From NCBI GenBank assembly GCA_018674305.1, contig JABHAL010000002.1:4496-68495 (forward strand): a stretch of 64,000 bases of DNA. The letters are read 5' to 3'. Below are positions 1-64,000 of this stretch, piece by piece. A model generated the notes under the pieces. The model worked only from the letters and a program-made list of their open reading frames with translations, did not search any database and had not been told where the DNA came from. The position numbers and the translations under genes are program-made. How positions within the stretch are numbered: position 1 is the first letter of the stretch; each line of letters begins with the position of its first letter. This DNA is from Candidatus Falkowbacteria bacterium (GTDB lineage Bacteria; Patescibacteriota; Patescibacteriia; UBA11705; JABHMO01).

Positions 1-305
1 TAATCATTAATTTGATCGAATTCACTTTTAGCAAGATAACTACCAACCTTCAACTCAACGACAACCCGCCCATCTATAACGAAATCAAATATTCTTCGAC
101 CAATTTTTTCTCCTTTATACAAAAGATCTACTCTAACCTGTTCCTTATACCTTATCTTATTAAGTCTAAACTCTTTAGCAAGTGCCAACTGATAATACTT
201 TTCTCTATGCCCACTGCCTAAGCTATTTTAAACTTCAAATGCTGCACCTATTATTTTATCAGTTAATTCCGATTCTGGATAATTTTTGTTTACATTAATA
301 CTCAT
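1..305 (-). pseudogene. GxxExxY-family (PD-(D/E)xK-like) small protein, interrupted by an in-frame TAA and running off the window start
   Basis: Minus-strand translation gives MSINVNKNYPESELTDKIIGAAFEV*NSLGSGHREKYYQLALAKEF...DFVIDGRVVVELKVG. IIGxAxEV...G..E..Y...DxxIxxxVxVELK is the GxxExxY family signature. TAA sits where the family has a residue, with no downstream Met. The 3' end is cut by the window edge. Confidence 0.5.
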
Positions 306-418
306 AAATATTCAGCATATCAGTATTATTCAGTACTCACTTACAGAATTATACCTGAATTAGCAAAATTTTGCAAAAAATAAAAAACGTCCCAGATTGC
401 CAGAACGCTTATTGACTT

Positions 419-658
419 CTACTCCAATGCTTCTTCACTCAGGTACCACACGTACACATAATAAGAACAACTATTCTCTGAATCCCCAATCGCGGTACTT
501 AACTTAAATTTCTTAATGTCAGCTTTATTTCTATTAACAAACTCTTTGGCCAATCTTTGACCAGCATCAAAAGTGTCGTCATAAGTATTACCGTGATCTT
601 TACTGTGTGTTCTGAATACACGTATCTGCCACTCTAGAGGTGTGTCTACTTTTGACAT
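419..658 (-). CDS. small hypothetical protein (79 aa), paralogous to the adjacent ORF
   Basis: Intact ORF, tightly spaced with 667..909. Shared pattern D-x6-A-x2-FVN ... EE-x-L at the C-terminus. No family recognised. Confidence 0.4.
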   Translation of the reverse strand: MSKVDTPLEWQIRVFRTHSKDHGNTYDDTFDAGQRLAKEFVNRNKADIKKFKLSTAIGDSENSCSYYVYVWYLSEEALE

Positions 659-666
659 AACGCCTC

Positions 667-909
667 CTATTTCAACTCTTCTTCAGCAAAATAGGCCAAC
701 TGAATATTCATAAAATCGTCGCCGTTGCCGTCCCTTCCATAGGTTATTGGCACTATCTTATAATCAGAACTTCCAATTCCGTGTTTATTCACAAAATCCA
801 GAACAGCTTGCACGCAGCCGTCATTAACTTCAGCGATTCCATCTTTGCTATCTTTATTCGATCGCCAAAATGATTTACGAAACCATTGCCTATACTTGCT
901 TTCACTCAT
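667..909 (-). CDS. small hypothetical protein (80 aa), paralog of 419..658
   Basis: Intact ORF 8 nt upstream of its paralog, with a similar DxxxxAxxDFVN core and an acidic C-terminus AEEELK. Confidence 0.4.
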   Translation of the reverse strand: MSESKYRQWFRKSFWRSNKDSKDGIAEVNDGCVQAVLDFVNKHGIGSSDYKIVPITYGRDGNGDDFMNIQLAYFAEEELK

Positions 910-1031
910 TATTCACCTCCATATCACTTCAAAAGAGTTTATAATAAACCTTAATTTTTGTCAACCATTTTTTATCCAAACAAAAAAACAACTAAACTGC
1001 TGTTATGTGTTATGTGATACGTATTATGTAA

Positions 1032-1496
1032 TTACTTAATTTCAATAATTTTGAAAACAATAGTTCCTCGTGGTGCTTCAAATTCAACGGTCTCACCTGG
1101 CTTCTTATTCATAAAAGCTTGCCCAATTGGCGACTCATTGGAAATTCTACCAACTGCAGGATCAGCCTCGTTAAACCCCACCACGGTGTATTCTTTTCGA
1201 TTGCCAGTGGCGTCCTCGGCTATAAAACATGATCCCATCCCAACCTCATCAGTTGAAGTGTTAGGCTCAGAAATAATTGCTATTTTCAAACAACCTTCAA
1301 TCTCACTGGCACGTGCCATCATTAAACCCTGCTCATCCTTAGCATCATGATACTCGGCATTTTCTGATAAATCCCCCATTTCCTTAGCTTGTTCGATTTT
1401 TTCAATAACTGCTGGTAATCTTACTTTTTTTATTTGTTCTAACTCTTTCTCTAGCTTGACTTTACCTTCTTCTGTTAAAATAATGTGGTCTGACAT
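1032..1496 (-). CDS. greA: transcription elongation factor GreA
   Basis: GDLSENAEYHDAKDEQ and the C-terminal FKBP-like domain (PGETVEFEAP) are typical of GreA. Start taken at the internal MSDHIIL rather than the ORF-track Met. Confidence 0.85.
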   Translation of the reverse strand: MSDHIILTEEGKVKLEKELEQIKKVRLPAVIEKIEQAKEMGDLSENAEYHDAKDEQGLMMARASEIEGCLKIAIISEPNTSTDEVGMGSCFIAEDATGNRKEYTVVGFNEADPAVGRISNESPIGQAFMNKKPGETVEFEAPRGTIVFKIIEIK

Positions 1497-1723
1497 AATA
1501 CAAATGGGATAAAGGTGACAAAGGAGATAACTTGAGTTCAAATTATCAGCAAAATCACAACTCCACTTTTTTCAAAATAAACACAGATACGTTTATTACC
1601 TGATTTAATAAAATTTGATTATATTTAAATTATAGTTCATTTTTGGTTAATATACAACAATATAGTAAATAGTAAAGTGTAAAGAGTAAATAGAATTACA
1701 TTTTACCTTTTACTCGTTACTTT

Positions 1724-3748
1724 TTACTTATAATAGTTAAAATACCAATGCATAAACTCATAAGCAATCGGTGCTGCAATCGCACTTCCTTCGCCACCTT
1801 CTTCAACCAAAATGGTCACCACAATTTCTGCATCATTATACGGAGCAAATGAAGTAAACCAAGAATGGGGAGTTTTGTCAGTAGCCCACTGAGCAGTTCC
1901 AGTTTTAGCAGCGGCGGTGACCGGCAATGAATTTAAAATCTTAGCACTTCCTTGCGTTACGGCCTGCCTTAACCCCTGACGAATTATTTGCAAAGTTTTA
2001 TCAGCCACAAACTGTTCATTGAGTATTTCTGTTTCGATTTGAACTTCTTTCTTTGCAACCTGATCATAATAACGGTCAATCAATATTGGTTTCAGTAATT
2101 TTCCACCATTGGCAAAGACTGCCGTAAAATTTGCTACTTGTAATGGTGTAACTAATAAATCACCCTGACCTATAGCCATATGATAGGTGTCACCAATATA
2201 CCATTGCTCACTTTTGGCTTTTCTTTTCCACTCTGGATCTGGTAAAAATCCTGGCTTTTCATTGGGCAAACTTATATTTGTTAATTTATTTAAGCCAAAC
2301 ATTTCAGCAACTTGCTTGATTTGCCGAACGCCCATGCCCTCAAACTCACCATAACCACCACCAATGATATAGAAAAAGGTATTAACCGAATCAGCCAGTG
2401 CTTTTCGAACATTAGTAATACCATGACCACCAGCCTTCCAATCAGGGAAAAACCACTCGCCTATTCTAATTCCACCGGCACTCAAAAAGGAAGTATTTTC
2501 ATTTATGACACCTTCTTCCAATGCACCTGCGGCCACGACCGGTTTAATTGTCGACCCAGATGGGTATTCACCACTAATTACCCTATTAAAAAGTGGGTTG
2601 TCCTTATTGTTAATCAAATAAGCAAACTCTTTGGAACTAATTCCCTCAGCAAATGAATTATTATTAAAACCAGGAAGACTAAGCAAGCTGTAAATTTTTC
2701 CAGTTTGAGGATTCATTACGACAGCAGCGGCTTTATTGGTTTTTAACTTTACTAAATATTTTTCAATTATTTCTTGTAATTTGGCTTGCATCGTCAAATC
2801 AATAGCTAAAAATAAATTATCACCCTTAACCATTTCTTCTCTAGCAATAATTTTTATAGCTTTTCCGCTGGAATCAACTTCAATCTGTTCTCGACCATAT
2901 TGTCCACGAAGTTGGTTTTCAAAAGATCCTTCTATTCCAGTTTTTCCGATGGAATCATTTAACAAATAACCCTGTGAATATAACTTTGAAAATTCTTCAG
3001 GATTAATCTTACCAGGATAACCCAAAATATGTGCTAAACTACTTACTGATTGATTGTTTTTTTTGTCCAAATATTGACGTCGAGCTGCAACTTCAATGTC
3101 CACTCCGGGATGATTAGTACTCTGTATACGCATGGTAACAGCTTTTTCATAGGTCAAGCCATCAATTAACATCACTGGCTCAAAGTATTCTTTAACAGTT
3201 GCTTTTGTCTTCAAAACTTTTTCTAACTTTTCCTGATAATCAGGGTCTTCAATATTTTGTTTCAACCACGTCAACGTTTCCTCCTGATTCTTATCCGTTT
3301 CCAATTTTAAATCATACATGATTATGTAGACTGCAAAGTTAGGCACATTTTTTACCAGCTCTTGACCATTCAAATCATAAATTATTCCACGTGGAGCTGG
3401 CAAATTAATAACTCTAAGGCGATTTTGCTCAGCTAGGCCGTGATAATACTCACCACGTACTACCTGCAAAAAGAATGACTGCAAAAACAAAATAAAAAAA
3501 CAGGCAAGAACAAACATCAAAAACCAAACCAGTTTTTTATTACTCAAACTTAAGCCCAAGTAATTCTTGCCTGTACGCGCTAATTCATCTTCTGAAAAAT
3601 CGATATAAGCCTCTTCAACCCAAGCTGTCCTTTTTCTTTTTTTGGAATTTTCATCATTTATATTTAAACCTCCACCCAAAAACAAAAAACCGTCTTCAGG
3701 CAGGTTACTTTTATTGTGCTTTTTTCTGAAAAATAAACGCCAACGCAT
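1724..3748 (-). CDS. mrdA: penicillin-binding protein 2 (peptidoglycan D,D-transpeptidase)
   Basis: N-terminal TM segment, PBP dimerisation domain, and the transpeptidase motifs SGSTIKP, SxN and KTGTA. Confidence 0.85.
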   Translation of the reverse strand: MRWRLFFRKKHNKSNLPEDGFLFLGGGLNINDENSKKRKRTAWVEEAYIDFSEDELARTGKNYLGLSLSNKKLVWFLMFVLACFFILFLQSFFLQVVRGEYYHGLAEQNRLRVINLPAPRGIIYDLNGQELVKNVPNFAVYIIMYDLKLETDKNQEETLTWLKQNIEDPDYQEKLEKVLKTKATVKEYFEPVMLIDGLTYEKAVTMRIQSTNHPGVDIEVAARRQYLDKKNNQSVSSLAHILGYPGKINPEEFSKLYSQGYLLNDSIGKTGIEGSFENQLRGQYGREQIEVDSSGKAIKIIAREEMVKGDNLFLAIDLTMQAKLQEIIEKYLVKLKTNKAAAVVMNPQTGKIYSLLSLPGFNNNSFAEGISSKEFAYLINNKDNPLFNRVISGEYPSGSTIKPVVAAGALEEGVINENTSFLSAGGIRIGEWFFPDWKAGGHGITNVRKALADSVNTFFYIIGGGYGEFEGMGVRQIKQVAEMFGLNKLTNISLPNEKPGFLPDPEWKRKAKSEQWYIGDTYHMAIGQGDLLVTPLQVANFTAVFANGGKLLKPILIDRYYDQVAKKEVQIETEILNEQFVADKTLQIIRQGLRQAVTQGSAKILNSLPVTAAAKTGTAQWATDKTPHSWFTSFAPYNDAEIVVTILVEEGGEGSAIAAPIAYEFMHWYFNYYK

Positions 3749-3750
3749 AT

Positions 3751-4290
3751 TTATTGTTTGGTAGTATCTATAAAGACAGCCTTAAACCTTCGGCTAAATA
3801 AGTTAAACACTGCAAATAACAAAACAGAAAGAACTAAATTAAACAAAATTTGCCAGAGTAAATCATTTATAGAATTTACAGTTAAATGATTAATCAAAGA
3901 ATAGTCCTTGACCTTTATCAGGTAATTGACAGCCGTGTACATGTAGAGAAAAGCATTATAAACAATCGTGGAAATTACAGTCAGCCCAACTAGCGTATAA
4001 AGAGATTTATTAGTAAGAAAATGTACAAATATCTTGTAGGCGACATACATTGTTAATAATAAACTAACCAGTAAAGCCCCAAAAGGCAAAGCAGAATATA
4101 AATCCAAAATTACACCTAGTATAAATGCGTAGGTAGTCCCAATTGAAAACCGACCCACCATTGAAATAAAAATCAATACTACTATCAAAACATTAATCTT
4201 GCCTAAGTTTGCAGGAAAGAGCGCTACCATTCCTAGCTGTAGACCCGCCAATAATAAAATAAAAAAAGTGTGTTTGATTAGCTTAATCAT
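3751..4290 (-). CDS. mreD: rod shape-determining protein MreD (polytopic membrane protein)
   Basis: Roughly 5-TM hydrophobic 179-aa protein immediately downstream of mreC, overlapping it by 8 nt, followed by PBP2. This is the canonical mreBCD-mrdA order. Confidence 0.6.
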   Translation of the reverse strand: MIKLIKHTFFILLLAGLQLGMVALFPANLGKINVLIVVLIFISMVGRFSIGTTYAFILGVILDLYSALPFGALLVSLLLTMYVAYKIFVHFLTNKSLYTLVGLTVISTIVYNAFLYMYTAVNYLIKVKDYSLINHLTVNSINDLLWQILFNLVLSVLLFAVFNLFSRRFKAVFIDTTKQ

Positions 4291-5104
4291 CGTCTTGATT
4301 ATATTTCAAAATATTTACTATATTGATTTTATTGAAATCAACCATGGAGGCCAAAGCGGCCTCCTGAAACAACTCTTCTGGCTCATTAACAATACTCTTG
4401 ATCTGACCAATTACAATATTTCCCGGCACTTTTTGTTCTAAACCTGAAGTTACTATTATATCGCCCTCTTTTATCATCTCAGTCTGTGGGATTAAACGCA
4501 TTTTTATTCCCAAGCCAAACTCACCCTCTACCACCCCTATTGTTCGTGATTTATTCTGGATCCTCGCAGCTACCTTTGACAAATCATCATTAATTAACAA
4601 AACAATAGAACTATTTTTATTGACTTTGATAATTTTGCCAATCAACATATTTTGTTCTGCTAAAACAGGCTGCCCTACCTCAATTCCGACCTTACTTCCA
4701 ACATCAAGGATCAAGGCATTTTGTGAACCGTCGGCACTTTGACCAATCACTCTAGCGATTTCAAACAAATATTGATTTTTGTCTACAAACTGCATTTGTT
4801 CACGCAAAAATTGATTTTCTTCTTGTTCAGACACACATCTACTTTTTTCGTTAATCAGCATTGCTAATTGATCCTTCAAATCCTTATTCTCTTGGACCAA
4901 AGCTTGTTTAGACCTAAAATTCAAATAATTATCCCCCACCCAATAAGAGATTTGGTAAACTGATCTTAATACTGGTTTAGTAGCTGACACAGCCAAATTT
5001 TCAATTGGTCTTAGAACTTTTATGTAATGTAAAAAAAACAGCAGTAGAACAATTACCACTGAAACAATAATTAATTTTGTTGATTTTCTATTTAACATTA
5101 CCAT
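4283..5104 (-). CDS. mreC: rod shape-determining protein MreC
   Basis: N-terminal TM, a coiled coil (LVQENKDLKDQLAMLINEKS) and a C-terminal MreC beta-domain. Start probably at an internal Met, because the ORF-track start lies inside a heptamer repeat. Confidence 0.75.
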   Translation of the reverse strand: MVMLNRKSTKLIIVSVVIVLLLFFLHYIKVLRPIENLAVSATKPVLRSVYQISYWVGDNYLNFRSKQALVQENKDLKDQLAMLINEKSRCVSEQEENQFLREQMQFVDKNQYLFEIARVIGQSADGSQNALILDVGSKVGIEVGQPVLAEQNMLIGKIIKVNKNSSIVLLINDDLSKVAARIQNKSRTIGVVEGEFGLGIKMRLIPQTEMIKEGDIIVTSGLEQKVPGNIVIGQIKSIVNEPEELFQEAALASMVDFNKINIVNILKYNQDDD

Positions 5105-5191
5105 GAAAACACCAGAACACGAGAACACTAGAACACCTATAGCAATTGCTTTAATGCTTTAATATTTTAATGCTTTAATGTTTTTATCAAA

Positions 5192-6247
5192 TTACCTCAC
5201 CATTTTCTCCTCATTCGCTGAAGGTAATAAAACTTGTTCCAATAATTTTTCATCATCCAAAAGTAAATTAATACCTCGAATTGTGCAGGTTGTTGGATCA
5301 TCGGCTATTCTCACTGGAATTTCAGTTTCTTTACTAATAGTTTTTTCAATTCCGCGGAGCAACGATCCACCGCCACAAAGAATAATTCCTCTTTCATAAA
5401 TATCAGCGACTAATTCTGGTGGAGTTATTTCCAAAACACTTTTAATTGAATCCACCACCTGGTTAACCGTTGAGGCCAATGCCTCCCTCACCTGATAATC
5501 GTTGATCATAATCTCCCTTGGCAAACCTGTGATTAAATCCCGCCCTCTCATTTCGATAGAAATTGATTCTCCTTGTTCATGAGAAGATCCAACTTTTATT
5601 TTTATTTGCTCAGCAATCTTTTCACCAATTAACAAATTAAAGTGATCTCGAGCATATTGAATAATATTTTTACTTAAATCTTCACCAGCTATTTTTAATG
5701 ATTTCCAAATAACTACGCCGTGTAATGAGATAACTGCAATCTCAGTTTTACCACCACCCATATTTATCAACATACTACCCGAAGCATCCTGAACCGGCAG
5801 ACGTGCACCAATAGCGGCGGCCATTATTTCTTCAACCAAGAAAACTTTTCCCGCTCCTGCACCCAGAGCTGCATCTTCGACAGCCTTTTTTTCTACCTCG
5901 GTAACGTCCAGAGGGATGCCAATAATCACACTAGGCCTAGCTGTAAAATTAAGATTCTCTTGGAAAATTTTGTCAAAAAAATACTTTAGCATTTTTTCAG
6001 TTACTTCAAAATCAGAAATAACCCCTCGAACCAAGGGATATGCCAAAGTAATATATGCTGGGTTTTTGCCAACCATCTTGCGAGCATCTTCGCCCACTGC
6101 GATAATCTGATCCAAACGATTATTCACAGCTACAATTGATGGTTCACGAATAATTATTCCTTTATCCTGCAAACACAAAATTGTATTAGCTGTGCCTAAA
6201 TCAATCCCAATCTTTTTTGAAAACCTATTTAAGAATTTTCTAAACAT
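5192..6247 (-). CDS. mreB: rod shape-determining protein MreB (actin-like ATPase)
   Basis: GIDLGTANT phosphate-1 motif, NMGGGKTEIAVIS and DDPTTC are typical of MreB. Confidence 0.9.
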   Translation of the reverse strand: MFRKFLNRFSKKIGIDLGTANTILCLQDKGIIIREPSIVAVNNRLDQIIAVGEDARKMVGKNPAYITLAYPLVRGVISDFEVTEKMLKYFFDKIFQENLNFTARPSVIIGIPLDVTEVEKKAVEDAALGAGAGKVFLVEEIMAAAIGARLPVQDASGSMLINMGGGKTEIAVISLHGVVIWKSLKIAGEDLSKNIIQYARDHFNLLIGEKIAEQIKIKVGSSHEQGESISIEMRGRDLITGLPREIMINDYQVREALASTVNQVVDSIKSVLEITPPELVADIYERGIILCGGGSLLRGIEKTISKETEIPVRIADDPTTCTIRGINLLLDDEKLLEQVLLPSANEEKMVR

Positions 6248-6266
6248 AAACTAACTCCCTGCCCTC

Positions 6267-7508
6267 CTATGTCAACTTTTTAACAATTTGATTAAGTTTA
6301 ATCAATTCCATTTTTTCTTGATTTCGTTGCTTGAATTCTATGCTTTCTTGGGCCAAGGTTTTTTCACTAACCACAATTCTATATGGCATACCAAGTAAAT
6401 CGCTATCATTCAATTTCACGCCAGCTGATTCCTCTCTATCATCATATAAAACCTCAATTCCAGCCTGCTGCAACTCATCATAGAGTTTGTCACTAACAGC
6501 CTTAATTTTAGCGTCTTTTCCAAGGAAAAGCAAATGCACCTTGAATGGAGCAATAGACTCAGGCCAAATCATACCTTTGTCGTCATGGTGAACCTCAATT
6601 ACAGACCCCATAACCCTAGATGGCCCAATACCATAACAACCCATGATCACTGGTTGTTCCTTGCCATCTTTATCAGTATATTTAAAATTAAAAGCAGTAC
6701 TGTATTTGGTTTTTAATGGAAAAATATTTCCAACCTCAATGGCCTTGGCCTCTAAAATTTGACCACCACATTTAGGACATTTATCGCCAATTTTAACTTC
6801 GCAAATTTCATCATTCTGTGCAAAGTCACATTTATCGCAGTAAAAAACTGTATCTTCTCCGCTATCAGTAAAAACCTGAAACTCATGTGAGTATTTAGAA
6901 AAGTCGCCACCTGAAGCCTCCACTATTTTAGCGTTCAAACCACAACGTTTGAATACATTCAAATATGCTCCTTTGGATTTTTCATAGTATTGCCACATGT
7001 CCTCCTCATTAAGATGAAAACTGTATAAATCTTTCATGCTAAATTCTAAACCACGCAATATTCCTGATTTAGCTCTAGGTTCATTGCGGAACTTATCCTG
7101 AATTTGATAAACAGCCACAGGCAAGTCCTTATATGATTTAACAAACTTTTGTACCAATGGAGTAACCACTTCTTCGTGGGTCCAGCCTAAACCATAGTCC
7201 TTTTCACTACGACCCTTAAGCTGAAACATTACCTCAGGACCTGGACTTTCCCAACGTCCAGTTTTTTGCCAGATTTCCTTTGGTGTTAATGCCGGCATTA
7301 ATATTTCCTGACCATCAATGACCTCCATTTCTTCCCTAACAATCTTTTTCACTTTATCCAAAACCCTCAATCCCAATGGTAAATATGAATAAACTCCGGC
7401 CATTAATTTATCTACAAAACCAGCTCTAATTAATAAGCTTGCATTGGTACTGACTTCATCTTTTGGTAATTCCTTAATTGTTTTGGTGAATAGTTTTGAT
7501 TGACGCAT
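6267..7508 (-). CDS. proS: prolyl-tRNA synthetase (short form lacking the editing domain)
   Basis: N-terminal FTKTIKELPKDEVS...RAGF, class II motif 3 GCYGIGPSRVMG, and a Cys-rich zinc-binding insert CDKCDF...CPKCGG. Confidence 0.85.
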   Translation of the reverse strand: MRQSKLFTKTIKELPKDEVSTNASLLIRAGFVDKLMAGVYSYLPLGLRVLDKVKKIVREEMEVIDGQEILMPALTPKEIWQKTGRWESPGPEVMFQLKGRSEKDYGLGWTHEEVVTPLVQKFVKSYKDLPVAVYQIQDKFRNEPRAKSGILRGLEFSMKDLYSFHLNEEDMWQYYEKSKGAYLNVFKRCGLNAKIVEASGGDFSKYSHEFQVFTDSGEDTVFYCDKCDFAQNDEICEVKIGDKCPKCGGQILEAKAIEVGNIFPLKTKYSTAFNFKYTDKDGKEQPVIMGCYGIGPSRVMGSVIEVHHDDKGMIWPESIAPFKVHLLFLGKDAKIKAVSDKLYDELQQAGIEVLYDDREESAGVKLNDSDLLGMPYRIVVSEKTLAQESIEFKQRNQEKMELIKLNQIVKKLT

Positions 7509-7585
7509 AATGTTAGTAGATTCAAGTTGATAGATTCAAGTGAACAATTACCAAAATCTTTAATCTTAAATCATTAATCTGTAAT

Positions 7586-8026
7586 CTAATTGAGTTTTTT
7601 ATATGAAATGAAAAATAATTCAATAACCGTAGTGAAAGAAATTACAATCAACATCAACCACCAGGTCAAATATCTTTGACTTTGTAAAATCAAAGCCATG
7701 ATGATTATAAAAGTAAATAATATTGCTTGCCTTGAAGCTAGGCTAATACTCTTTTGCGGGACTTCATCTTTTTTTAGTAATTTAATTCTGACCCAAATAC
7801 CGAACAACGACAGCAAAGATCCCAAGGAAAAAGCTAAACTAATGTAAAATAAAAACAAACCTAATATCCCAGCTTCAAATGGATTTATAAAAATTAAAAC
7901 CAAAATCCAGGCTGCCCAACAGATAGCACAGCAAACTGATAAAATGATTGAATACCTAGTTATGGTCATATTGCCTATATCAATTTTAGCATTAATATAC
8001 TGGTCTTTCAATAGAGGTTTGTACAA
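7586..8026 (-). CDS. hypothetical polytopic membrane protein
   Basis: 146 aa with four predicted TM helices and no recognisable motif. Confidence 0.4.
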   Translation of the reverse strand: MYKPLLKDQYINAKIDIGNMTITRYSIILSVCCAICWAAWILVLIFINPFEAGILGLFLFYISLAFSLGSLLSLFGIWVRIKLLKKDEVPQKSISLASRQAILFTFIIIMALILQSQRYLTWWLMLIVISFTTVIELFFISYKKLN

Positions 8027-8318
8027 TTTTCAGCTTTTTTACTATTTGACCACCAAATTTCTTGTTGATAGCCTCAATTATTGAATTTTTCTTAAAATTT
8101 AGTTCCTGAGCAATAATTGAATTAGCAGTCTCAACTTTCAAGATCTGACTCTTCAATGAAATAACTCTAACCAGCTCGTGCCCCTTTTTTCCCCAAAATT
8201 CACGCATTAAACCATTGGCAAACTCAACAACCATACCGGACATTATTTGTTTAGCCAGTGGTTTTTTCTTAAATCTAGAAAGTAATATTTTTTGTAGTGA
8301 ATCCGCCATAAATTTCAA
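7992..8318 (-). CDS. DUF721/DciA-like small protein
   Basis: 108 aa. LKVETANSIIAQELNFKKNSIIEAINKKFG resembles the DUF721 (DciA) core. Call is weak. Confidence 0.35.
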   Translation of the reverse strand: MKFMADSLQKILLSRFKKKPLAKQIMSGMVVEFANGLMREFWGKKGHELVRVISLKSQILKVETANSIIAQELNFKKNSIIEAINKKFGGQIVKKLKIVQTSIERPVY

Positions 8319-8357
8319 TTACGTAGACTAATTTTGTCTAAATTTACTTAACGACTA

Positions 8358-8386
8358 TTGACAAAATATATAATCTATGCTATAAT
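8358..8386 (+). promoter_or_regulatory. consensus sigma70 promoter (TTGACA-17-TATAAT) for 8434..9111
   Basis: Exact TTGACA at 8358-8363, a 17-nt spacer and exact TATAAT at 8381-8386. AAGGAGG SD at 8419-8425, 8 nt before the ATG. Confidence 0.55.
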
Positions 8387-8433
8387 ACTAAGATTTGATG
8401 ATTGAAAAATAACTTTCCCTTAAGGAGGATACC

Positions 8434-9111
8434 ATGAGAAAGTTCATCAATTTGTTTGTGATTTTAGGAATAATTATGTTTGCCAGCAACGTGCAAGCAA
8501 AAGATGTGGATATGTCAAACTTTGACATGCGCGTGCGATTCAGCCGTGCAATAGAGTCCTGGGCGTTTCACAACTTCGATGTCCTGTTCGAGGCCAATGC
8601 ATTTATCACTGACTACCAGACGATGAATGCCATGTTTGGTCTGTTGTACCACGTCGATCGGAACAGTAAACTGGTTCTGATGATTGGTCAACAGTTGGGC
8701 GCAGGCGTGAGCAGCAACAATGTAGCTCTGACCGGTCGCTGGCATCAACGTGTAAGTCGGGTTGTAGGTTTCAAGTTGGAGGCGGATCTTTTCATTCCCA
8801 TCCAGGCCAACAATGCCGAGAGCCAACCCACGGTCGGCTTCAGAACCTACGAGTCACTTGACTTTATGATCGAGCGCAGGATGTTCATCTCGCTCGGACT
8901 GGAACAGGAAAAGCTGGACAACTTCCGATATCGGTTCGGACCCAGTTTCACCTGGCAGTGGCTTCGAGTTTGGGCCGGATACCTTCATCAGGAAGAATCC
9001 GGTACAAAGCAAAGTTCCACAAATCAGCCAACGCCGGTGAACGCACAACCTCGCTGTACTGACTGCGACTGCGGAGATATGTTCTTCGCCTCAGTAGCGC
9101 TAACCTTCTAA
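8434..9111 (+). CDS. secreted protein with signal peptide, putative beta-rich/beta-barrel fold, in a GC-rich islet
   Basis: N-terminal signal peptide MRKFINLFVILGIIMFASNVQA-KD. Alternating hydrophobic pattern, aromatic-rich, C-terminal Phe. GC content clearly above the flanks. Confidence 0.6.
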   Translation: MRKFINLFVILGIIMFASNVQAKDVDMSNFDMRVRFSRAIESWAFHNFDVLFEANAFITDYQTMNAMFGLLYHVDRNSKLVLMIGQQLGAGVSSNNVALTGRWHQRVSRVVGFKLEADLFIPIQANNAESQPTVGFRTYESLDFMIERRMFISLGLEQEKLDNFRYRFGPSFTWQWLRVWAGYLHQEESGTKQSSTNQPTPVNAQPRCTDCDCGDMFFASVALTF

Positions 9112-9229
9112 TTTCTGACCGCAACGGTCAAGAAAAACTCTTCAATGCATCTATTGGGGAGTTTTTTTGTCCATTAAAACATAAAAACATGAAAGCATTA
9201 AAGCAATTACAGTAAATGTTCTGATGTTT

Positions 9230-19997: not shown

Positions 19998-20957
19998 TTA
20001 AGACTTTGACGCCGCAGCCCCAGAACTAATCTCGGCGATCTCCTGAGTAATGGCAGCTTGTCTGGCTTGATTAAAAGACAAAGTCAAATCACTAATCATA
20101 TCCTCTGCAGCATCAGAGGCATTTTTCATCGCCATCATTCGAGCACTATGCTCTGAAGCTTCTGACTCCAAAACAGCTTGATAAACCTGTACTTCAATTA
20201 AACGTGGGAGTAACTGTTCCAATACTTTCTCTGCGCTTGGTTCAAAAAGATATTCATAACTGTACTTGCCTTTAATTAAATATCTTTTTCTTTTTTCGTC
20301 AATAAACTGTTTTCTGGTTCCAACACCAGCACCTTCACTTTTACCTACAACACCTAAATACTCATCTGGTTCTGACTCAATTGGCAAAAGCTGTTTTACT
20401 CGTACTGTTTGTTTCATACTTGACTCAAAATCTGTAAAAGCCACAAACACTTTATCATACTTGCCACTACTAAAATCTTTTATGGCAATTGAAGCAACCG
20501 GCGCCACCTCATCAGCGGTTAAAGTTAAATCTTGCTTTTGGAAATCTGCCACGATATTATATCCAGCGCTTTTAATTATATCCCTTGGTTTCGAGCCCAA
20601 AGTTATAACTTCCGTAGTTTTTATATTTTTTTCATGTTTTTTTATTGAAGCAATTGCTTTTTGTACAACTTGAAGATTAAATCCACCACATAAGCCACGA
20701 TTTGATCCAATCAAAACCAAAGCGACATTTTCAATCTTATGACGGTTAACCAATAGCACATGCTTATCCGAGTCTGTTCGCTCAGCTAAATTCAATACTG
20801 TTGCCCAGGCTAAATTTGAATAGTCACGTGTTGCCAAAACTGAATCAACCGCTTTGCGCATTTTTGCAGCAGCGACCATTTCCATAGCCTTGGTAATTTT
20901 CCTAGTATTACCGACTGATTTTAATCGACGTTTAATTTCTCTTGTACCTTTTGCCAT
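19998..20957 (-). CDS. atpG: F1 ATP synthase gamma subunit
   Basis: N-terminal IKRRLKSVGNTRKITKAMEMVAAAK and the C-terminal helix ITQEIAEI. Confidence 0.9.
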   Translation of the reverse strand: MAKGTREIKRRLKSVGNTRKITKAMEMVAAAKMRKAVDSVLATRDYSNLAWATVLNLAERTDSDKHVLLVNRHKIENVALVLIGSNRGLCGGFNLQVVQKAIASIKKHEKNIKTTEVITLGSKPRDIIKSAGYNIVADFQKQDLTLTADEVAPVASIAIKDFSSGKYDKVFVAFTDFESSMKQTVRVKQLLPIESEPDEYLGVVGKSEGAGVGTRKQFIDEKRKRYLIKGKYSYEYLFEPSAEKVLEQLLPRLIEVQVYQAVLESEASEHSARMMAMKNASDAAEDMISDLTLSFNQARQAAITQEIAEISSGAAASKS

Positions 20958-20962
20958 AGATA

Positions 20963-22495
20963 TTATGCTTTTTCTGTTTTTATTAACATTTCCTCAACAG
21001 TTCCCTTATAATCTTTAACAATTTTAACGATATCTTTTTCTAATTTTTCATCAAGTGCACCCTTCTTTTTTAGATCTAGCAATACATCCTTAGCATTATT
21101 ATCAAAGTATTTATATAAACCATTTTCAAATTCGCTAACTTTTGCTACTTGTATATCATCCAAATGACCATTAATTACTGAATAAATAATAATAACTTGC
21201 TTTTCAACTTCTACTGGTTGATATTGGCCTTGTTTTAGAATTTCTGTAATTCTCTTTCCAGTTTCCAATTGCTTTTGAGTTGATTCATCCAGATCAGATC
21301 CAAATTGAGCAAAAGCTGCTAATTCACGATATTGAGCAACTTCTAATCGTAATTTCCCAGCCACTTTTTTCATGGCTTTGATTTGAGCACTTGACCCAAC
21401 ACGAGAAACTGACAAACCAACGTTAACAGCAGGTCTAATACCTTGATTAAATAAATCATTTTCTAAAAATATTTGACCGTCAGTAATAGAAATAACATTT
21501 GTTGGGATGTAAGCTGAAATATCGCCTGCCTGTGTTTCAATTATTGGTAAAGCAGTAATAGAACCACCACCAAAATCTTCATTCAATTTAGCAGACCGCT
21601 CAAGTAGACGTGAATGTAAGTAAAACACATCACCAGGATAAGCTTCACGCCCAGGTGGACGTTTTAGAAGCAAGGAAATCTCACGATAAGCTACGGCATG
21701 CTTGGATAAATCATCATACACAATCAAAACGTCTTTGCCTTGATCCAAAAAGTACTCAGCCATGGCACAGCCCGCCTGTGGCGCGATATAACTAATTGAA
21801 GCTGGCATAGATGCTCCAGCTAATACAATAATTGTGTGCTCCATTGCACCTTCTTCTTCCAGCTTAGCAACAATCTTTGCAATTTTTGATTCTTTCTGAC
21901 CGATAGCCACGTATACACAAATTAAGTCCTTACCTTTTTGATTAATAATAGTATCAATAGCAATTGCGGTTTTTCCTGTTTGCCTATCACCAATAATTAA
22001 TTCTCGTTGTCCACGTCCAATTGGAATCATTGAATCAATAGCTTTAATTCCTGTTTGAACAGGCTGATGCACTGATTTTCTAGTAATAACTCCCGGCGCG
22101 ATCTTTTCAACAGGATAAAAAGTTTCTGTTTGAATTTTTCCTTTACCGTCTAATGGAGCTCCCAAAGGATCAAGAACACGACCGATAGTTGCTTCCCCTA
22201 CTGGAACTTGCAAAATTTTACCTGTACTTTTAACAATTGTCCCTTCCTTAATTTCAAGACAGTCACCCAAAATCATTGCTCCAACTAATTCTTCCTCTAA
22301 ATTCAAAGCAACTCCAAATACACCATTGCCAAAATCCAACATTTCAGCAGACATAACCTCAGAAAGACCAGCTATTTTTGCAATTCCATCACCAACTTCA
22401 ACAACTCGTCCTGTTTCTTCAACTGACATGTTCTCATCAAAATCAGCAATCTGTTTTTTTAATGTTTCAACTACAAAGTCTTTATTTTTCGACAT
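20963..22495 (-). CDS. atpA: F1 ATP synthase alpha subunit
   Basis: Walker A GDRQTGKT and full-length alpha-subunit architecture. Confidence 0.95.
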
Positions 22496-22531
22496 AATAA
22501 ATAAAATTATTAAAAATTAATGTTTATATAT

Positions 22532-23071
22532 TTATTCAAAGTTTTCTATTTTTTTCTCAAGACGATTTATTTTTCCGTAAACACTACCATCAATAACCAT
22601 ATCACCAATAATTATTTTCAATCCCCCCAACAAGCTTTCATTTATAACATTTCGCAAAACAACACTTGAACCGATCTTCTTTTTTACAATTTGGTTTATT
22701 GCCTTCTCCATTTCTGGGGTTAATGGGATAACTGACTCCACTACTATTTCTTCAATTTCATTATTTTTCAGGTTAGATTTTTTAGTTTGTTGTAAAATTT
22801 GGGAAAGATATATTAACTTATTATTTTTGATTAAGAGATACAAAAAATTATAAGTTCTTTTACTTAGAAAATCCTGGAAAATATTACTTAATGCTTCCTT
22901 TTTTTGAGCAAAAGTAACCTGCTTATTCATTAAATATTTTTTAAAATCCAAATTCTCTGCCAGCTTTTCTTCTACATTCTTTAATTCGTCAATTATTTGA
23001 TCGTAGCAGTTGTGTTCCACCCCTAGCTCAATCAACGATTTTGCGTAATGTTTTATTTTGGCAATTTTCAT
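22532..23071 (-). CDS. atpH: F1 ATP synthase delta (OSCP) subunit
   Basis: 179 aa, sits between atpF and atpA, OSCP-like length. Confidence 0.7.
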   Translation of the reverse strand: MKIAKIKHYAKSLIELGVEHNCYDQIIDELKNVEEKLAENLDFKKYLMNKQVTFAQKKEALSNIFQDFLSKRTYNFLYLLIKNNKLIYLSQILQQTKKSNLKNNEIEEIVVESVIPLTPEMEKAINQIVKKKIGSSVVLRNVINESLLGGLKIIIGDMVIDGSVYGKINRLEKKIENFE

Positions 23072-23073
23072 AG

Positions 23074-23586
23074 TTATTTCAAATCCGCATTTTTCAAGTC
23101 CGCGATTGTTTGCTCAATTAATTTCTTATGTTTTTTTTCATCAATTGACCCAGATGCAATTTTATCCAACGCCAAGGCTATTAGTCCGCCAAGTTCATCT
23201 TTAACATCCTTCAACATCAATGTTCGCTCAGCACCGATCTGTGAGCGTGCATCAGTAATAATTTTTTCGACTTCCTTTTGTGCTTTAGTTACTTTTTCTG
23301 CTCGCACCTCTTCTCCCTGTTTTTCTGACTTAGAAATAATGCCCTGAGCTTCCTTTCTTCCCTTTTTTACTTCCACTTCTCTTTCTTCTTCAATCTCTAA
23401 CATTTTTCCCTCAATTTTTTCTGCATCAGTAATACCTTTTTTGATTTTTTCCTCACGTTCTTTCATTAACTTAACCAAAGGCTTCAAAGCAAAGACTCCA
23501 AGCACTACAATAACAATTACAAAATTAACACTTTGCGCTATTAATAATCGCCAGTCAATGTGAAATGTTTTTATTAAATCATCCAT
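23074..23586 (-). CDS. atpF: Fo ATP synthase b subunit
   Basis: Single N-terminal TM followed by a long charged coiled coil. Confidence 0.7.
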   Translation of the reverse strand: MDDLIKTFHIDWRLLIAQSVNFVIVIVVLGVFALKPLVKLMKEREEKIKKGITDAEKIEGKMLEIEEEREVEVKKGRKEAQGIISKSEKQGEEVRAEKVTKAQKEVEKIITDARSQIGAERTLMLKDVKDELGGLIALALDKIASGSIDEKKHKKLIEQTIADLKNADLK

Positions 23587-23675
23587 ATAAAATAGTTAAA
23601 AGTTAAAAGTTTATAAAGCTATAAAGATAATACTCTTGGACCTGCTCCGAATAATTTCGAAGCAGAACAAAAATA

Positions 23676-23897
<222 letters not shown>

Positions 23898-23966
23898 TTA
23901 ACTTTCAAATCGACTGGATTGTTTCTTGTTTAAAGTCGTTATTCAGTTAATTATATTAATAATTAA

Positions 23967-24866
23967 TTAATGTTCGTCACTCATGGCAATAGAAAAATAT
24001 ACTAAACTCAACATAGCAAATATCAAGGCTTGAATTACACCAACGATTATCTCCAAGAACATAAACGGAATTGGCAGACCAAATGCAAAAATAACGGCAA
24101 TTGACGACAATAGCACTTCACCTGCAAAAACATTCCCAAATAAACGAAATGACAAAGAAGCAACTTTAGCAATCTCTCCAATTATTTCAACCAACCCAAC
24201 GAAAAACTTAATTGGATTGACCACCACAATAGTTGGGTCTTTTCTAATTTTCATTGGAATATGCGCCAACGCCTTCAAATTAACAAATTTATTCAAATGC
24301 TTAAATGTGCCAACTGAGATCATACCAAAAATGTTGGCCACAACTACAGATATTAGAGCAAGGGCTAAAGTAGTATTCAAATCAGCTGTTCCTCCCCGAA
24401 AAAGTGGTACAAAAACTTTATGACCAAGGCCCTCTTGAATAAATCCAATAGACCCGATTCCAGGCAGTAAGCCCAACCAATTATTCATCAAAATAAAAAC
24501 GAAAAAGGTTAAGACAATTGGGAACACTTTCATGGATTTTTTATGATCACCGGTAACTGAATCACAAAGATTTACACCTCCCTCAACAATCATCTCAAAA
24601 ATATTTTGAATCCCTTTTGGTATTTGTTTAAGTTTTATTCTTATTGCAACGGCCAAAACAACCAAAACCACAACCACAATCCAGGTATTTAACAATGAAT
24701 TAGTAATAGTAAAATTTCCAACATTAAGAATTGGCTCAGCACCAAGGGTTATTTCATGCCCTATATGTTCTTTAGTGGCATGTGTCTCCTGATTTCCAAC
24801 CTCCTCATTATTAATGATTACCTGGAGATTTTCATTCTCATGATTTTCTTCTAGTTGCAAATTCAT
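23967..24866 (-). CDS. atpB: Fo ATP synthase a subunit with a ~60-aa N-terminal hydrophilic extension
   Basis: C-terminal helices with conserved Arg (RLFGNVFAGE). The ORF-track N-terminus is E/N/H-rich and non-membrane, so the true start may be internal. Confidence 0.8.
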   Translation of the reverse strand: MNLQLEENHENENLQVIINNEEVGNQETHATKEHIGHEITLGAEPILNVGNFTITNSLLNTWIVVVVLVVLAVAIRIKLKQIPKGIQNIFEMIVEGGVNLCDSVTGDHKKSMKVFPIVLTFFVFILMNNWLGLLPGIGSIGFIQEGLGHKVFVPLFRGGTADLNTTLALALISVVVANIFGMISVGTFKHLNKFVNLKALAHIPMKIRKDPTIVVVNPIKFFVGLVEIIGEIAKVASLSFRLFGNVFAGEVLLSSIAVIFAFGLPIPFMFLEIIVGVIQALIFAMLSLVYFSIAMSDEH

Positions 24867-25132
24867 ATTTCTTTAGTTTCCTTCGATTTGTTCGGTTTAT
24901 CCATCTTCTTCATTTCTCGGATTGTTATTACAATCAAACCAATATTGGTAATTAAAAAAGCCACTGCTAAACAAACGATTAGGTAGAGTGGCTCGCTTTC
25001 AAACTTAGTATCAATCCAGCGCCCTAAATAAAGCCCCGCTATAATTGGGAAAACAATCCATCCTGAAACCTGCGCAAAAAATTCAATTGCCGGTTTCCAC
25101 CATAATTTGTCTTGTTTTTTATCTTTAAGCAT
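24863..25132 (-). CDS. AtpZ/AtpI-like small membrane protein preceding atpB
   Basis: 89 aa, two TM helices, overlaps the atpB start by 4 nt. Position and topology match AtpZ/AtpI. Confidence 0.5.
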   Translation of the reverse strand: MLKDKKQDKLWWKPAIEFFAQVSGWIVFPIIAGLYLGRWIDTKFESEPLYLIVCLAVAFLITNIGLIVITIREMKKMDKPNKSKETKEI

Positions 25133-25199
25133 ATGAAAGCAACTTCATTCTATCATTAAATTGAAAAAGGGTCAAGAGTTTTGTACACATGCCAGAAAT

Positions 25200-25235
25200 G
25201 TAATAAAAAACCTGTTTTTTACATAAACAGGTTTT
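25200..25235 (-). terminator. rho-independent terminator downstream of tatD
   Basis: AAAACCTGTTT / AAACAGGTTTT stem, followed on the minus strand by TTTTTTATT. Confidence 0.55.
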
Positions 25236-25246
25236 CTTATATTTTA

Positions 25247-26077
25247 TTATAACTTGAACAATTTCTTAGCATTTTCATCAGTTTGTTTTTCAACTTGTTG
25301 AACGGACAAACCCTTCAATTCAGCAATCTTGGCAATCACATATTCCACAAAGGCCGGTTCGTTCCTTTTTCCCCTATGTGGAACAGGAGTTAAATACGGA
25401 CAATCTGTTTCTGTAACAATTTTTTCTAGTGAGGTTTGTTTAATCACTTCATGATATTTTTCTGCCTTGTTAAATGTGATCACACCATTAAACCCTAAAT
25501 AAAAACCTAAATCAACTAATTCAACAGCTTGTTCGGCTGAACCAATAAAACAGTGAATAACTCCCCCCTTTTTAATTCGATTATTTTTCAAAATCTGAAT
25601 TAAATCCTCATACGCTTCACGACAATGAAGAATCATAGGTAAATCCAATTCATTCGCCAATTCTATATGTTTGATTAGAACTTGTTTTTGTTTTGTAATC
25701 TGCTCATCTTTATCATCTTCTGTTAAATGGTAATAATCCAACCCCGTTTCACCGATAGCGACTATTTTATCTGAACTTTTTCCAAGTTGTAAATATTTAT
25801 CATAATCAAATTCTTCCGCCCGAGAAACAAACTCCACTTTTTCTTTATTATCAACTTGATGAGAGACTTCCCTTTCTTGTAAATGAATTGGATGCAAGGC
25901 AACAGCAACATAAACACCAGATTCATACTTTTCTGCCATTTGAACTGCTCGTTCACTGGTCGAGTACTGCGAACCAACCAAAATCATTCCAACGCCTTTT
26001 TCTTGCGCGCGTTTAATCACTTCGTCTGAGTCTTCTTTGTATGCGCTAAAGTTTACATGCGCATGAGTATCGAACAT
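25247..26077 (-). CDS. tatD: TatD-family metal-dependent DNase/hydrolase
   Basis: MFDTHAHVNF, GETGLDYY, HCREA and the overall TatD layout. Confidence 0.85.
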   Translation of the reverse strand: MFDTHAHVNFSAYKEDSDEVIKRAQEKGVGMILVGSQYSTSERAVQMAEKYESGVYVAVALHPIHLQEREVSHQVDNKEKVEFVSRAEEFDYDKYLQLGKSSDKIVAIGETGLDYYHLTEDDKDEQITKQKQVLIKHIELANELDLPMILHCREAYEDLIQILKNNRIKKGGVIHCFIGSAEQAVELVDLGFYLGFNGVITFNKAEKYHEVIKQTSLEKIVTETDCPYLTPVPHRGKRNEPAFVEYVIAKIAELKGLSVQQVEKQTDENAKKLFKL

Positions 26078-26130
26078 ACAATTAATAAGGCTAAATATGG
26101 CGAAACAAGGTAATAAGGCACAACATAAAG

Positions 26131-27648
26131 TTATTTACGGATAAATAGTGGTTCACCTTTTTCAACCTTAGTTCCGGGTTTAATTCGGCCGACTTTTGTA
26201 GCTTCTTCATAAGCTAATTCGTCTTCGCCGAGACGCATTAGAATTTCCGCGCTCGTTTCTGGAAGAATTGGCTTAAGTAACCAACCTAAGTGACGAAGTA
26301 TTTCTAGAAGATTATATATCACTTGATCAAGTTCGGTTTGCTTATTTTCCTTTCCAAGAACCCACGGCTTTGTTTTATCAATGTATCCATCACACCAGCT
26401 AATTACATCCCAAACTTCTCTCAGGTTTTCAAAAATCTTATAATCCGTAAAACCTTTATCAATTTTTTGCCAGGTTTTTTTTAAATCCAAGTTAGTGTCA
26501 AACTTTTTGTTCGGAACCTTTGAATCACAATACTTTTCAGCCATACTTAAAACACGACTAGTAAGATTACCGATGCCATTCGCCAAATCAGCATTAAACT
26601 TAACTGGAAACTCATCAACTTTCACATCACCGTCCTGGCCAAATACAAATTGAGAAATTATTAAATAACGAGCCGCATCAGCTCCGTATTCCTCAACCAG
26701 GTCATTGGGGTCAATGACATTACCCAACGTTTTACTCATTTTTTTTCCGTTTAAGGTAAAGAAGCCATGCACAAACAGTTCTTTTGGTTGTTCAATCTCA
26801 GCAGCCAGAAGCATTACCGGCCAAATAATACAATGAAATTTCAAAATGTCCTTTGCTAATAAATGCGTATCAGCCGGCCAAAACTCTTTGAAGTTTTCTC
26901 CCGAAGGAAACCCAAGAGCTGAGATATAATTGATCAAAGCGTCAACCCAAACATAAATTGTTTGCTTTTTATCAAACGGGACCGGAATTCCCCAATCAAC
27001 ATTTGCGCGACTAACAGCAATATCTTCCAAACCGTGTTCAATAAAACTTAACACCTCTTTCTTTTTGTCAGCCGGTAAAATCTTAATCTCATCTGACTCA
27101 ATCTTTTTCTTTAATACATCTGCATAGTCAGACAACTTTATATACCAATTTTCTTCAGACAATGTTTGAGGTTCTTTGTTATGATCAGGACATTTACCTT
27201 CTACCAAATCATCTTCTTTTTTATATGCCTCACAACCAACACAATACAATCCTTCATAAGTGTCCTTGAAAATAAAATCGTTACCCTTCGGCGTTTTTGC
27301 GGATTTTAACTTTGTCAGAACCTCACCAACCACTTTTTCATGTCGATCTTCAGTTGTACGAATAAAATCATCAAATGAAATATTTAATTTTCCCCAAGCC
27401 GACTTAAACTCAGCAGAGACCTCATCCACAAAAATCTGTGGCTCCTTGTTTTCTGCTTTTGCTGACTGAGCGACCTTGGCACCATGTTCATCAGTCCCAG
27501 TCAAAAACCAAACCTTATCGCTTCCAAGTTTGAAACGATTATAGCGAGCCAACACATCTGCAACAATTGTAGTATAGGCATGTCCAATGTGTGGCTTGTC
27601 ATTTACATAGTAAATGGGAGTTGTAATGTAAAATTTATTTTTTTCCAT
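26131..27648 (-). CDS. metG: methionyl-tRNA synthetase (short, without C-terminal tRNA-binding domain)
   Basis: HIGH-region PHIGHAYT, KMSKS as KMSKTLGN, and a zinc knuckle CVGCEAY...CPDH. Start taken at MEKNKFYITTP. Confidence 0.9.
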   Translation of the reverse strand: MEKNKFYITTPIYYVNDKPHIGHAYTTIVADVLARYNRFKLGSDKVWFLTGTDEHGAKVAQSAKAENKEPQIFVDEVSAEFKSAWGKLNISFDDFIRTTEDRHEKVVGEVLTKLKSAKTPKGNDFIFKDTYEGLYCVGCEAYKKEDDLVEGKCPDHNKEPQTLSEENWYIKLSDYADVLKKKIESDEIKILPADKKKEVLSFIEHGLEDIAVSRANVDWGIPVPFDKKQTIYVWVDALINYISALGFPSGENFKEFWPADTHLLAKDILKFHCIIWPVMLLAAEIEQPKELFVHGFFTLNGKKMSKTLGNVIDPNDLVEEYGADAARYLIISQFVFGQDGDVKVDEFPVKFNADLANGIGNLTSRVLSMAEKYCDSKVPNKKFDTNLDLKKTWQKIDKGFTDYKIFENLREVWDVISWCDGYIDKTKPWVLGKENKQTELDQVIYNLLEILRHLGWLLKPILPETSAEILMRLGEDELAYEEATKVGRIKPGTKVEKGEPLFIRK

Positions 27649-27649
27649 A

Positions 27650-28294
27650 TTATTTTTTTGGCGAAATAACAACTGTAAACTCACCTTTTTCTTTTACTTG
27701 TTCTAGAATTTCTTCAGCTGTACCTCTATATATTGTTTCAAATTTTTTAGTTAATTCACGAGCAACTACAATTTGTCGATCTTCTTCAAGTTCAGTTTTC
27801 AACTTTTCTAGTGTTTTAATGATTCTGTGTGGTGATTCATAAAAACAAACTGTATATTTTGAATTTTTCATTAAGTCTAACGTCTTTTGTTGCCCCTTGC
27901 GAGGCATAAATCCTAGAAACAGGAACTTATCGGTTGGATAACCTGAAATTGATAAAGCAGAAGCTACTGCGCTTGGTCCTGGAATTGGACAAACTTCATA
28001 CCCAGCTTCAATTGCTAATTGAACTAATTTACCACCAGGATCAGAAATTCCTGGGGTTCCAGCATCGGACACATAAGCGATGTCTTCATATTCAGCAATC
28101 AGCCTTTCAATTTTTTCTTCTGATGAATGCTGATGTAAGCTGATTAGCTTTTTCTTCAATTCAAACTTTTCAACCAACTTTCTAGTTTGCCGGGTATCTT
28201 CACAAAGAATAACATCTACATTTTTCAATACTTCAATTGCACGTAATGTCATATCCTGTAAATTTCCAATTGGGGTTCCAACAATGTAAATCAT
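27650..28294 (-). CDS. rsmI: 16S rRNA (cytidine1402-2'-O)-methyltransferase RsmI (tetrapyrrole-methylase fold)
   Basis: IYIVGTPIGNLQDMTLRAIEVLKNVDVILCEDTR is the RsmI N-terminal signature. Confidence 0.8.
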   Translation of the reverse strand: MIYIVGTPIGNLQDMTLRAIEVLKNVDVILCEDTRQTRKLVEKFELKKKLISLHQHSSEEKIERLIAEYEDIAYVSDAGTPGISDPGGKLVQLAIEAGYEVCPIPGPSAVASALSISGYPTDKFLFLGFMPRKGQQKTLDLMKNSKYTVCFYESPHRIIKTLEKLKTELEEDRQIVVARELTKKFETIYRGTAEEILEQVKEKGEFTVVISPKK

Positions 28295-28346
28295 ATTAAC
28301 TAAATTATAGCAAAATTTAGCAATTTGTCCATGTATCCCACGGCAC

Positions 28347-28375
28347 TTGACAAGATTATAGATTTATGCTATAAT
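28347..28375 (+). promoter_or_regulatory. consensus sigma70 promoter (TTGACA-17-TATAAT)
   Basis: Exact hexamers at 28347-28352 and 28370-28375. Confidence 0.5.
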
Positions 28376-28380
28376 GTGGC

Positions 28381-28557
28381 TACATGTTTCATAGAAAAAA
28401 CTATTGTCGAAAAAAGGAGGTGAACCATGGGGGCATGGCGGAGAAATACCGCAGTTGGTCAAAGTTAACTCGGTGTAACGAGTCACAGGCCAATAAGCCC
28501 AACAATCTACAGAAACAACACATCGCGCCCCGATCAACGTCGGGGCGCACTATTTTT
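28381..28557 (+). ncRNA. candidate short transcript (~175 nt): leader, a 13-codon ORF with perfect SD, then an intrinsic terminator. Candidate sRNA or leader-peptide RNA.
   Basis: AAGGAGG at 28414-28420, ATG at 28427, ORF MGAWRRNTAVGQS* (28427..28468), GC-rich terminator GCGCCCCGA-tcaacg-TCGGGGCGC + ACTATTTTT at 28525..28557. GC content far above the flanks. Confidence 0.35.
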
Positions 28558-28575
28558 AAATTATCCACAATCGTA

Positions 28576-28604
28576 TTGACTCTCGTAATTTGACATGATA
28601 TTAT
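28576..28604 (+). promoter_or_regulatory. near-consensus sigma70 promoter (TTGACT-17-TATTAT, extended -10 TG)
   Basis: Hexamers at 28576-28581 and 28599-28604. No protein-coding ORF with an RBS follows. Confidence 0.45.
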
Positions 28605-28609
28605 ATAAA

Positions 28610-28895
28610 AGCCTTTTGAGGAGAAAGGCAAAGGTAAAACTGATTTTGAAAACTGAAGGAGGGAATCACGCTTAAACCTACAATTAGAGCGAGTAATTAA
28701 GGTCAAATGGCCTTACCACTACGAGTTGACGTCAACGTAACGTCCCGTAGGGAAAAAAACAAAGCACCGCGCTAGGCACACAATCTTTGGAAAGAGGAAT
28801 AGACAGCTTGTCTGTCAATCCCGATAAGGCAACCTGTCATCCACAAGATGAAAGGAAAACAAGATTGGTCCAATAAAGCCGGTGCATTTTTTTAC
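28610..28895 (+). ncRNA. candidate non-coding RNA (~280 nt, GC-rich, several local hairpins); identity unknown
   Basis: Downstream of the 28576 promoter with no credible ORF. Elevated GC. Hairpins such as GACAG-cttgt-CTGTC. Ends near an A/T-rich stretch. Confidence 0.25.
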
Positions 28896-28934
28896 AAAAA
28901 ATTAAAAGGAGACTTTTTGTTGCAAAAAGCCTCC
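28890..28934 (-). terminator. rho-independent terminator for 28951..29214
   Basis: GGAGGCTTTTTG caa CAAAAAGTCTCC stem with one mismatch, followed on the minus strand by TTTTAATTTTTTG. Confidence 0.55.
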
Positions 28935-28950
28935 CTTGATAACGTATCAT

Positions 28951-29214
28951 TCACCTAGCACATTCTTCACACTGACCACAATCACATTCGTTAACATTAA
29001 TTTCCCTGATTGGCCGAATCATTACAGTTTCTTCAATATTAACTAGCGCACCTGTTTCGACATGAACAGCACAACAAACTTCACCTGTTTCTCCATCAAT
29101 CAACTGATGACGTTCCGGAATTTTCAGAAACAAATCCTCCTGAGTGCCAGACTCATTAAGCTTAAACAACGTTGTACCATGCTCCTCCGCGTCAAGATCA
29201 GCAAAACAGATCAT
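28951..29214 (-). CDS. small Cys-rich protein (C-terminal CDCGQCEEC cluster), function unknown
   Basis: 87 aa. GGAGG SD 6 nt before the ATG. C-terminus ECDCGQCEECAR plus an internal CC pair suggest metal binding. Confidence 0.5.
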   Translation of the reverse strand: MICFADLDAEEHGTTLFKLNESGTQEDLFLKIPERHQLIDGETGEVCCAVHVETGALVNIEETVMIRPIREINVNECDCGQCEECAR

Positions 29215-29340
29215 TCAATTCCTCCGAAAAAAGGTTAACCTTGCTTTTAAAACATATCTGAGTAATACCTAATACTAACAGGTTTCTAAGAAAATGTCAA
29301 CTCTTTTAAAATCAATCAGACTTGCTATAATAAAGACACT

Positions 29341-30219
29341 ATGAAATCCAAGCGTAACAAAACTATAAGCGTCACAAAAGAGGATGAAAAAAACTTTCCA
29401 GTTTTTAAAATACACAATACCCAACCTCCAAGACCAAATTTAATCAACAAACTTTTTTATGGAGACTGCATTAAAGAGATGTCTAAATTACCAGACAGTT
29501 TTGTTGACTTAATCGTAACTGACCCACCCTACACCATACGCAAAGATTTCGGTAAAGGCACCGTCACCACGAAAGAAAAAGAATTTATAACCTGGTGCGA
29601 AAACTGGATTGAACAATGTTTTCGAATACTCAAGCCAAACGGTTCAATTTATATTTGCATAAACTGGGAAGCTTCAACTATTATTGAAGCTATCTTAAAA
29701 AACCATTTCATAATTCGCAATCGCATTACATGGAAGAGAGACAAAGGGCGCGGCGCCAAAAAGAATTGGAAAAATAACATGGAAGATATCTGGTTTGCAA
29801 CCAAGGGCGATGATTACACTTTTAATTTAGAGGCTGTTAAAGTTAAAAAAGCTGTTATCGCCCCATACGTTGACAAAAAAGGAAAACCAAAAGATTGGCA
29901 GGAAGTTGATGGCAAGAAATTTCGTATGACTCACCCATCCAACATTTGGACTGATTTAACGGTCCCCTTTTGGTCAATGCCGGAAAACACTGAACATCCT
30001 ACCCAAAAACCGGAAAAACTTATTGAAAGAATTATACTAGCAAGTTCGAACAAAGGGGAATTAATTTTTGATCCATTCATGGGCTCTGGAACAACCGCTG
30101 TAGTTGCTAAACGACTAGAACGAAACTACTTAGGCTTTGAAATTGAAAAACGGTTTTATATTTTGGCTCAGAAACGACTCAAAGCATTGAATCAACTCCG
30201 CGAAAGCATAGGCATTTAG
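29341..30219 (+). CDS. DNA methyltransferase, beta-class N6A/N4C amino-MTase (DPPY), apparently orphan
   Basis: Motif IV IVTDPPY precedes motif I FDPFMGSGTT, the beta-group order. No restriction endonuclease candidate adjacent. Confidence 0.8.
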   Translation: MKSKRNKTISVTKEDEKNFPVFKIHNTQPPRPNLINKLFYGDCIKEMSKLPDSFVDLIVTDPPYTIRKDFGKGTVTTKEKEFITWCENWIEQCFRILKPNGSIYICINWEASTIIEAILKNHFIIRNRITWKRDKGRGAKKNWKNNMEDIWFATKGDDYTFNLEAVKVKKAVIAPYVDKKGKPKDWQEVDGKKFRMTHPSNIWTDLTVPFWSMPENTEHPTQKPEKLIERIILASSNKGELIFDPFMGSGTTAVVAKRLERNYLGFEIEKRFYILAQKRLKALNQLRESIGI

Positions 30220-30374
30220 AAGTTCAAAACAATAAACAATTTATTACTTGGGGTCTAGGGCGGAGTTCGCCGAAGCAGACGCTTCAAACATGCCAAGACC
30301 CACGCGATTTGAGCCCCAGCGCTTTTTGCGCTACTTTTTGGCGCCAAAAAGTAGCAAAATAAAAAACGACTCTG

Positions 30375-30445
30375 CCTCTTCAAATAAAAAACACTTTTTA
30401 TATCCTGAAACAAGTTCAGGATGACAAAAAGTGTTTTTTTGTTGC
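30375..30445. terminator. nested bidirectional hairpin between convergent genes
   Basis: AAAAACACTTTTT ... AAAAAGTGTTTTTTT outer stem enclosing CCTGAAC-aagt-TCAGG. A/T runs on both sides. Confidence 0.4.
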
Positions 30446-30457
30446 TGAAAACTAAAC

Positions 30458-30970
30458 TTACTCTGGTTCAGGACCTACTGGATCTGGACTTATAAAATCT
30501 TCTGCTTTCTCCTTTAATTCCTGTATGTCCTCGTAAGTATCCTTGGCTTTTTCATAGCCCTCTTGTACATCCTCAATTGTCTCTTTGGCCTGTTCATACT
30601 TCTGCTGAAGATCCTCAAAATTTTCTTTAGTCTCGCCAATCAACTGTTCTCCCTGCTCAATCCCCTGTTTAACATCTTCTTTTCCTTGTGGTAAAATCTT
30701 TTCAATCTGTTCCTTTTTATTATAGTAATCATCCACTATGTTAGTTTTTATACTCCGCACAAAATAAAAGATAACAAGAATAGCAAGACACAACACAATA
30801 AATATCATCCAGCAACACATCTTGTTCGTTGAATGTTTTCTTTTTTCTTTCTTGCTATCATTCGACTCACGTTTCGAATCTTTCAAATGCTTTCTCTTTT
30901 CTTCCAAATACTGATGGTTTTCCACTGCAAAATCTATCTCTCGTTTTATTTTTTCATTTGAATGTTTCAT
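30458..30970 (-). CDS. membrane-anchored coiled-coil protein with tandem 11-mer-like E/K/Q repeats
   Basis: Basic N-terminus, one TM (CWMIFIVLCLAILVIFYFV), then repeats of the form QKYEQAKETIEDVQEGYEKAKDTYEDIQE. Confidence 0.5.
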   Translation of the reverse strand: MKHSNEKIKREIDFAVENHQYLEEKRKHLKDSKRESNDSKKEKRKHSTNKMCCWMIFIVLCLAILVIFYFVRSIKTNIVDDYYNKKEQIEKILPQGKEDVKQGIEQGEQLIGETKENFEDLQQKYEQAKETIEDVQEGYEKAKDTYEDIQELKEKAEDFISPDPVGPEPE

Positions 30971-31542
30971 TTTTCACGAATACTTAAATCATAAAGAATT
31001 TGTTGCGCTTTTTGTAATGACCGTTTAGCTTGATCAAACTTAGTTCGCAAGTAACCCCCGTAATTGTACTGCATAAGTTCATGAATAATACCATCTATAA
31101 CTTCAGAGGCCTTTTTCACTTTTTCAATCTCACCTCTAGTCGTCCAAAGAATCATCATTCGAACAATTTCCCCAGTCAAATCTGACAAACCCCCAATATA
31201 TTCATCTGGCAACACAAAAAATTCTTCAACACCATCAATTTTTCTCCCTTCAATAAAGTCACTAAATAATTTAGCTTCTACATATTCTTCTACTGCCGCC
31301 TTCCAAGCACCTTCAATTCGGAGCTTACCATCTTTCCCAAAACGCTCTTCTAAACTAATAAGTCCTTTTTTTGACTCTTTAATTTTTTCTTCGGCTTCAG
31401 CCTTATTATCTCTTTGTAAAGCAAAAATTGCCTGTTTCGCTGATTGTAAGGCACCTGAACTTTCACCGATAATCTTTCGTCTGGAGATGTCATATTCAGT
31501 TTGACCTTGCAACACACCTTGCCAGAATTTTTTATTAAGCAT
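30967..31542 (-). CDS. translin-family-like all-helical protein
   Basis: EYIGGLSDLTGEIVRMMI matches the translin/TRAX GLxDLTGEL(M/R)R motif. About 190 aa, predicted helical. Confidence 0.4.
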   Translation of the reverse strand: MLNKKFWQGVLQGQTEYDISRRKIIGESSGALQSAKQAIFALQRDNKAEAEEKIKESKKGLISLEERFGKDGKLRIEGAWKAAVEEYVEAKLFSDFIEGRKIDGVEEFFVLPDEYIGGLSDLTGEIVRMMILWTTRGEIEKVKKASEVIDGIIHELMQYNYGGYLRTKFDQAKRSLQKAQQILYDLSIREK

Positions 31543-31633
31543 AATAATTATGAGTAGTAAGTGATGAGCCCGCCTAATGACAGGCAGGTAGTGAGTGATA
31601 TATTTAAACCAGTTACTATTTACACTTTACTCT

Positions 31634-32629
31634 TTACTTTAAATATTTATATTTATTAGTTACATGTTCATCGTGATTTTTACTGTAAATTATATCGCCT
31701 TCAGGAGTATTCAAAAAATACCAATAATTAGTTTTTTCAGGATACACCACCGCCTTAATTGCTTCAATACTAGGATTACAGATTGGACCTGGTGGCAATC
31801 CTGGATATTTGTATGTGTTATACAAACTATCAACCTGAGTATCCACTAAACTCGGAGCAGCAATCCCCTTGTCAGTTACAAAATTTACAGTAGCATCGGA
31901 CTGCAAGGCCATACCAATCTCCAATCGCTTATTAAAAATATCAGCAACCACTTGCCGGTTCTTATAACCAAACATTTCTTTCTCAACTATACTTGCCAAA
32001 GTCACAACTTCAAAAACAGTCTTGCCCTGTCTTTTTATTTCTTTTCGTATTTCATCAGTTAATTTTGAGTCAAAGTTACTCAACATTTTTTCAGCAATCT
32101 TACCCACAGAACTATTTTGATACACTCGATAAGTATCAGGATATAAATATCCTTGTAAGTCAGCGGACCTTGGCTTATCAATCAAAAAGAAAAAACTTTT
32201 GTCATTAAATTTATCACTATATTCAATTAACTCACCGGCTTTAATTAAACCTTCACTTGCCAGAGACTCGTCCATTTGTTCCACACTCCATCCTTCCAGT
32301 AACGTAAATTCAGTTTCTTTTGCGGCACCCATTGTTTCAGTTAAAAAATTCGCAATTTCTTTCAAGCTAAGGTCTGTACGTAGCTCAAAAGTACCGTCAA
32401 CAAACTCAGATCTTTTGCCCGAAGAGGCTACATAGACCTTGAACCAAAATGGGCTCTTAATAAAACCTTGGGACTGTAAATTGTCTGCAATAGCTTCAAC
32501 ACCCTGCCCTTTTTCAATAATAAACTGCCTTTCTCCAAAAGCATTATCATGTGTAGTATTAACCTGCTGATAAAAATAAATTATAAAAATTAAGAATATG
32601 ACGACAATTACACCAACAACTTTTCTCAT
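31634..32629 (-). CDS. mltG: endolytic murein transglycosylase MltG (YceG family)
   Basis: N-terminal TM, YceG-like domain with LYNTYKYPGLPPGPICNPS. Confidence 0.8.
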   Translation of the reverse strand: MRKVVGVIVVIFLIFIIYFYQQVNTTHDNAFGERQFIIEKGQGVEAIADNLQSQGFIKSPFWFKVYVASSGKRSEFVDGTFELRTDLSLKEIANFLTETMGAAKETEFTLLEGWSVEQMDESLASEGLIKAGELIEYSDKFNDKSFFFLIDKPRSADLQGYLYPDTYRVYQNSSVGKIAEKMLSNFDSKLTDEIRKEIKRQGKTVFEVVTLASIVEKEMFGYKNRQVVADIFNKRLEIGMALQSDATVNFVTDKGIAAPSLVDTQVDSLYNTYKYPGLPPGPICNPSIEAIKAVVYPEKTNYWYFLNTPEGDIIYSKNHDEHVTNKYKYLK

Positions 32630-32632
32630 ATA

Positions 32633-33715
32633 TTATAAATATTTATTCATGTTATTTTCTTTAAGTTTTTCCACAACCTTTTTTACCTTTTGAGCTTTTC
32701 CTTTGGGACAGATCATCAGCACATCCTCTGTGTCAACTACAACTAAGTCCTCGATTTCAATGCCCACAATTAGTTTATCACTCTTGCTATAAATCAAACA
32801 GTTTGCACTATCTTGACTGATATAATTACCATTTATCACATTACCATTTTTGTCACTTTTAGATTTCTGAGATTCATGTAACACATCAAAAGCACCAACA
32901 TCACTCCAACCAAAATCACCCTTAATAATCAAAACATCTTTAACATCAATCTTTTCAGTTATAGCATAGTCAAAAGAAGTTTTTTCCATTTGTGAAAAAG
33001 CCAAATTAACTTTACCTAAATCATTTTGCTTAAAAGCTTCTACCATTTGTTCTAAGTATAAATAATGTCCTGGACAATATTTCTCAAAAGCCTGTAAAAT
33101 TTTTCTTGGTGTCCACATGTAATAATTAGCATGCCATAAATAATCTCCAGCTGCTAAATATTCTTTTGCCACCTCAAATTCTGGCTTTTCAACATGTCCT
33201 TTGAATTCATAAACCTCAATCCCATTATTAGCCTCAACTTTTTTACCAATTCGGGTATAACCAAGAACTGTGCTAGGGAAAGTTGGCCAAACAGCAATGT
33301 CCAACATTTTTCCAGTATCACGAATCAACTGATCCGCCCGTTTAATCATCCTAATAAATTTAGTAGTATAACTAATATAATGATCTGAAGGAATAAAAGC
33401 AATTGGTTCATCCGGAAATTCAATTGACAACTTTGCGGCCACAAAGCCCATAGCAGCAGCAGTATCCCTTTTTTCTGGTTCAATAATGTAGTTTTGTTCT
33501 GGAATATCTGGAACCAAACTTTTTGCTTGGCTCAACAGCTTATCATTTAAACAAACATAAATATCATTGACATCAAAATCATTACGAAACCGGTCAATGG
33601 TTGTTTCATACAAAGTTTTGTCGCCTACAAGACGACTGAACTGCTTGGGTTTATTTTGTCGACTAAGCGGCCAAAGTCGGGTTCCTCCACCTCCAGCCAA
33701 AATGACTATTTTCAT
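32633..33715 (-). CDS. sugar-phosphate nucleotidyltransferase (mannose-1-phosphate guanylyltransferase-like)
   Basis: MKIVILAGGGGTRLWPLS is the NTP-transferase GxGxR motif, followed by a left-handed beta-helix/cupin-like C-terminus. Confidence 0.7.
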   Translation of the reverse strand: MKIVILAGGGGTRLWPLSRQNKPKQFSRLVGDKTLYETTIDRFRNDFDVNDIYVCLNDKLLSQAKSLVPDIPEQNYIIEPEKRDTAAAMGFVAAKLSIEFPDEPIAFIPSDHYISYTTKFIRMIKRADQLIRDTGKMLDIAVWPTFPSTVLGYTRIGKKVEANNGIEVYEFKGHVEKPEFEVAKEYLAAGDYLWHANYYMWTPRKILQAFEKYCPGHYLYLEQMVEAFKQNDLGKVNLAFSQMEKTSFDYAITEKIDVKDVLIIKGDFGWSDVGAFDVLHESQKSKSDKNGNVINGNYISQDSANCLIYSKSDKLIVGIEIEDLVVVDTEDVLMICPKGKAQKVKKVVEKLKENNMNKYL

Positions 33716-33756
33716 ATATATAAAATTTACTGTAAATTTAAGAAAAAATCAAGTTT

Positions 33757-34572
33757 TTATTTAACTAATAGCCAAATTAACAACAATAATGCTAACCCTA
33801 ATCTATACCAAGCAAACACATTTAGCTTGTTCTTCTGCAAGAATTTCATCAAAAACTTTATTACTATATAACCGACAACAAATGAACTCAAAAAGCCAAT
33901 AATAAACAAAGCCATTTCAACTGGCGGTAGTTCGCCCCATTCTATATCCAAAAACTTAAATAAACCCGCGCCTAAAACCACAGGCACACTCAAAAGGAAG
34001 GAAAATCGAGCGGCTTCATAACGCTTCATTTTTGTACTCATTCCTGCTACAATAGTTATACCAGAACGAGAAACGCCAGGAATTAGAGCCAAGGCCTGGG
34101 CACAACCGATATAAAATGCCTGCCAAAATCCAATTTCCGAAAAATTCTTTTTCTGTCTAGAAAATCTTTCAGCTGCAAAAAACAGTACTGAAACTAACAC
34201 TAACGTAATAACAACTGTCCAGGAATTCCGAAAAACATTTTTAATCTGCTCTTCAAAAAGAAAACCAATTATGGCTGCCGGGATTGTGCCATAAATCAAA
34301 AGGCCAACTTCGCTTAAATCCTTTTTATTAACCTGGCGATTCGGAATAAATAGCTCCAAAACTGCTACTATATACTTCAGTAATTCAACTCGAAAGTAAA
34401 TCACCACTGCCAACAATGTCCCCAAATGCAAAGCCACATCAAACGCCAAACTATCTTGAAGATTAAATTTTAACAAATCGTGAAGAATCACCAAATGCCC
34501 AGAACTGGAAACTGGAATAAACTCAGTTATCCCTTGAACTATTCCTAAAATTAAAGAGTAAAAATATAACAT
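33757..34572 (-). CDS. uppP: undecaprenyl-diphosphate phosphatase UppP/BacA
   Basis: Eight TM helices. SRSGITI and PGVSRSG motifs. Confidence 0.85.
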   Translation of the reverse strand: MLYFYSLILGIVQGITEFIPVSSSGHLVILHDLLKFNLQDSLAFDVALHLGTLLAVVIYFRVELLKYIVAVLELFIPNRQVNKKDLSEVGLLIYGTIPAAIIGFLFEEQIKNVFRNSWTVVITLVLVSVLFFAAERFSRQKKNFSEIGFWQAFYIGCAQALALIPGVSRSGITIVAGMSTKMKRYEAARFSFLLSVPVVLGAGLFKFLDIEWGELPPVEMALFIIGFLSSFVVGYIVIKFLMKFLQKNKLNVFAWYRLGLALLLLIWLLVK

Positions 34573-34666
34573 ATTATACTATCAGCAAGACATGTAAGAC
34601 GAGCAAGACGAGTTTGATCAAAAAACTTGTAACGCTTGTTTCACTTGTCTCGCTTGTCTCGCTCGT

Positions 34667-35095
34667 ATGAACTATCAACTTATTATTGTGCCGCTAATGG
34701 CGGCAATTATTGCTCAACTTATTAAATTAATTATCAACGGAATTCAAGACAAATTTTCCTGGAAAGACTTGAACAGTTATGGTGGGATGCCCTCATCTCA
34801 CGCAGCCCTAGTCACAGCATTATTTGCTATCACCGGCCATTTCGAAGGCTGGGATAGTGCTGCTGCCGCATTAGCTTTAATTCTAGCAGTAATTGTAATT
34901 CGCGACGCAGGTGGCTTTAGAATGGTATTAGGTCGACACGCACAAGAACTAAATCTTTTAGTTCATGGCCTTAAGTCAGCCGAAGGCGCCAAGTTCAACC
35001 ACTTAAAAGAAAGACTTGGCCACACTCCACTTGAACTATTTTTCGGTGCCTTAACTGGGGTATTGATTGTAGTTTTATATATTCTAATTTTTTAG
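34667..35095 (+). CDS. divergent PAP2-family membrane protein (YuiD/DUF212-like)
   Basis: GGMPSSHAALVTALF ... RDAGGFR are the acid-phosphatase-like motifs of the divergent PAP2 family. Confidence 0.7.
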   Translation: MNYQLIIVPLMAAIIAQLIKLIINGIQDKFSWKDLNSYGGMPSSHAALVTALFAITGHFEGWDSAAAALALILAVIVIRDAGGFRMVLGRHAQELNLLVHGLKSAEGAKFNHLKERLGHTPLELFFGALTGVLIVVLYILIF

Positions 35096-35100
35096 CTTCC

Positions 35101-35970
35101 TTATTTCTGACATTCAGGACAATAGCTGGACGTACGTCCGGCTATTTTTATTCTTCTCAACTCAGAGTTCTCACACATCAAACAAGGTTTTCCAACTCTA
35201 CCGTAAACTTTCAAAAACTTTTGAAATCCTCCAAGTTGTCCTTCACTATTCAGATAATTGCTAAACGAAGTTCCTTGATATTTTATAGCTTTTTGTAAAA
35301 TTTTTGTTGTATTAATAAATATTTTTTTTCTTTCAACCTTGCTCAAGGTTTTTATCCGTCTTTGTGGTTTAACGCCTGCGGCGAAACAAGTTTCATCAAC
35401 GTAAATATTACCTAAGCCTGAAATGTCCTTTTGTTCAAGAAGCAGTACTTTAATCATTTGGTTTGGGCGTTTACTCAAGACTTTATTAAAATATTCAAAA
35501 GTATAATCTTTATCAATTGGTTCAACCCCATACCGTGCTTTTGCTTGTTCCATTTCAAGTTTATCAACTAATTTCAAATAACCAAATTTTCTTACATCAT
35601 TAAAATATAGTCGCGAACCATCAATAAAGTCAAACTGTACTCGCGTAAATTTATTTGGCAAAACTTCTTGATTTTGAATAGGATGCCCACCTGCCACCAG
35701 ACTACCCTTACTCGACTGGTAAACTAATTGCCCAGTCATTATCAAATGAACTAGTATAAAATCGTCGCTTGTTATTTTAAAAATCAACAACTTTCCCTTT
35801 CTTTCGATATCTTTAATTTTCTCATCTTTCAATAATTTAATAAACTTCCCGGCATTTGGGGAAATTTTATTTTTAAAACTGGATTCAATCCAAACTCTTT
35901 TAATTTTTTTATTTAAAACTTTAGAAACTAAACCCAGACGAATTGTTTCAACTTCTGGCAATTCTGGCAT
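35101..35970 (-). CDS. mutM: formamidopyrimidine-DNA glycosylase (Fpg/MutM)
   Basis: MPELPEVE N-terminus with catalytic Pro2, H2TH domain, C-terminal zinc finger CLMCENS...CPECQ. Confidence 0.85.
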   Translation of the reverse strand: MPELPEVETIRLGLVSKVLNKKIKRVWIESSFKNKISPNAGKFIKLLKDEKIKDIERKGKLLIFKITSDDFILVHLIMTGQLVYQSSKGSLVAGGHPIQNQEVLPNKFTRVQFDFIDGSRLYFNDVRKFGYLKLVDKLEMEQAKARYGVEPIDKDYTFEYFNKVLSKRPNQMIKVLLLEQKDISGLGNIYVDETCFAAGVKPQRRIKTLSKVERKKIFINTTKILQKAIKYQGTSFSNYLNSEGQLGGFQKFLKVYGRVGKPCLMCENSELRRIKIAGRTSSYCPECQK

Positions 35971-36076
35971 AGAACACAAATATCGCACAAATATTGCACC
36001 AATATTACGCAAATATTATTACAATATTGGTTAAATATCTGTCTAATCTCTGTTTAATATTTCATAAACTTAAAGC

Positions 36077-37660
36077 CTAAATTAACGACCGCCCTGACAT
36101 TTCATCAGGAATATCAATATTCATCATTTTTAAAATCGTTGGTGCAACATCAGACAAAAGACCAATCGGCTGAACTAAACTTAAATCATTGCCTACCAAC
36201 TGAACATCCTCGATTGTTTTTCCTTCAAATTGTTTGCCAATCACTAGACACGGCACAGGATTAGTACTATGCTCCTTGTCTTTTTCACCTGTTTGTAAGT
36301 TCACTAACTCTTCAGCATTACCGTGGTCTGCAACTATCATTGCCTGCCCGCCTTTTGATAAAATTAAATTCACAACATCGCCCAACAATTTATCAGTATA
36401 CTCAATTGATTGAACTGTTGGCTTAATTTCACCAGTGTGACTAACCATGTCAGGATTGGCATAATTAACCACAATAAAATCATGTTTCTCACTCATAATC
36501 TCTTTCATCAAATCATCAGTAACTTTCTTGGCTGACATTTCCGGCTTTTCTGAATATGTTGCCACCTTTGGAGAAGGAATTACAATTCTGTCTTCGCCTT
36601 CGTATGGATCCTCCGTTCCACCACTAAAGAAAAAAGTAACATGGGCATACTTTTCAGTTTCCGCAATATGCAACTGTTTGTACCCTTTTTGACTTAAAAT
36701 TTTTGGTAGTGACATCTTGATTTCTTCTTTTGGAAAAATAACTTCTACTGGTAGGCCCTCCTCATATTCTGTCATTGTAGCAAAAAACAAATTTGCAATT
36801 TTTTCACTTCTCTGAAACTTATCAAAATCATCCATAACAAAAGCTTTAGTCAACTGCCTAGCACGATCAGCTCGATAATTGAAATATATCACCGCATCGT
36901 TTTTTTCAACTACAGAAGTTGGCCTTCCATCTTTACCAATTACAACTGGCTCAAACTCTTCATCATAAACTTTATGCTTATAAGAACCCTGAACTGCTTT
37001 TACTGGATTTTTGTAATACTCTTCACTTTTTCCTTCGACCATTGCTCGATATGTTTTTTCTATCCTTTCCCAACGATTATCACGATCCATAGCAAACATA
37101 CGTCCATGCAGAGAAGCCACTACGCCAACACCAATTTCCTTGAATTTTTCCTCAAGTTCTTGAATGAATCCTTCACCACTATTATATGGTGAATCACGGC
37201 CATCTAAAAATGCATGTACATACACTTCTTTAACTTTATTTTTCTTGGCTAATTCCAAAAGACCATAACAATGACTGTTCATACCATGAACCTTACCTTC
37301 ACTCATCAACCCCACAAGATGCAATTTTGAATTATGTTTTTGTACATGAGCAATTGCCTTCTTGAGAGTTTCATTTTCAAAGATTGTCTCATCCTCAATT
37401 GCCTTGCTAATCCTAGGTAAGTTTTGATAAAAAATCTTCCCTACACCTAAATTCAAATGACCAACTTCCGAATTCCCCATTTCACCCCAGGATAACCCCA
37501 CAGCCTCACCTGAAGCTAACAAAGTCATAGCAGGATAATTTGCTACTAATTTATCAAAATTAGGTGTTTTGGCCAAAGTCACACCATTACCTTCTGACGC
37601 TGGAGCAATTCCCCAACCATCAAGAATTATAAGTACAACTGGTTTAGGTATTTTTTGCAT
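36077..37660 (-). CDS. gpmI: 2,3-bisphosphoglycerate-independent phosphoglycerate mutase (iPGM), copy 1
   Basis: PVVLIILDGWGIA and GNSEVGHLNLGVGKI (catalytic Ser), full-length alkaline-phosphatase-like fold. Confidence 0.8.
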   Translation of the reverse strand: MQKIPKPVVLIILDGWGIAPASEGNGVTLAKTPNFDKLVANYPAMTLLASGEAVGLSWGEMGNSEVGHLNLGVGKIFYQNLPRISKAIEDETIFENETLKKAIAHVQKHNSKLHLVGLMSEGKVHGMNSHCYGLLELAKKNKVKEVYVHAFLDGRDSPYNSGEGFIQELEEKFKEIGVGVVASLHGRMFAMDRDNRWERIEKTYRAMVEGKSEEYYKNPVKAVQGSYKHKVYDEEFEPVVIGKDGRPTSVVEKNDAVIYFNYRADRARQLTKAFVMDDFDKFQRSEKIANLFFATMTEYEEGLPVEVIFPKEEIKMSLPKILSQKGYKQLHIAETEKYAHVTFFFSGGTEDPYEGEDRIVIPSPKVATYSEKPEMSAKKVTDDLMKEIMSEKHDFIVVNYANPDMVSHTGEIKPTVQSIEYTDKLLGDVVNLILSKGGQAMIVADHGNAEELVNLQTGEKDKEHSTNPVPCLVIGKQFEGKTIEDVQLVGNDLSLVQPIGLLSDVAPTILKMMNIDIPDEMSGRSLI

Positions 37661-37667
37661 ATTTTGT

Positions 37668-39212
37668 TTATTTTATTAGAGATTTTTTTATTTTTTTTGA
37701 AATATTTTCTTGATTATATAAATCATATACTGTTGGCGCAATATCACCTAGAATACCTTTTCTTAATTTAACCCCCTTGTGTTCATCAGAAACTAGAACA
37801 AACGGGACTGGATTAGTAGTATGCCCAGTCCAAATCTCATTTGTTTTTAAATCAATCATTTTTTCAGCATTACCATGGTCAGCAGTTATAATTATAACAC
37901 CTTTATTTTTTAATACTAGCTTAGTCAATTCACCAATACATTTATCTACATGGTTGACTGCCTCCACGACTGCCTTCAAATTACCCGTATGACCTATCAT
38001 GTCTGGATTAGCAAAATTAATTGCAAAGAAATCGAATTTTTTTCTTTCAATAAATTGTTTTACTTTGTTAGTTATTTTGTAAACACTCATTTCAGGTTTA
38101 AGTGCATAACTTTTCACTCGAGGTGAATTAATTTTAAGCCTTGCTTCACCGTTTACCGGATCAGCTGAACCTCCATTCATAAAGTAAGTAACATGGGCAT
38201 ATTTTTCTGTTTCTGCAATATAAAGCTGTTTTTTGTCATCCAAAATTATTGGCAAAGTTGCATTTAATTCAGCAGCAGGATAGGCAGTTAAAATATGATC
38301 TAAATCTGGGCCAAAATCAGTTAAAGCACAAAACTCCAACCCTTTGTATACTTTAGATCGACGAAAAGCACCTTTATTCATTCTATTAAAATCATGTTGA
38401 ACAAAACATTTGCTCAACTGCCTGGAGCGATCAGAACGCGCATTGAAAAATATCACTCCATCTTTTTCTTTTATTCTAGTCTTTTCTGTCTGCTTTTTGT
38501 CTTTACCAATAACACACGGCTCGATAAACTCATCCGTTTGCTTTTGATTATAAGCATGTACGATCGCATCACGATAATCATTAAAAAATGCTCCTTTTCC
38601 AATAGTCATGCAGTCGTAAGCTTTTTGAGTTCGTTTCCAGTTTTTACCTCGATCCATAGCATAAAACCTACCAATCAAACTAACAATTACAGCTTTACCG
38701 TAAACATTTTTCAATACTTCATCAACAATTTTCAAAGCATGAAACTGCGGCGCATCACGCCCATCCGTAAACAAGTGTAAATATATTTTCCGAAGCCCTT
38801 TACTGTAAGCTAAATCAACCAAAGAATACAAATGATCCAAAGATGAATGTGGACTTTCTCCATCTGAAACCATTCCCATCAAGTGCAAGGCTGATTTATT
38901 TTTTTTGACTACTTCAATTGTTTGATTTAAAGCTGAATTTTTCTTAAATCGTCCATTCAAAATGTCTTCGGAAATCTCAACTGCGTCGTCTTTGACAACT
39001 CTTCCTGCGCCTATATTAATATGCCCAGCCTCAGAATTCCCAACATAATGTTTTGGTAAACCAACATTAAGACCATGAGCTTTTAATTCTGTATGCGGAT
39101 ACTTTTTCCAAAGCAAATCAAAGTTTGGCTTTTTCGCCAACTCAATTGCATTGCCTTTGCTTTTTGGTGCAATTCCCCATCCATCTAGAATTAATAATAC
39201 TACAGGTCCCAT
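37668..39212 (-). CDS. iPGM paralog, copy 2 (tandem duplicate)
   Basis: GPVVLLILDGWGIA and GNSEAGHINIGAGRV. Same architecture, diverged sequence. Confidence 0.75.
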   Translation of the reverse strand: MGPVVLLILDGWGIAPKSKGNAIELAKKPNFDLLWKKYPHTELKAHGLNVGLPKHYVGNSEAGHINIGAGRVVKDDAVEISEDILNGRFKKNSALNQTIEVVKKNKSALHLMGMVSDGESPHSSLDHLYSLVDLAYSKGLRKIYLHLFTDGRDAPQFHALKIVDEVLKNVYGKAVIVSLIGRFYAMDRGKNWKRTQKAYDCMTIGKGAFFNDYRDAIVHAYNQKQTDEFIEPCVIGKDKKQTEKTRIKEKDGVIFFNARSDRSRQLSKCFVQHDFNRMNKGAFRRSKVYKGLEFCALTDFGPDLDHILTAYPAAELNATLPIILDDKKQLYIAETEKYAHVTYFMNGGSADPVNGEARLKINSPRVKSYALKPEMSVYKITNKVKQFIERKKFDFFAINFANPDMIGHTGNLKAVVEAVNHVDKCIGELTKLVLKNKGVIIITADHGNAEKMIDLKTNEIWTGHTTNPVPFVLVSDEHKGVKLRKGILGDIAPTVYDLYNQENISKKIKKSLIK

Positions 39213-39221
39213 AGAATAATC

Positions 39222-39467
39222 TTACATTTGTGAATCAAAACCACTGATGGTATTAATAAAATCTTCTTCAATTTGTTCAGCAGCTTCCGGATTCGTCTTT
39301 TTTAGTTCATCAATCGCCCTGTGTCTGGCACTTTCTGATGCTCTCAAAGCTTCTTTTAACATCGTCATTTTTTCCATCACCAAGGCTTTAGCTTTTTCAA
39401 CTAAAACATCTAAAGTAACTCCCTCTTTTCCTTCAACTGTTCTTGGTATTTCCATCTCTGTATTCAT
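39222..39467 (-). CDS. small helical hypothetical protein (81 aa)
   Basis: Intact ORF between eno and iPGM with no recognisable motif. Confidence 0.4.
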   Translation of the reverse strand: MNTEMEIPRTVEGKEGVTLDVLVEKAKALVMEKMTMLKEALRASESARHRAIDELKKTNPEAAEQIEEDFINTISGFDSQM

Positions 39468-39488
39468 ATTTTTTTTGGAACTTATTAA

Positions 39489-40748
39489 TTATTTTAAGTC
39501 TAATTCAATCGACATTAAACGATTATACTTAGCCACTCGCTCACTGCGAGACAAAGATCCGGTTTTGATAAAATCTGCATTAACCGCAACTGCCAAATCA
39601 GCAATAAAGGTATCACAAGTTTCACCTGATCGATGTGAAATGCTAACTTTATACTTATGTTTTTTTGCTAAGTAAATTGCATTAATGGTCTCTGTTAAAC
39701 TACCAATCTGATTTAGCTTGATTAAAATCCCATTACCAACTCCCATATCTATCCCCTTTTGCAGACGTTCAACATTTGTAACAAACAAATCATCGCCAAT
39801 TAAAGTTACTTGAGAACCAATAAAACCAGTTGCTTTCATCCAGTTAATCCAATCATCCTCATCTAATGGATCTTCAAGTGAGATTATTGGATATTTTTTC
39901 AACCATTTATCAAGAGTTTTTATAACTTCATCTGCTGAAACTTTTTTCTTTCCGGATTTATCATTCAATGAATAATTTCCGGATTTTTTATCATAATATT
40001 CAGACAAGGCCAAATCAGATGCTAGAAACGCATCCTTTCCAGGTTTATATCCTGCTTTTTTAATTGCTTTTATAATAAATTCAAAAGCCTCTTCATTTGA
40101 TTTTAAATTAGGCGCGAACCCACCTTCATCACCAACCAACGTTTGGTAACCTGCGTCTTTTAATAACTTTTTAAGAGAATGGAAAACTTCTGCACCAATT
40201 CGAACTCGCTTTGCAAAAGAAGGCGCCTTTGGCACAACCATAAACTCCTGAACTGTGACTGAATTATCAGCATGTTTTCCGCCGTTGATAATATTCATGG
40301 TTGGCAATGGCATCTTCCATCCCTTTTCTTTCAGCTTGTAAGTTTCTCGAATATAACGATAAAGTGGTTTTTTCTTTGCTCTAGCGCCTGCTCGAGCGCA
40401 CGCTAAAGAGACAGCTAAAATTGCATTAGCACCAAGTTTTGCTTTGTTCGGTGTACCATCAAGATCAAGCATCAACTGATCAATCTTTTTCTGTAGAGTA
40501 ACATTGATACCTTTTAACTTAGGTGCGATTTTTCTATTTACATTGTTAACAGCTTTTAATACGCCCTTCCCGTTGTATCTTTTTTTGTCACCATCTCTTA
40601 ATTCTAATGCTTCATGAATTCCAGTAGAAGCTCCGGATGGGACAAAGGCCCTAGCTTTTATCCCGTTAGTTAATTCTACCTGTGCTAACACAGTTGGATT
40701 ACCACGAGAGTCCAAAATTTCACGAGCAAAAACTTTTTTGATTTTCAT
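39489..40748 (-). CDS. eno: enolase
   Basis: [21 protein letters not shown]-terminus and SHRSGETED-like SHRSGETCD. Confidence 0.9.
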
Positions 40749-40752
40749 AATA

Positions 40753-41910
40753 TTATTTTAATAATGATTTAACACCTGGTAAATTTTTTCCAGCTAAAAA
40801 CTCTAACATGGCCCCACCGCCAGTAGAAATGAAGTCATAATACCGACCCATTCCTGACATTTCAATTGCCAAGGTTGTTTCGCCACCTCCAGCAATACCA
40901 ATATTTTTTCCCGATGACCGTGCACCAATTAATTTAGCTAATGCTATAGTGCCATGACTAAATTTTTTATTTTCCAGCAAGCCCATTGGACCGCCCCACA
41001 CAATAGTTCTGGCTTCACGAATATGTTTTGAAAATAATTTAATTGTTTCAGGTCCAATATCTAAAATCATTTCATTTCTATTGCATAAATTCTTATCTTT
41101 TCCGATTTTCTTGACAACAATTTTTCGCATTGATTTATCAGAAATAATAACATCTTTTGGTAATAATATTTTTCTTGAATTCAACATTTTTTTTGCTTTT
41201 GATATTTTTGACACTTCAACCAAAGAATCTCCAATTTTGAAACCTTTCGCTAACAAAAATGTATTTGCCACACCTCCGGCCACCATAACTTTCGAATAAG
41301 TTTTTAGAAAGTTTTCTACTACATCAAACTTTGTTTTTACTTTTGCTCCGCCAATCAAAGCAACTGCCGGCTTTTTCGGATTCAATGCCTTACTTAAATA
41401 CTTTACTTCATTCTCAAAATTCAATCCCGCGTAACTTGGTAAAAACTTAGTGATTCCAACAGTAGAAGCAGTTTTGCGATGACTAACAGCAAACGCCTCG
41501 TTTACAAAAACATCACCAAGTTTTGCCAATTCCTTCGCAAGCACTAAGTTATTTTCATCTTCTCTTTTATCGTAGCGAACATTTTCAAGTAACAACACTG
41601 TGGCAGTCCCAGACTTGAATTTGACATCAACACCTTTTAACTGCTTTTTCAAAACCTTGTAAACTGGCTCCAAACTTAGACTTTTCACACGTCGACCTTC
41701 AGGTCTTCCAAAATGAGAGATCAAAACTATTTTACATTTTTGCTTTATTAAATATTTAATAGTAGGTAAAGCTCTCTCAATCTTAAAATCATCCTGGACC
41801 TTGCCTTTAATTATTGGGACATTAAAATCTACACGAAGGACAATTCGTTTATTTTTCAAATCCTCCTCCGGCATTCGCCGAACTTTGTTTTTAATTGATT
41901 TTAATTTCAT
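40753..41910 (-). CDS. pgk: phosphoglycerate kinase
   Basis: RVDFNVP N-terminal motif, GGGA and hinge region. Confidence 0.9.
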
Positions 41911-41919
41911 TTTTTTATT

Positions 41920-42174
41920 TTAATCCCCTGCAATCGAAATCAATTCCCAGGAGCTACCGTCAACTTTGTTAATTTTAACTTTTGCGCCCTCGGCAACTGT
42001 ATTTCTACTCAACATCTGTAAATTGAACTCTAAATTTTCAGAACTAATATCTGCACCATGTTCGATCACTGAACCCAAATCAATCAAAATCTTCTTAACC
42101 TGCTTGAGGTTATTTTTTTTCGCTTGTTCCAGCACAAGCTTGTGGATTTTGTCCGCTACATGAAGATCATGCAT
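41920..42174 (-). CDS. HypA/HybF-like hydrogenase nickel-insertion protein, N-terminal domain only (no CxxC zinc ribbon)
   Basis: MHDLHVADKIHKLVLEQAKKNNLKQVKKILIDLGSV parallels the HypA MHE-motif N-terminus. Only 84 aa and lacks the C-terminal Cys4 zinc site. Confidence 0.4.
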   Translation of the reverse strand: MHDLHVADKIHKLVLEQAKKNNLKQVKKILIDLGSVIEHGADISSENLEFNLQMLSRNTVAEGAKVKINKVDGSSWELISIAGD

Positions 42175-42307
42175 AATTTTTTGATATATTAATTATAGCA
42201 TAATATTTATTGTAATTAAAATTACTTTATTGACAAAAGAGGTCTTTATTGTTATATTAATAAAAATGAACGTTAACAAGCAGAAATGCTTTATATAGGA
42301 GGAGGTT

Positions 42308-43078
42308 ATGGTCTGGACAAGTGCAGATGAAAGCCGAGCACGCAGAGAGGGGTTCAGTGTTGAGCAAGAAAGAAATCGCCAACGGTATATAGATCACATT
42401 AAGGCGAATAATGCTCTACAAGAGAAAGAAAAAGAAAGAAAAAAAAGAGAAAAAGAAAAAGATGATGATAAGATGAAAGTCCAGTTAGTATTGATGTTCT
42501 TTGTTGCTCCAGTTGTGATTATTTTTATGATTGTCCTTTTAATCATTCAAATATCTGGCAACGGTCACATCCTCACCGGTGATTCCAAAATTGCTTCTGA
42601 GTATAAGCAAAAGAGAAAGGAAGTAGTAGAACTGCAAGAAAAATTGTCCGAAAAAATAACTAAACTGGGAGTTGCTGAAACAGAATTCAAAGCAACAATC
42701 GCTAGCAATGTTGGGACAATTCAGAGTAACATTAGACGTGGGCAAATCAGGAGCTTCAATGATGCAGTAAGGAATCAAGAAAGCAACACCAAACTCAAGA
42801 TAATTGCCAAAGCACAAGCTTATCTCGAAATCGTGACTGCTGAGAAAAGAGCAGTTGCCAGAGCGGGTGTTGAGCTTCAAGGAATACGGGCTAATCTTGA
42901 CCTTGATCTAACAATGCTAAAAGCGACAGATCAAGAAGAAATGGACGATTTGATTAAAAAGCTTGATAATGTCATCACAAAAATCAAGCCTGTAGCAGAG
43001 GAATACGTAATCAATGATTACAACAGAGGTTCCTCAGATCTCAAAAGCACTTGGAATAAATATTTTATTCAGAAGTAG
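42308..43078 (+). CDS. membrane-anchored protein, member 1 of a family sharing a ~100-aa conserved module
   Basis: Basic N-terminus, one TM, then the module KAQAYLEIV...LDLDLTMLKATDQEEMDDLIKKLDNVITKIKPVAEEYVIND. Confidence 0.6.
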   Translation: MVWTSADESRARREGFSVEQERNRQRYIDHIKANNALQEKEKERKKREKEKDDDKMKVQLVLMFFVAPVVIIFMIVLLIIQISGNGHILTGDSKIASEYKQKRKEVVELQEKLSEKITKLGVAETEFKATIASNVGTIQSNIRRGQIRSFNDAVRNQESNTKLKIIAKAQAYLEIVTAEKRAVARAGVELQGIRANLDLDLTMLKATDQEEMDDLIKKLDNVITKIKPVAEEYVINDYNRGSSDLKSTWNKYFIQK

Positions 43079-43192
43079 ACGTGGACTCGACAATCTTATT
43101 GTCGAGTTTTTAAATTCAGAAAACATTGACAAATAACTAGAAATAAGGGAAAATAACCTAATTGAACTTTAACAACAAAACAAGGGGGAAAC

Positions 43193-43741
43193 ATGCGACA
43201 TCATACAATATGTTTTTTTACATTAATATTTCTTCTTTGTTTACCCACCTGCAACAAAAGAGATGCAAAAAAGGAAACTAAGGAAAAATATGAAACTGTA
43301 ATTTCCTTAATGGAAAAACTACATGAGAAGCATGTCAACATTGACAACACAATAAAAAAGTTCAAAGACAAAAAAACTGAATTCAAAAAAGCCATCAAAG
43401 GGATTAAATCCAAACGTGGAATTTCGTCTTATGCTGAGGCAGAAAACAACAAGCCTTTAATGATCCATCTAACAGCCTACCAAAAAGTTGAAGCATATTT
43501 AAAAATACTTAAGGAAGAAGATAAAAAAACTGAACAAGCCGCCATTGAATTATATGGTATTCAGATGCAACTTGAGCTTGACATTGAAATGCTTGAAAGC
43601 ATAGAAAATGCCGACCTGGAAGAAACACTTAAGCAATTGAATTTAGTGATTGACAAAATCCAGCCTACAGCAGATAACCTGGTATTAAATGATGAAAACA
43701 CACCCAAAACGCCACTAGAAAAACTTTTCAATGAACTTTGA
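43193..43741 (+). CDS. lipoprotein, member 2 of the conserved-module family
   Basis: Signal peptide with Cys (LCLPTC). Module QKVEAYLKIL...LELDIEMLESIENADLEETLKQLNLVIDKIQPTADNLVLND...PLEKLFNEL. Confidence 0.6.
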   Translation: MRHHTICFFTLIFLLCLPTCNKRDAKKETKEKYETVISLMEKLHEKHVNIDNTIKKFKDKKTEFKKAIKGIKSKRGISSYAEAENNKPLMIHLTAYQKVEAYLKILKEEDKKTEQAAIELYGIQMQLELDIEMLESIENADLEETLKQLNLVIDKIQPTADNLVLNDENTPKTPLEKLFNEL

Positions 43742-43753
43742 AAACAACTCATC

Positions 43754-43784
43754 AAAACCAGCACCACACCGTGCTGGTTTTTTC
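43754..43784 (+). terminator. rho-independent terminator (copy 1 of a duplicated terminator)
   Basis: ACCAGCAC-cacacc-GTGCTGGT followed by TTTTT. Identical to the hairpin at 45684..45713. Confidence 0.6.
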
Positions 43785-43856
43785 ATTGACAAATCATAAA
43801 AAATAAGGGAAAATAACCTAATTGGACTTTGACAACAACCCATTGAGGAGGCCTTA

Positions 43857-45677
43857 ATGAAACATTACTTGAATACAATAGTTCTCCTACTTGTTATTAT
43901 TTTCTTCTCGGTGACCTGCAGTAAAAATGAACAGCCAAATGAAGTCATAGATTCAAAACCCAACAGCTCCGCTAAACTACTTGCTAAATTCAAGCACACA
44001 CAAGCAGTTTATGGAATTGACTGGCATCCTGATGGAAAACTAATTGCATCTAGACACTACCGAGACACAGCTTTCATCTGGAACACTGAAAACAAAACTC
44101 GACAATTTGTTCATGATGGCAAGCAACTCACCGACATAAAATTCAGTACTGATGGTAGTTACTTAGCCTTTATTGATCACGAAATTTCTAAATATAGCTG
44201 TCAGCGCGAATGTCGTTACTCTGACTATGAACGTTGCAATGACTGCAAGAAAAAACACGAGAACGATTACGATGTGAGATTCTTGTCAAAAGTCTACGAC
44301 CTTAGACTAAAACATTACTTAAAAGAAATAGCAAGTGGCTCCGCTCAAACAATCTCAGCTGACCTCAAGGTATATGTCACCCACGCTCTCGATTCAAAAA
44401 TAATCTACTTTGATGGGACATACTTCTTTTCCTCCAGCAGTCGTGCAGGGATGGAGACTTTCATAGAGTCTAGTTCGAAAAATCACTTTTTTCATGAAGT
44501 AAAAAGTTATTCTGTGCGAAAAACAGAAGAAACAAAAGAAGGAAATACACACCTCGGCGCAATGACAATTTTCTTGTCCACAAAAGGAAATCTGTTAAAG
44601 ATTTTCAATCAAGCCGACGACGGGAAGGGGCCTCATTGTTCCATAAAACAATGCAGTCATGATTACAAAATTATGGCTGCAGAGTGGCAACCCGGAACTA
44701 AGAAAATAACAGTTTTAAGTTCTGACAACATTCTAAGTCTTTGGGATAGTTGTTTCTCAGGTAAACAGCTTTACACCTACAATCACTCTGGCAGTGAAGC
44801 AGTGACCCTAAAATGGAATGTATCAGGTGATGTTCTGGCAGTTCAATTCATGAACAATATTTTACTGTTCAATGAAAAATTGGAACTCCAAAAAACACTG
44901 GATATTATGAGTAATGATATTGCCTGGAACAAAGATGGCAATATTTTAGCAGTCATTACCAAAAATAAAATTTATTTTTGGGACAACCTGAATTCGAATC
45001 TAACTTTTCATGAAAGTTCAGAAAAAATTAATGATTTTGCCTGGAATCCGGAATTCAATCAATTCGCCCTGGCGACTGAAGTGAATGACGACGAAGGCTT
45101 TGTAGAAATTTGGGAGATTGACTCTTCTTATAGAATCATCGTCGCCAACAAAAAGAGAACTTCCAATAATACAGAACATCAGCTGACAATCAAAGAAGAA
45201 ACAGTAAAAAAATTAACCACTGTTCGCTCTCTCATAAAACAATTACAAAAAAAGGAAGAATCACTATCAGATGATCTTCGATCCTTCCAAACTGACGTAG
45301 ACAGATACAAATCAACAATCACTGACTTGAAACTACACAACAATATTGCAAGCTATAAAGAAGCGGTCAAGAATGACCGGATAAACAATTATCTTGTAGC
45401 GATGCAAAAAGCTTTGGCCTACATGGACTTTATTAAACATGAGCTTTTAACTACTAGCAAAAGTTTAGTGGAGTCTGAAGGCACTCAATTACAACTGGAG
45501 CTTGATGCAAAAATTCTGGACAGCTTAGACGAGAACAAATTGGACCAGATGATTGCTCAATTGGACTTGGTTATCACAAAAATTCAACCAAACGCCCAGG
45601 AACTCGTGATTAAAGAAAATGACACACAAAAAATACCATTAGAAAAACTATACAATGAGTATTTTGAAGATGAGTAG
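43857..45677 (+). CDS. lipoprotein with WD40-like beta-propeller region and the C-terminal conserved module (member 3)
   Basis: Lipobox FSVTC. Repeated W/D-containing beta-strand blocks. C-terminus QKALAYMDF...LELDAKILDSLDENKLDQMIAQLDLVITKIQPNAQELVIKENDTQKIPLEKLYNEY. Confidence 0.6.
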   Translation: MKHYLNTIVLLLVIIFFSVTCSKNEQPNEVIDSKPNSSAKLLAKFKHTQAVYGIDWHPDGKLIASRHYRDTAFIWNTENKTRQFVHDGKQLTDIKFSTDGSYLAFIDHEISKYSCQRECRYSDYERCNDCKKKHENDYDVRFLSKVYDLRLKHYLKEIASGSAQTISADLKVYVTHALDSKIIYFDGTYFFSSSSRAGMETFIESSSKNHFFHEVKSYSVRKTEETKEGNTHLGAMTIFLSTKGNLLKIFNQADDGKGPHCSIKQCSHDYKIMAAEWQPGTKKITVLSSDNILSLWDSCFSGKQLYTYNHSGSEAVTLKWNVSGDVLAVQFMNNILLFNEKLELQKTLDIMSNDIAWNKDGNILAVITKNKIYFWDNLNSNLTFHESSEKINDFAWNPEFNQFALATEVNDDEGFVEIWEIDSSYRIIVANKKRTSNNTEHQLTIKEETVKKLTTVRSLIKQLQKKEESLSDDLRSFQTDVDRYKSTITDLKLHNNIASYKEAVKNDRINNYLVAMQKALAYMDFIKHELLTTSKSLVESEGTQLQLELDAKILDSLDENKLDQMIAQLDLVITKIQPNAQELVIKENDTQKIPLEKLYNEYFEDE

Positions 45678-45683
45678 ATAACA

Positions 45684-45713
45684 CAAACCAGCACCACACC
45701 GTGCTGGTTTTAT
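45684..45713 (+). terminator. rho-independent terminator (copy 2 of the duplicated terminator)
   Basis: AAACCAGCACCACACCGTGCTGGTTTTATT, same stem-loop as at 43754. Confidence 0.6.
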
Positions 45714-45788
45714 TATTGACAATAACGTAAAATATTAGTAAGATACAATGATTATGAACTTTTACAACAAAATGACAAGGAGGCCCAA

Positions 45789-48008
45789 ATGTCCAGATGG
45801 CTAAAGACAATTATTACTGTTATTATTATCATTTTTGCTTGTTCTTGTAACAAAGACAAAAAGGCCAAGAAAAATAAGTCAACTCGTCCTGAAGTCGCTG
45901 AAAAAAACTCCCCTAACTCCAATACTGAACCAGCTCCCCTCTCACAAGAAAAAGAAGCTCCACCAAAGTCAAAAAAAGAAATTTCCGAAGAAAAGCTTGA
46001 ACATGTAAAGCATCTTCGCAGAAAACTCGAAAGAAAAGAAAGAACCTTGGCTGGCGCACTTATTACATACAAAGACAAAATTTCTATTTTTGTTCAAGAA
46101 ATCAAACAAGAACGTAACCGTAGAAACTTGGTTGAATACAATCAGGCAATTTCAAGTAATTCAATCAAGCATAATCTCGAGGCAATTCAAAAAGCTGAGG
46201 CCTACTGGGGAATTACTAATAGGGAAAAAGTAAAAACAAAACTGGCAATTGTCGACGCAGAAGGAACTGAAAAACTACTTGATCTAGACATCACCATGTT
46301 TAGCACCATGCCTGAAGATGAAATCGACAAACTACTTGATGAACTTGACCTTGTAATTAATAGAATCCAACCGACAGCCAGAGATCTTGTTATCACAGAC
46401 AAGGAAACTGTGCTTACTCCTCTTGATGAGATTTACGAAAAACATATTCGTAAAGAGGAACGTGAGCGAGAAAAAAAGGAAATTGAGCGTAAAAAAAAAG
46501 CTGAAGCTGACCGGTTAGAACGAGAGCGTCAGGTAAAACTAGCAAAAGAAAAAGCGTTAGCAGATACCCAGGCTCGTGCAGCCCTTAATGCTGAAGCTCG
46601 TCGCCAAGCGTTAATTGCTAGGAAACAAGCCGATGAAGAGGCTGCTAGTCAAGAGAGGACTGCCAGACTACAAGCAATCGCCGAGGCTACACGCCAAGCA
46701 AAAATTGCCAGACAGCAAATAACAGCCGAAGAAAACCGCATAGCTGATGAAGTAGTAAAACAAATTGAGTATAAGAAACGCGAAGCTGAAAATCGTGCCC
46801 GAGAAAAAGCTGCTGAACTTGCTAGTAAGCAAAAAACAGCAGCAGCGATTGCTAACATCAAAATTATCAAACCCACTATCTGGACTTCTATTGCATATTA
46901 CAGACCTGGGGGTGATGGTGCAGGTTACATCCGTTGGTCAAATGATAGCAAAGCAGTGGCTATCACCACCTCATCAAAAATGACTATTAAGGGTGTTCCT
47001 CAAAGCACAACTTATGAGCTTGAATCTAATTACGATAACAGCGACTATATAACCGACATGATCTGGTCTCAAAGCAAAACCAAAATTGCAATCTATTATT
47101 CACATTCTTGTGCACTGGAAAGAGGAAACGCCAAGATTGCAATTTACTCGTTAACAAATGATAAAGAGCTCTGGAGGGTGGAAGTCGAATGCTCCCAAGC
47201 CGCTAGTTTCCTTGGTTGGTTTGGTGATTATATTGTCCTTAAAGCATCCGCTGGGTACAGTAGAAATTTTCACATTTACATTATCAATACGAAAACCAAG
47301 AAAACTCAATCATTCACAGCTGACGCGATAACCCCAGTAAACAACTCCTCTGTCTTTGCTGCAAGCTCAAAAAGAATAATCCAAGTCAGTCTTTCTGACA
47401 GAACAATTCTAAAAGAGTTTAAGTTTTGTCGAGATGATGACGAGTCTCTTTATTATTCTTTTTGCCCAGGAGAGATTGACATTCATAAACTCGCCTACAC
47501 GAGCGGGCATCTAATTTCATCAGAGTCGCCACAAAACGGAGAAAGTAGCTTCTCCATTTGGGACACAACTTCTGGAAATAAACTCCACTGGTTTAAAGGT
47601 GACGAACCAAGAGATCTTTGGTGGCTAAAAGACGGCAAAACAGCAGTTATTGCTTTGTCGTCTGGCACAATTTTTACAGTAAATGCGAAAAGTGGATCAA
47701 TTTACGAGAAAAAGCTCGTAGATGGTGCGATTGGCTTTTATGGCTATAATGTAAACACTTGGTCCACTAAAAAACCTCATCTTGTTATCAATAAAAATTC
47801 TCCTCAGCACGAAACAGCTCTTAATGAAAAAGCAGGTTCGTACAATACTCTCTTTGTCATGGATATTAGGGACCAACAAACAAAGGCCGTCTTGGTTATG
47901 GAGTCAGATATCTCAGATTCTGTCAGACTTTCATGGAGCCCAAACGGCAAGTACCTCGCAATTGGAGACAAGGGACTCCTTCATGTTTTCAATGTAAGCA
48001 ATATTTGA
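45789..48008 (+). CDS. large lipoprotein (member 4): low-complexity linker, conserved module, Arg/Ala/Glu coiled coil, C-terminal beta-propeller-like domain
   Basis: Lipobox FACSC. Module QKAEAYWGI...LDLDITMFSTMPEDEIDKLLDELDLVINRIQPTARDLVITDKETVLTPLDEIYEKH. A roughly 130-aa ERERE/KKAEA/ARRQA coiled coil, then a roughly 390-aa W/Y-rich beta domain. Confidence 0.6.
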   Translation: MSRWLKTIITVIIIIFACSCNKDKKAKKNKSTRPEVAEKNSPNSNTEPAPLSQEKEAPPKSKKEISEEKLEHVKHLRRKLERKERTLAGALITYKDKISIFVQEIKQERNRRNLVEYNQAISSNSIKHNLEAIQKAEAYWGITNREKVKTKLAIVDAEGTEKLLDLDITMFSTMPEDEIDKLLDELDLVINRIQPTARDLVITDKETVLTPLDEIYEKHIRKEEREREKKEIERKKKAEADRLERERQVKLAKEKALADTQARAALNAEARRQALIARKQADEEAASQERTARLQAIAEATRQAKIARQQITAEENRIADEVVKQIEYKKREAENRAREKAAELASKQKTAAAIANIKIIKPTIWTSIAYYRPGGDGAGYIRWSNDSKAVAITTSSKMTIKGVPQSTTYELESNYDNSDYITDMIWSQSKTKIAIYYSHSCALERGNAKIAIYSLTNDKELWRVEVECSQAASFLGWFGDYIVLKASAGYSRNFHIYIINTKTKKTQSFTADAITPVNNSSVFAASSKRIIQVSLSDRTILKEFKFCRDDDESLYYSFCPGEIDIHKLAYTSGHLISSESPQNGESSFSIWDTTSGNKLHWFKGDEPRDLWWLKDGKTAVIALSSGTIFTVNAKSGSIYEKKLVDGAIGFYGYNVNTWSTKKPHLVINKNSPQHETALNEKAGSYNTLFVMDIRDQQTKAVLVMESDISDSVRLSWSPNGKYLAIGDKGLLHVFNVSNI

Positions 48009-48012
48009 CAAT

Positions 48013-48041
48013 AAACCCACCTTCGACAAGGTGGGTTTTTA
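48013..48041 (+). terminator. rho-independent terminator
   Basis: ACCCACCTT-cgac-AAGGTGGGT followed by TTTT. Confidence 0.55.
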
Positions 48042-48105
48042 CTTGACAAAACCATTAAAATGTATAAAACTAGTATGAAAGGTTGATCTTTAACAGAAGG
48101 AGGTC

Positions 48106-48957
48106 GTGATGACGAAAAGATTAAAATTCTCCAGACTTATCCTAGGTATTATCTGTATCGCACTTGCAATTCTGATTTTCATGGCCTTAATTCGTTTTGG
48201 CACTGTATTTGCTTTTCTCATGATCTATCCGTGGATTTCCGACGCCTTGCAATCCTCTGCTGGAATGAATCACTGGCTAGCAAGTATAATCGCCTTTGTT
48301 CCGGCAGTCGTCGGGGTAATCGGCATTGGGATGCTTTTCTCCTGGAATAGGAAAAGACGAACTATCGGCATGGTCATGGCGGGTATCGCCTATCTCACCA
48401 CGTGCGCCTTTATGTACTCCATTGAGGCAGATCGCTCATTTGACCCCATTACAGGAAAAGCAAATAAATGCTATGCTGCAGGCTTAAACGGTTATGAAGA
48501 AATTTCTTGTGAATGGAAATTCCATCCCGAGACTGGCAATCCCGTCATCACAGACCTTGGTGAAATTAAAAAAATCATCACCTCAATGAATGTTTCAGAA
48601 AGTGAACCAAGGATCTCCAATAAGGTCCGTCCAAACAAAAACCTACGTTTCTTCTCTGTTGATGGAACACCTATGTATTGGTACTATGAATTTCCAGATG
48701 GCGTAATTGACATGTTTGACTCCCCTGGTAGACATCCACACTTCAACACAGTACTGCAGCCCATCACGCCAGAAATTGTAAAAATCGTTCTTTATCCTCA
48801 AGATAATTGGGATATTGAAAGAGTTAATTTGCCAGACTCAAAGCCCATCAGCCAGGGTGACCCAAAAGCGCTTTCATCTGCCAACAGCGGAAACGATAGC
48901 GCTATGGAAGAACTTCGCGATCTCTATATCGAGAGAAAAAAGCAACTAAAACAGTAA
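48106..48957 (+). CDS. membrane protein (3 N-terminal TM) with an extracytoplasmic domain, function unknown
   Basis: Own TTGACA promoter and GAAGGAGG SD. Hydrophobic N-terminal third then a soluble domain. Does not carry the conserved family module. Confidence 0.5.
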   Translation: MMTKRLKFSRLILGIICIALAILIFMALIRFGTVFAFLMIYPWISDALQSSAGMNHWLASIIAFVPAVVGVIGIGMLFSWNRKRRTIGMVMAGIAYLTTCAFMYSIEADRSFDPITGKANKCYAAGLNGYEEISCEWKFHPETGNPVITDLGEIKKIITSMNVSESEPRISNKVRPNKNLRFFSVDGTPMYWYYEFPDGVIDMFDSPGRHPHFNTVLQPITPEIVKIVLYPQDNWDIERVNLPDSKPISQGDPKALSSANSGNDSAMEELRDLYIERKKQLKQ

Positions 48958-49017
48958 ATCACAAACACAAGGCCCACCGTAACACGGAGGGTCTTTTTTA
49001 TACTTGGTAATTAAAAT

Positions 49018-50295
49018 TTAATGCGTCGCGCAACTGATACATGGATCGTATGCCCGAATCAAAGTTTTTATTAACGAATCTCTCTTCTTATCTGACAACT
49101 TTTTAATTTGCGGCAAATATTTCTCAAGATCTTTTTCCAAATTAGCCAAAAACATAGCGGTTGGTGTAATTACATTGCAATGAATAATTTCGCCCACCTT
49201 GTTAAATTCATATTCATGATACAAGATCCCACGAGGTGCCTCCATCACAGCATAACCCTTACCAGCCTTAACTATGAAATCAACTTTTAGGTTTTTCATA
49301 AACTTCGGTTTTGCTCGCAGTTTCTCATATTGGACAAAAAGTTTATTTATCTCCTCAATTGAATTAATAATCTCAGTTGTCTGGGCTACTATATTATAGA
49401 ATGAATTATAACACGGCAAGTTCACTTTTAGCTTATTCCAAGAAGCTTTTGCCTCTTTGTTCAGCTGAGCATAATTATTGTTCACTCGAGCAAGAGCGCC
49501 AACCATGAACGTTTCTTTCATATGATGTGAGCGTTTAACTTTTTCATATGGTAAAACAGTTTCTTGCACGTCACTTAGGAAATCCTCGACTTTATCATAA
49601 CTATCATTATCTGAGAAATAAATGCTCCCATCATAAACTGCATATTCATTTTTATTTTTCAAAGAAACATAATTTGTTGGTCTTTGAAACTTTGGTAATT
49701 TATATTTCAAAACCACATCATGAATTTGCCTAGCTTGTAATAGAACTTGCTTTTGTTTTTGCATTAATTCTTTAAGTTCAACAAAGTCTGGCTCAACATT
49801 AAATCCACCAACTACACTATTAATCGGATGAACGGTTCGACCTCCAACAACTCGCGCTAACTGCACTCCCCAATCACGAACTTGAAGAGCAATTTTTGAC
49901 TCTTTGGTATACTTATTTATCAAAGCAAAATTATTACTAACACCTACGATATCAGGAAACGAGAAAAAGAAAGCATGTACTGCATGACTATGAATTATTT
50001 GCGCATTTTCTAGGATCTTACGAAGCAATATTATTTCCGGAGTTACCCTGACACTAAAAGCTGCCTCAACGGCCTTAATTGAAGTTAAATTATGCACAAT
50101 CGGGCATACACCACAAATCCGCGAAGTTACAATCGGAGCTTCGTAATATTTTCTATTTAATAATATTCCTTCGATCAAACGAGCTCCCTCTTCTGTGTCC
50201 ACGCGAGCTTGAGCAAAATCATTACCAAGCAAAGCCCCAACGAAACTCAGGTGGCCTTCAGTTTTGGCGATGTGATTTATTTTAATAGTTTTCAT
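49018..50295 (-). CDS. [NiFe]-hydrogenase large (alpha) subunit, group 3b/sulfhydrogenase-like
   Basis: N-terminal RICGVCPIVH (RxCGxCxxxH) and C-terminal DPCISCATH (DPCxxCxxH) Ni-Fe ligand motifs. Length about 425 aa. Confidence 0.85.
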   Translation of the reverse strand: MKTIKINHIAKTEGHLSFVGALLGNDFAQARVDTEEGARLIEGILLNRKYYEAPIVTSRICGVCPIVHNLTSIKAVEAAFSVRVTPEIILLRKILENAQIIHSHAVHAFFFSFPDIVGVSNNFALINKYTKESKIALQVRDWGVQLARVVGGRTVHPINSVVGGFNVEPDFVELKELMQKQKQVLLQARQIHDVVLKYKLPKFQRPTNYVSLKNKNEYAVYDGSIYFSDNDSYDKVEDFLSDVQETVLPYEKVKRSHHMKETFMVGALARVNNNYAQLNKEAKASWNKLKVNLPCYNSFYNIVAQTTEIINSIEEINKLFVQYEKLRAKPKFMKNLKVDFIVKAGKGYAVMEAPRGILYHEYEFNKVGEIIHCNVITPTAMFLANLEKDLEKYLPQIKKLSDKKRDSLIKTLIRAYDPCISCATH

Positions 50296-51314
50296 AAAGG
50301 ATATTTTATTTTACCTGTATTAACAATTAACATTTTTTTATCTTTCGGTAATTTGTTTTTCAATTGAAGCATCAACGCCAACCCAGCAATACCAGAGGCC
50401 TCACAATCTATTTGTTGGCACGCAGCAACTCTCAAGGCCTCATCAATAAATTGTTCTTTAACGTTATAAACATCCGATTTCGAACCACAATAACCAGCAT
50501 AGCGATAAAGTTTAATCCACTGCTCATCATAATTAACAAAGGGCAAATGAGGGGAAAACAATTTATTAGCCTTAGTCTTCGGATTGTTAGTGGTCGACCC
50601 AAAAAAATTACAAGCTCTCAATTTATTCACTCTACCCCTAAACCTTGGGTCATGATGACTTGTCACAACCTCCCGTTTATTAATATTTAAAATATTTTCA
50701 AATAAATGTCCCGACCCAAACGGAACAAAACAATAGTCAGGAGAACTGTTAATAATTTCATAACTTAACCAGTCATAATATCTAGTTGTCGGATCAAGTG
50801 CTTCACTTGACGTAATATCGAAACCATTTTTATTTTTTGTTAATCGCAAAATTTCATTCCAAGAAAACGCTTTTTCACTTAAATCAGTTTTAAATATCTT
50901 GCAACCAGTTTTATACAAAAATTTCAGAATTTCATCATCAATGTGATTATCAACTAGTACTCGCAAATTAGGTAATTTATACTTTTTCAATTGCACCTGA
51001 ATGGCAATCGCTGCTGAACCTGATGAGATTATTGAAACATCGGGTAATTTACTTATTTGTCCCCCTTTTTTTGACAACAAGAAATCACGATAAGTCACTA
51101 CCATTTCCCAAGCCATTCTATCTTTATGCGTCCCCGTTGGATTATGACTTTCATCCTTCAACCAAACATTATTAAATCCAGGTACTTTTATTTTGTAAGT
51201 TGGAGTAGCGGGAAACTTCGGATCATCAACTGGAAATTCGGGCTTTTCTGGATTATTTTCCGATGCAATTACAATTGACTTTAATATTTTTTCTTCTTGC
51301 TTGGTTAATGCCAT
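50292..51314 (-). CDS. PLP-dependent fold-type-II enzyme (threonine-synthase/cysteine-synthase superfamily) embedded in the hydrogenase operon
   Basis: LKDESHNPTGTHKDRMA matches the K-[DE]-ES-x-NPTGS-[FH]-KDR lysine motif. Gly loop PFGSGH. Overlaps the large-subunit start by 4 nt (ATGA). Confidence 0.7.
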   Translation of the reverse strand: MALTKQEEKILKSIVIASENNPEKPEFPVDDPKFPATPTYKIKVPGFNNVWLKDESHNPTGTHKDRMAWEMVVTYRDFLLSKKGGQISKLPDVSIISSGSAAIAIQVQLKKYKLPNLRVLVDNHIDDEILKFLYKTGCKIFKTDLSEKAFSWNEILRLTKNKNGFDITSSEALDPTTRYYDWLSYEIINSSPDYCFVPFGSGHLFENILNINKREVVTSHHDPRFRGRVNKLRACNFFGSTTNNPKTKANKLFSPHLPFVNYDEQWIKLYRYAGYCGSKSDVYNVKEQFIDEALRVAACQQIDCEASGIAGLALMLQLKNKLPKDKKMLIVNTGKIKYPL

Positions 51315-51327
51315 AAATAATTTCTAA

Positions 51328-52095
51328 TTATTTTCTAAGTTTATTTCTTTTCTTCCAAACTAACTCTTTAACGCCAAAAACTTCAAAAAATTTAGAGATT
51401 TCTTTATCTGAATATTTTTCTTTTAATTTTTTGATTAAATTATCTACTTCCGCATCTTCAACTAAACCACGACAACCCCAACAGCCTTGCATTGATTTTG
51501 TACAAATAGCATCACATCCGCCTTGCGTAATTGGCCCCATACAGACCTCACCATATTGCAAAACACACTTTTGTCCCCTCACTTGGCACTCATAACAAAC
51601 TGGATTTTGAGTAATAGCTGGTTCTTTGCCAATTAATAGCTGGTATACAAAATCATAAAATTCTTCTCCTGTTATTGGACATCCTGGGATAGAAAAATCC
51701 ACCTTAACGTATGCACTTAGTGGCTTGACATCCAAATTCTCAATTCCCTTTTCACCTTGATAAACATAATCATGAATTTTGTTTTTATCTTGATACATTT
51801 TTAAATGATAAATTCCACCCATATGTGCGCAACTACCAATTGAGATGACATACTTTGAATTTTTCCTAACCAACTTTAACTGTTTGATATCTCGCGTGGT
51901 CAAAGGGCTACCTTCAACAAAAACAATATCGTACTTTTCATCTGGTGAGTGTTCGTCCTCTTCAAATAAACGAAAATTTACTATTTCAATTTTTTCATTC
52001 AATTCAAGTAACTTATTTGGTAAATCTAAAATCGCAACACAGCAACCTTCACAGCCGGTCAATGGGAATATTCCTACTTTTATTTTGTTATTCAT
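51328..52095 (-). CDS. [NiFe]-hydrogenase small (delta) subunit
   Basis: GCEGCCVAIL proximal-cluster CxxC motif at the N-terminus and further Cys clusters, including CPITGEEF. Length about 255 aa. Confidence 0.75.
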   Translation of the reverse strand: MNNKIKVGIFPLTGCEGCCVAILDLPNKLLELNEKIEIVNFRLFEEDEHSPDEKYDIVFVEGSPLTTRDIKQLKLVRKNSKYVISIGSCAHMGGIYHLKMYQDKNKIHDYVYQGEKGIENLDVKPLSAYVKVDFSIPGCPITGEEFYDFVYQLLIGKEPAITQNPVCYECQVRGQKCVLQYGEVCMGPITQGGCDAICTKSMQGCWGCRGLVEDAEVDNLIKKLKEKYSDKEISKFFEVFGVKELVWKKRNKLRK

Positions 52096-52128
52096 AGTAA
52101 TAAGTAAAATGTAAAAGGTAAAAAGTAA

Positions 52129-52497
52129 TCACAACTGTTTTTGAATTGATTTTATCAAACCATTTATAAGTCTTTTCACCTCATCTGCATGATTTACTAA
52201 CTCTTCACAAAAACTGCTTTCTAATATATTAAGACCTCTTGAAACAAGTAAAAAACTTTGCACTTCTGACAACGAACCCCTCGCTTGATAATAAAATCGA
52301 ATCTTATCTTTGAAATAATAGCGAGAAAATCCTTCAGCAATGTTGGCGGTGATCGATATTGAAGCTCTTCGGATTTGACTTATAAGTCCAAATTTTTCTT
52401 CAGCAGGAAAATCCGATGTCACCTCATAAACTTTTAAAGTAAATTTATATGCACGTTGCCAAGCCTTTAAATCGTAATAATTATTTATTTTATTCAT
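52129..52497 (-). CDS. four-helix-bundle protein (TIGR02436, '23S rRNA intervening sequence protein' family)
   Basis: YDLKAWQRAYKFTLKVYEVTSDFPAEEKFGLISQIRRASISITANIAEGFSRY is the family signature. Confidence 0.8.
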   Translation of the reverse strand: MNKINNYYDLKAWQRAYKFTLKVYEVTSDFPAEEKFGLISQIRRASISITANIAEGFSRYYFKDKIRFYYQARGSLSEVQSFLLVSRGLNILESSFCEELVNHADEVKRLINGLIKSIQKQL

Positions 52498-52530
52498 AAC
52501 AGTCCCTTATTACCCTTTACACTTTACTGG

Positions 52531-53004
52531 TTACTTTTTACGTTGTTCCAAAATTGCCTTTAATTCTTCAGGTCGATTGGTTACAAAAAAGTATGGTCGT
52601 CTTTGGCCAGCAACTGTAATAACTAAACCTTTACCTCCCCGAGGCACATAACCAACTGTTTTGTCACGACCAAATCGAATACCGTAACCTAAATAATTTT
52701 GAAACTTATACTCACTAAATTCTATTTTTTTTATTTTACTTATTAAAATACGCTTGCGGAATTTCATAAACCCGAAGATTAAATGCGTATCACTTACCTT
52801 GATGTTTAACTCTCGAAAAGACGCCAAAATGAAAACATTCAACAATAAAATAATTGCTAATACAGTTTTTGAAGCGTTGTCCAAAGCAATTGGTTTATCT
52901 GTGTACTGCGACATTAGAATTATAAGAAAAATCAAACAGGTGATTACCAGAATCGCAGTAATTAAATGATAAGTTTGAACCTTGTCTTTGAAAATTGTTG
53001 GCAT
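52531..53004 (-). CDS. membrane protein with bacterial PH (bPH/YdbS-like) domain
   Basis: Two N-terminal TM helices followed by a roughly 90-aa beta-rich domain of bPH_2 type. Confidence 0.45.
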   Translation of the reverse strand: MPTIFKDKVQTYHLITAILVITCLIFLIILMSQYTDKPIALDNASKTVLAIILLLNVFILASFRELNIKVSDTHLIFGFMKFRKRILISKIKKIEFSEYKFQNYLGYGIRFGRDKTVGYVPRGGKGLVITVAGQRRPYFFVTNRPEELKAILEQRKK

Positions 53005-53024
53005 ATTTTTTATCTATTCACTCA

Positions 53025-53822
53025 TTAAAAATAATTTACACTTCTTAAAAATTCATAATTAAACACAGGACCATCTTTGCAAATATACTTGGACCCAATA
53101 GCACAATGCTGACACACTCCTACTCCGCAATGCATTCTTTTTTCCAATGAAAAATACATATTAGCTGGCTCAACCTTTTTGGCCAAAAGTTCTTTCACAA
53201 CGAACTTGTACATTATCGCTGGCCCACAGACAAACACTAACGAATTCTTCAATAACTTCTTTTTCTTTATTAAGTCCGTAACAAATCCTTTTTGTTTAGC
53301 AAACCCGGGAATAGTTTCATTTTCCAAAATCAATCCAAAATCATGTTTGTTTTTTATTTTTGAATACTCTCTTTTGAATACTAGTGATTCCTGTGTCGAA
53401 CAACCAACCAACACTTGAAGCTTAATATCTTTACGATTGCGATTTTCTTCGAACACGCTTCGCAATGGAATAAAACCACAACCACCACCGATCAGAATTA
53501 AATTTTTAGTAACCTCAGGAAATCCGTTACCAAAAGGTCCACGCACAAAAGCTTTATCGCCAACCTTCAGGTTATTTAATTTAGCAGTTAATTCTCCAAC
53601 ACTACGAATTGTTAAACAAAAATGTTTATCTGACAACTTTGGGCTCGAAGAAATTGAAATAGGGCATTCACCAAAACCTGGTAAGCCAATTTGCATAAAC
53701 TGCCCTGCCAAAAATTTTAATTCATTTTGCTTGTCCAAACTAAAATAAAAAGTATTGGTAATTGAATTTTCTTTAACTACTTTAATAACCTTTGCTGGTT
53801 GTAGGGCATATTGATTTTTCAT
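53025..53822 (-). CDS. sulfhydrogenase gamma-like subunit (FAD/NAD(P)-binding oxidoreductase with C-terminal 2Fe-2S site)
   Basis: Ferredoxin-reductase-like fold motifs and C-terminal CGVGVCQHCAIG...C. Confidence 0.75.
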   Translation of the reverse strand: MKNQYALQPAKVIKVVKENSITNTFYFSLDKQNELKFLAGQFMQIGLPGFGECPISISSSPKLSDKHFCLTIRSVGELTAKLNNLKVGDKAFVRGPFGNGFPEVTKNLILIGGGCGFIPLRSVFEENRNRKDIKLQVLVGCSTQESLVFKREYSKIKNKHDFGLILENETIPGFAKQKGFVTDLIKKKKLLKNSLVFVCGPAIMYKFVVKELLAKKVEPANMYFSLEKRMHCGVGVCQHCAIGSKYICKDGPVFNYEFLRSVNYF

Positions 53823-54793
53823 ACTTTTTTCAATTCTTGCAAATTCTCAGCAATATTAATTTCAACTGGGCAAGTTTTGTAACAACGCATACAACTAACA
53901 CAACCATAGTAATCGAACTCATCAGGAATGCGTACAAATTTATGATAATACCAAAAATATAATTTCTTTTTTACTGAATCCAATTCTTTATTACCACCCG
54001 TTATTTCAGAAAACTTTGGATAAAAACAGGTTGTCCATTGTCGTGTTTTCACGACTTGATCAAATTCAACCTTATCCTTCTGGTCAAAGCAAAAACAGGT
54101 TGGACAATGGATTGAGCACTTCCCGCAACTAAGACAAATTTTAGCTAATTTATCCCATAGTGGGTGGTCAGGATTGTTCAATATTGCTAGCTTTTTTTGT
54201 TCAATCAAAGGATTGGGACCATGCTCAGGTATAAATCCAGCAAATTCAATATTTTCGTAGTCTTCAATTTTACTTTTTTCCAGAAGCTGTTGACCTTTTT
54301 CCGAGCCGGAAAACAAAATCAAATTACCACTCTTCTGTCTTTCAACAAAAACATCAAAAATAAGATGCTCTAACACATCTTCTTCATATTTTTTATTAAA
54401 CACTTTGTATTTACGTAAATCATCCTCAATGCCATTAGTTAAACCAATATAATGTAAGGATTGTCGACGCTTTTGAAAATAATAATCTTTAGCAAAAACC
54501 TGTTCAAATAAAGCCAAGGCTCGTAAATCTAAAATATTTAATCCAAGAATAAAAATAGGCTTTATTTTTTCATTAATAACTTTAGCTACGTCCTTGGAAT
54601 ATGTCGCCATATCTTGTTTAGCTGGCAAAACAATTGACTTGAATGAATTCAATGGTATGTCACCAGACCAGTCCATATCCCCCGGTTTAAAAATTTGTTT
54701 AACTAAAACCATTTCTCCATCTTTAACTGGAGAATAAACGAAACCCTTTTCTAGCAATTTTGCTACAAATTTATCAAATTCAGACTTTTTCAT
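53819..54793 (-). CDS. sulfhydrogenase beta-like subunit (Fe-S cluster protein)
   Basis: CLSCGKCSIHCPTCFC and CVSCMRCYKTCP ferredoxin-type 4Fe-4S motifs. Overlaps the gamma start by 4 nt. Confidence 0.75.
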   Translation of the reverse strand: MKKSEFDKFVAKLLEKGFVYSPVKDGEMVLVKQIFKPGDMDWSGDIPLNSFKSIVLPAKQDMATYSKDVAKVINEKIKPIFILGLNILDLRALALFEQVFAKDYYFQKRRQSLHYIGLTNGIEDDLRKYKVFNKKYEEDVLEHLIFDVFVERQKSGNLILFSGSEKGQQLLEKSKIEDYENIEFAGFIPEHGPNPLIEQKKLAILNNPDHPLWDKLAKICLSCGKCSIHCPTCFCFDQKDKVEFDQVVKTRQWTTCFYPKFSEITGGNKELDSVKKKLYFWYYHKFVRIPDEFDYYGCVSCMRCYKTCPVEINIAENLQELKKV

Positions 54794-54886
54794 ATAATAG
54801 GATTATAACAAAATTTTCACCTAAACAAAAGAACGAGCTGTGATTAACCTGCTTACAGCAGGTAGGCTCGTCCTTTCAACTATGAC

Positions 54887-54971
54887 TATTTACACTTACA
54901 GGTCTTACAACCACAGCTGGTACATTTAGATTTACACTTGCAAGGAGCGCATTTACATTTGTCACATTTCA
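54887..54971 (-). other. either a 28-codon Cys-rich micro-ORF (MKCDKCKCAPCKCKSKCTSCGCKTCKCK) or an (ATTTACA)n site array upstream of the hydrogenase operon
   Basis: 11 Cys in 28 codons on the minus strand. The same DNA shows at least 5 copies of ATTTACA/TGTAAAT. No SD. Followed by a nested hairpin (54826..54876) before the operon's first gene, hydB. Confidence 0.2.
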
Positions 54972-55009
54972 TAATAATACTTTATTTTTATAGTTAAATT
55001 ATAACACAA

Positions 55010-56227
55010 CTAATCCTGCAAGCGAAATCCACCAACTTTATTACGCAAGCGATTGAGTTTCAATAAAAATGCAGGTTTAATAGTTAATTCCCCATAGCGA
55101 TCATTAATTTCATCAAGATATGGTAAAAGTTTTTTTTGTTGACGATCTTTTGAGAATAACGGCAACTGTTGGTAATCTTTTACTAAATTACTAACATGAA
55201 TTCCAAGTAAACGTACAGCATTGGGAAATTTGAAATTTGAAATCTTCTTTTTTCCAAGTTCATAAAACCGAAAACTATCATTCAAATAACCTGGAAAAGT
55301 TTTACGTACTCCACCGTGAGTAAAATCAGCATACCTCCAATAAACAACTATTGTCTTACCAGCCAAATTATTACGACGCAGTTCACGGCCGGTCTTTTCA
55401 CATAGATGCAGTAATACAGTGAGTATCTCAGTTTTATCAAATGTGTTCTTAGCTAAAGTATATGACCGGCCAACAGATTTTGCTTCTGCTTGTTGTAAAT
55501 AAGAGGTGACTGGCTCGTTATCTTCACCCCACGACATGTTCTGAAGTTTCTCACCATAAAAAGGACCGAAAATCCTGCATAGTTCCGCCTTTGGATATTC
55601 TCTAAGCTTGCTAACAGTATCAACACCTAAATCACTCAAATGCTTTTTTATCCGCCTACCAATACCACAAAAATCATCTAATTCAATATTGCTCAAAACT
55701 GCCTCTTTATTTTGATCATTAATAAAAAACAAACCATCTGGCTTGTCTAATCCTGAGGCTAATTTAGCCAATAATTTATTTTTCGCAACACCTACTGAAC
55801 AAGTAACCCACTCCCCTAACTCGGCCTTAATTTGGGCTTTGATTCTCCTAGCTGAACAACTTATTTGTTCAGCATCTTTGCAATAACCAGTCATATCCAA
55901 AAAGGCTTCATCAATACTAAAAACCTCTACTTTTTCAGTATACTGCTTGAATATTTCTATCATTTTCCTAGAAGCGTTTTCGTACTTTAATCCATCTGGT
56001 TCTACAAAAATAAGAGCCTTACAAAGAGCCTTAGCCTCAAATGGCAACATGCCCGTTTTGATCCCCAACTTCTTAGCCTCCACAGATGAAGCTACAATTA
56101 CGCTCCGCGAACCTTCCTTGCCAGAAACAACGATCGGCCTACCGCGAAGGTATGGCCGGGCTTGCTGTTCAATGGTGGCAAAAAACGAATCCATGTCTAT
56201 GTGAAAAATTGTTCTCTCAATTATCAT
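55010..56227 (-). CDS. dinB: DNA polymerase IV (Y-family)
   Basis: IFHIDMDSFFATIEQ, SIDEAFLD and the little-finger domain are the Y-family hallmarks. Confidence 0.85.
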   Translation of the reverse strand: MIIERTIFHIDMDSFFATIEQQARPYLRGRPIVVSGKEGSRSVIVASSVEAKKLGIKTGMLPFEAKALCKALIFVEPDGLKYENASRKMIEIFKQYTEKVEVFSIDEAFLDMTGYCKDAEQISCSARRIKAQIKAELGEWVTCSVGVAKNKLLAKLASGLDKPDGLFFINDQNKEAVLSNIELDDFCGIGRRIKKHLSDLGVDTVSKLREYPKAELCRIFGPFYGEKLQNMSWGEDNEPVTSYLQQAEAKSVGRSYTLAKNTFDKTEILTVLLHLCEKTGRELRRNNLAGKTIVVYWRYADFTHGGVRKTFPGYLNDSFRFYELGKKKISNFKFPNAVRLLGIHVSNLVKDYQQLPLFSKDRQQKKLLPYLDEINDRYGELTIKPAFLLKLNRLRNKVGGFRLQD

Positions 56228-56465
56228 AGTATGCTTCTGATAATAACCATTTATTACTTTCTGTATTGAAACACAATTTGAAATAATTCCCGTTCGAACT
56301 TACTGAATAATAATAAACCTTGTCCCGGCCGATTCTTTCGCTATTAACCAAATTCACTTTATTTATTGAATGTTTTTTATTATTCCAAGAAAAAGAAAGC
56401 GGCATCACCCGATCCCGCATAAAAGCAACTAAAACTTCGATTTGTTGATTGATTTGTTCTAACAT
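56217..56465 (-). CDS. small hypothetical protein overlapping the dinB start (possible Y-polymerase accessory)
   Basis: 82-aa ORF overlapping dinB by 11 nt. No motif recognised. Its position resembles YolD-like accessory genes found upstream of Y-family polymerases. Confidence 0.3.
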   Translation of the reverse strand: MLEQINQQIEVLVAFMRDRVMPLSFSWNNKKHSINKVNLVNSERIGRDKVYYYSVSSNGNYFKLCFNTESNKWLLSEAYYDN

Positions 56466-56962
56466 ATCATCATTCTAAACTACCCGATAAACTTCACCAA
56501 GTTTTAAAAGGAAAATCAGGTAGTATTTTTTTATTCCGACAATCTCTTTAGAAATTTTAAAATTGATTTCTTGATATCTTCAGTATTCATACAAATAATA
56601 AGGCTAAACAAAGCTAGACACGGCAATAAGGCTCCACTGCCAAAGACTAACCAAGTTTAAAGATTAATCTTAATAATTAATTCTGGAGTTAAAGGGATGT
56701 AGGTTGGTGTCATAAAAATAATAGGGCTAAACAAGGCTAGATAGGGCAACAAAATTCAATTACAATTTGTTCTCCAAATTTAAACCTTGAATCATTAGTT
56801 TATAATAGTACTCGATTAAACATTAATTGTTAAATCCTGCCACAGGGCAACTACTGTACGATAAGCTTTTTTCATTTTTCTTTTATGCATATTTTTGAAA
56901 GGTGGAGGAGAGTTAAATATCCCATGCTTATAAAATATCTAACCCTCTCTCCTTATGACTTA

Positions 56963-57427
56963 TTATTTTAAATAAATTACTTTACCAATTGGCATACGAT
57001 CATGTCCAGTATATTCCATAAAAACACTGCTTGCCTTAGTTGTCATCATGTACACTCGCGTAATGTTGTGGTGACGAACTTTTATTGCTTTCAGCCCTTC
57101 CGGAGTTTTGAACCATTTTTTCTTTTCATAGCCCATTACACTAGGAACAGTCACCACCTTTGGTGCTAGCCAGTCCCAACGGCCATCTTGAAGTGATTCT
57201 TGCTTAGCCCAACCTGTCTTCGGTAGCTTCAACAGACTATCTCGATTACCCCAATGATATAGCTTCACTCCATCATCTTCTTCTACTGGTAAAAATGGTT
57301 TATCTTGCCAAAAGAATGATTGCACTAACCTGCCCTTGCGCTGTTTTTCAAACTCTTTGCTCGTAAAAAATTGTTCTAGCTCTACAGGGTTAATCTTATC
57401 AATATAAAATGAAATTCCTGCACACAT
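56963..57427 (-). CDS. hypothetical protein with Cys at position 2, downstream of lexA (possible SRAP-like or SOS-associated)
   Basis: MCAGISFY N-terminus resembles MCGRF of SRAP/YedK thiol nucleophiles, but the protein (154 aa) is shorter than typical SRAP. Separated from the lexA stop by about 90 nt, co-oriented. Confidence 0.3.
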   Translation of the reverse strand: MCAGISFYIDKINPVELEQFFTSKEFEKQRKGRLVQSFFWQDKPFLPVEEDDGVKLYHWGNRDSLLKLPKTGWAKQESLQDGRWDWLAPKVVTVPSVMGYEKKKWFKTPEGLKAIKVRHHNITRVYMMTTKASSVFMEYTGHDRMPIGKVIYLK

Positions 57428-57520
57428 AAAATAAGTAATTGGTAATTAGTCCCGATAAATCAGCAAAGCTGATTATCGGGATCCCTCCTTCCGTCGGGAT
57501 AATGAGTAACTTGTAATAAC

Positions 57521-58123
57521 CTAGGCGAATTTACGAATAATGGCTCTAACTACTCCACGAATTGCAACATCTTTGCAATAAATAGGTTTCATGGTAGCAT
57601 TTGCTGGTTGTAGTCGAATCCGATTAGTTTCTCGATAAAATTTCTTTAGAGTAGCAAAAGCATTATTCAAAAGAGCTACTACCACGTCTCCATTTCTTGG
57701 AGAATGATTTCTTTCAACAACTACGAAATCACCGTCCAAAATTCCTTCTTCAATCATCGACTCCCCGCTGACTTTTAAGACAAATGCATTCTCATCTGGA
57801 ACTAAATCTGCTGGGACTGCCATAGTTTCATGATCTTCGACAGCTTCAATTGGTTGACCAGCGGTAATTAGTCCAACTAGTGGTAATTCAATTGACTTAC
57901 TGAGTTGCATAACTTTTGATGTCAATCCAATCCCCCTTGGTGTATCAGAACTTAAATCTAGATATCCCTTACTTTTCAATGTCTGTAAATGTTGATGTAC
58001 AGTCGCTGGAGAGGATAACCCCATACCTTCGGCAATCTCTCTATAACTTGGTGAATAATCATAGTCTTGCATGAAACTTTTCACGAAGTTAAGTATTTCT
58101 GATTGTCTCTTAGTTAAAGTCAT
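57521..58123 (-). CDS. lexA: LexA repressor
   Basis: N-terminal winged HTH (SYREIAEGMGLSSPATVHQHL), Ala-Gly cleavage region, S24 peptidase Ser (SGESM) ... Lys dyad. Confidence 0.85.
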   Translation of the reverse strand: MTLTKRQSEILNFVKSFMQDYDYSPSYREIAEGMGLSSPATVHQHLQTLKSKGYLDLSSDTPRGIGLTSKVMQLSKSIELPLVGLITAGQPIEAVEDHETMAVPADLVPDENAFVLKVSGESMIEEGILDGDFVVVERNHSPRNGDVVVALLNNAFATLKKFYRETNRIRLQPANATMKPIYCKDVAIRGVVRAIIRKFA

Positions 58124-58189
58124 ACGAGTTGATGTTTAATTTATAATTTCCAATTTTTCAATTTTCATTAAATTTGTAATTTTCAATTT

Positions 58190-64000: not shown

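Follow-up and report, generated by a model that had tools for sequence, protein, structure and literature searches.

Two small transcription units in tandem, one a candidate structured RNA family, next to rsmI in a Falkowbacteria-like bacterium

What does a gap between two genes encode, if two promoter-to-terminator units follow each other in it and no protein gene is present? The question is raised by the interval between rsmI and a small gene for a Cys-rich product in an uncultured Falkowbacteria-like bacterium of the CPR. The interval, called the island hereafter, resides in a 64-kb stretch of DNA (the window), and its + strand carries the promoters and the terminators of both units in the correct order (Table 1). 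A sequence-only reading of the same DNA had placed a candidate sRNA locus here, with two promoters, a perfect Shine-Dalgarno (SD) sequence, a 13-codon ORF and a strong terminator. The two flanking genes, the elements of the first unit and the second promoter, TTGACT-17-TATTAT, were all recovered at the positions that it had assigned to them. The island is raised in GC, as claimed, but to call this far above the background overstates a content of 0.40-0.455 against about 0.35; neighbouring 200-nt windows measure 0.30-0.42, and the 4-kb scale gives 0.35-0.37. Judged from the quality of the promoters, the two predicted transcripts may be highly expressed, as the sequence-only reading had suggested.

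Table 1. Features of the island and of its flanks, in window coordinates
Feature	Position	Strand	Remarks
rsmI	27650-28294	-	Pfam TP_methylase
Promoter-like site for rsmI, divergent	28304-28331	-	TGGACA-16-TATAAT, 11/12; left edge of the island
Promoter P1	28347-28375	+	TTGACA-17-TATAAT, exact, 12/12; TG extension (TGCTATAAT)
Unit 1 transcript, predicted	28382-28557	+	about 175 nt; 5' UTR, SD, 13-codon ORF, hairpins, A/C-rich stretch, intrinsic terminator
SD AAGGAGGTGA	28414-28423	+	10-nt perfect anti-SD complement
13-codon ORF MGAWRRNTAVGQS	ATG 28427, stop TAA 28466-28468	+	
GGGGCAU, ORF codons 2-4	28430-28436	+	predicted nascent-RNA pairing with T1 5' arm, 28525-28531
Terminator T1, GCGCCCCGA/TCGGGGCGC	stem 28525-28548, T-run 28553-28557	+	10-pair stem, 8 G-C
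TTATCCACA, DnaA-box consensus	28561-28569	+	between T1 and P2; 6 nt upstream of the P2 -35
Promoter P2	28576-28604	+	TTGACT-17-TATTAT, 10/12, TG-extended
Unit 2 RNA, predicted ends	28611-28893	+	about 283-285 nt; conserved structured RNA (nhmmer, curated alignment, covariation)
H1, 5'-terminal hairpin	28611-28629	+	GCCUUU/AAAGGC, from the predicted transcription start
SD-like AGGAGGG	28657-28663	+	unpaired
H2, hairpin	28699-28714	+	AAGGUC/GGCCUU
H3, helix	28719-28750	+	CUACG/CGUAG around a variable insert
Linker GGAAAAAAACAAA	28751-28763	+	A/C-rich, single-stranded; A/C-rich in 6/6 species
3' domain, closed by H4	28764-28885	+	GCACCG-c-GCU (28764-28773) with AGCCGGUGC (28877-28885)
H5, inside the 3' domain	28781-28787 with 28861-28867	+	
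U-tract, predicted 3' end of Unit 2	28887-28893	+	directly 3' of H4; T-run in 6/6 species
Intrinsic terminator of the convergent Cys-rich gene	28905-28937	-	outside Unit 2; right edge of the island
Cys-rich 87-aa ORF	28951-29214	-	no Pfam match

Exact TTGACA-17-TATAAT promoters occur at two sites in the 64 kb, where 0.03 are expected according to shuffles (about 60-fold over chance). P1, together with the first transcribed bases, is 86% identical to the corresponding region of a related locus, L083. The Unit 1 transcript folds with a minimum free energy of -53.9 kcal/mol (z = -3.95). Neither the body of the unit nor the 13-codon peptide is conserved in relatives, not even in L083, the closest one, so that the structure lacks the support of compensatory changes. 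From its sequence, Unit 1 is probably a short, leader-like RNA, translated through the perfect SD.

The sequence-only reading had also suggested an element of the leader-peptide/attenuator type, and this suggestion is borne out in part. As in trpL, pheL and tnaC, which encode leader or arrest peptides, a very short ORF with a strong SD lies upstream of an intrinsic terminator; the ORF occupies a slot that in relatives contains conserved mini-ORFs (see below), and its first codons can, in the predicted folds, pair with the 5' arm of T1. The pairing has a probability of 0.94-0.99 in the nascent fold, before the 3' arm is made. The helix is short, five G-C pairs and one G-U, far weaker than T1, and is predicted for the RNA of the window; it may possibly act as a translation-sensitive antiterminator. 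On the other side, peptide and body are not conserved, and no structural gene follows: T1 is followed by the TTATCCACA box, by P2 and the second RNA gene, Unit 2, which P2 serves, and then by the convergent gene. Unlike trpL, pheL and tnaC, the ORF features no runs of a regulatory codon, and no conserved alternative pairing of the 1:2, 2:3 and 3:4 type has been demonstrated.

In ten related species, a gene for an N6/N4 DNA methyltransferase (MTase) and rsmI are separated by 0.58-2.5 kb of GC-rich DNA in which no gene lies. GC measures 0.39-0.51 in nine gaps (loci L178 and L179 left out), and each gap contains tandem small transcription units. No protein-level conservation is shared between gaps in six-frame blastp comparisons; blastn and nhmmer matched nothing but promoters, mini-ORFs and the two extremities of Unit 2. 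A search for repeats in the gaps detected no arrays. No tandem repeat families that would denote a CRISPR or TIGR-type guide array were found, just two-copy duplications of promoters or terminators in relatives. Scans for RsmI in genome contigs (with an alignment) and in metagenome contigs identified relatives of at most 58% identity among the matches listed, many of them not CPR, and among these no useful locus.

In five to six relatives, the RNA equivalent to Unit 1 carries 2-4 SD-driven mini-ORFs conserved at the peptide level. They conform to two patterns: x[YFH][TP][ST]G[FY]x-stop, in SD-preceded ORFs of 7-10 codons in which the motif ends exactly one codon before the stop, and MHWP-stop, found in three species. 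A strict scan for the former returned 20 matches, all in the gaps upstream of rsmI of L085/86, L089 and L171-176, and none in the 64-kb window, the ORF MGAWRRNTAVGQS being devoid of the motif. The serine is encoded by both TCN and AGY codons, which denotes selection at the peptide level. Stops are UAG or UAA, and C follows in 9 of 13. The 13-codon ORF of the window sits in the slot of the MHWP-stop ORFs. It shares the AAAAGGAGGTGA SD with those of L085 and L178; the SD differs in L083. MHWP mini-ORFs end in Pro-stop, as TnaC does.

Stand-alone, structured RNAs with an SD-driven very short ORF are also known among dual-function sRNAs, such as S. aureus RNAIII/delta-haemolysin, E. coli SgrS/SgrT and B. 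subtilis SR1/SR1P. The likeness suits Unit 1, and above all the mini-ORF RNAs of relatives. In contrast to those sRNAs, the ORFs described here are far shorter (4-13 codons) and in relatives are repeated 2-4 times per transcript, and there is no homology in sequence or structure (no credible Rfam match).

Unit 2 was found in six species, whose RsmI proteins are 64-82% identical to that of the window. The family, an alignment of six sequences, is narrow, since searches of the five syntenic loci that are more distant (L087, L171, L173, L175 and L177) did not detect it. As in a stand-alone sRNA, the unit has its own promoter and an intrinsic terminator on the same strand, and encloses no conserved ORF. 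The terminator is not a compact hairpin; the U-run is immediately preceded by H4, a long-range stem of 9 bp. H4 is paired in 54 of 54 cells, and three pairs are changed on both sides; none of 500 shuffles equalled the result, and slid controls gave 22-48%. These values were counted on an unfitted MAFFT alignment, and H4 is the only helix so treated. H3 corresponds to CUGCG/CGCAG or CU(A)GGU/ACCAG in relatives, with three more compensatory double changes and zero broken pairs. The other three helices, H1, H2 and H5, keep their positions but are made by unrelated sequences (a hairpin occurs at the H1 position in five species), and their 100% pairing is in part due to construction, because the alignments were fitted to the structure by hand. 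Pairs over the whole structure were counted in Python on the curated alignment; a MAFFT alignment of full-length Unit 2 misplaced the 5' half and L179. Folding z-scores are moderate, -2.9 for Unit 2, and alike on both strands; G-U pairs in H1 and H2 are compatible with the + strand only.

The unpaired AGGAGGG had been noted before as an SD-like sequence without an ORF. It is present, and + strand ORFs in the unit do not exceed about 22 codons. In 6/6 species the GGAGG element is followed, 0-3 nt downstream, by AUG or AUC, and the reading frames beyond are not conserved. With this arrangement, Unit 2 may be translated.

No Rfam family was matched at the gathering threshold in the whole window and in four relatives. 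Searches at E<=10 on 751 bases of the island region, and at E<=1 on eight relatives, detected no RNase P RNA (RF00010/11), tmRNA (RF00023), SRP RNA (RF00169/RF01854) or 6S RNA (RF00013), and ARAGORN found no tRNA or tmRNA in the window or in eight loci, in accord with the earlier statement that motifs of these RNAs could not be matched by eye. RMST_3, RefA9, psm_mec, SurA and snoR20 are chance matches of Rfam models in the window and in 12 loci of relatives. Likenesses to T-boxes and to the P4 helix of RNase P had been spotted by eye; no model supports either. Matches to the H4 arms in viral contigs (120, median GC 0.62) are likewise attributed to chance, because all fall in GC-rich phage DNA and none has a U-tail. 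A literature search found no description of the elements of the island. Since Unit 2 has no Rfam match, and since base pairs changed on both sides accompany its conservation in six species, the two checks that might have dismissed it leave it standing, and the designation as candidate sRNA locus holds for this unit.

P2-equivalent promoters, with spacers of 16-17, were found in five relatives. The 9-mer TTATCCACA is invariant in 6/6 species, where 6-8 nt separate it from the -35 element downstream that belongs to the Unit 2 promoter. Over 1.04 Mb of loci, 12 of 21 perfect boxes stand in this box-plus--35 arrangement; outside Unit 2, the arrangement was found only at position 58710 of the window (- strand), in the promoter of a lexA operon (58710-58675). 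DnaA regulates promoters such as those of dnaA itself (autoregulation), nrdAB and B. subtilis sda. A consensus 9-mer beside a core promoter makes P2 similar to them, and transcription of Unit 2 is probably under control of the DnaA type; it is the consensus sequence that points to DnaA. The difference would be in the regulated product, a non-coding RNA, and no DnaA-box-controlled structured sRNA is known to us.

The two units might serve neighbouring genes or encode peptides. Unit 2, and possibly Unit 1, would be a cis leader, riboswitch or attenuator, of the downstream MTase gene, with H4 and the U-tract as regulated terminator. The MTase gene is indeed co-oriented, the units are arranged in tandem towards it, and in L083, L085 and L179 it directly follows the U-tract of Unit 2. 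In the window, L089 and L178, however, a small convergent gene, which brings a terminator of its own, intervenes, and in the window, L083, L085 and L179 an extended -10 that belongs to the MTase gene itself (TGCTATAAT or a variant) lies 6-9 nt upstream of its ATG. An alternative pairing that would act as antiterminator for H4 could not be identified, and neither a riboswitch or T-box nor any aptamer was matched in Rfam. A convergent gene follows Unit 2 in 3/6 species; such a leader seems quite unlikely. Alternatively, the units may be tiny mRNAs that function through their peptides, one of 13 aa and, for Unit 2, one of 5-15 aa, the RNA structure serving only to stabilise the message. The perfect SD of Unit 1, the GGAGG plus AUG in 4/6 Unit 2 sequences and the peptide-conserved mini-ORFs that relatives clearly encode in the same island speak for peptides. 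The Unit 2 frames, however, vary in length and sequence, AUC replaces AUG in two species, the spacing is only 0-3 nt, and the 13-aa peptide has no match in relatives; conservation in Unit 2 concerns its helices and the box at its promoter rather than codons. We consider this explanation unlikely.

The strong promoters, the GC-rich structured units and their lengths, which suit 6S RNA, at about 180 nt, or RNase P RNA in a small form of about 280 nt, would also fit a divergent housekeeping RNA (RNase P, SRP, 6S or tmRNA) that Rfam misses in CPR, and H4 with its flanks (AAAG..CCG..GCU / ACAG-CCGG) bears a loose resemblance to RNase P helix P4. Apart from the negative searches reported above, the 5' and 3' ends of Unit 2 do not pair with each other, the strands of H4 are spaced by only 70-110 nt, and no tRNA-like domain or SRP domain IV motif is present. 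The RNA was not found in close syntenic relatives, which makes an essential housekeeping RNA implausible, and we regard the identification as highly improbable. Intergenic DNA that evolves fast and has no function, for instance the decayed remains of a mobile element or of pseudogenes, and that carries promoter- and terminator-like sequences by chance, would account for the very low similarity between species, the variable number and length of the units, and the local duplication of promoter and terminator modules in relatives. It does not account for the compensatory changes that maintain H3 and H4, for an invariant 9-mer at a fixed distance from the -35, for the selection on mini-ORF peptides denoted by TCN and AGY serines, or for a raised GC in an AT-rich genome with no ORF remnants shared, and is very unlikely. 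Least probable of all is that the box marks a region related to the replication origin, and that the transcripts reflect origin-proximal transcription. The perfect DnaA box (28561) is joined by a second one with a single mismatch at 28837, but one perfect box makes no cluster; no AT-rich unwinding element accompanies it, the cumulative GC skew is monotonic over the whole window, and neither dnaA nor dnaN was seen nearby, so that oriC was rejected.

With confidence a little above even, we favour a joint explanation: the island would be a lineage-specific small-transcript island, whose two sigma-70-type units on the + strand are independent of each other and serve no protein gene. Unit 1 would correspond to the upstream mini-ORF RNA of relatives in a shortened and diverged form, and Unit 2 would belong to a family of structured RNAs of about 240-330 nt that has not been described before. 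Unit 2 is accordingly read, from its sequence, as a putative new lineage-specific structured regulatory RNA. It would start with a hairpin, likely protective, followed by the exposed GGAGG-AUG/AUC, two helices, the A/C linker and the 3' domain, and the 9-bp closing stem H4 and the U-tract would serve as its terminator. Such a stable RNA may act in trans, or bind a protein or the ribosome. Its transcription would be controlled by a factor recognising the invariant TTATCCACA, most likely DnaA. A ribosome on the first codons of Unit 1 may influence T1 and therefore, we propose, how often transcription continues past the box and P2 to reach Unit 2.

GC-rich structured non-coding RNAs of the OLE, raiA and ROOL class reside in AT-rich genomes, in intergenic regions that are long and GC-rich, a feature exploited for their discovery (PMC8723152, PMC11109978). 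Unit 2 is similar in being hosted at a GC-enriched intergenic site of an AT-rich genome, in having covarying helices and in lacking a known biochemical function. It differs in being smaller, without Rfam match, and so far restricted to one Falkowbacteria-like clade at one syntenic site.

Non-coding RNAs of CPR/Patescibacteria appear, to our knowledge, to have been little studied. The island contributes a candidate new RNA family, located in six species, modelled with five helices and marked by a diagnostic box at the promoter. The syntenic gap of relatives adds repeated mini-ORFs under peptide-level selection, a class that escapes both gene callers and scans for RNAs. Should DnaA indeed bind the box, a structured RNA, Unit 2, would come under the control of the replication initiator.

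A bolder and improbable reading makes the rsmI-MTase island a new translation-coupled regulatory module of CPR, in which mini-ORF arrest sensors gate T1 into the DnaA-box-controlled Unit 2. Amino-acid or translation status would be sensed by termination arrest on arrays of mini-ORFs 4-10 codons long (MHWP-stop; x[YF][TP]SGFx-stop), and the window would feature the module in reduced form, with a single diverged ORF and with Unit 2 intact. Such a module would link translational capacity to the control of replication and DNA damage in host-dependent organisms. Unit 2 would possibly share DnaA-box control with lexA; the second copy of the box-promoter arrangement, in front of the lexA operon, hints at a shared regulon.

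Two units on the + strand fill the 656-nt gap between rsmI, whose product matches Pfam TP_methylase, and an 87-aa Cys-rich ORF. Unit 1 is a predicted transcript of ~175 nt closed by the terminator T1; Unit 2 is a predicted structured RNA of ~285 nt. The promoters, the perfect SD, the 13-codon ORF, T1 and the GC-rich stretch lacking ORFs described in the sequence-only reading are all present in the gap, as detailed in the table. GC content, there held to be far above background, is raised less than was claimed (0.40–0.455, vs about 0.35–0.37 for the window). Two copies of the exact consensus promoter lie in the 64 kb, against 0.03 expected. The convergent 87-aa ORF has its terminator in a hairpin at 28905-37. 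Its product belongs to a family of small acidic proteins (74–87 aa, MxCFxDL...F.K.P...TG.V..A) with no Pfam match, found also in L089 (about 1704-1928, +) and L178 (1778-2032, +); its gene converges on Unit 2 in 3 of 6 species, and is not at that position in L083, L085 and L179. The + strand gene downstream of the island encodes an N6_N4 DNA methylase (Pfam; MTase). Only 6–9 nt separate its ATG from an extended -10, TGCTATAAT or a variant of it, so that the MTase mRNA is probably leaderless or nearly so.

Features of the island in the window and in syntenic loci (L numbers, each with its own coordinates)
Feature	Locus	Position	Strand
rsmI	window	27650-28294	-
Promoter 1, exact TTGACA-17-TATAAT, TG extension	window	28347-75	+
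SD AAGGAGGTGA, 10-nt perfect	window	28414-23	+
13-codon ORF MGAWRRNTAVGQS	window	28427-68	+
T1, 10-pair stem (8 G-C) and U-run	window	28525-57	+
Promoter 2, TTGACT-17-TATTAT	window	28576-604	+
AGGAGGG, inside ~285 nt without ORF	window	28657-63	+
Cys-rich 87-aa ORF	window	28951-29214	-
Unit 2	window; L083; L085; L178; L089; L179	28610-28893; 2136-1837; 2189-1894; 2425-2094; 2219-1978; 2699-2450	
MTase extended -10	window	29322-29343	
MTase extended -10	L083; L085; L179	about 1830-1808; about 1845-1823; about 2432-2417	-
Mini-ORFs MRYTSGFP, MYTSGFD	L085	2568/2357	-
Mini-ORFs MFTSGFL, MPYTSGFL, MHTSGFV, MHTTGFT	L089	2758/2625/2539/2337	-
Mini-ORFs MRRFTSGFL, MRRYPSGFC	L171	1925/1458	-
Mini-ORF MRVRHPSGFV	L173	2313	-
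Mini-ORFs MGRYPTGFK, MRKRFPTGYV, MKRRYAYGFQ	L175	2508/2101 (positions given)	-
Mini-ORFs RYTAGFL, MYTTGFA	L178	about 2633 and 2536	-
Unit 0, e.g. AAUUGGCUGCGGGGCC...GCCGGGCGGCUAUUUUU	L085; L178; L179	about 2850-2775; about 2890-2815; about 2880-2785	-
Duplicated modules	L083; L173; L087	2294-2371 + 2746-2823; 1475-1533 + 1691-1749; 2654-2698 + 2822-2866	

The RsmI of the window is identical to an NCBI protein named Candidatus Falkowbacteria, and relatives at 60–82% identity are assigned to Falkowbacteria, Kuenenbacteria, Parcubacteria or Patescibacteria. Syntenic loci were located by exact-protein look-up for ten related species, in each of which a gene-free 0.58–2.5 kb lies between rsmI and a co-oriented MTase gene; the arrangement is missing in L170. 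GC content is 0.39–0.51 in the nine gaps measured, L178 and L179 being left out. The gaps have almost no primary sequence in common; common stop-free frames, protein-level similarity and tandem arrays were not found in them. Promoters of the TGCTATAAT type recur in them, as do AAAAGGAGG SDs and terminators, and 2–5 small co-oriented transcription units line up in each gap. Some relatives, not the window, have between rsmI and Unit 1 or Unit 2 an extra promoter-to-terminator unit of about 80–100 nt ("unit 0"). Some islands of relatives contain a promoter or terminator module in two copies (75–83% identity), which points to local duplication as the origin of units.

Unit 2 was identified by profile search and direct reading in six sequences in all, and was not detected in five more distant syntenic loci. 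The hairpin H1, at the predicted 5' end, is followed by about 25 unpaired nt and by GGAGG, with AUG in four species, or AUC in the other two, 0–3 nt beyond. Next come the hairpin H2, the CUGCG/CGCAG helix H3 around a variable insert, an A/C-rich linker of 12–16 nt, and a 3' domain closed by H4 (GCACCG-N-GCU/AGCCGGUGC), with H5 inside and a U-tract directly after. The sequence-only reading had made its candidate dependent on conservation and covariation, and both are found, with compensatory changes in H3 and H4. With the 3' part aligned by MAFFT alone, every one of the 54 H4 cells is paired, and three pairs differ at both bases: C-G has become G-C in L089, and in L179 G-C replaces both an A-U and a U-A. 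No shuffle out of 500 was as good, and slid controls reached only 22–48% pairing. H3 adds three double changes and no breaks. H1, H2 and H5 keep fixed positions with unrelated sequences between species. Overall, 170/170 cells in 36 pairs are canonical, partly by construction, as the H1, H2 and H5 alignments were hand-fitted. Unit 1 (z = -3.95) and Unit 2 (z = -2.9) are each predicted to fold more stably than shuffled controls. The antisense strand of Unit 2 folds about equally well, so strand assignment rests on promoters, U-tracts and four G-U pairs, which would become A-C mismatches on the other strand and support the + strand.

All six species carry a perfect TTATCCACA, the DnaA-box consensus, 6–8 nt ahead of the Unit 2 -35 and just 3' of the preceding terminator. 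The box is a putative transcription-factor site, most simply for DnaA. In 1.04 Mb of loci plus the window, the arrangement of box and -35 is restricted to Unit 2 promoters and to one site at window 58710-58675 (-), TTATCCACA-N8-TTGACG-17-TATAAT. Behind the latter come the repeats GTTCGGTTTCTGTTCGG / CGAACAGAAACCGAAC, then a 23S_rRNA_IVP-family gene (58190-58588) and lexA (57521-58123); one regulator may act on both this site and Unit 2.

Unit 1 is conserved with L083 in the promoter and first transcribed bases; its SD AAAAGGAGGTGA also opens Unit 1 in L085 and L178, and the remainder is not conserved. The first ORF in L083, L085 and L178 is (A/G)UG-CAC-UGG-CCN-UAR, four codons encoding MHWP-stop, and the 13-codon ORF found at this position in the window retains only the Trp codon. 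Beyond this position, relatives have 2–4 ORFs of 7–10 codons, preceded by SDs and characterised by x[YFH][TP][ST]G[FY]x-stop. A strict scan for this motif, run over both strands of 1.03 Mb, gave 20 instances, all in rsmI-upstream gaps and on the RNA strand; none was found in the window or elsewhere. Synonymous sites show no constraint, with TCN as well as AGY codons used for Ser, which argues for selection at the peptide or decoding level. Between L085 and L178, SDs and mini-ORFs are conserved, spacers are not; in L171 the carrier RNA measures about 1.3 kb. Exactly one codon always separates motif and stop. Among 13 ORFs, counted apart from the L178 pair, stops are UAG (8) or UAA (5), with C next in 9; one of the two L178 mini-ORFs terminates in UGA. 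The fixed motif-stop distance and the C-terminal Pro-stop of MHWP resemble TnaC-type leader peptides, which act by termination arrest. In the nascent-RNA fold, codons 2–4 of the window ORF (28430-36) pair with the T1 5' arm (p>0.94) in a short helix, so a ribosome on the ORF could favour termination at T1.

With confidence little better than even, Unit 2 is regarded as a new, lineage-restricted structured regulatory RNA controlled by the promoter box, and Unit 1 as a reduced, probably translated leader-like RNA occupying the slot of the mini-ORF family. Unit 2 could instead be a cis-leader of the MTase gene, which is less likely given that a convergent gene lies in between in 3/6 species and that the MTase gene is served by a near-leaderless promoter of its own. 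Tiny peptide mRNAs are also less likely; the frames 3' of the Unit 2 GGAGG differ in length and sequence between species, arguing for selection on RNA rather than peptide. Neutral DNA is a less probable reading of the island.

The sequence-only reading had left room for a known Rfam family, and none was matched in the window or the relatives. The whole window gave no match to Rfam 15 at the gathering score, the island at E<=10 only chance matches (human lncRNA, terminator-like sRNAs), and the relatives' gaps none even at E<=1; neither tRNA nor tmRNA was found in the window (ARAGORN) or in those gaps. A housekeeping RNA escaping Rfam is a less likely identity. Viral-contig matches to the H4 arms, seen only in GC-rich phages, were dismissed as chance. 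An origin-related region is less likely too, and oriC was rejected because GC skew stays monotonic over the whole window and a box cluster is absent. Neither sRNA genes of the promoter-terminator type nor leader peptides are new in kind; no description of elements like Unit 2 or the mini-ORF islands was found in Rfam or the literature searched. New are the Unit 2 family, the DnaA-box-type promoter element coupled to it and, at the same site in relatives, peptide-conserved tandem mini-ORFs within long GC-rich RNAs.

Elsewhere in the window, GC rises to 0.42–0.445 at 58000-64000, vs about 0.35 in the remainder; this region includes a 971-aa ORF (59470-62385, -), and no rRNA or other Rfam match was found in it. 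At 8011-7983 (-), within the 7508-8434 gap, TTGAAA-N15-TGCTAAAAT resembles a strong promoter with a TG extension; no obvious ORF follows it directly, and it may mark the start of another small transcript.

Follow-up and report, generated by a model that had tools for sequence, protein, structure and literature searches.

Why does a gene for a fold-type-II PLP-dependent enzyme lie inside a [NiFe] hydrogenase operon, and does its position point to a shared function? We addressed this question for a locus of one uncultivated Patescibacteria species in the window, that is, the whole 64,000-nucleotide stretch of DNA that was analysed.

The hydrogenase operon and its arrangement

Seven genes follow one another on the minus strand (Table 1): β, γ, a 157-aa membrane protein, a four-helix-bundle protein, the small subunit, the PLP enzyme and the large subunit. 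Open reading frames and junction sequences confirmed the gene order and coordinates given by the initial annotation, including its details on the PLP gene. This gene starts 13 nt after the small subunit (TAA, 13 nt, ATG) and its stop overlaps the large-subunit start (ttATGAaa), so that its embedding in the operon was borne out at the nucleotide level. The β and γ genes overlap by 4 nt. Indexed searches found the exact large-subunit protein in 52 collection blocks and the exact PLP protein in 63. Of the contigs in public assemblies that carry either protein, 23 were read, and every one has the same gene order. Assembly error, which the initial annotation had named as a possible source of the insertion, is ruled out by this identical order; since L081 and L082 come from two different ENA assemblies, an artefact is excluded.

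Table 1. Features of the locus and their positions in the window
Feature	Position	Strand	Length, matches and remarks
β (diaphorase FeS), AsrA/HydB/ShyB-like	53819..54793	-	324 aa; Fer4_22 1.9e-24; best NCBIfam sulfhyd_ShyB, end to end
γ (FAD/NAD(P) + 2Fe-2S)	53025..53822	-	265 aa; FAD_binding_6, NAD_binding_1, DHODB_Fe-S_bind; NCBIfam PRK08345, ShyC, HydG
157-aa protein, clade-specific fifth operon gene	52531..53004	-	conserved position between γ and small subunit
Inverted repeat arms	52115-52131 and 52528-52544 (span 52115..52544)	.	bracket the four-helix-bundle ORF; repeat search
Four-helix-bundle protein (TIGR02436 / 23S_rRNA_IVP), putative lineage-specific inserted cassette	52129..52497	-	122 aa; TIGR02436, PF05635
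Small (δ) subunit	51328..52095	-	255 aa; Oxidored_q6 1e-22; best NCBIfam sulfhyd_ShyD, HydD, end to end
Fold-type-II PLP enzyme, orphan family	50292..51314	-	340 aa; in the variable small–large slot; PALP
Large (α) subunit, [NiFe], group 3b	49018..50295	-	425 aa; NiFeSe_Hases; best NCBIfam HydA, ShyA
Block of ~6.9 kb, five opposite-strand genes	42308..48957	+	256, 182, 606, 739, 283 aa; Pfam WD40-type only
HypA-like protein, normal last operon gene of the clade	41920..42174	-	84 aa, cysteine-free, starts MHD; PF01155

The assignment to group 3b held up in two comparisons. Subunits of the Pyrococcus sulfhydrogenases were the best NCBIfam match for all four hydrogenase subunits, each aligning end to end with its counterpart, and the best PDB matches of the large subunit were the 3b enzymes 5yxy and 9e15 (~201-203 bits versus ~135 bits for group 3c). 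The large subunit carries the motifs RICGVCPIVH and DPCISCATH and stops exactly at the final histidine of the latter, as do 119 of 120 homologues. The closest homologues bear the names Kuenenbacteria, Parcubacteria and Falkowbacteria, which indicates a Patescibacteria (CPR) origin; the locus appears to be a group 3b 'hyd1'-type NAD(P)-linked [NiFe] hydrogenase operon. Membership in 'hyd1' is by description in PMC7304191 and not by placement in that tree; the likeness lies in the small subunit of ~250 aa and the co-located β- and γ-like subunits. According to Jaffe et al. (2020, PMC7304191), the small subunit of the hyd1 clade is not always directly preceded by β and γ; their paper contains no description of a conserved 157-aa gene, a variable slot or passenger genes.

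Canonical group 3b enzymes include the cytosolic Hyh of Thermococcus kodakarensis and the Pyrococcus furiosus sulfhydrogenases I and II (HydBGDA / ShyBCDA). The window operon shares with them the four subunits and their order (β, γ, δ, α); among solved large subunits, 5yxy, 9e15 and 9nez come closest, and both cysteine motifs, L1 and L2, are intact. However, its scores fall far short of the equivalog thresholds (222 bits versus 880 in one example), and it differs by a conserved two-TM gene added between γ and δ, a variable passenger slot between δ and α, a large subunit without a cleavable tail and a HypA without zinc-binding cysteines.

Conserved genes, inserted genes and a variable slot

Relatives with large subunits 52-85% identical share a common synteny, MVP-LexA-DinB-β-γ-157aa-small-X-large-HypA-PGK-enolase, where X is the slot between the small and large subunit genes. 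A census of 14 relatives, several on short contigs, found NUDIX in this slot in L083, L086 and L101. A ~420-aa protein with an N-terminal TM anchor occupies it alone in L085 and together with NUDIX in L089 and L091, and shorter homologues of this protein occur in L094 and L100. L098 has a 95-aa ORF and L099 a 128-aa EamA-like protein, while L093 and L097 have no slot ORF (gaps of 101 and 202 bp). The slot of the closest relative, L102, holds a four-helix-bundle gene (85% identity in the large and 87% in the small subunit, over partial sequences on a short contig). Among the relatives censused, PLP in the slot was specific to the window's own species; the insertion, whose conservation the initial annotation had proposed to check, is thus not shared.

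Of the 10 relatives with a readable stretch, 8 have the 157-aa gene between γ and the small subunit (26-57% identity); it is a conserved part of the clade's operon. The initial annotation had counted it among three interrupting genes; that claim stands for the four-helix-bundle and PLP genes, which are the only lineage-specific ones in the operon, and fails for this one. At its N terminus, the 157-aa protein has two TM helices, with hydropathy peaking around residues 8-36 and 41-68; its C-terminal domain is beta-rich and contains the motif GYG[IV]RxG[RK]D...GY. Its earlier label as a bPH-domain protein found no Pfam match in the window's own sequence, sub-threshold matches to bPH_2/4/5/8 and DUF3093 being confined to some orthologues; a single-sequence AF2 model was unreliable (pLDDT 56). 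The protein is possibly a bacterial-PH-like membrane tether.

In none of the relatives does a four-helix-bundle gene occupy its window position between the 157-aa and small-subunit genes. Genes of this type occur elsewhere, after the large subunit in L083 and in the small–large slot in L102. The window protein scores above the curated cut-offs for 23S rRNA intervening-sequence proteins (TIGR02436, 118 bits versus 24; PF05635, 1.7e-35). Its ORF is predicted to be closed in the transcript by a ~19-bp stem, present in both MFE and centroid folds, and the flank duplex (dG -34.4 kcal/mol) is stronger than those of all 52 control genes of the window. rRNA intervening sequences have this architecture too, an ORF whose flanks pair into an enclosing stem, but the window gene lies in an mRNA between two hydrogenase genes and not in rRNA. 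Likeness to the Avd protein of DGRs is distant (28 bits versus a cut-off of 80), and no reverse transcriptase was found near the gene.

As the initial annotation had noted, Pfam tables covering most of the window revealed a HypA-like gene and neither hypB-F nor a maturation protease. It had treated the 'truncated' HypA and the missing protease as oddities; both turned out to be normal for the clade. In 10 relatives, the large subunit gene is followed directly by a HypA orthologue of 83-92 aa with 0-1 cysteines, and without a C-terminal extension on the large subunit a protease is unnecessary. Canonical HypA, a nickel metallochaperone, has ~113 aa and a zinc site. The clade's forms share with it the PF01155 match, the N-terminal MH[DE] motif and the position beside the large subunit gene, but both CxxC zinc-site motifs are absent. 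Only in the window's species does a block, two of whose five genes encode WD40 beta-propeller proteins, part the large subunit from HypA. Its GC content is 0.37-0.43 in four genes and 0.33 in the 182-aa gene (versus 0.31-0.36 in the operon).

The PLP enzyme and its family

The PLP protein matches PALP (79 bits versus a cut-off of 35) and contains the motif KDESHNPTGTHKDR. Its PLP-binding residues are intact: among 119 sequences (118 representatives plus the window protein), Lys64 is invariant (119/119), the phosphate loop G200-x-G202 is conserved and S307 is present in 114. We infer an active enzyme, probably of the beta-replacement or beta-elimination type on a small amino-acid substrate.

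The protein belongs to a narrow orphan family. It fits none of the NCBIfam models for CysK, CysM, SbnA or ThrC and fails each by a wide margin (17-20 bits with the CysK/CysM models versus cut-offs of 344-413), and it has no profile match to any PDB sequence. Identity to every solved fold-II member is 9-21% (threonine synthase, CysK/CysM/OPS sulfhydrylase, CBS, SbnA/CmnB, cysteate synthase, Ser/Thr deaminases, racemases), and structure comparison placed the fold equidistant from all fold-II families. Unlike these enzymes, the family has its own N-terminal PEFPxxxPxFPATPT segment, an invariant His63 before the lysine and invariant YDW and PHLPF motifs; its CPR/DPANN clade carries Ser100 in place of the Asn of the 'asparagine loop', and in many relatives TIR or another module is fused to the N terminus. 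The fusion of distant relatives to TIR domains is an unexplained lead.

CPR bacteria and DPANN archaea both have orthologues 55-74% identical to the window protein. Examination of 80 loci with such an orthologue found neither a large nor a small NiFe subunit within ~10 kb, and no neighbour is common to more than 11 of them. One orthologue (P0044, 71% identical) shares a 236,662-bp contig with the large subunit P0125, yet lies directly after GlyRS.

One alternative sees the PLP gene as accessory and horizontally mobile, with a link to conflict or immunity, and the slot as a landing pad in which such genes (NUDIX, four-helix-bundle cassettes, PLP) profit from the transcription of a well-expressed operon. 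The family is sparse (374 representatives among 1.84 billion) and mostly multidomain: in 72 of the 118 representatives, the N terminus is extended by at least 90 aa (13 TIR-like, 24 'module A', 10 'module B'), and there are dozens of TIR_2+PALP clusters. Each fused form is encoded by a single gene, and the surroundings of these genes are unrelated; one of them sits in an island together with ArdC, ParB, HEPN and Toprim genes. In a neighbour-joining tree without support values, bacterial sequences are interspersed with archaeal ones, and the four-helix-bundle genes of these loci resemble discrete cassettes bracketed by inverted repeats. We nevertheless regard this explanation as unlikely. The PLP domain has no match among the PADLOC models, viral contigs yielded no relative, and there was no PHROG match; conservation within the standalone CPR/DPANN clade is high (55-75% identity), as in a metabolic enzyme under purifying selection. 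A repeat search found no repeats flanking the window PLP gene, whose flank pairing is average. Moreover, P0044 is the sister of the window protein in the same unsupported tree, and the composition of the window gene (GC 0.339, GC3 0.276) matches the operon genes; the event therefore looks like an intragenomic move and not an acquisition.

The initial annotation had suggested instead a sulfide-using, cysteine-synthase-like partner that consumes H2S from the 3b sulfhydrogenase, with insertion and translational coupling being adaptive. CPR 3b enzymes have indeed been proposed as sulfhydrogenases (PMC7304191, PMC10811913), the PLP gene overlaps the large-subunit start, and its weak NCBIfam matches are to CysM, CysK and SbnA. 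The top structural matches include OASS, cysteine synthases, CysM, CBS and H2S-forming enzymes, but ThrC, deaminases and racemases are just as similar in structure, the CysK/CysM scores are far too low, and the Asn-loop reads SSGSA in place of TSGNT. Relatives with the same hydrogenase have NUDIX, other proteins or nothing in the slot, the 80 orthologous loci lack a nearby hydrogenase, and the syntenic relative keeps its PLP gene after GlyRS. Such a partnership is improbable, although sulfur chemistry by the enzyme itself would be compatible with the structural matches. Classification thus placed the protein in no sulfide-using family and, equally, in no other with confidence; together with an insertion unique to the window's species, this is largely the outcome that the initial annotation had named as speaking against its proposal.

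Another reading makes the occupants of the slot (PLP, NUDIX, the ~420-aa protein) interchangeable maturation or accessory factors replacing HypB-F and protease functions. It would agree with the lack of these genes in the window, the cysteine-free mini-HypA and a slot immediately upstream of the catalytic subunit gene, but is very hard to believe, given occupants unrelated in fold and chemistry, empty slots in L093 and L097, a large subunit that needs no protease, PLP orthologues never linked to hydrogenase elsewhere (0/80) and hypB-F genes that may simply be outside the 64-kb window.

Origin of the PLP–hydrogenase pairing

Since the slot holds different passengers in related species, the pairing seems to be a chance outcome of gene order and not a sulfur-handling partnership, with the PLP gene as a passenger; we consider this reading probable. 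The ancestral order of the clade would have been β, γ, the 157-aa two-TM protein, small subunit, variable slot, large subunit and mini-HypA, with PGK, enolase and iPGM next in line. The small–large gap would tolerate passengers and may have gained, lost and regained them repeatedly. The passenger in the window's species would be the lineage's own copy of the orphan PLP enzyme, found after GlyRS in the syntenic relative and here moved into the slot.

Packed tightly by the 13-nt spacer and the ATGA overlap, the gene would be co-transcribed and is probably translationally coupled with the large subunit. This overlap with the catalytic subunit gene counts against an accident: such packing is costly to disrupt and could therefore reflect selection for co-expression in the window's species. 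If the pairing is accidental, as we favour, co-expression of the PLP enzyme with the hydrogenase would be a by-product of position and not a dedicated metabolic coupling.

Layout and class of the hydrogenase operon

Open reading frames together with Pfam and NCBIfam domains confirmed seven minus-strand genes in the order beta, gamma, 157-aa protein, four-helix-bundle protein, small subunit, PLP-dependent enzyme and large subunit, as proposed in the initial annotation. The quoted motifs RICGVCPIVH and DPCISCATH were read in the large-subunit translation. At the nucleotide level, the PLP gene begins 13 nt after the small-subunit stop, and its own stop overlaps the large-subunit start in an ATGA. 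The beta and gamma genes overlap in the same manner, so tight packing is a general style of this operon. Promoter- or terminator-like motifs within it were no commoner than in shuffled sequence. The exact large-subunit protein is indexed in 52 public-collection blocks and the exact PLP protein in 63; all 23 contigs read, including contigs of two different ENA assemblies, showed an identical context. That is, the arrangement is real, and one gene order in 23 of 23 contigs from at least two assemblies rules out an assembly error.

Elsewhere the window is unremarkable CPR chromosome, carrying genes for F-ATPase, MreBCD, PBP2 and lower glycolysis. It also encodes a major-vault-protein homologue (Vault_3, MVP_shoulder; GC 0.49 versus a window mean of 0.36), whose position is kept in the related loci L086 and L087. 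Cofactor-independent phosphoglycerate mutase is encoded twice, by neighbouring paralogues that relatives also keep as a tandem pair downstream of PGK and enolase.

Features of the window and of loci from related genomes (L handles); slot X is the position between the small- and large-subunit genes
Feature	Locus	Positions	Strand	Remark
Beta subunit	Window	53819-54793	-	
Gamma subunit	Window	53025-53822	-	
157-aa protein	Window	52531-53004	-	
Four-helix-bundle protein	Window	52129-52497	-	
Small subunit	Window	51328-52095	-	
PLP enzyme	Window	50292-51314	-	in slot X
Large subunit	Window	49018-50295	-	
Opposite-strand block	Window	42308-48957	+	five genes, ~6.9 kb
HypA-like protein	Window	41920-42174	-	84 aa
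Phosphoglycerate mutase pair	Window	36077-39212	-	514 and 527 aa
Major-vault-protein homologue	Window	59470-62385	-	971 aa
Four-helix-bundle gene with flanking repeats	Window	52115-52544		operon copy
Four-helix-bundle gene with flanking repeats	Window	58145-58629		
Four-helix-bundle gene with flanking repeats	L083	9259-9753		
Four-helix-bundle gene with flanking repeats	L102	149-631		
Mini-HypA orthologue (among others)	L083	9754-10014		
Mini-HypA orthologue (among others)	L086	9265-9525		
Mini-HypA orthologue (among others)	L085	9265-9543		
Slot X: NUDIX hydrolase	L083, L086, L101			
Slot X: ~420-aa N-terminally anchored protein and NUDIX	L089	8302-9564		positions of anchored protein
Slot X: ~420-aa N-terminally anchored protein and NUDIX	L091	1966-3210		positions of anchored protein
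Slot X: ~420-aa N-terminally anchored protein alone	L085	6726-7997		423 aa
Slot X: shorter homologue of the ~420-aa protein	L094	1522-2430		290-302 aa (L094, L100)
Slot X: shorter homologue of the ~420-aa protein	L100	2956-3828		290-302 aa (L094, L100)
Slot X: 95-aa ORF	L098			
Slot X: EamA-like membrane protein	L099			128 aa
Slot X: four-helix-bundle gene	L102			
Slot X: no ORF	L095	8561-10001		1.44 kb
Slot X: no ORF	L093, L097			gaps of 101 and 202 bp

The proposed group-3b class of this [NiFe] hydrogenase is supported by HMM and PDB scores. The four-subunit set is complete: the beta subunit is an AsrA/ShyB-like Fer4_22 protein (Pfam, NCBIfam), the gamma subunit combines FAD_binding_6, NAD_binding_1 and DHODB_Fe-S_bind (AsrB-like FAD/NAD plus 2Fe-2S), the small (delta) subunit matches Oxidored_q6, and the large (alpha) subunit matches NiFeSe_Hases (PF00374, 110 bits) and carries both Ni-Fe ligand motifs, L1 (RxCGxCxxxH) and L2 (DPCxxCxxH). 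Each subunit finds its best NCBIfam match, aligned end to end, in its Pyrococcus sulfhydrogenase counterpart; the large subunit scores 222 bits with HydA and 213 with ShyA versus 125 with VhuA and 116 with FrhA. The nearest solved large subunits are those of T. kodakarensis (5yxy) and P. furiosus SHI (9e15 and 9nez) at ~201-203 bits, versus ~135-136 for group 3c and ~104 for group 3d. By these scores the enzyme stands nearer to characterised 3b hydrogenases than to those of groups 3a, 3c, 3d, 1, 2 or 4. The sulfhydrogenase equivalog cut-offs are missed (222 versus 880, 167 versus 460, 169 versus 600 and 90 versus 690 bits), and the enzyme is a divergent CPR clade rather than an equivalog of the Pyrococcus enzymes. 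In the databases, its closest homologues carry the names Kuenenbacteria, Parcubacteria, Falkowbacteria and Patescibacteria. With a small subunit of ~250 aa and beta and gamma genes nearby, it fits the description of the CPR-specific 3b clade 'hyd1' (Jaffe et al. 2020, PMC7304191), for which a variable gene context was noted and inserted genes were not described. As a hydrogenase, the enzyme falls in a CPR clade that is already known; what is new is the variant of operon architecture, with its variable slot, conserved two-TM gene and cysteine-free HypA, of which the literature searched gave no description.

The lack of a maturation protease, noted initially, is no oddity in this clade. Among the large-subunit homologues P0121-P0240, 119 of 120 have the His of DPCxxCxxH as their very last residue. 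The clade thus has no C-terminal tail for an endopeptidase to remove, and this would explain why the protease is missing. Neither is the HypA-like gene truncated. Its product starts with MHD and contains no cysteine, and in 10 relatives orthologues of 83-92 aa, likewise starting with MHD, are encoded directly after the large subunit. MHD matches the MHE-type N-terminal Ni-binding motif of HypA, but with 0-1 cysteines in 11 of 11 sequences the two-CxxC zinc site is missing. This mini-HypA is the clade standard.

Three genes had been said to interrupt the operon. This holds for the four-helix-bundle and PLP genes, which are lineage-specific passengers, but the 157-aa gene is a conserved operon member of the clade. 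It lies between the gamma and small-subunit genes in 8 of the 10 relatives with a readable stretch (L083, L085, L086, L089, L091, L095, L097 and L098; identity down to 26%) and was not detected in the other two (L094, L100). Two hydrophobic helices lie in the N-terminal part of the protein; its C-terminal domain is conserved, rich in beta structure and marked by the family signature GYGxRxG[RK]D...GY, in which the GYGxRxG...GY residues are invariant. The window protein matched no family, and no bPH domain at E<=1; orthologues gave matches to bPH_4 (3), bPH_8 (2), bPH_5 and bPH_2, all sub-threshold. An AF2 model from the single sequence (pLDDT 56) was too poor for fold assignment. The two-TM topology is consistent with bacterial PH membrane proteins of the YdbS/YdbT type, and we hypothesize that the protein is a bPH-like membrane tether for the supposedly cytosolic 3b enzyme.

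A variable slot between the small- and large-subunit genes

Where the large subunit is 52-85% identical, relatives have a common gene order: MVP, LexA, DinB, beta, gamma, 157-aa protein, small subunit, X, large subunit, HypA, PGK, enolase and iPGM. When compared for homology, the occupants of slot X differ strongly among these relatives. The PLP insertion is not shared with related genomes, since the PLP gene occupies the slot only in the window's own species; even the closest relative, L102 (85% identity for the large and 87% for the small subunit, both partial sequences on a short contig), holds another gene there. The passengers are packed as tightly as the PLP gene, and in L083 the NUDIX and large-subunit genes have 14 nt in common. 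Neither the NUDIX gene nor the ~420-aa protein was found displaced elsewhere within the window, and the slot NUDIX shows no similarity to a NUDIX near a relative's PLP gene. In the L095 slot, no ORF exceeds 83 codons (141 if codes 4 and 25 are applied); the initial 200 nt appear structured and rich in GC, and the 1.44 kb neither match Rfam nor resemble other slot genes. The 290-423-aa family with an N-terminal membrane anchor recurs in the slots of relatives, frequently accompanied by a NUDIX hydrolase, and has no Pfam or PHROG match.

Between the large subunit and HypA, the window carries an opposite-strand block that is absent in relatives. It encodes WD40 beta-propeller proteins of 606 and 739 aa with lipoprotein-like N-termini, and its GC (0.37-0.43 in four of the five genes, 0.33 in the 182-aa gene) lies mostly above that of the operon. 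Together with the four-helix-bundle and PLP genes, this makes three lineage-specific insertions in or beside the operon in the window's species.

The four-helix-bundle protein scores well above the cut-offs of TIGR02436 (117.8 versus 24 bits) and PF05635 (121.9 versus 33.8). Its gene is lineage-specific at this operon position; in relatives such genes lie elsewhere, L083 having one behind the large subunit and L102 one in slot X. An identity as the DGR accessory protein Avd is not supported, with scores below cut-off (NF033474, 28 versus 80 bits; bAvd, 30.6 versus 40) and no reverse transcriptase in the Pfam gene tables, which cover most of the window. Inverted repeats were present in both flanks of all four genes of this type examined (TIGR02436 / 23S_rRNA_IVP). 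Two of the flank duplexes, −34.4 (operon copy) and −36.0 kcal/mol, are stronger than those of all 52 control genes; the remaining two reach −27.4 (4 of 52 controls as stable) and −20.8 kcal/mol (10 of 52). As in rRNA intervening sequences, the flank repeats of the operon copy close the ORF in a long stem. These genes look like discrete cassettes, for which literature searches gave nothing relevant, and the stem could be a predicted RNase III site within the hydrogenase mRNA.

The PLP gene itself is probably a passenger in a permissive slot. Its homologues number ~1,600, the best 120 of which (70-75% identity) come from CPR bacteria and DPANN archaea. Relatives are encoded by 193 stretches of a species-representative genome set, and the best 80 loci (55-74% identity) belong mostly to Woesearchaeota, Micrarchaeota, Iainarchaeota and Nanoarchaeota, with many Patescibacteria. 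Within ~10 kb of the PLP gene, a NiFe large or small subunit is encoded at none of these 80 loci. Nor do they offer a conserved neighbourhood as a functional clue: no gene family is common to more than 11 of the 80, the commonest neighbour being an AbrB/PhoU-like gene (11), with TrmB-like and Lrp-like regulators next (9 each). In one relative, whose large subunit is P0125 and whose slot holds the 423-aa protein, the PLP orthologue P0044 lies directly downstream of GlyRS on the same 236,662-bp contig. In a neighbour-joining tree without support values, P0044 is the sister of the window protein, and bacterial and archaeal sequences interleave. GC and GC3 of the PLP gene equal those of the operon genes; with this native composition and the syntenic relative's orthologue as sister, recent foreign acquisition is not supported. 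Most simply, the PLP gene resident in this lineage would have moved into the slot after the split from the L102 lineage.

The PLP enzyme family and its fused relatives

The PLP protein belongs to the PF00291 superfamily (PALP, 79 bits versus a gathering threshold of 35), with the Schiff-base Lys and the Gly-rich phosphate loop present. PDB relatives gave marginal matches with phmmer and none with the family profile. We aligned 119 sequences, that is the window protein and 118 near-full-length representatives. Lys64 (in T-H-K-D-R) and G200 of the phosphate loop are found in 119 of 119 and S307 in 114; by these residues, the PLP-binding machinery is intact across the alignment. Further family marks are an N-terminal PEFPxxxPxFPATPT, His63, YDW and PHLPF. 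We infer an active enzyme, predicted to catalyse beta-replacement or beta-elimination on a small amino acid.

When 1.84 billion cluster representatives were scanned exhaustively with HMMER, only 374 family members were retrieved. Among the 118 near-full-length representatives, 72 have an N-terminal extension of at least 90 aa, which iterative searches classed as TIR-like in 13, as 'module A' in 24 and as 'module B' in 10. Pfam TIR_2 was confirmed in P0244, P0251, P0253 and P0260, and a search seeded with P0260 retrieved dozens of TIR_2+PALP clusters. Fused proteins (P0244, P0251, P0253, P0260, P0401; loci L106-L109) consist of TIR_2, a coiled coil and PALP, or of one of two other unannotated N-terminal modules and PALP, and occur in Actinobacteria, Alphaproteobacteria and others. 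Named relatives outside CPR/DPANN, with or without a detected TIR, include Solirubrobacterales, Parvibaculum and Allosphingosinicella. The fused proteins are encoded by lone genes whose contexts are unrelated; one non-TIR fusion, P0310 (L109), is part of an island that also contains ArdC, ParB, HEPN and Toprim genes.

This single-gene, varied-context pattern is, as a lead, typical of conflict systems, and the window gene might accordingly be an accessory or conflict-linked mobile gene that uses the slot as a landing pad. We consider this unlikely. The flanks of the PLP gene show average pairing and no direct or inverted repeats, unlike a transposon-like insertion; for a phage or AMG origin, there are no relatives on IMG/VR viral contigs and no PHROG match. 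PADLOC matched neither the window protein nor the PLP domain, which speaks against a known defence system, and gave weak matches to the TIR region of fusions only. Literature searches found nothing relevant on TIR-PLP fusions. Speculative as a whole, and to us improbable, is a wider version in which the core biology of this uncharacterised family would lie in conflict or signalling and not in amino-acid housekeeping. Its diversity would lie mostly in single-gene proteins that join a TIR or other module, a coiled coil and the PLP domain, and a stripped standalone form would have spread horizontally across CPR and DPANN. The slot would then be a landing pad for PLP, NUDIX and inverted-repeat-bracketed four-helix-bundle cassettes, expressed by read-through.

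The initial annotation had suggested that the PLP enzyme consumes sulfide as a partner of the sulfhydrogenase-like 3b enzyme. A true sulfur coupling is quite doubtful. Scores with all specific NCBIfam models are an order of magnitude too low: models of the ThrC type reach 36 bits versus a cut-off of 421, below recognition as threonine synthase, and CysM/CysK/SbnA models 17-20 bits versus 344-413 (TIGR01136, 17.3 versus 344; TIGR01138, 19.6 versus 394; PRK11761, 17.7 versus 413). The 'asparagine loop' T-S-G-N-T of CysK/CysM/OASS reads S-S-G-S-A in the window protein; S100, invariant in the CPR/DPANN clade, replaces the Asn of this carboxylate-binding loop, an Asn found in 34 of 119 sequences family-wide. 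The enzyme itself may still perform sulfur chemistry, though nothing singles this out; with 0 of 80 loci hydrogenase-linked and the slot variable, the proposed coupling is supported neither by classification nor by comparative genomics. That the PLP protein acts as an ersatz hydrogenase maturation factor is most improbable.

Implications for CPR and DPANN

Read as a probable passenger, the PLP gene is a caution that embedding in an operon, even with translational coupling, is no proof of a functional link in small, rearrangement-prone CPR genomes, and the story of a sulfhydrogenase feeding a cysteine synthase should be kept out of annotations. A single intergenic position tolerates repeated turnover of passengers, and the four-helix-bundle '23S IVS' genes appear to act as stem-bracketed cassettes in mRNAs. 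The orphan PLP family is common to CPR and DPANN, both ultra-small symbiont radiations, at 55-75% identity, and with its TIR-fused relatives it is a concrete target for biochemistry. The CPR hyd1-type operon has a defined clade-specific architecture of a two-TM protein, a mini-HypA free of the zinc site and a protease-independent large subunit, which bears on the maturation and placement of the only hydrogenase in these minimal cells.
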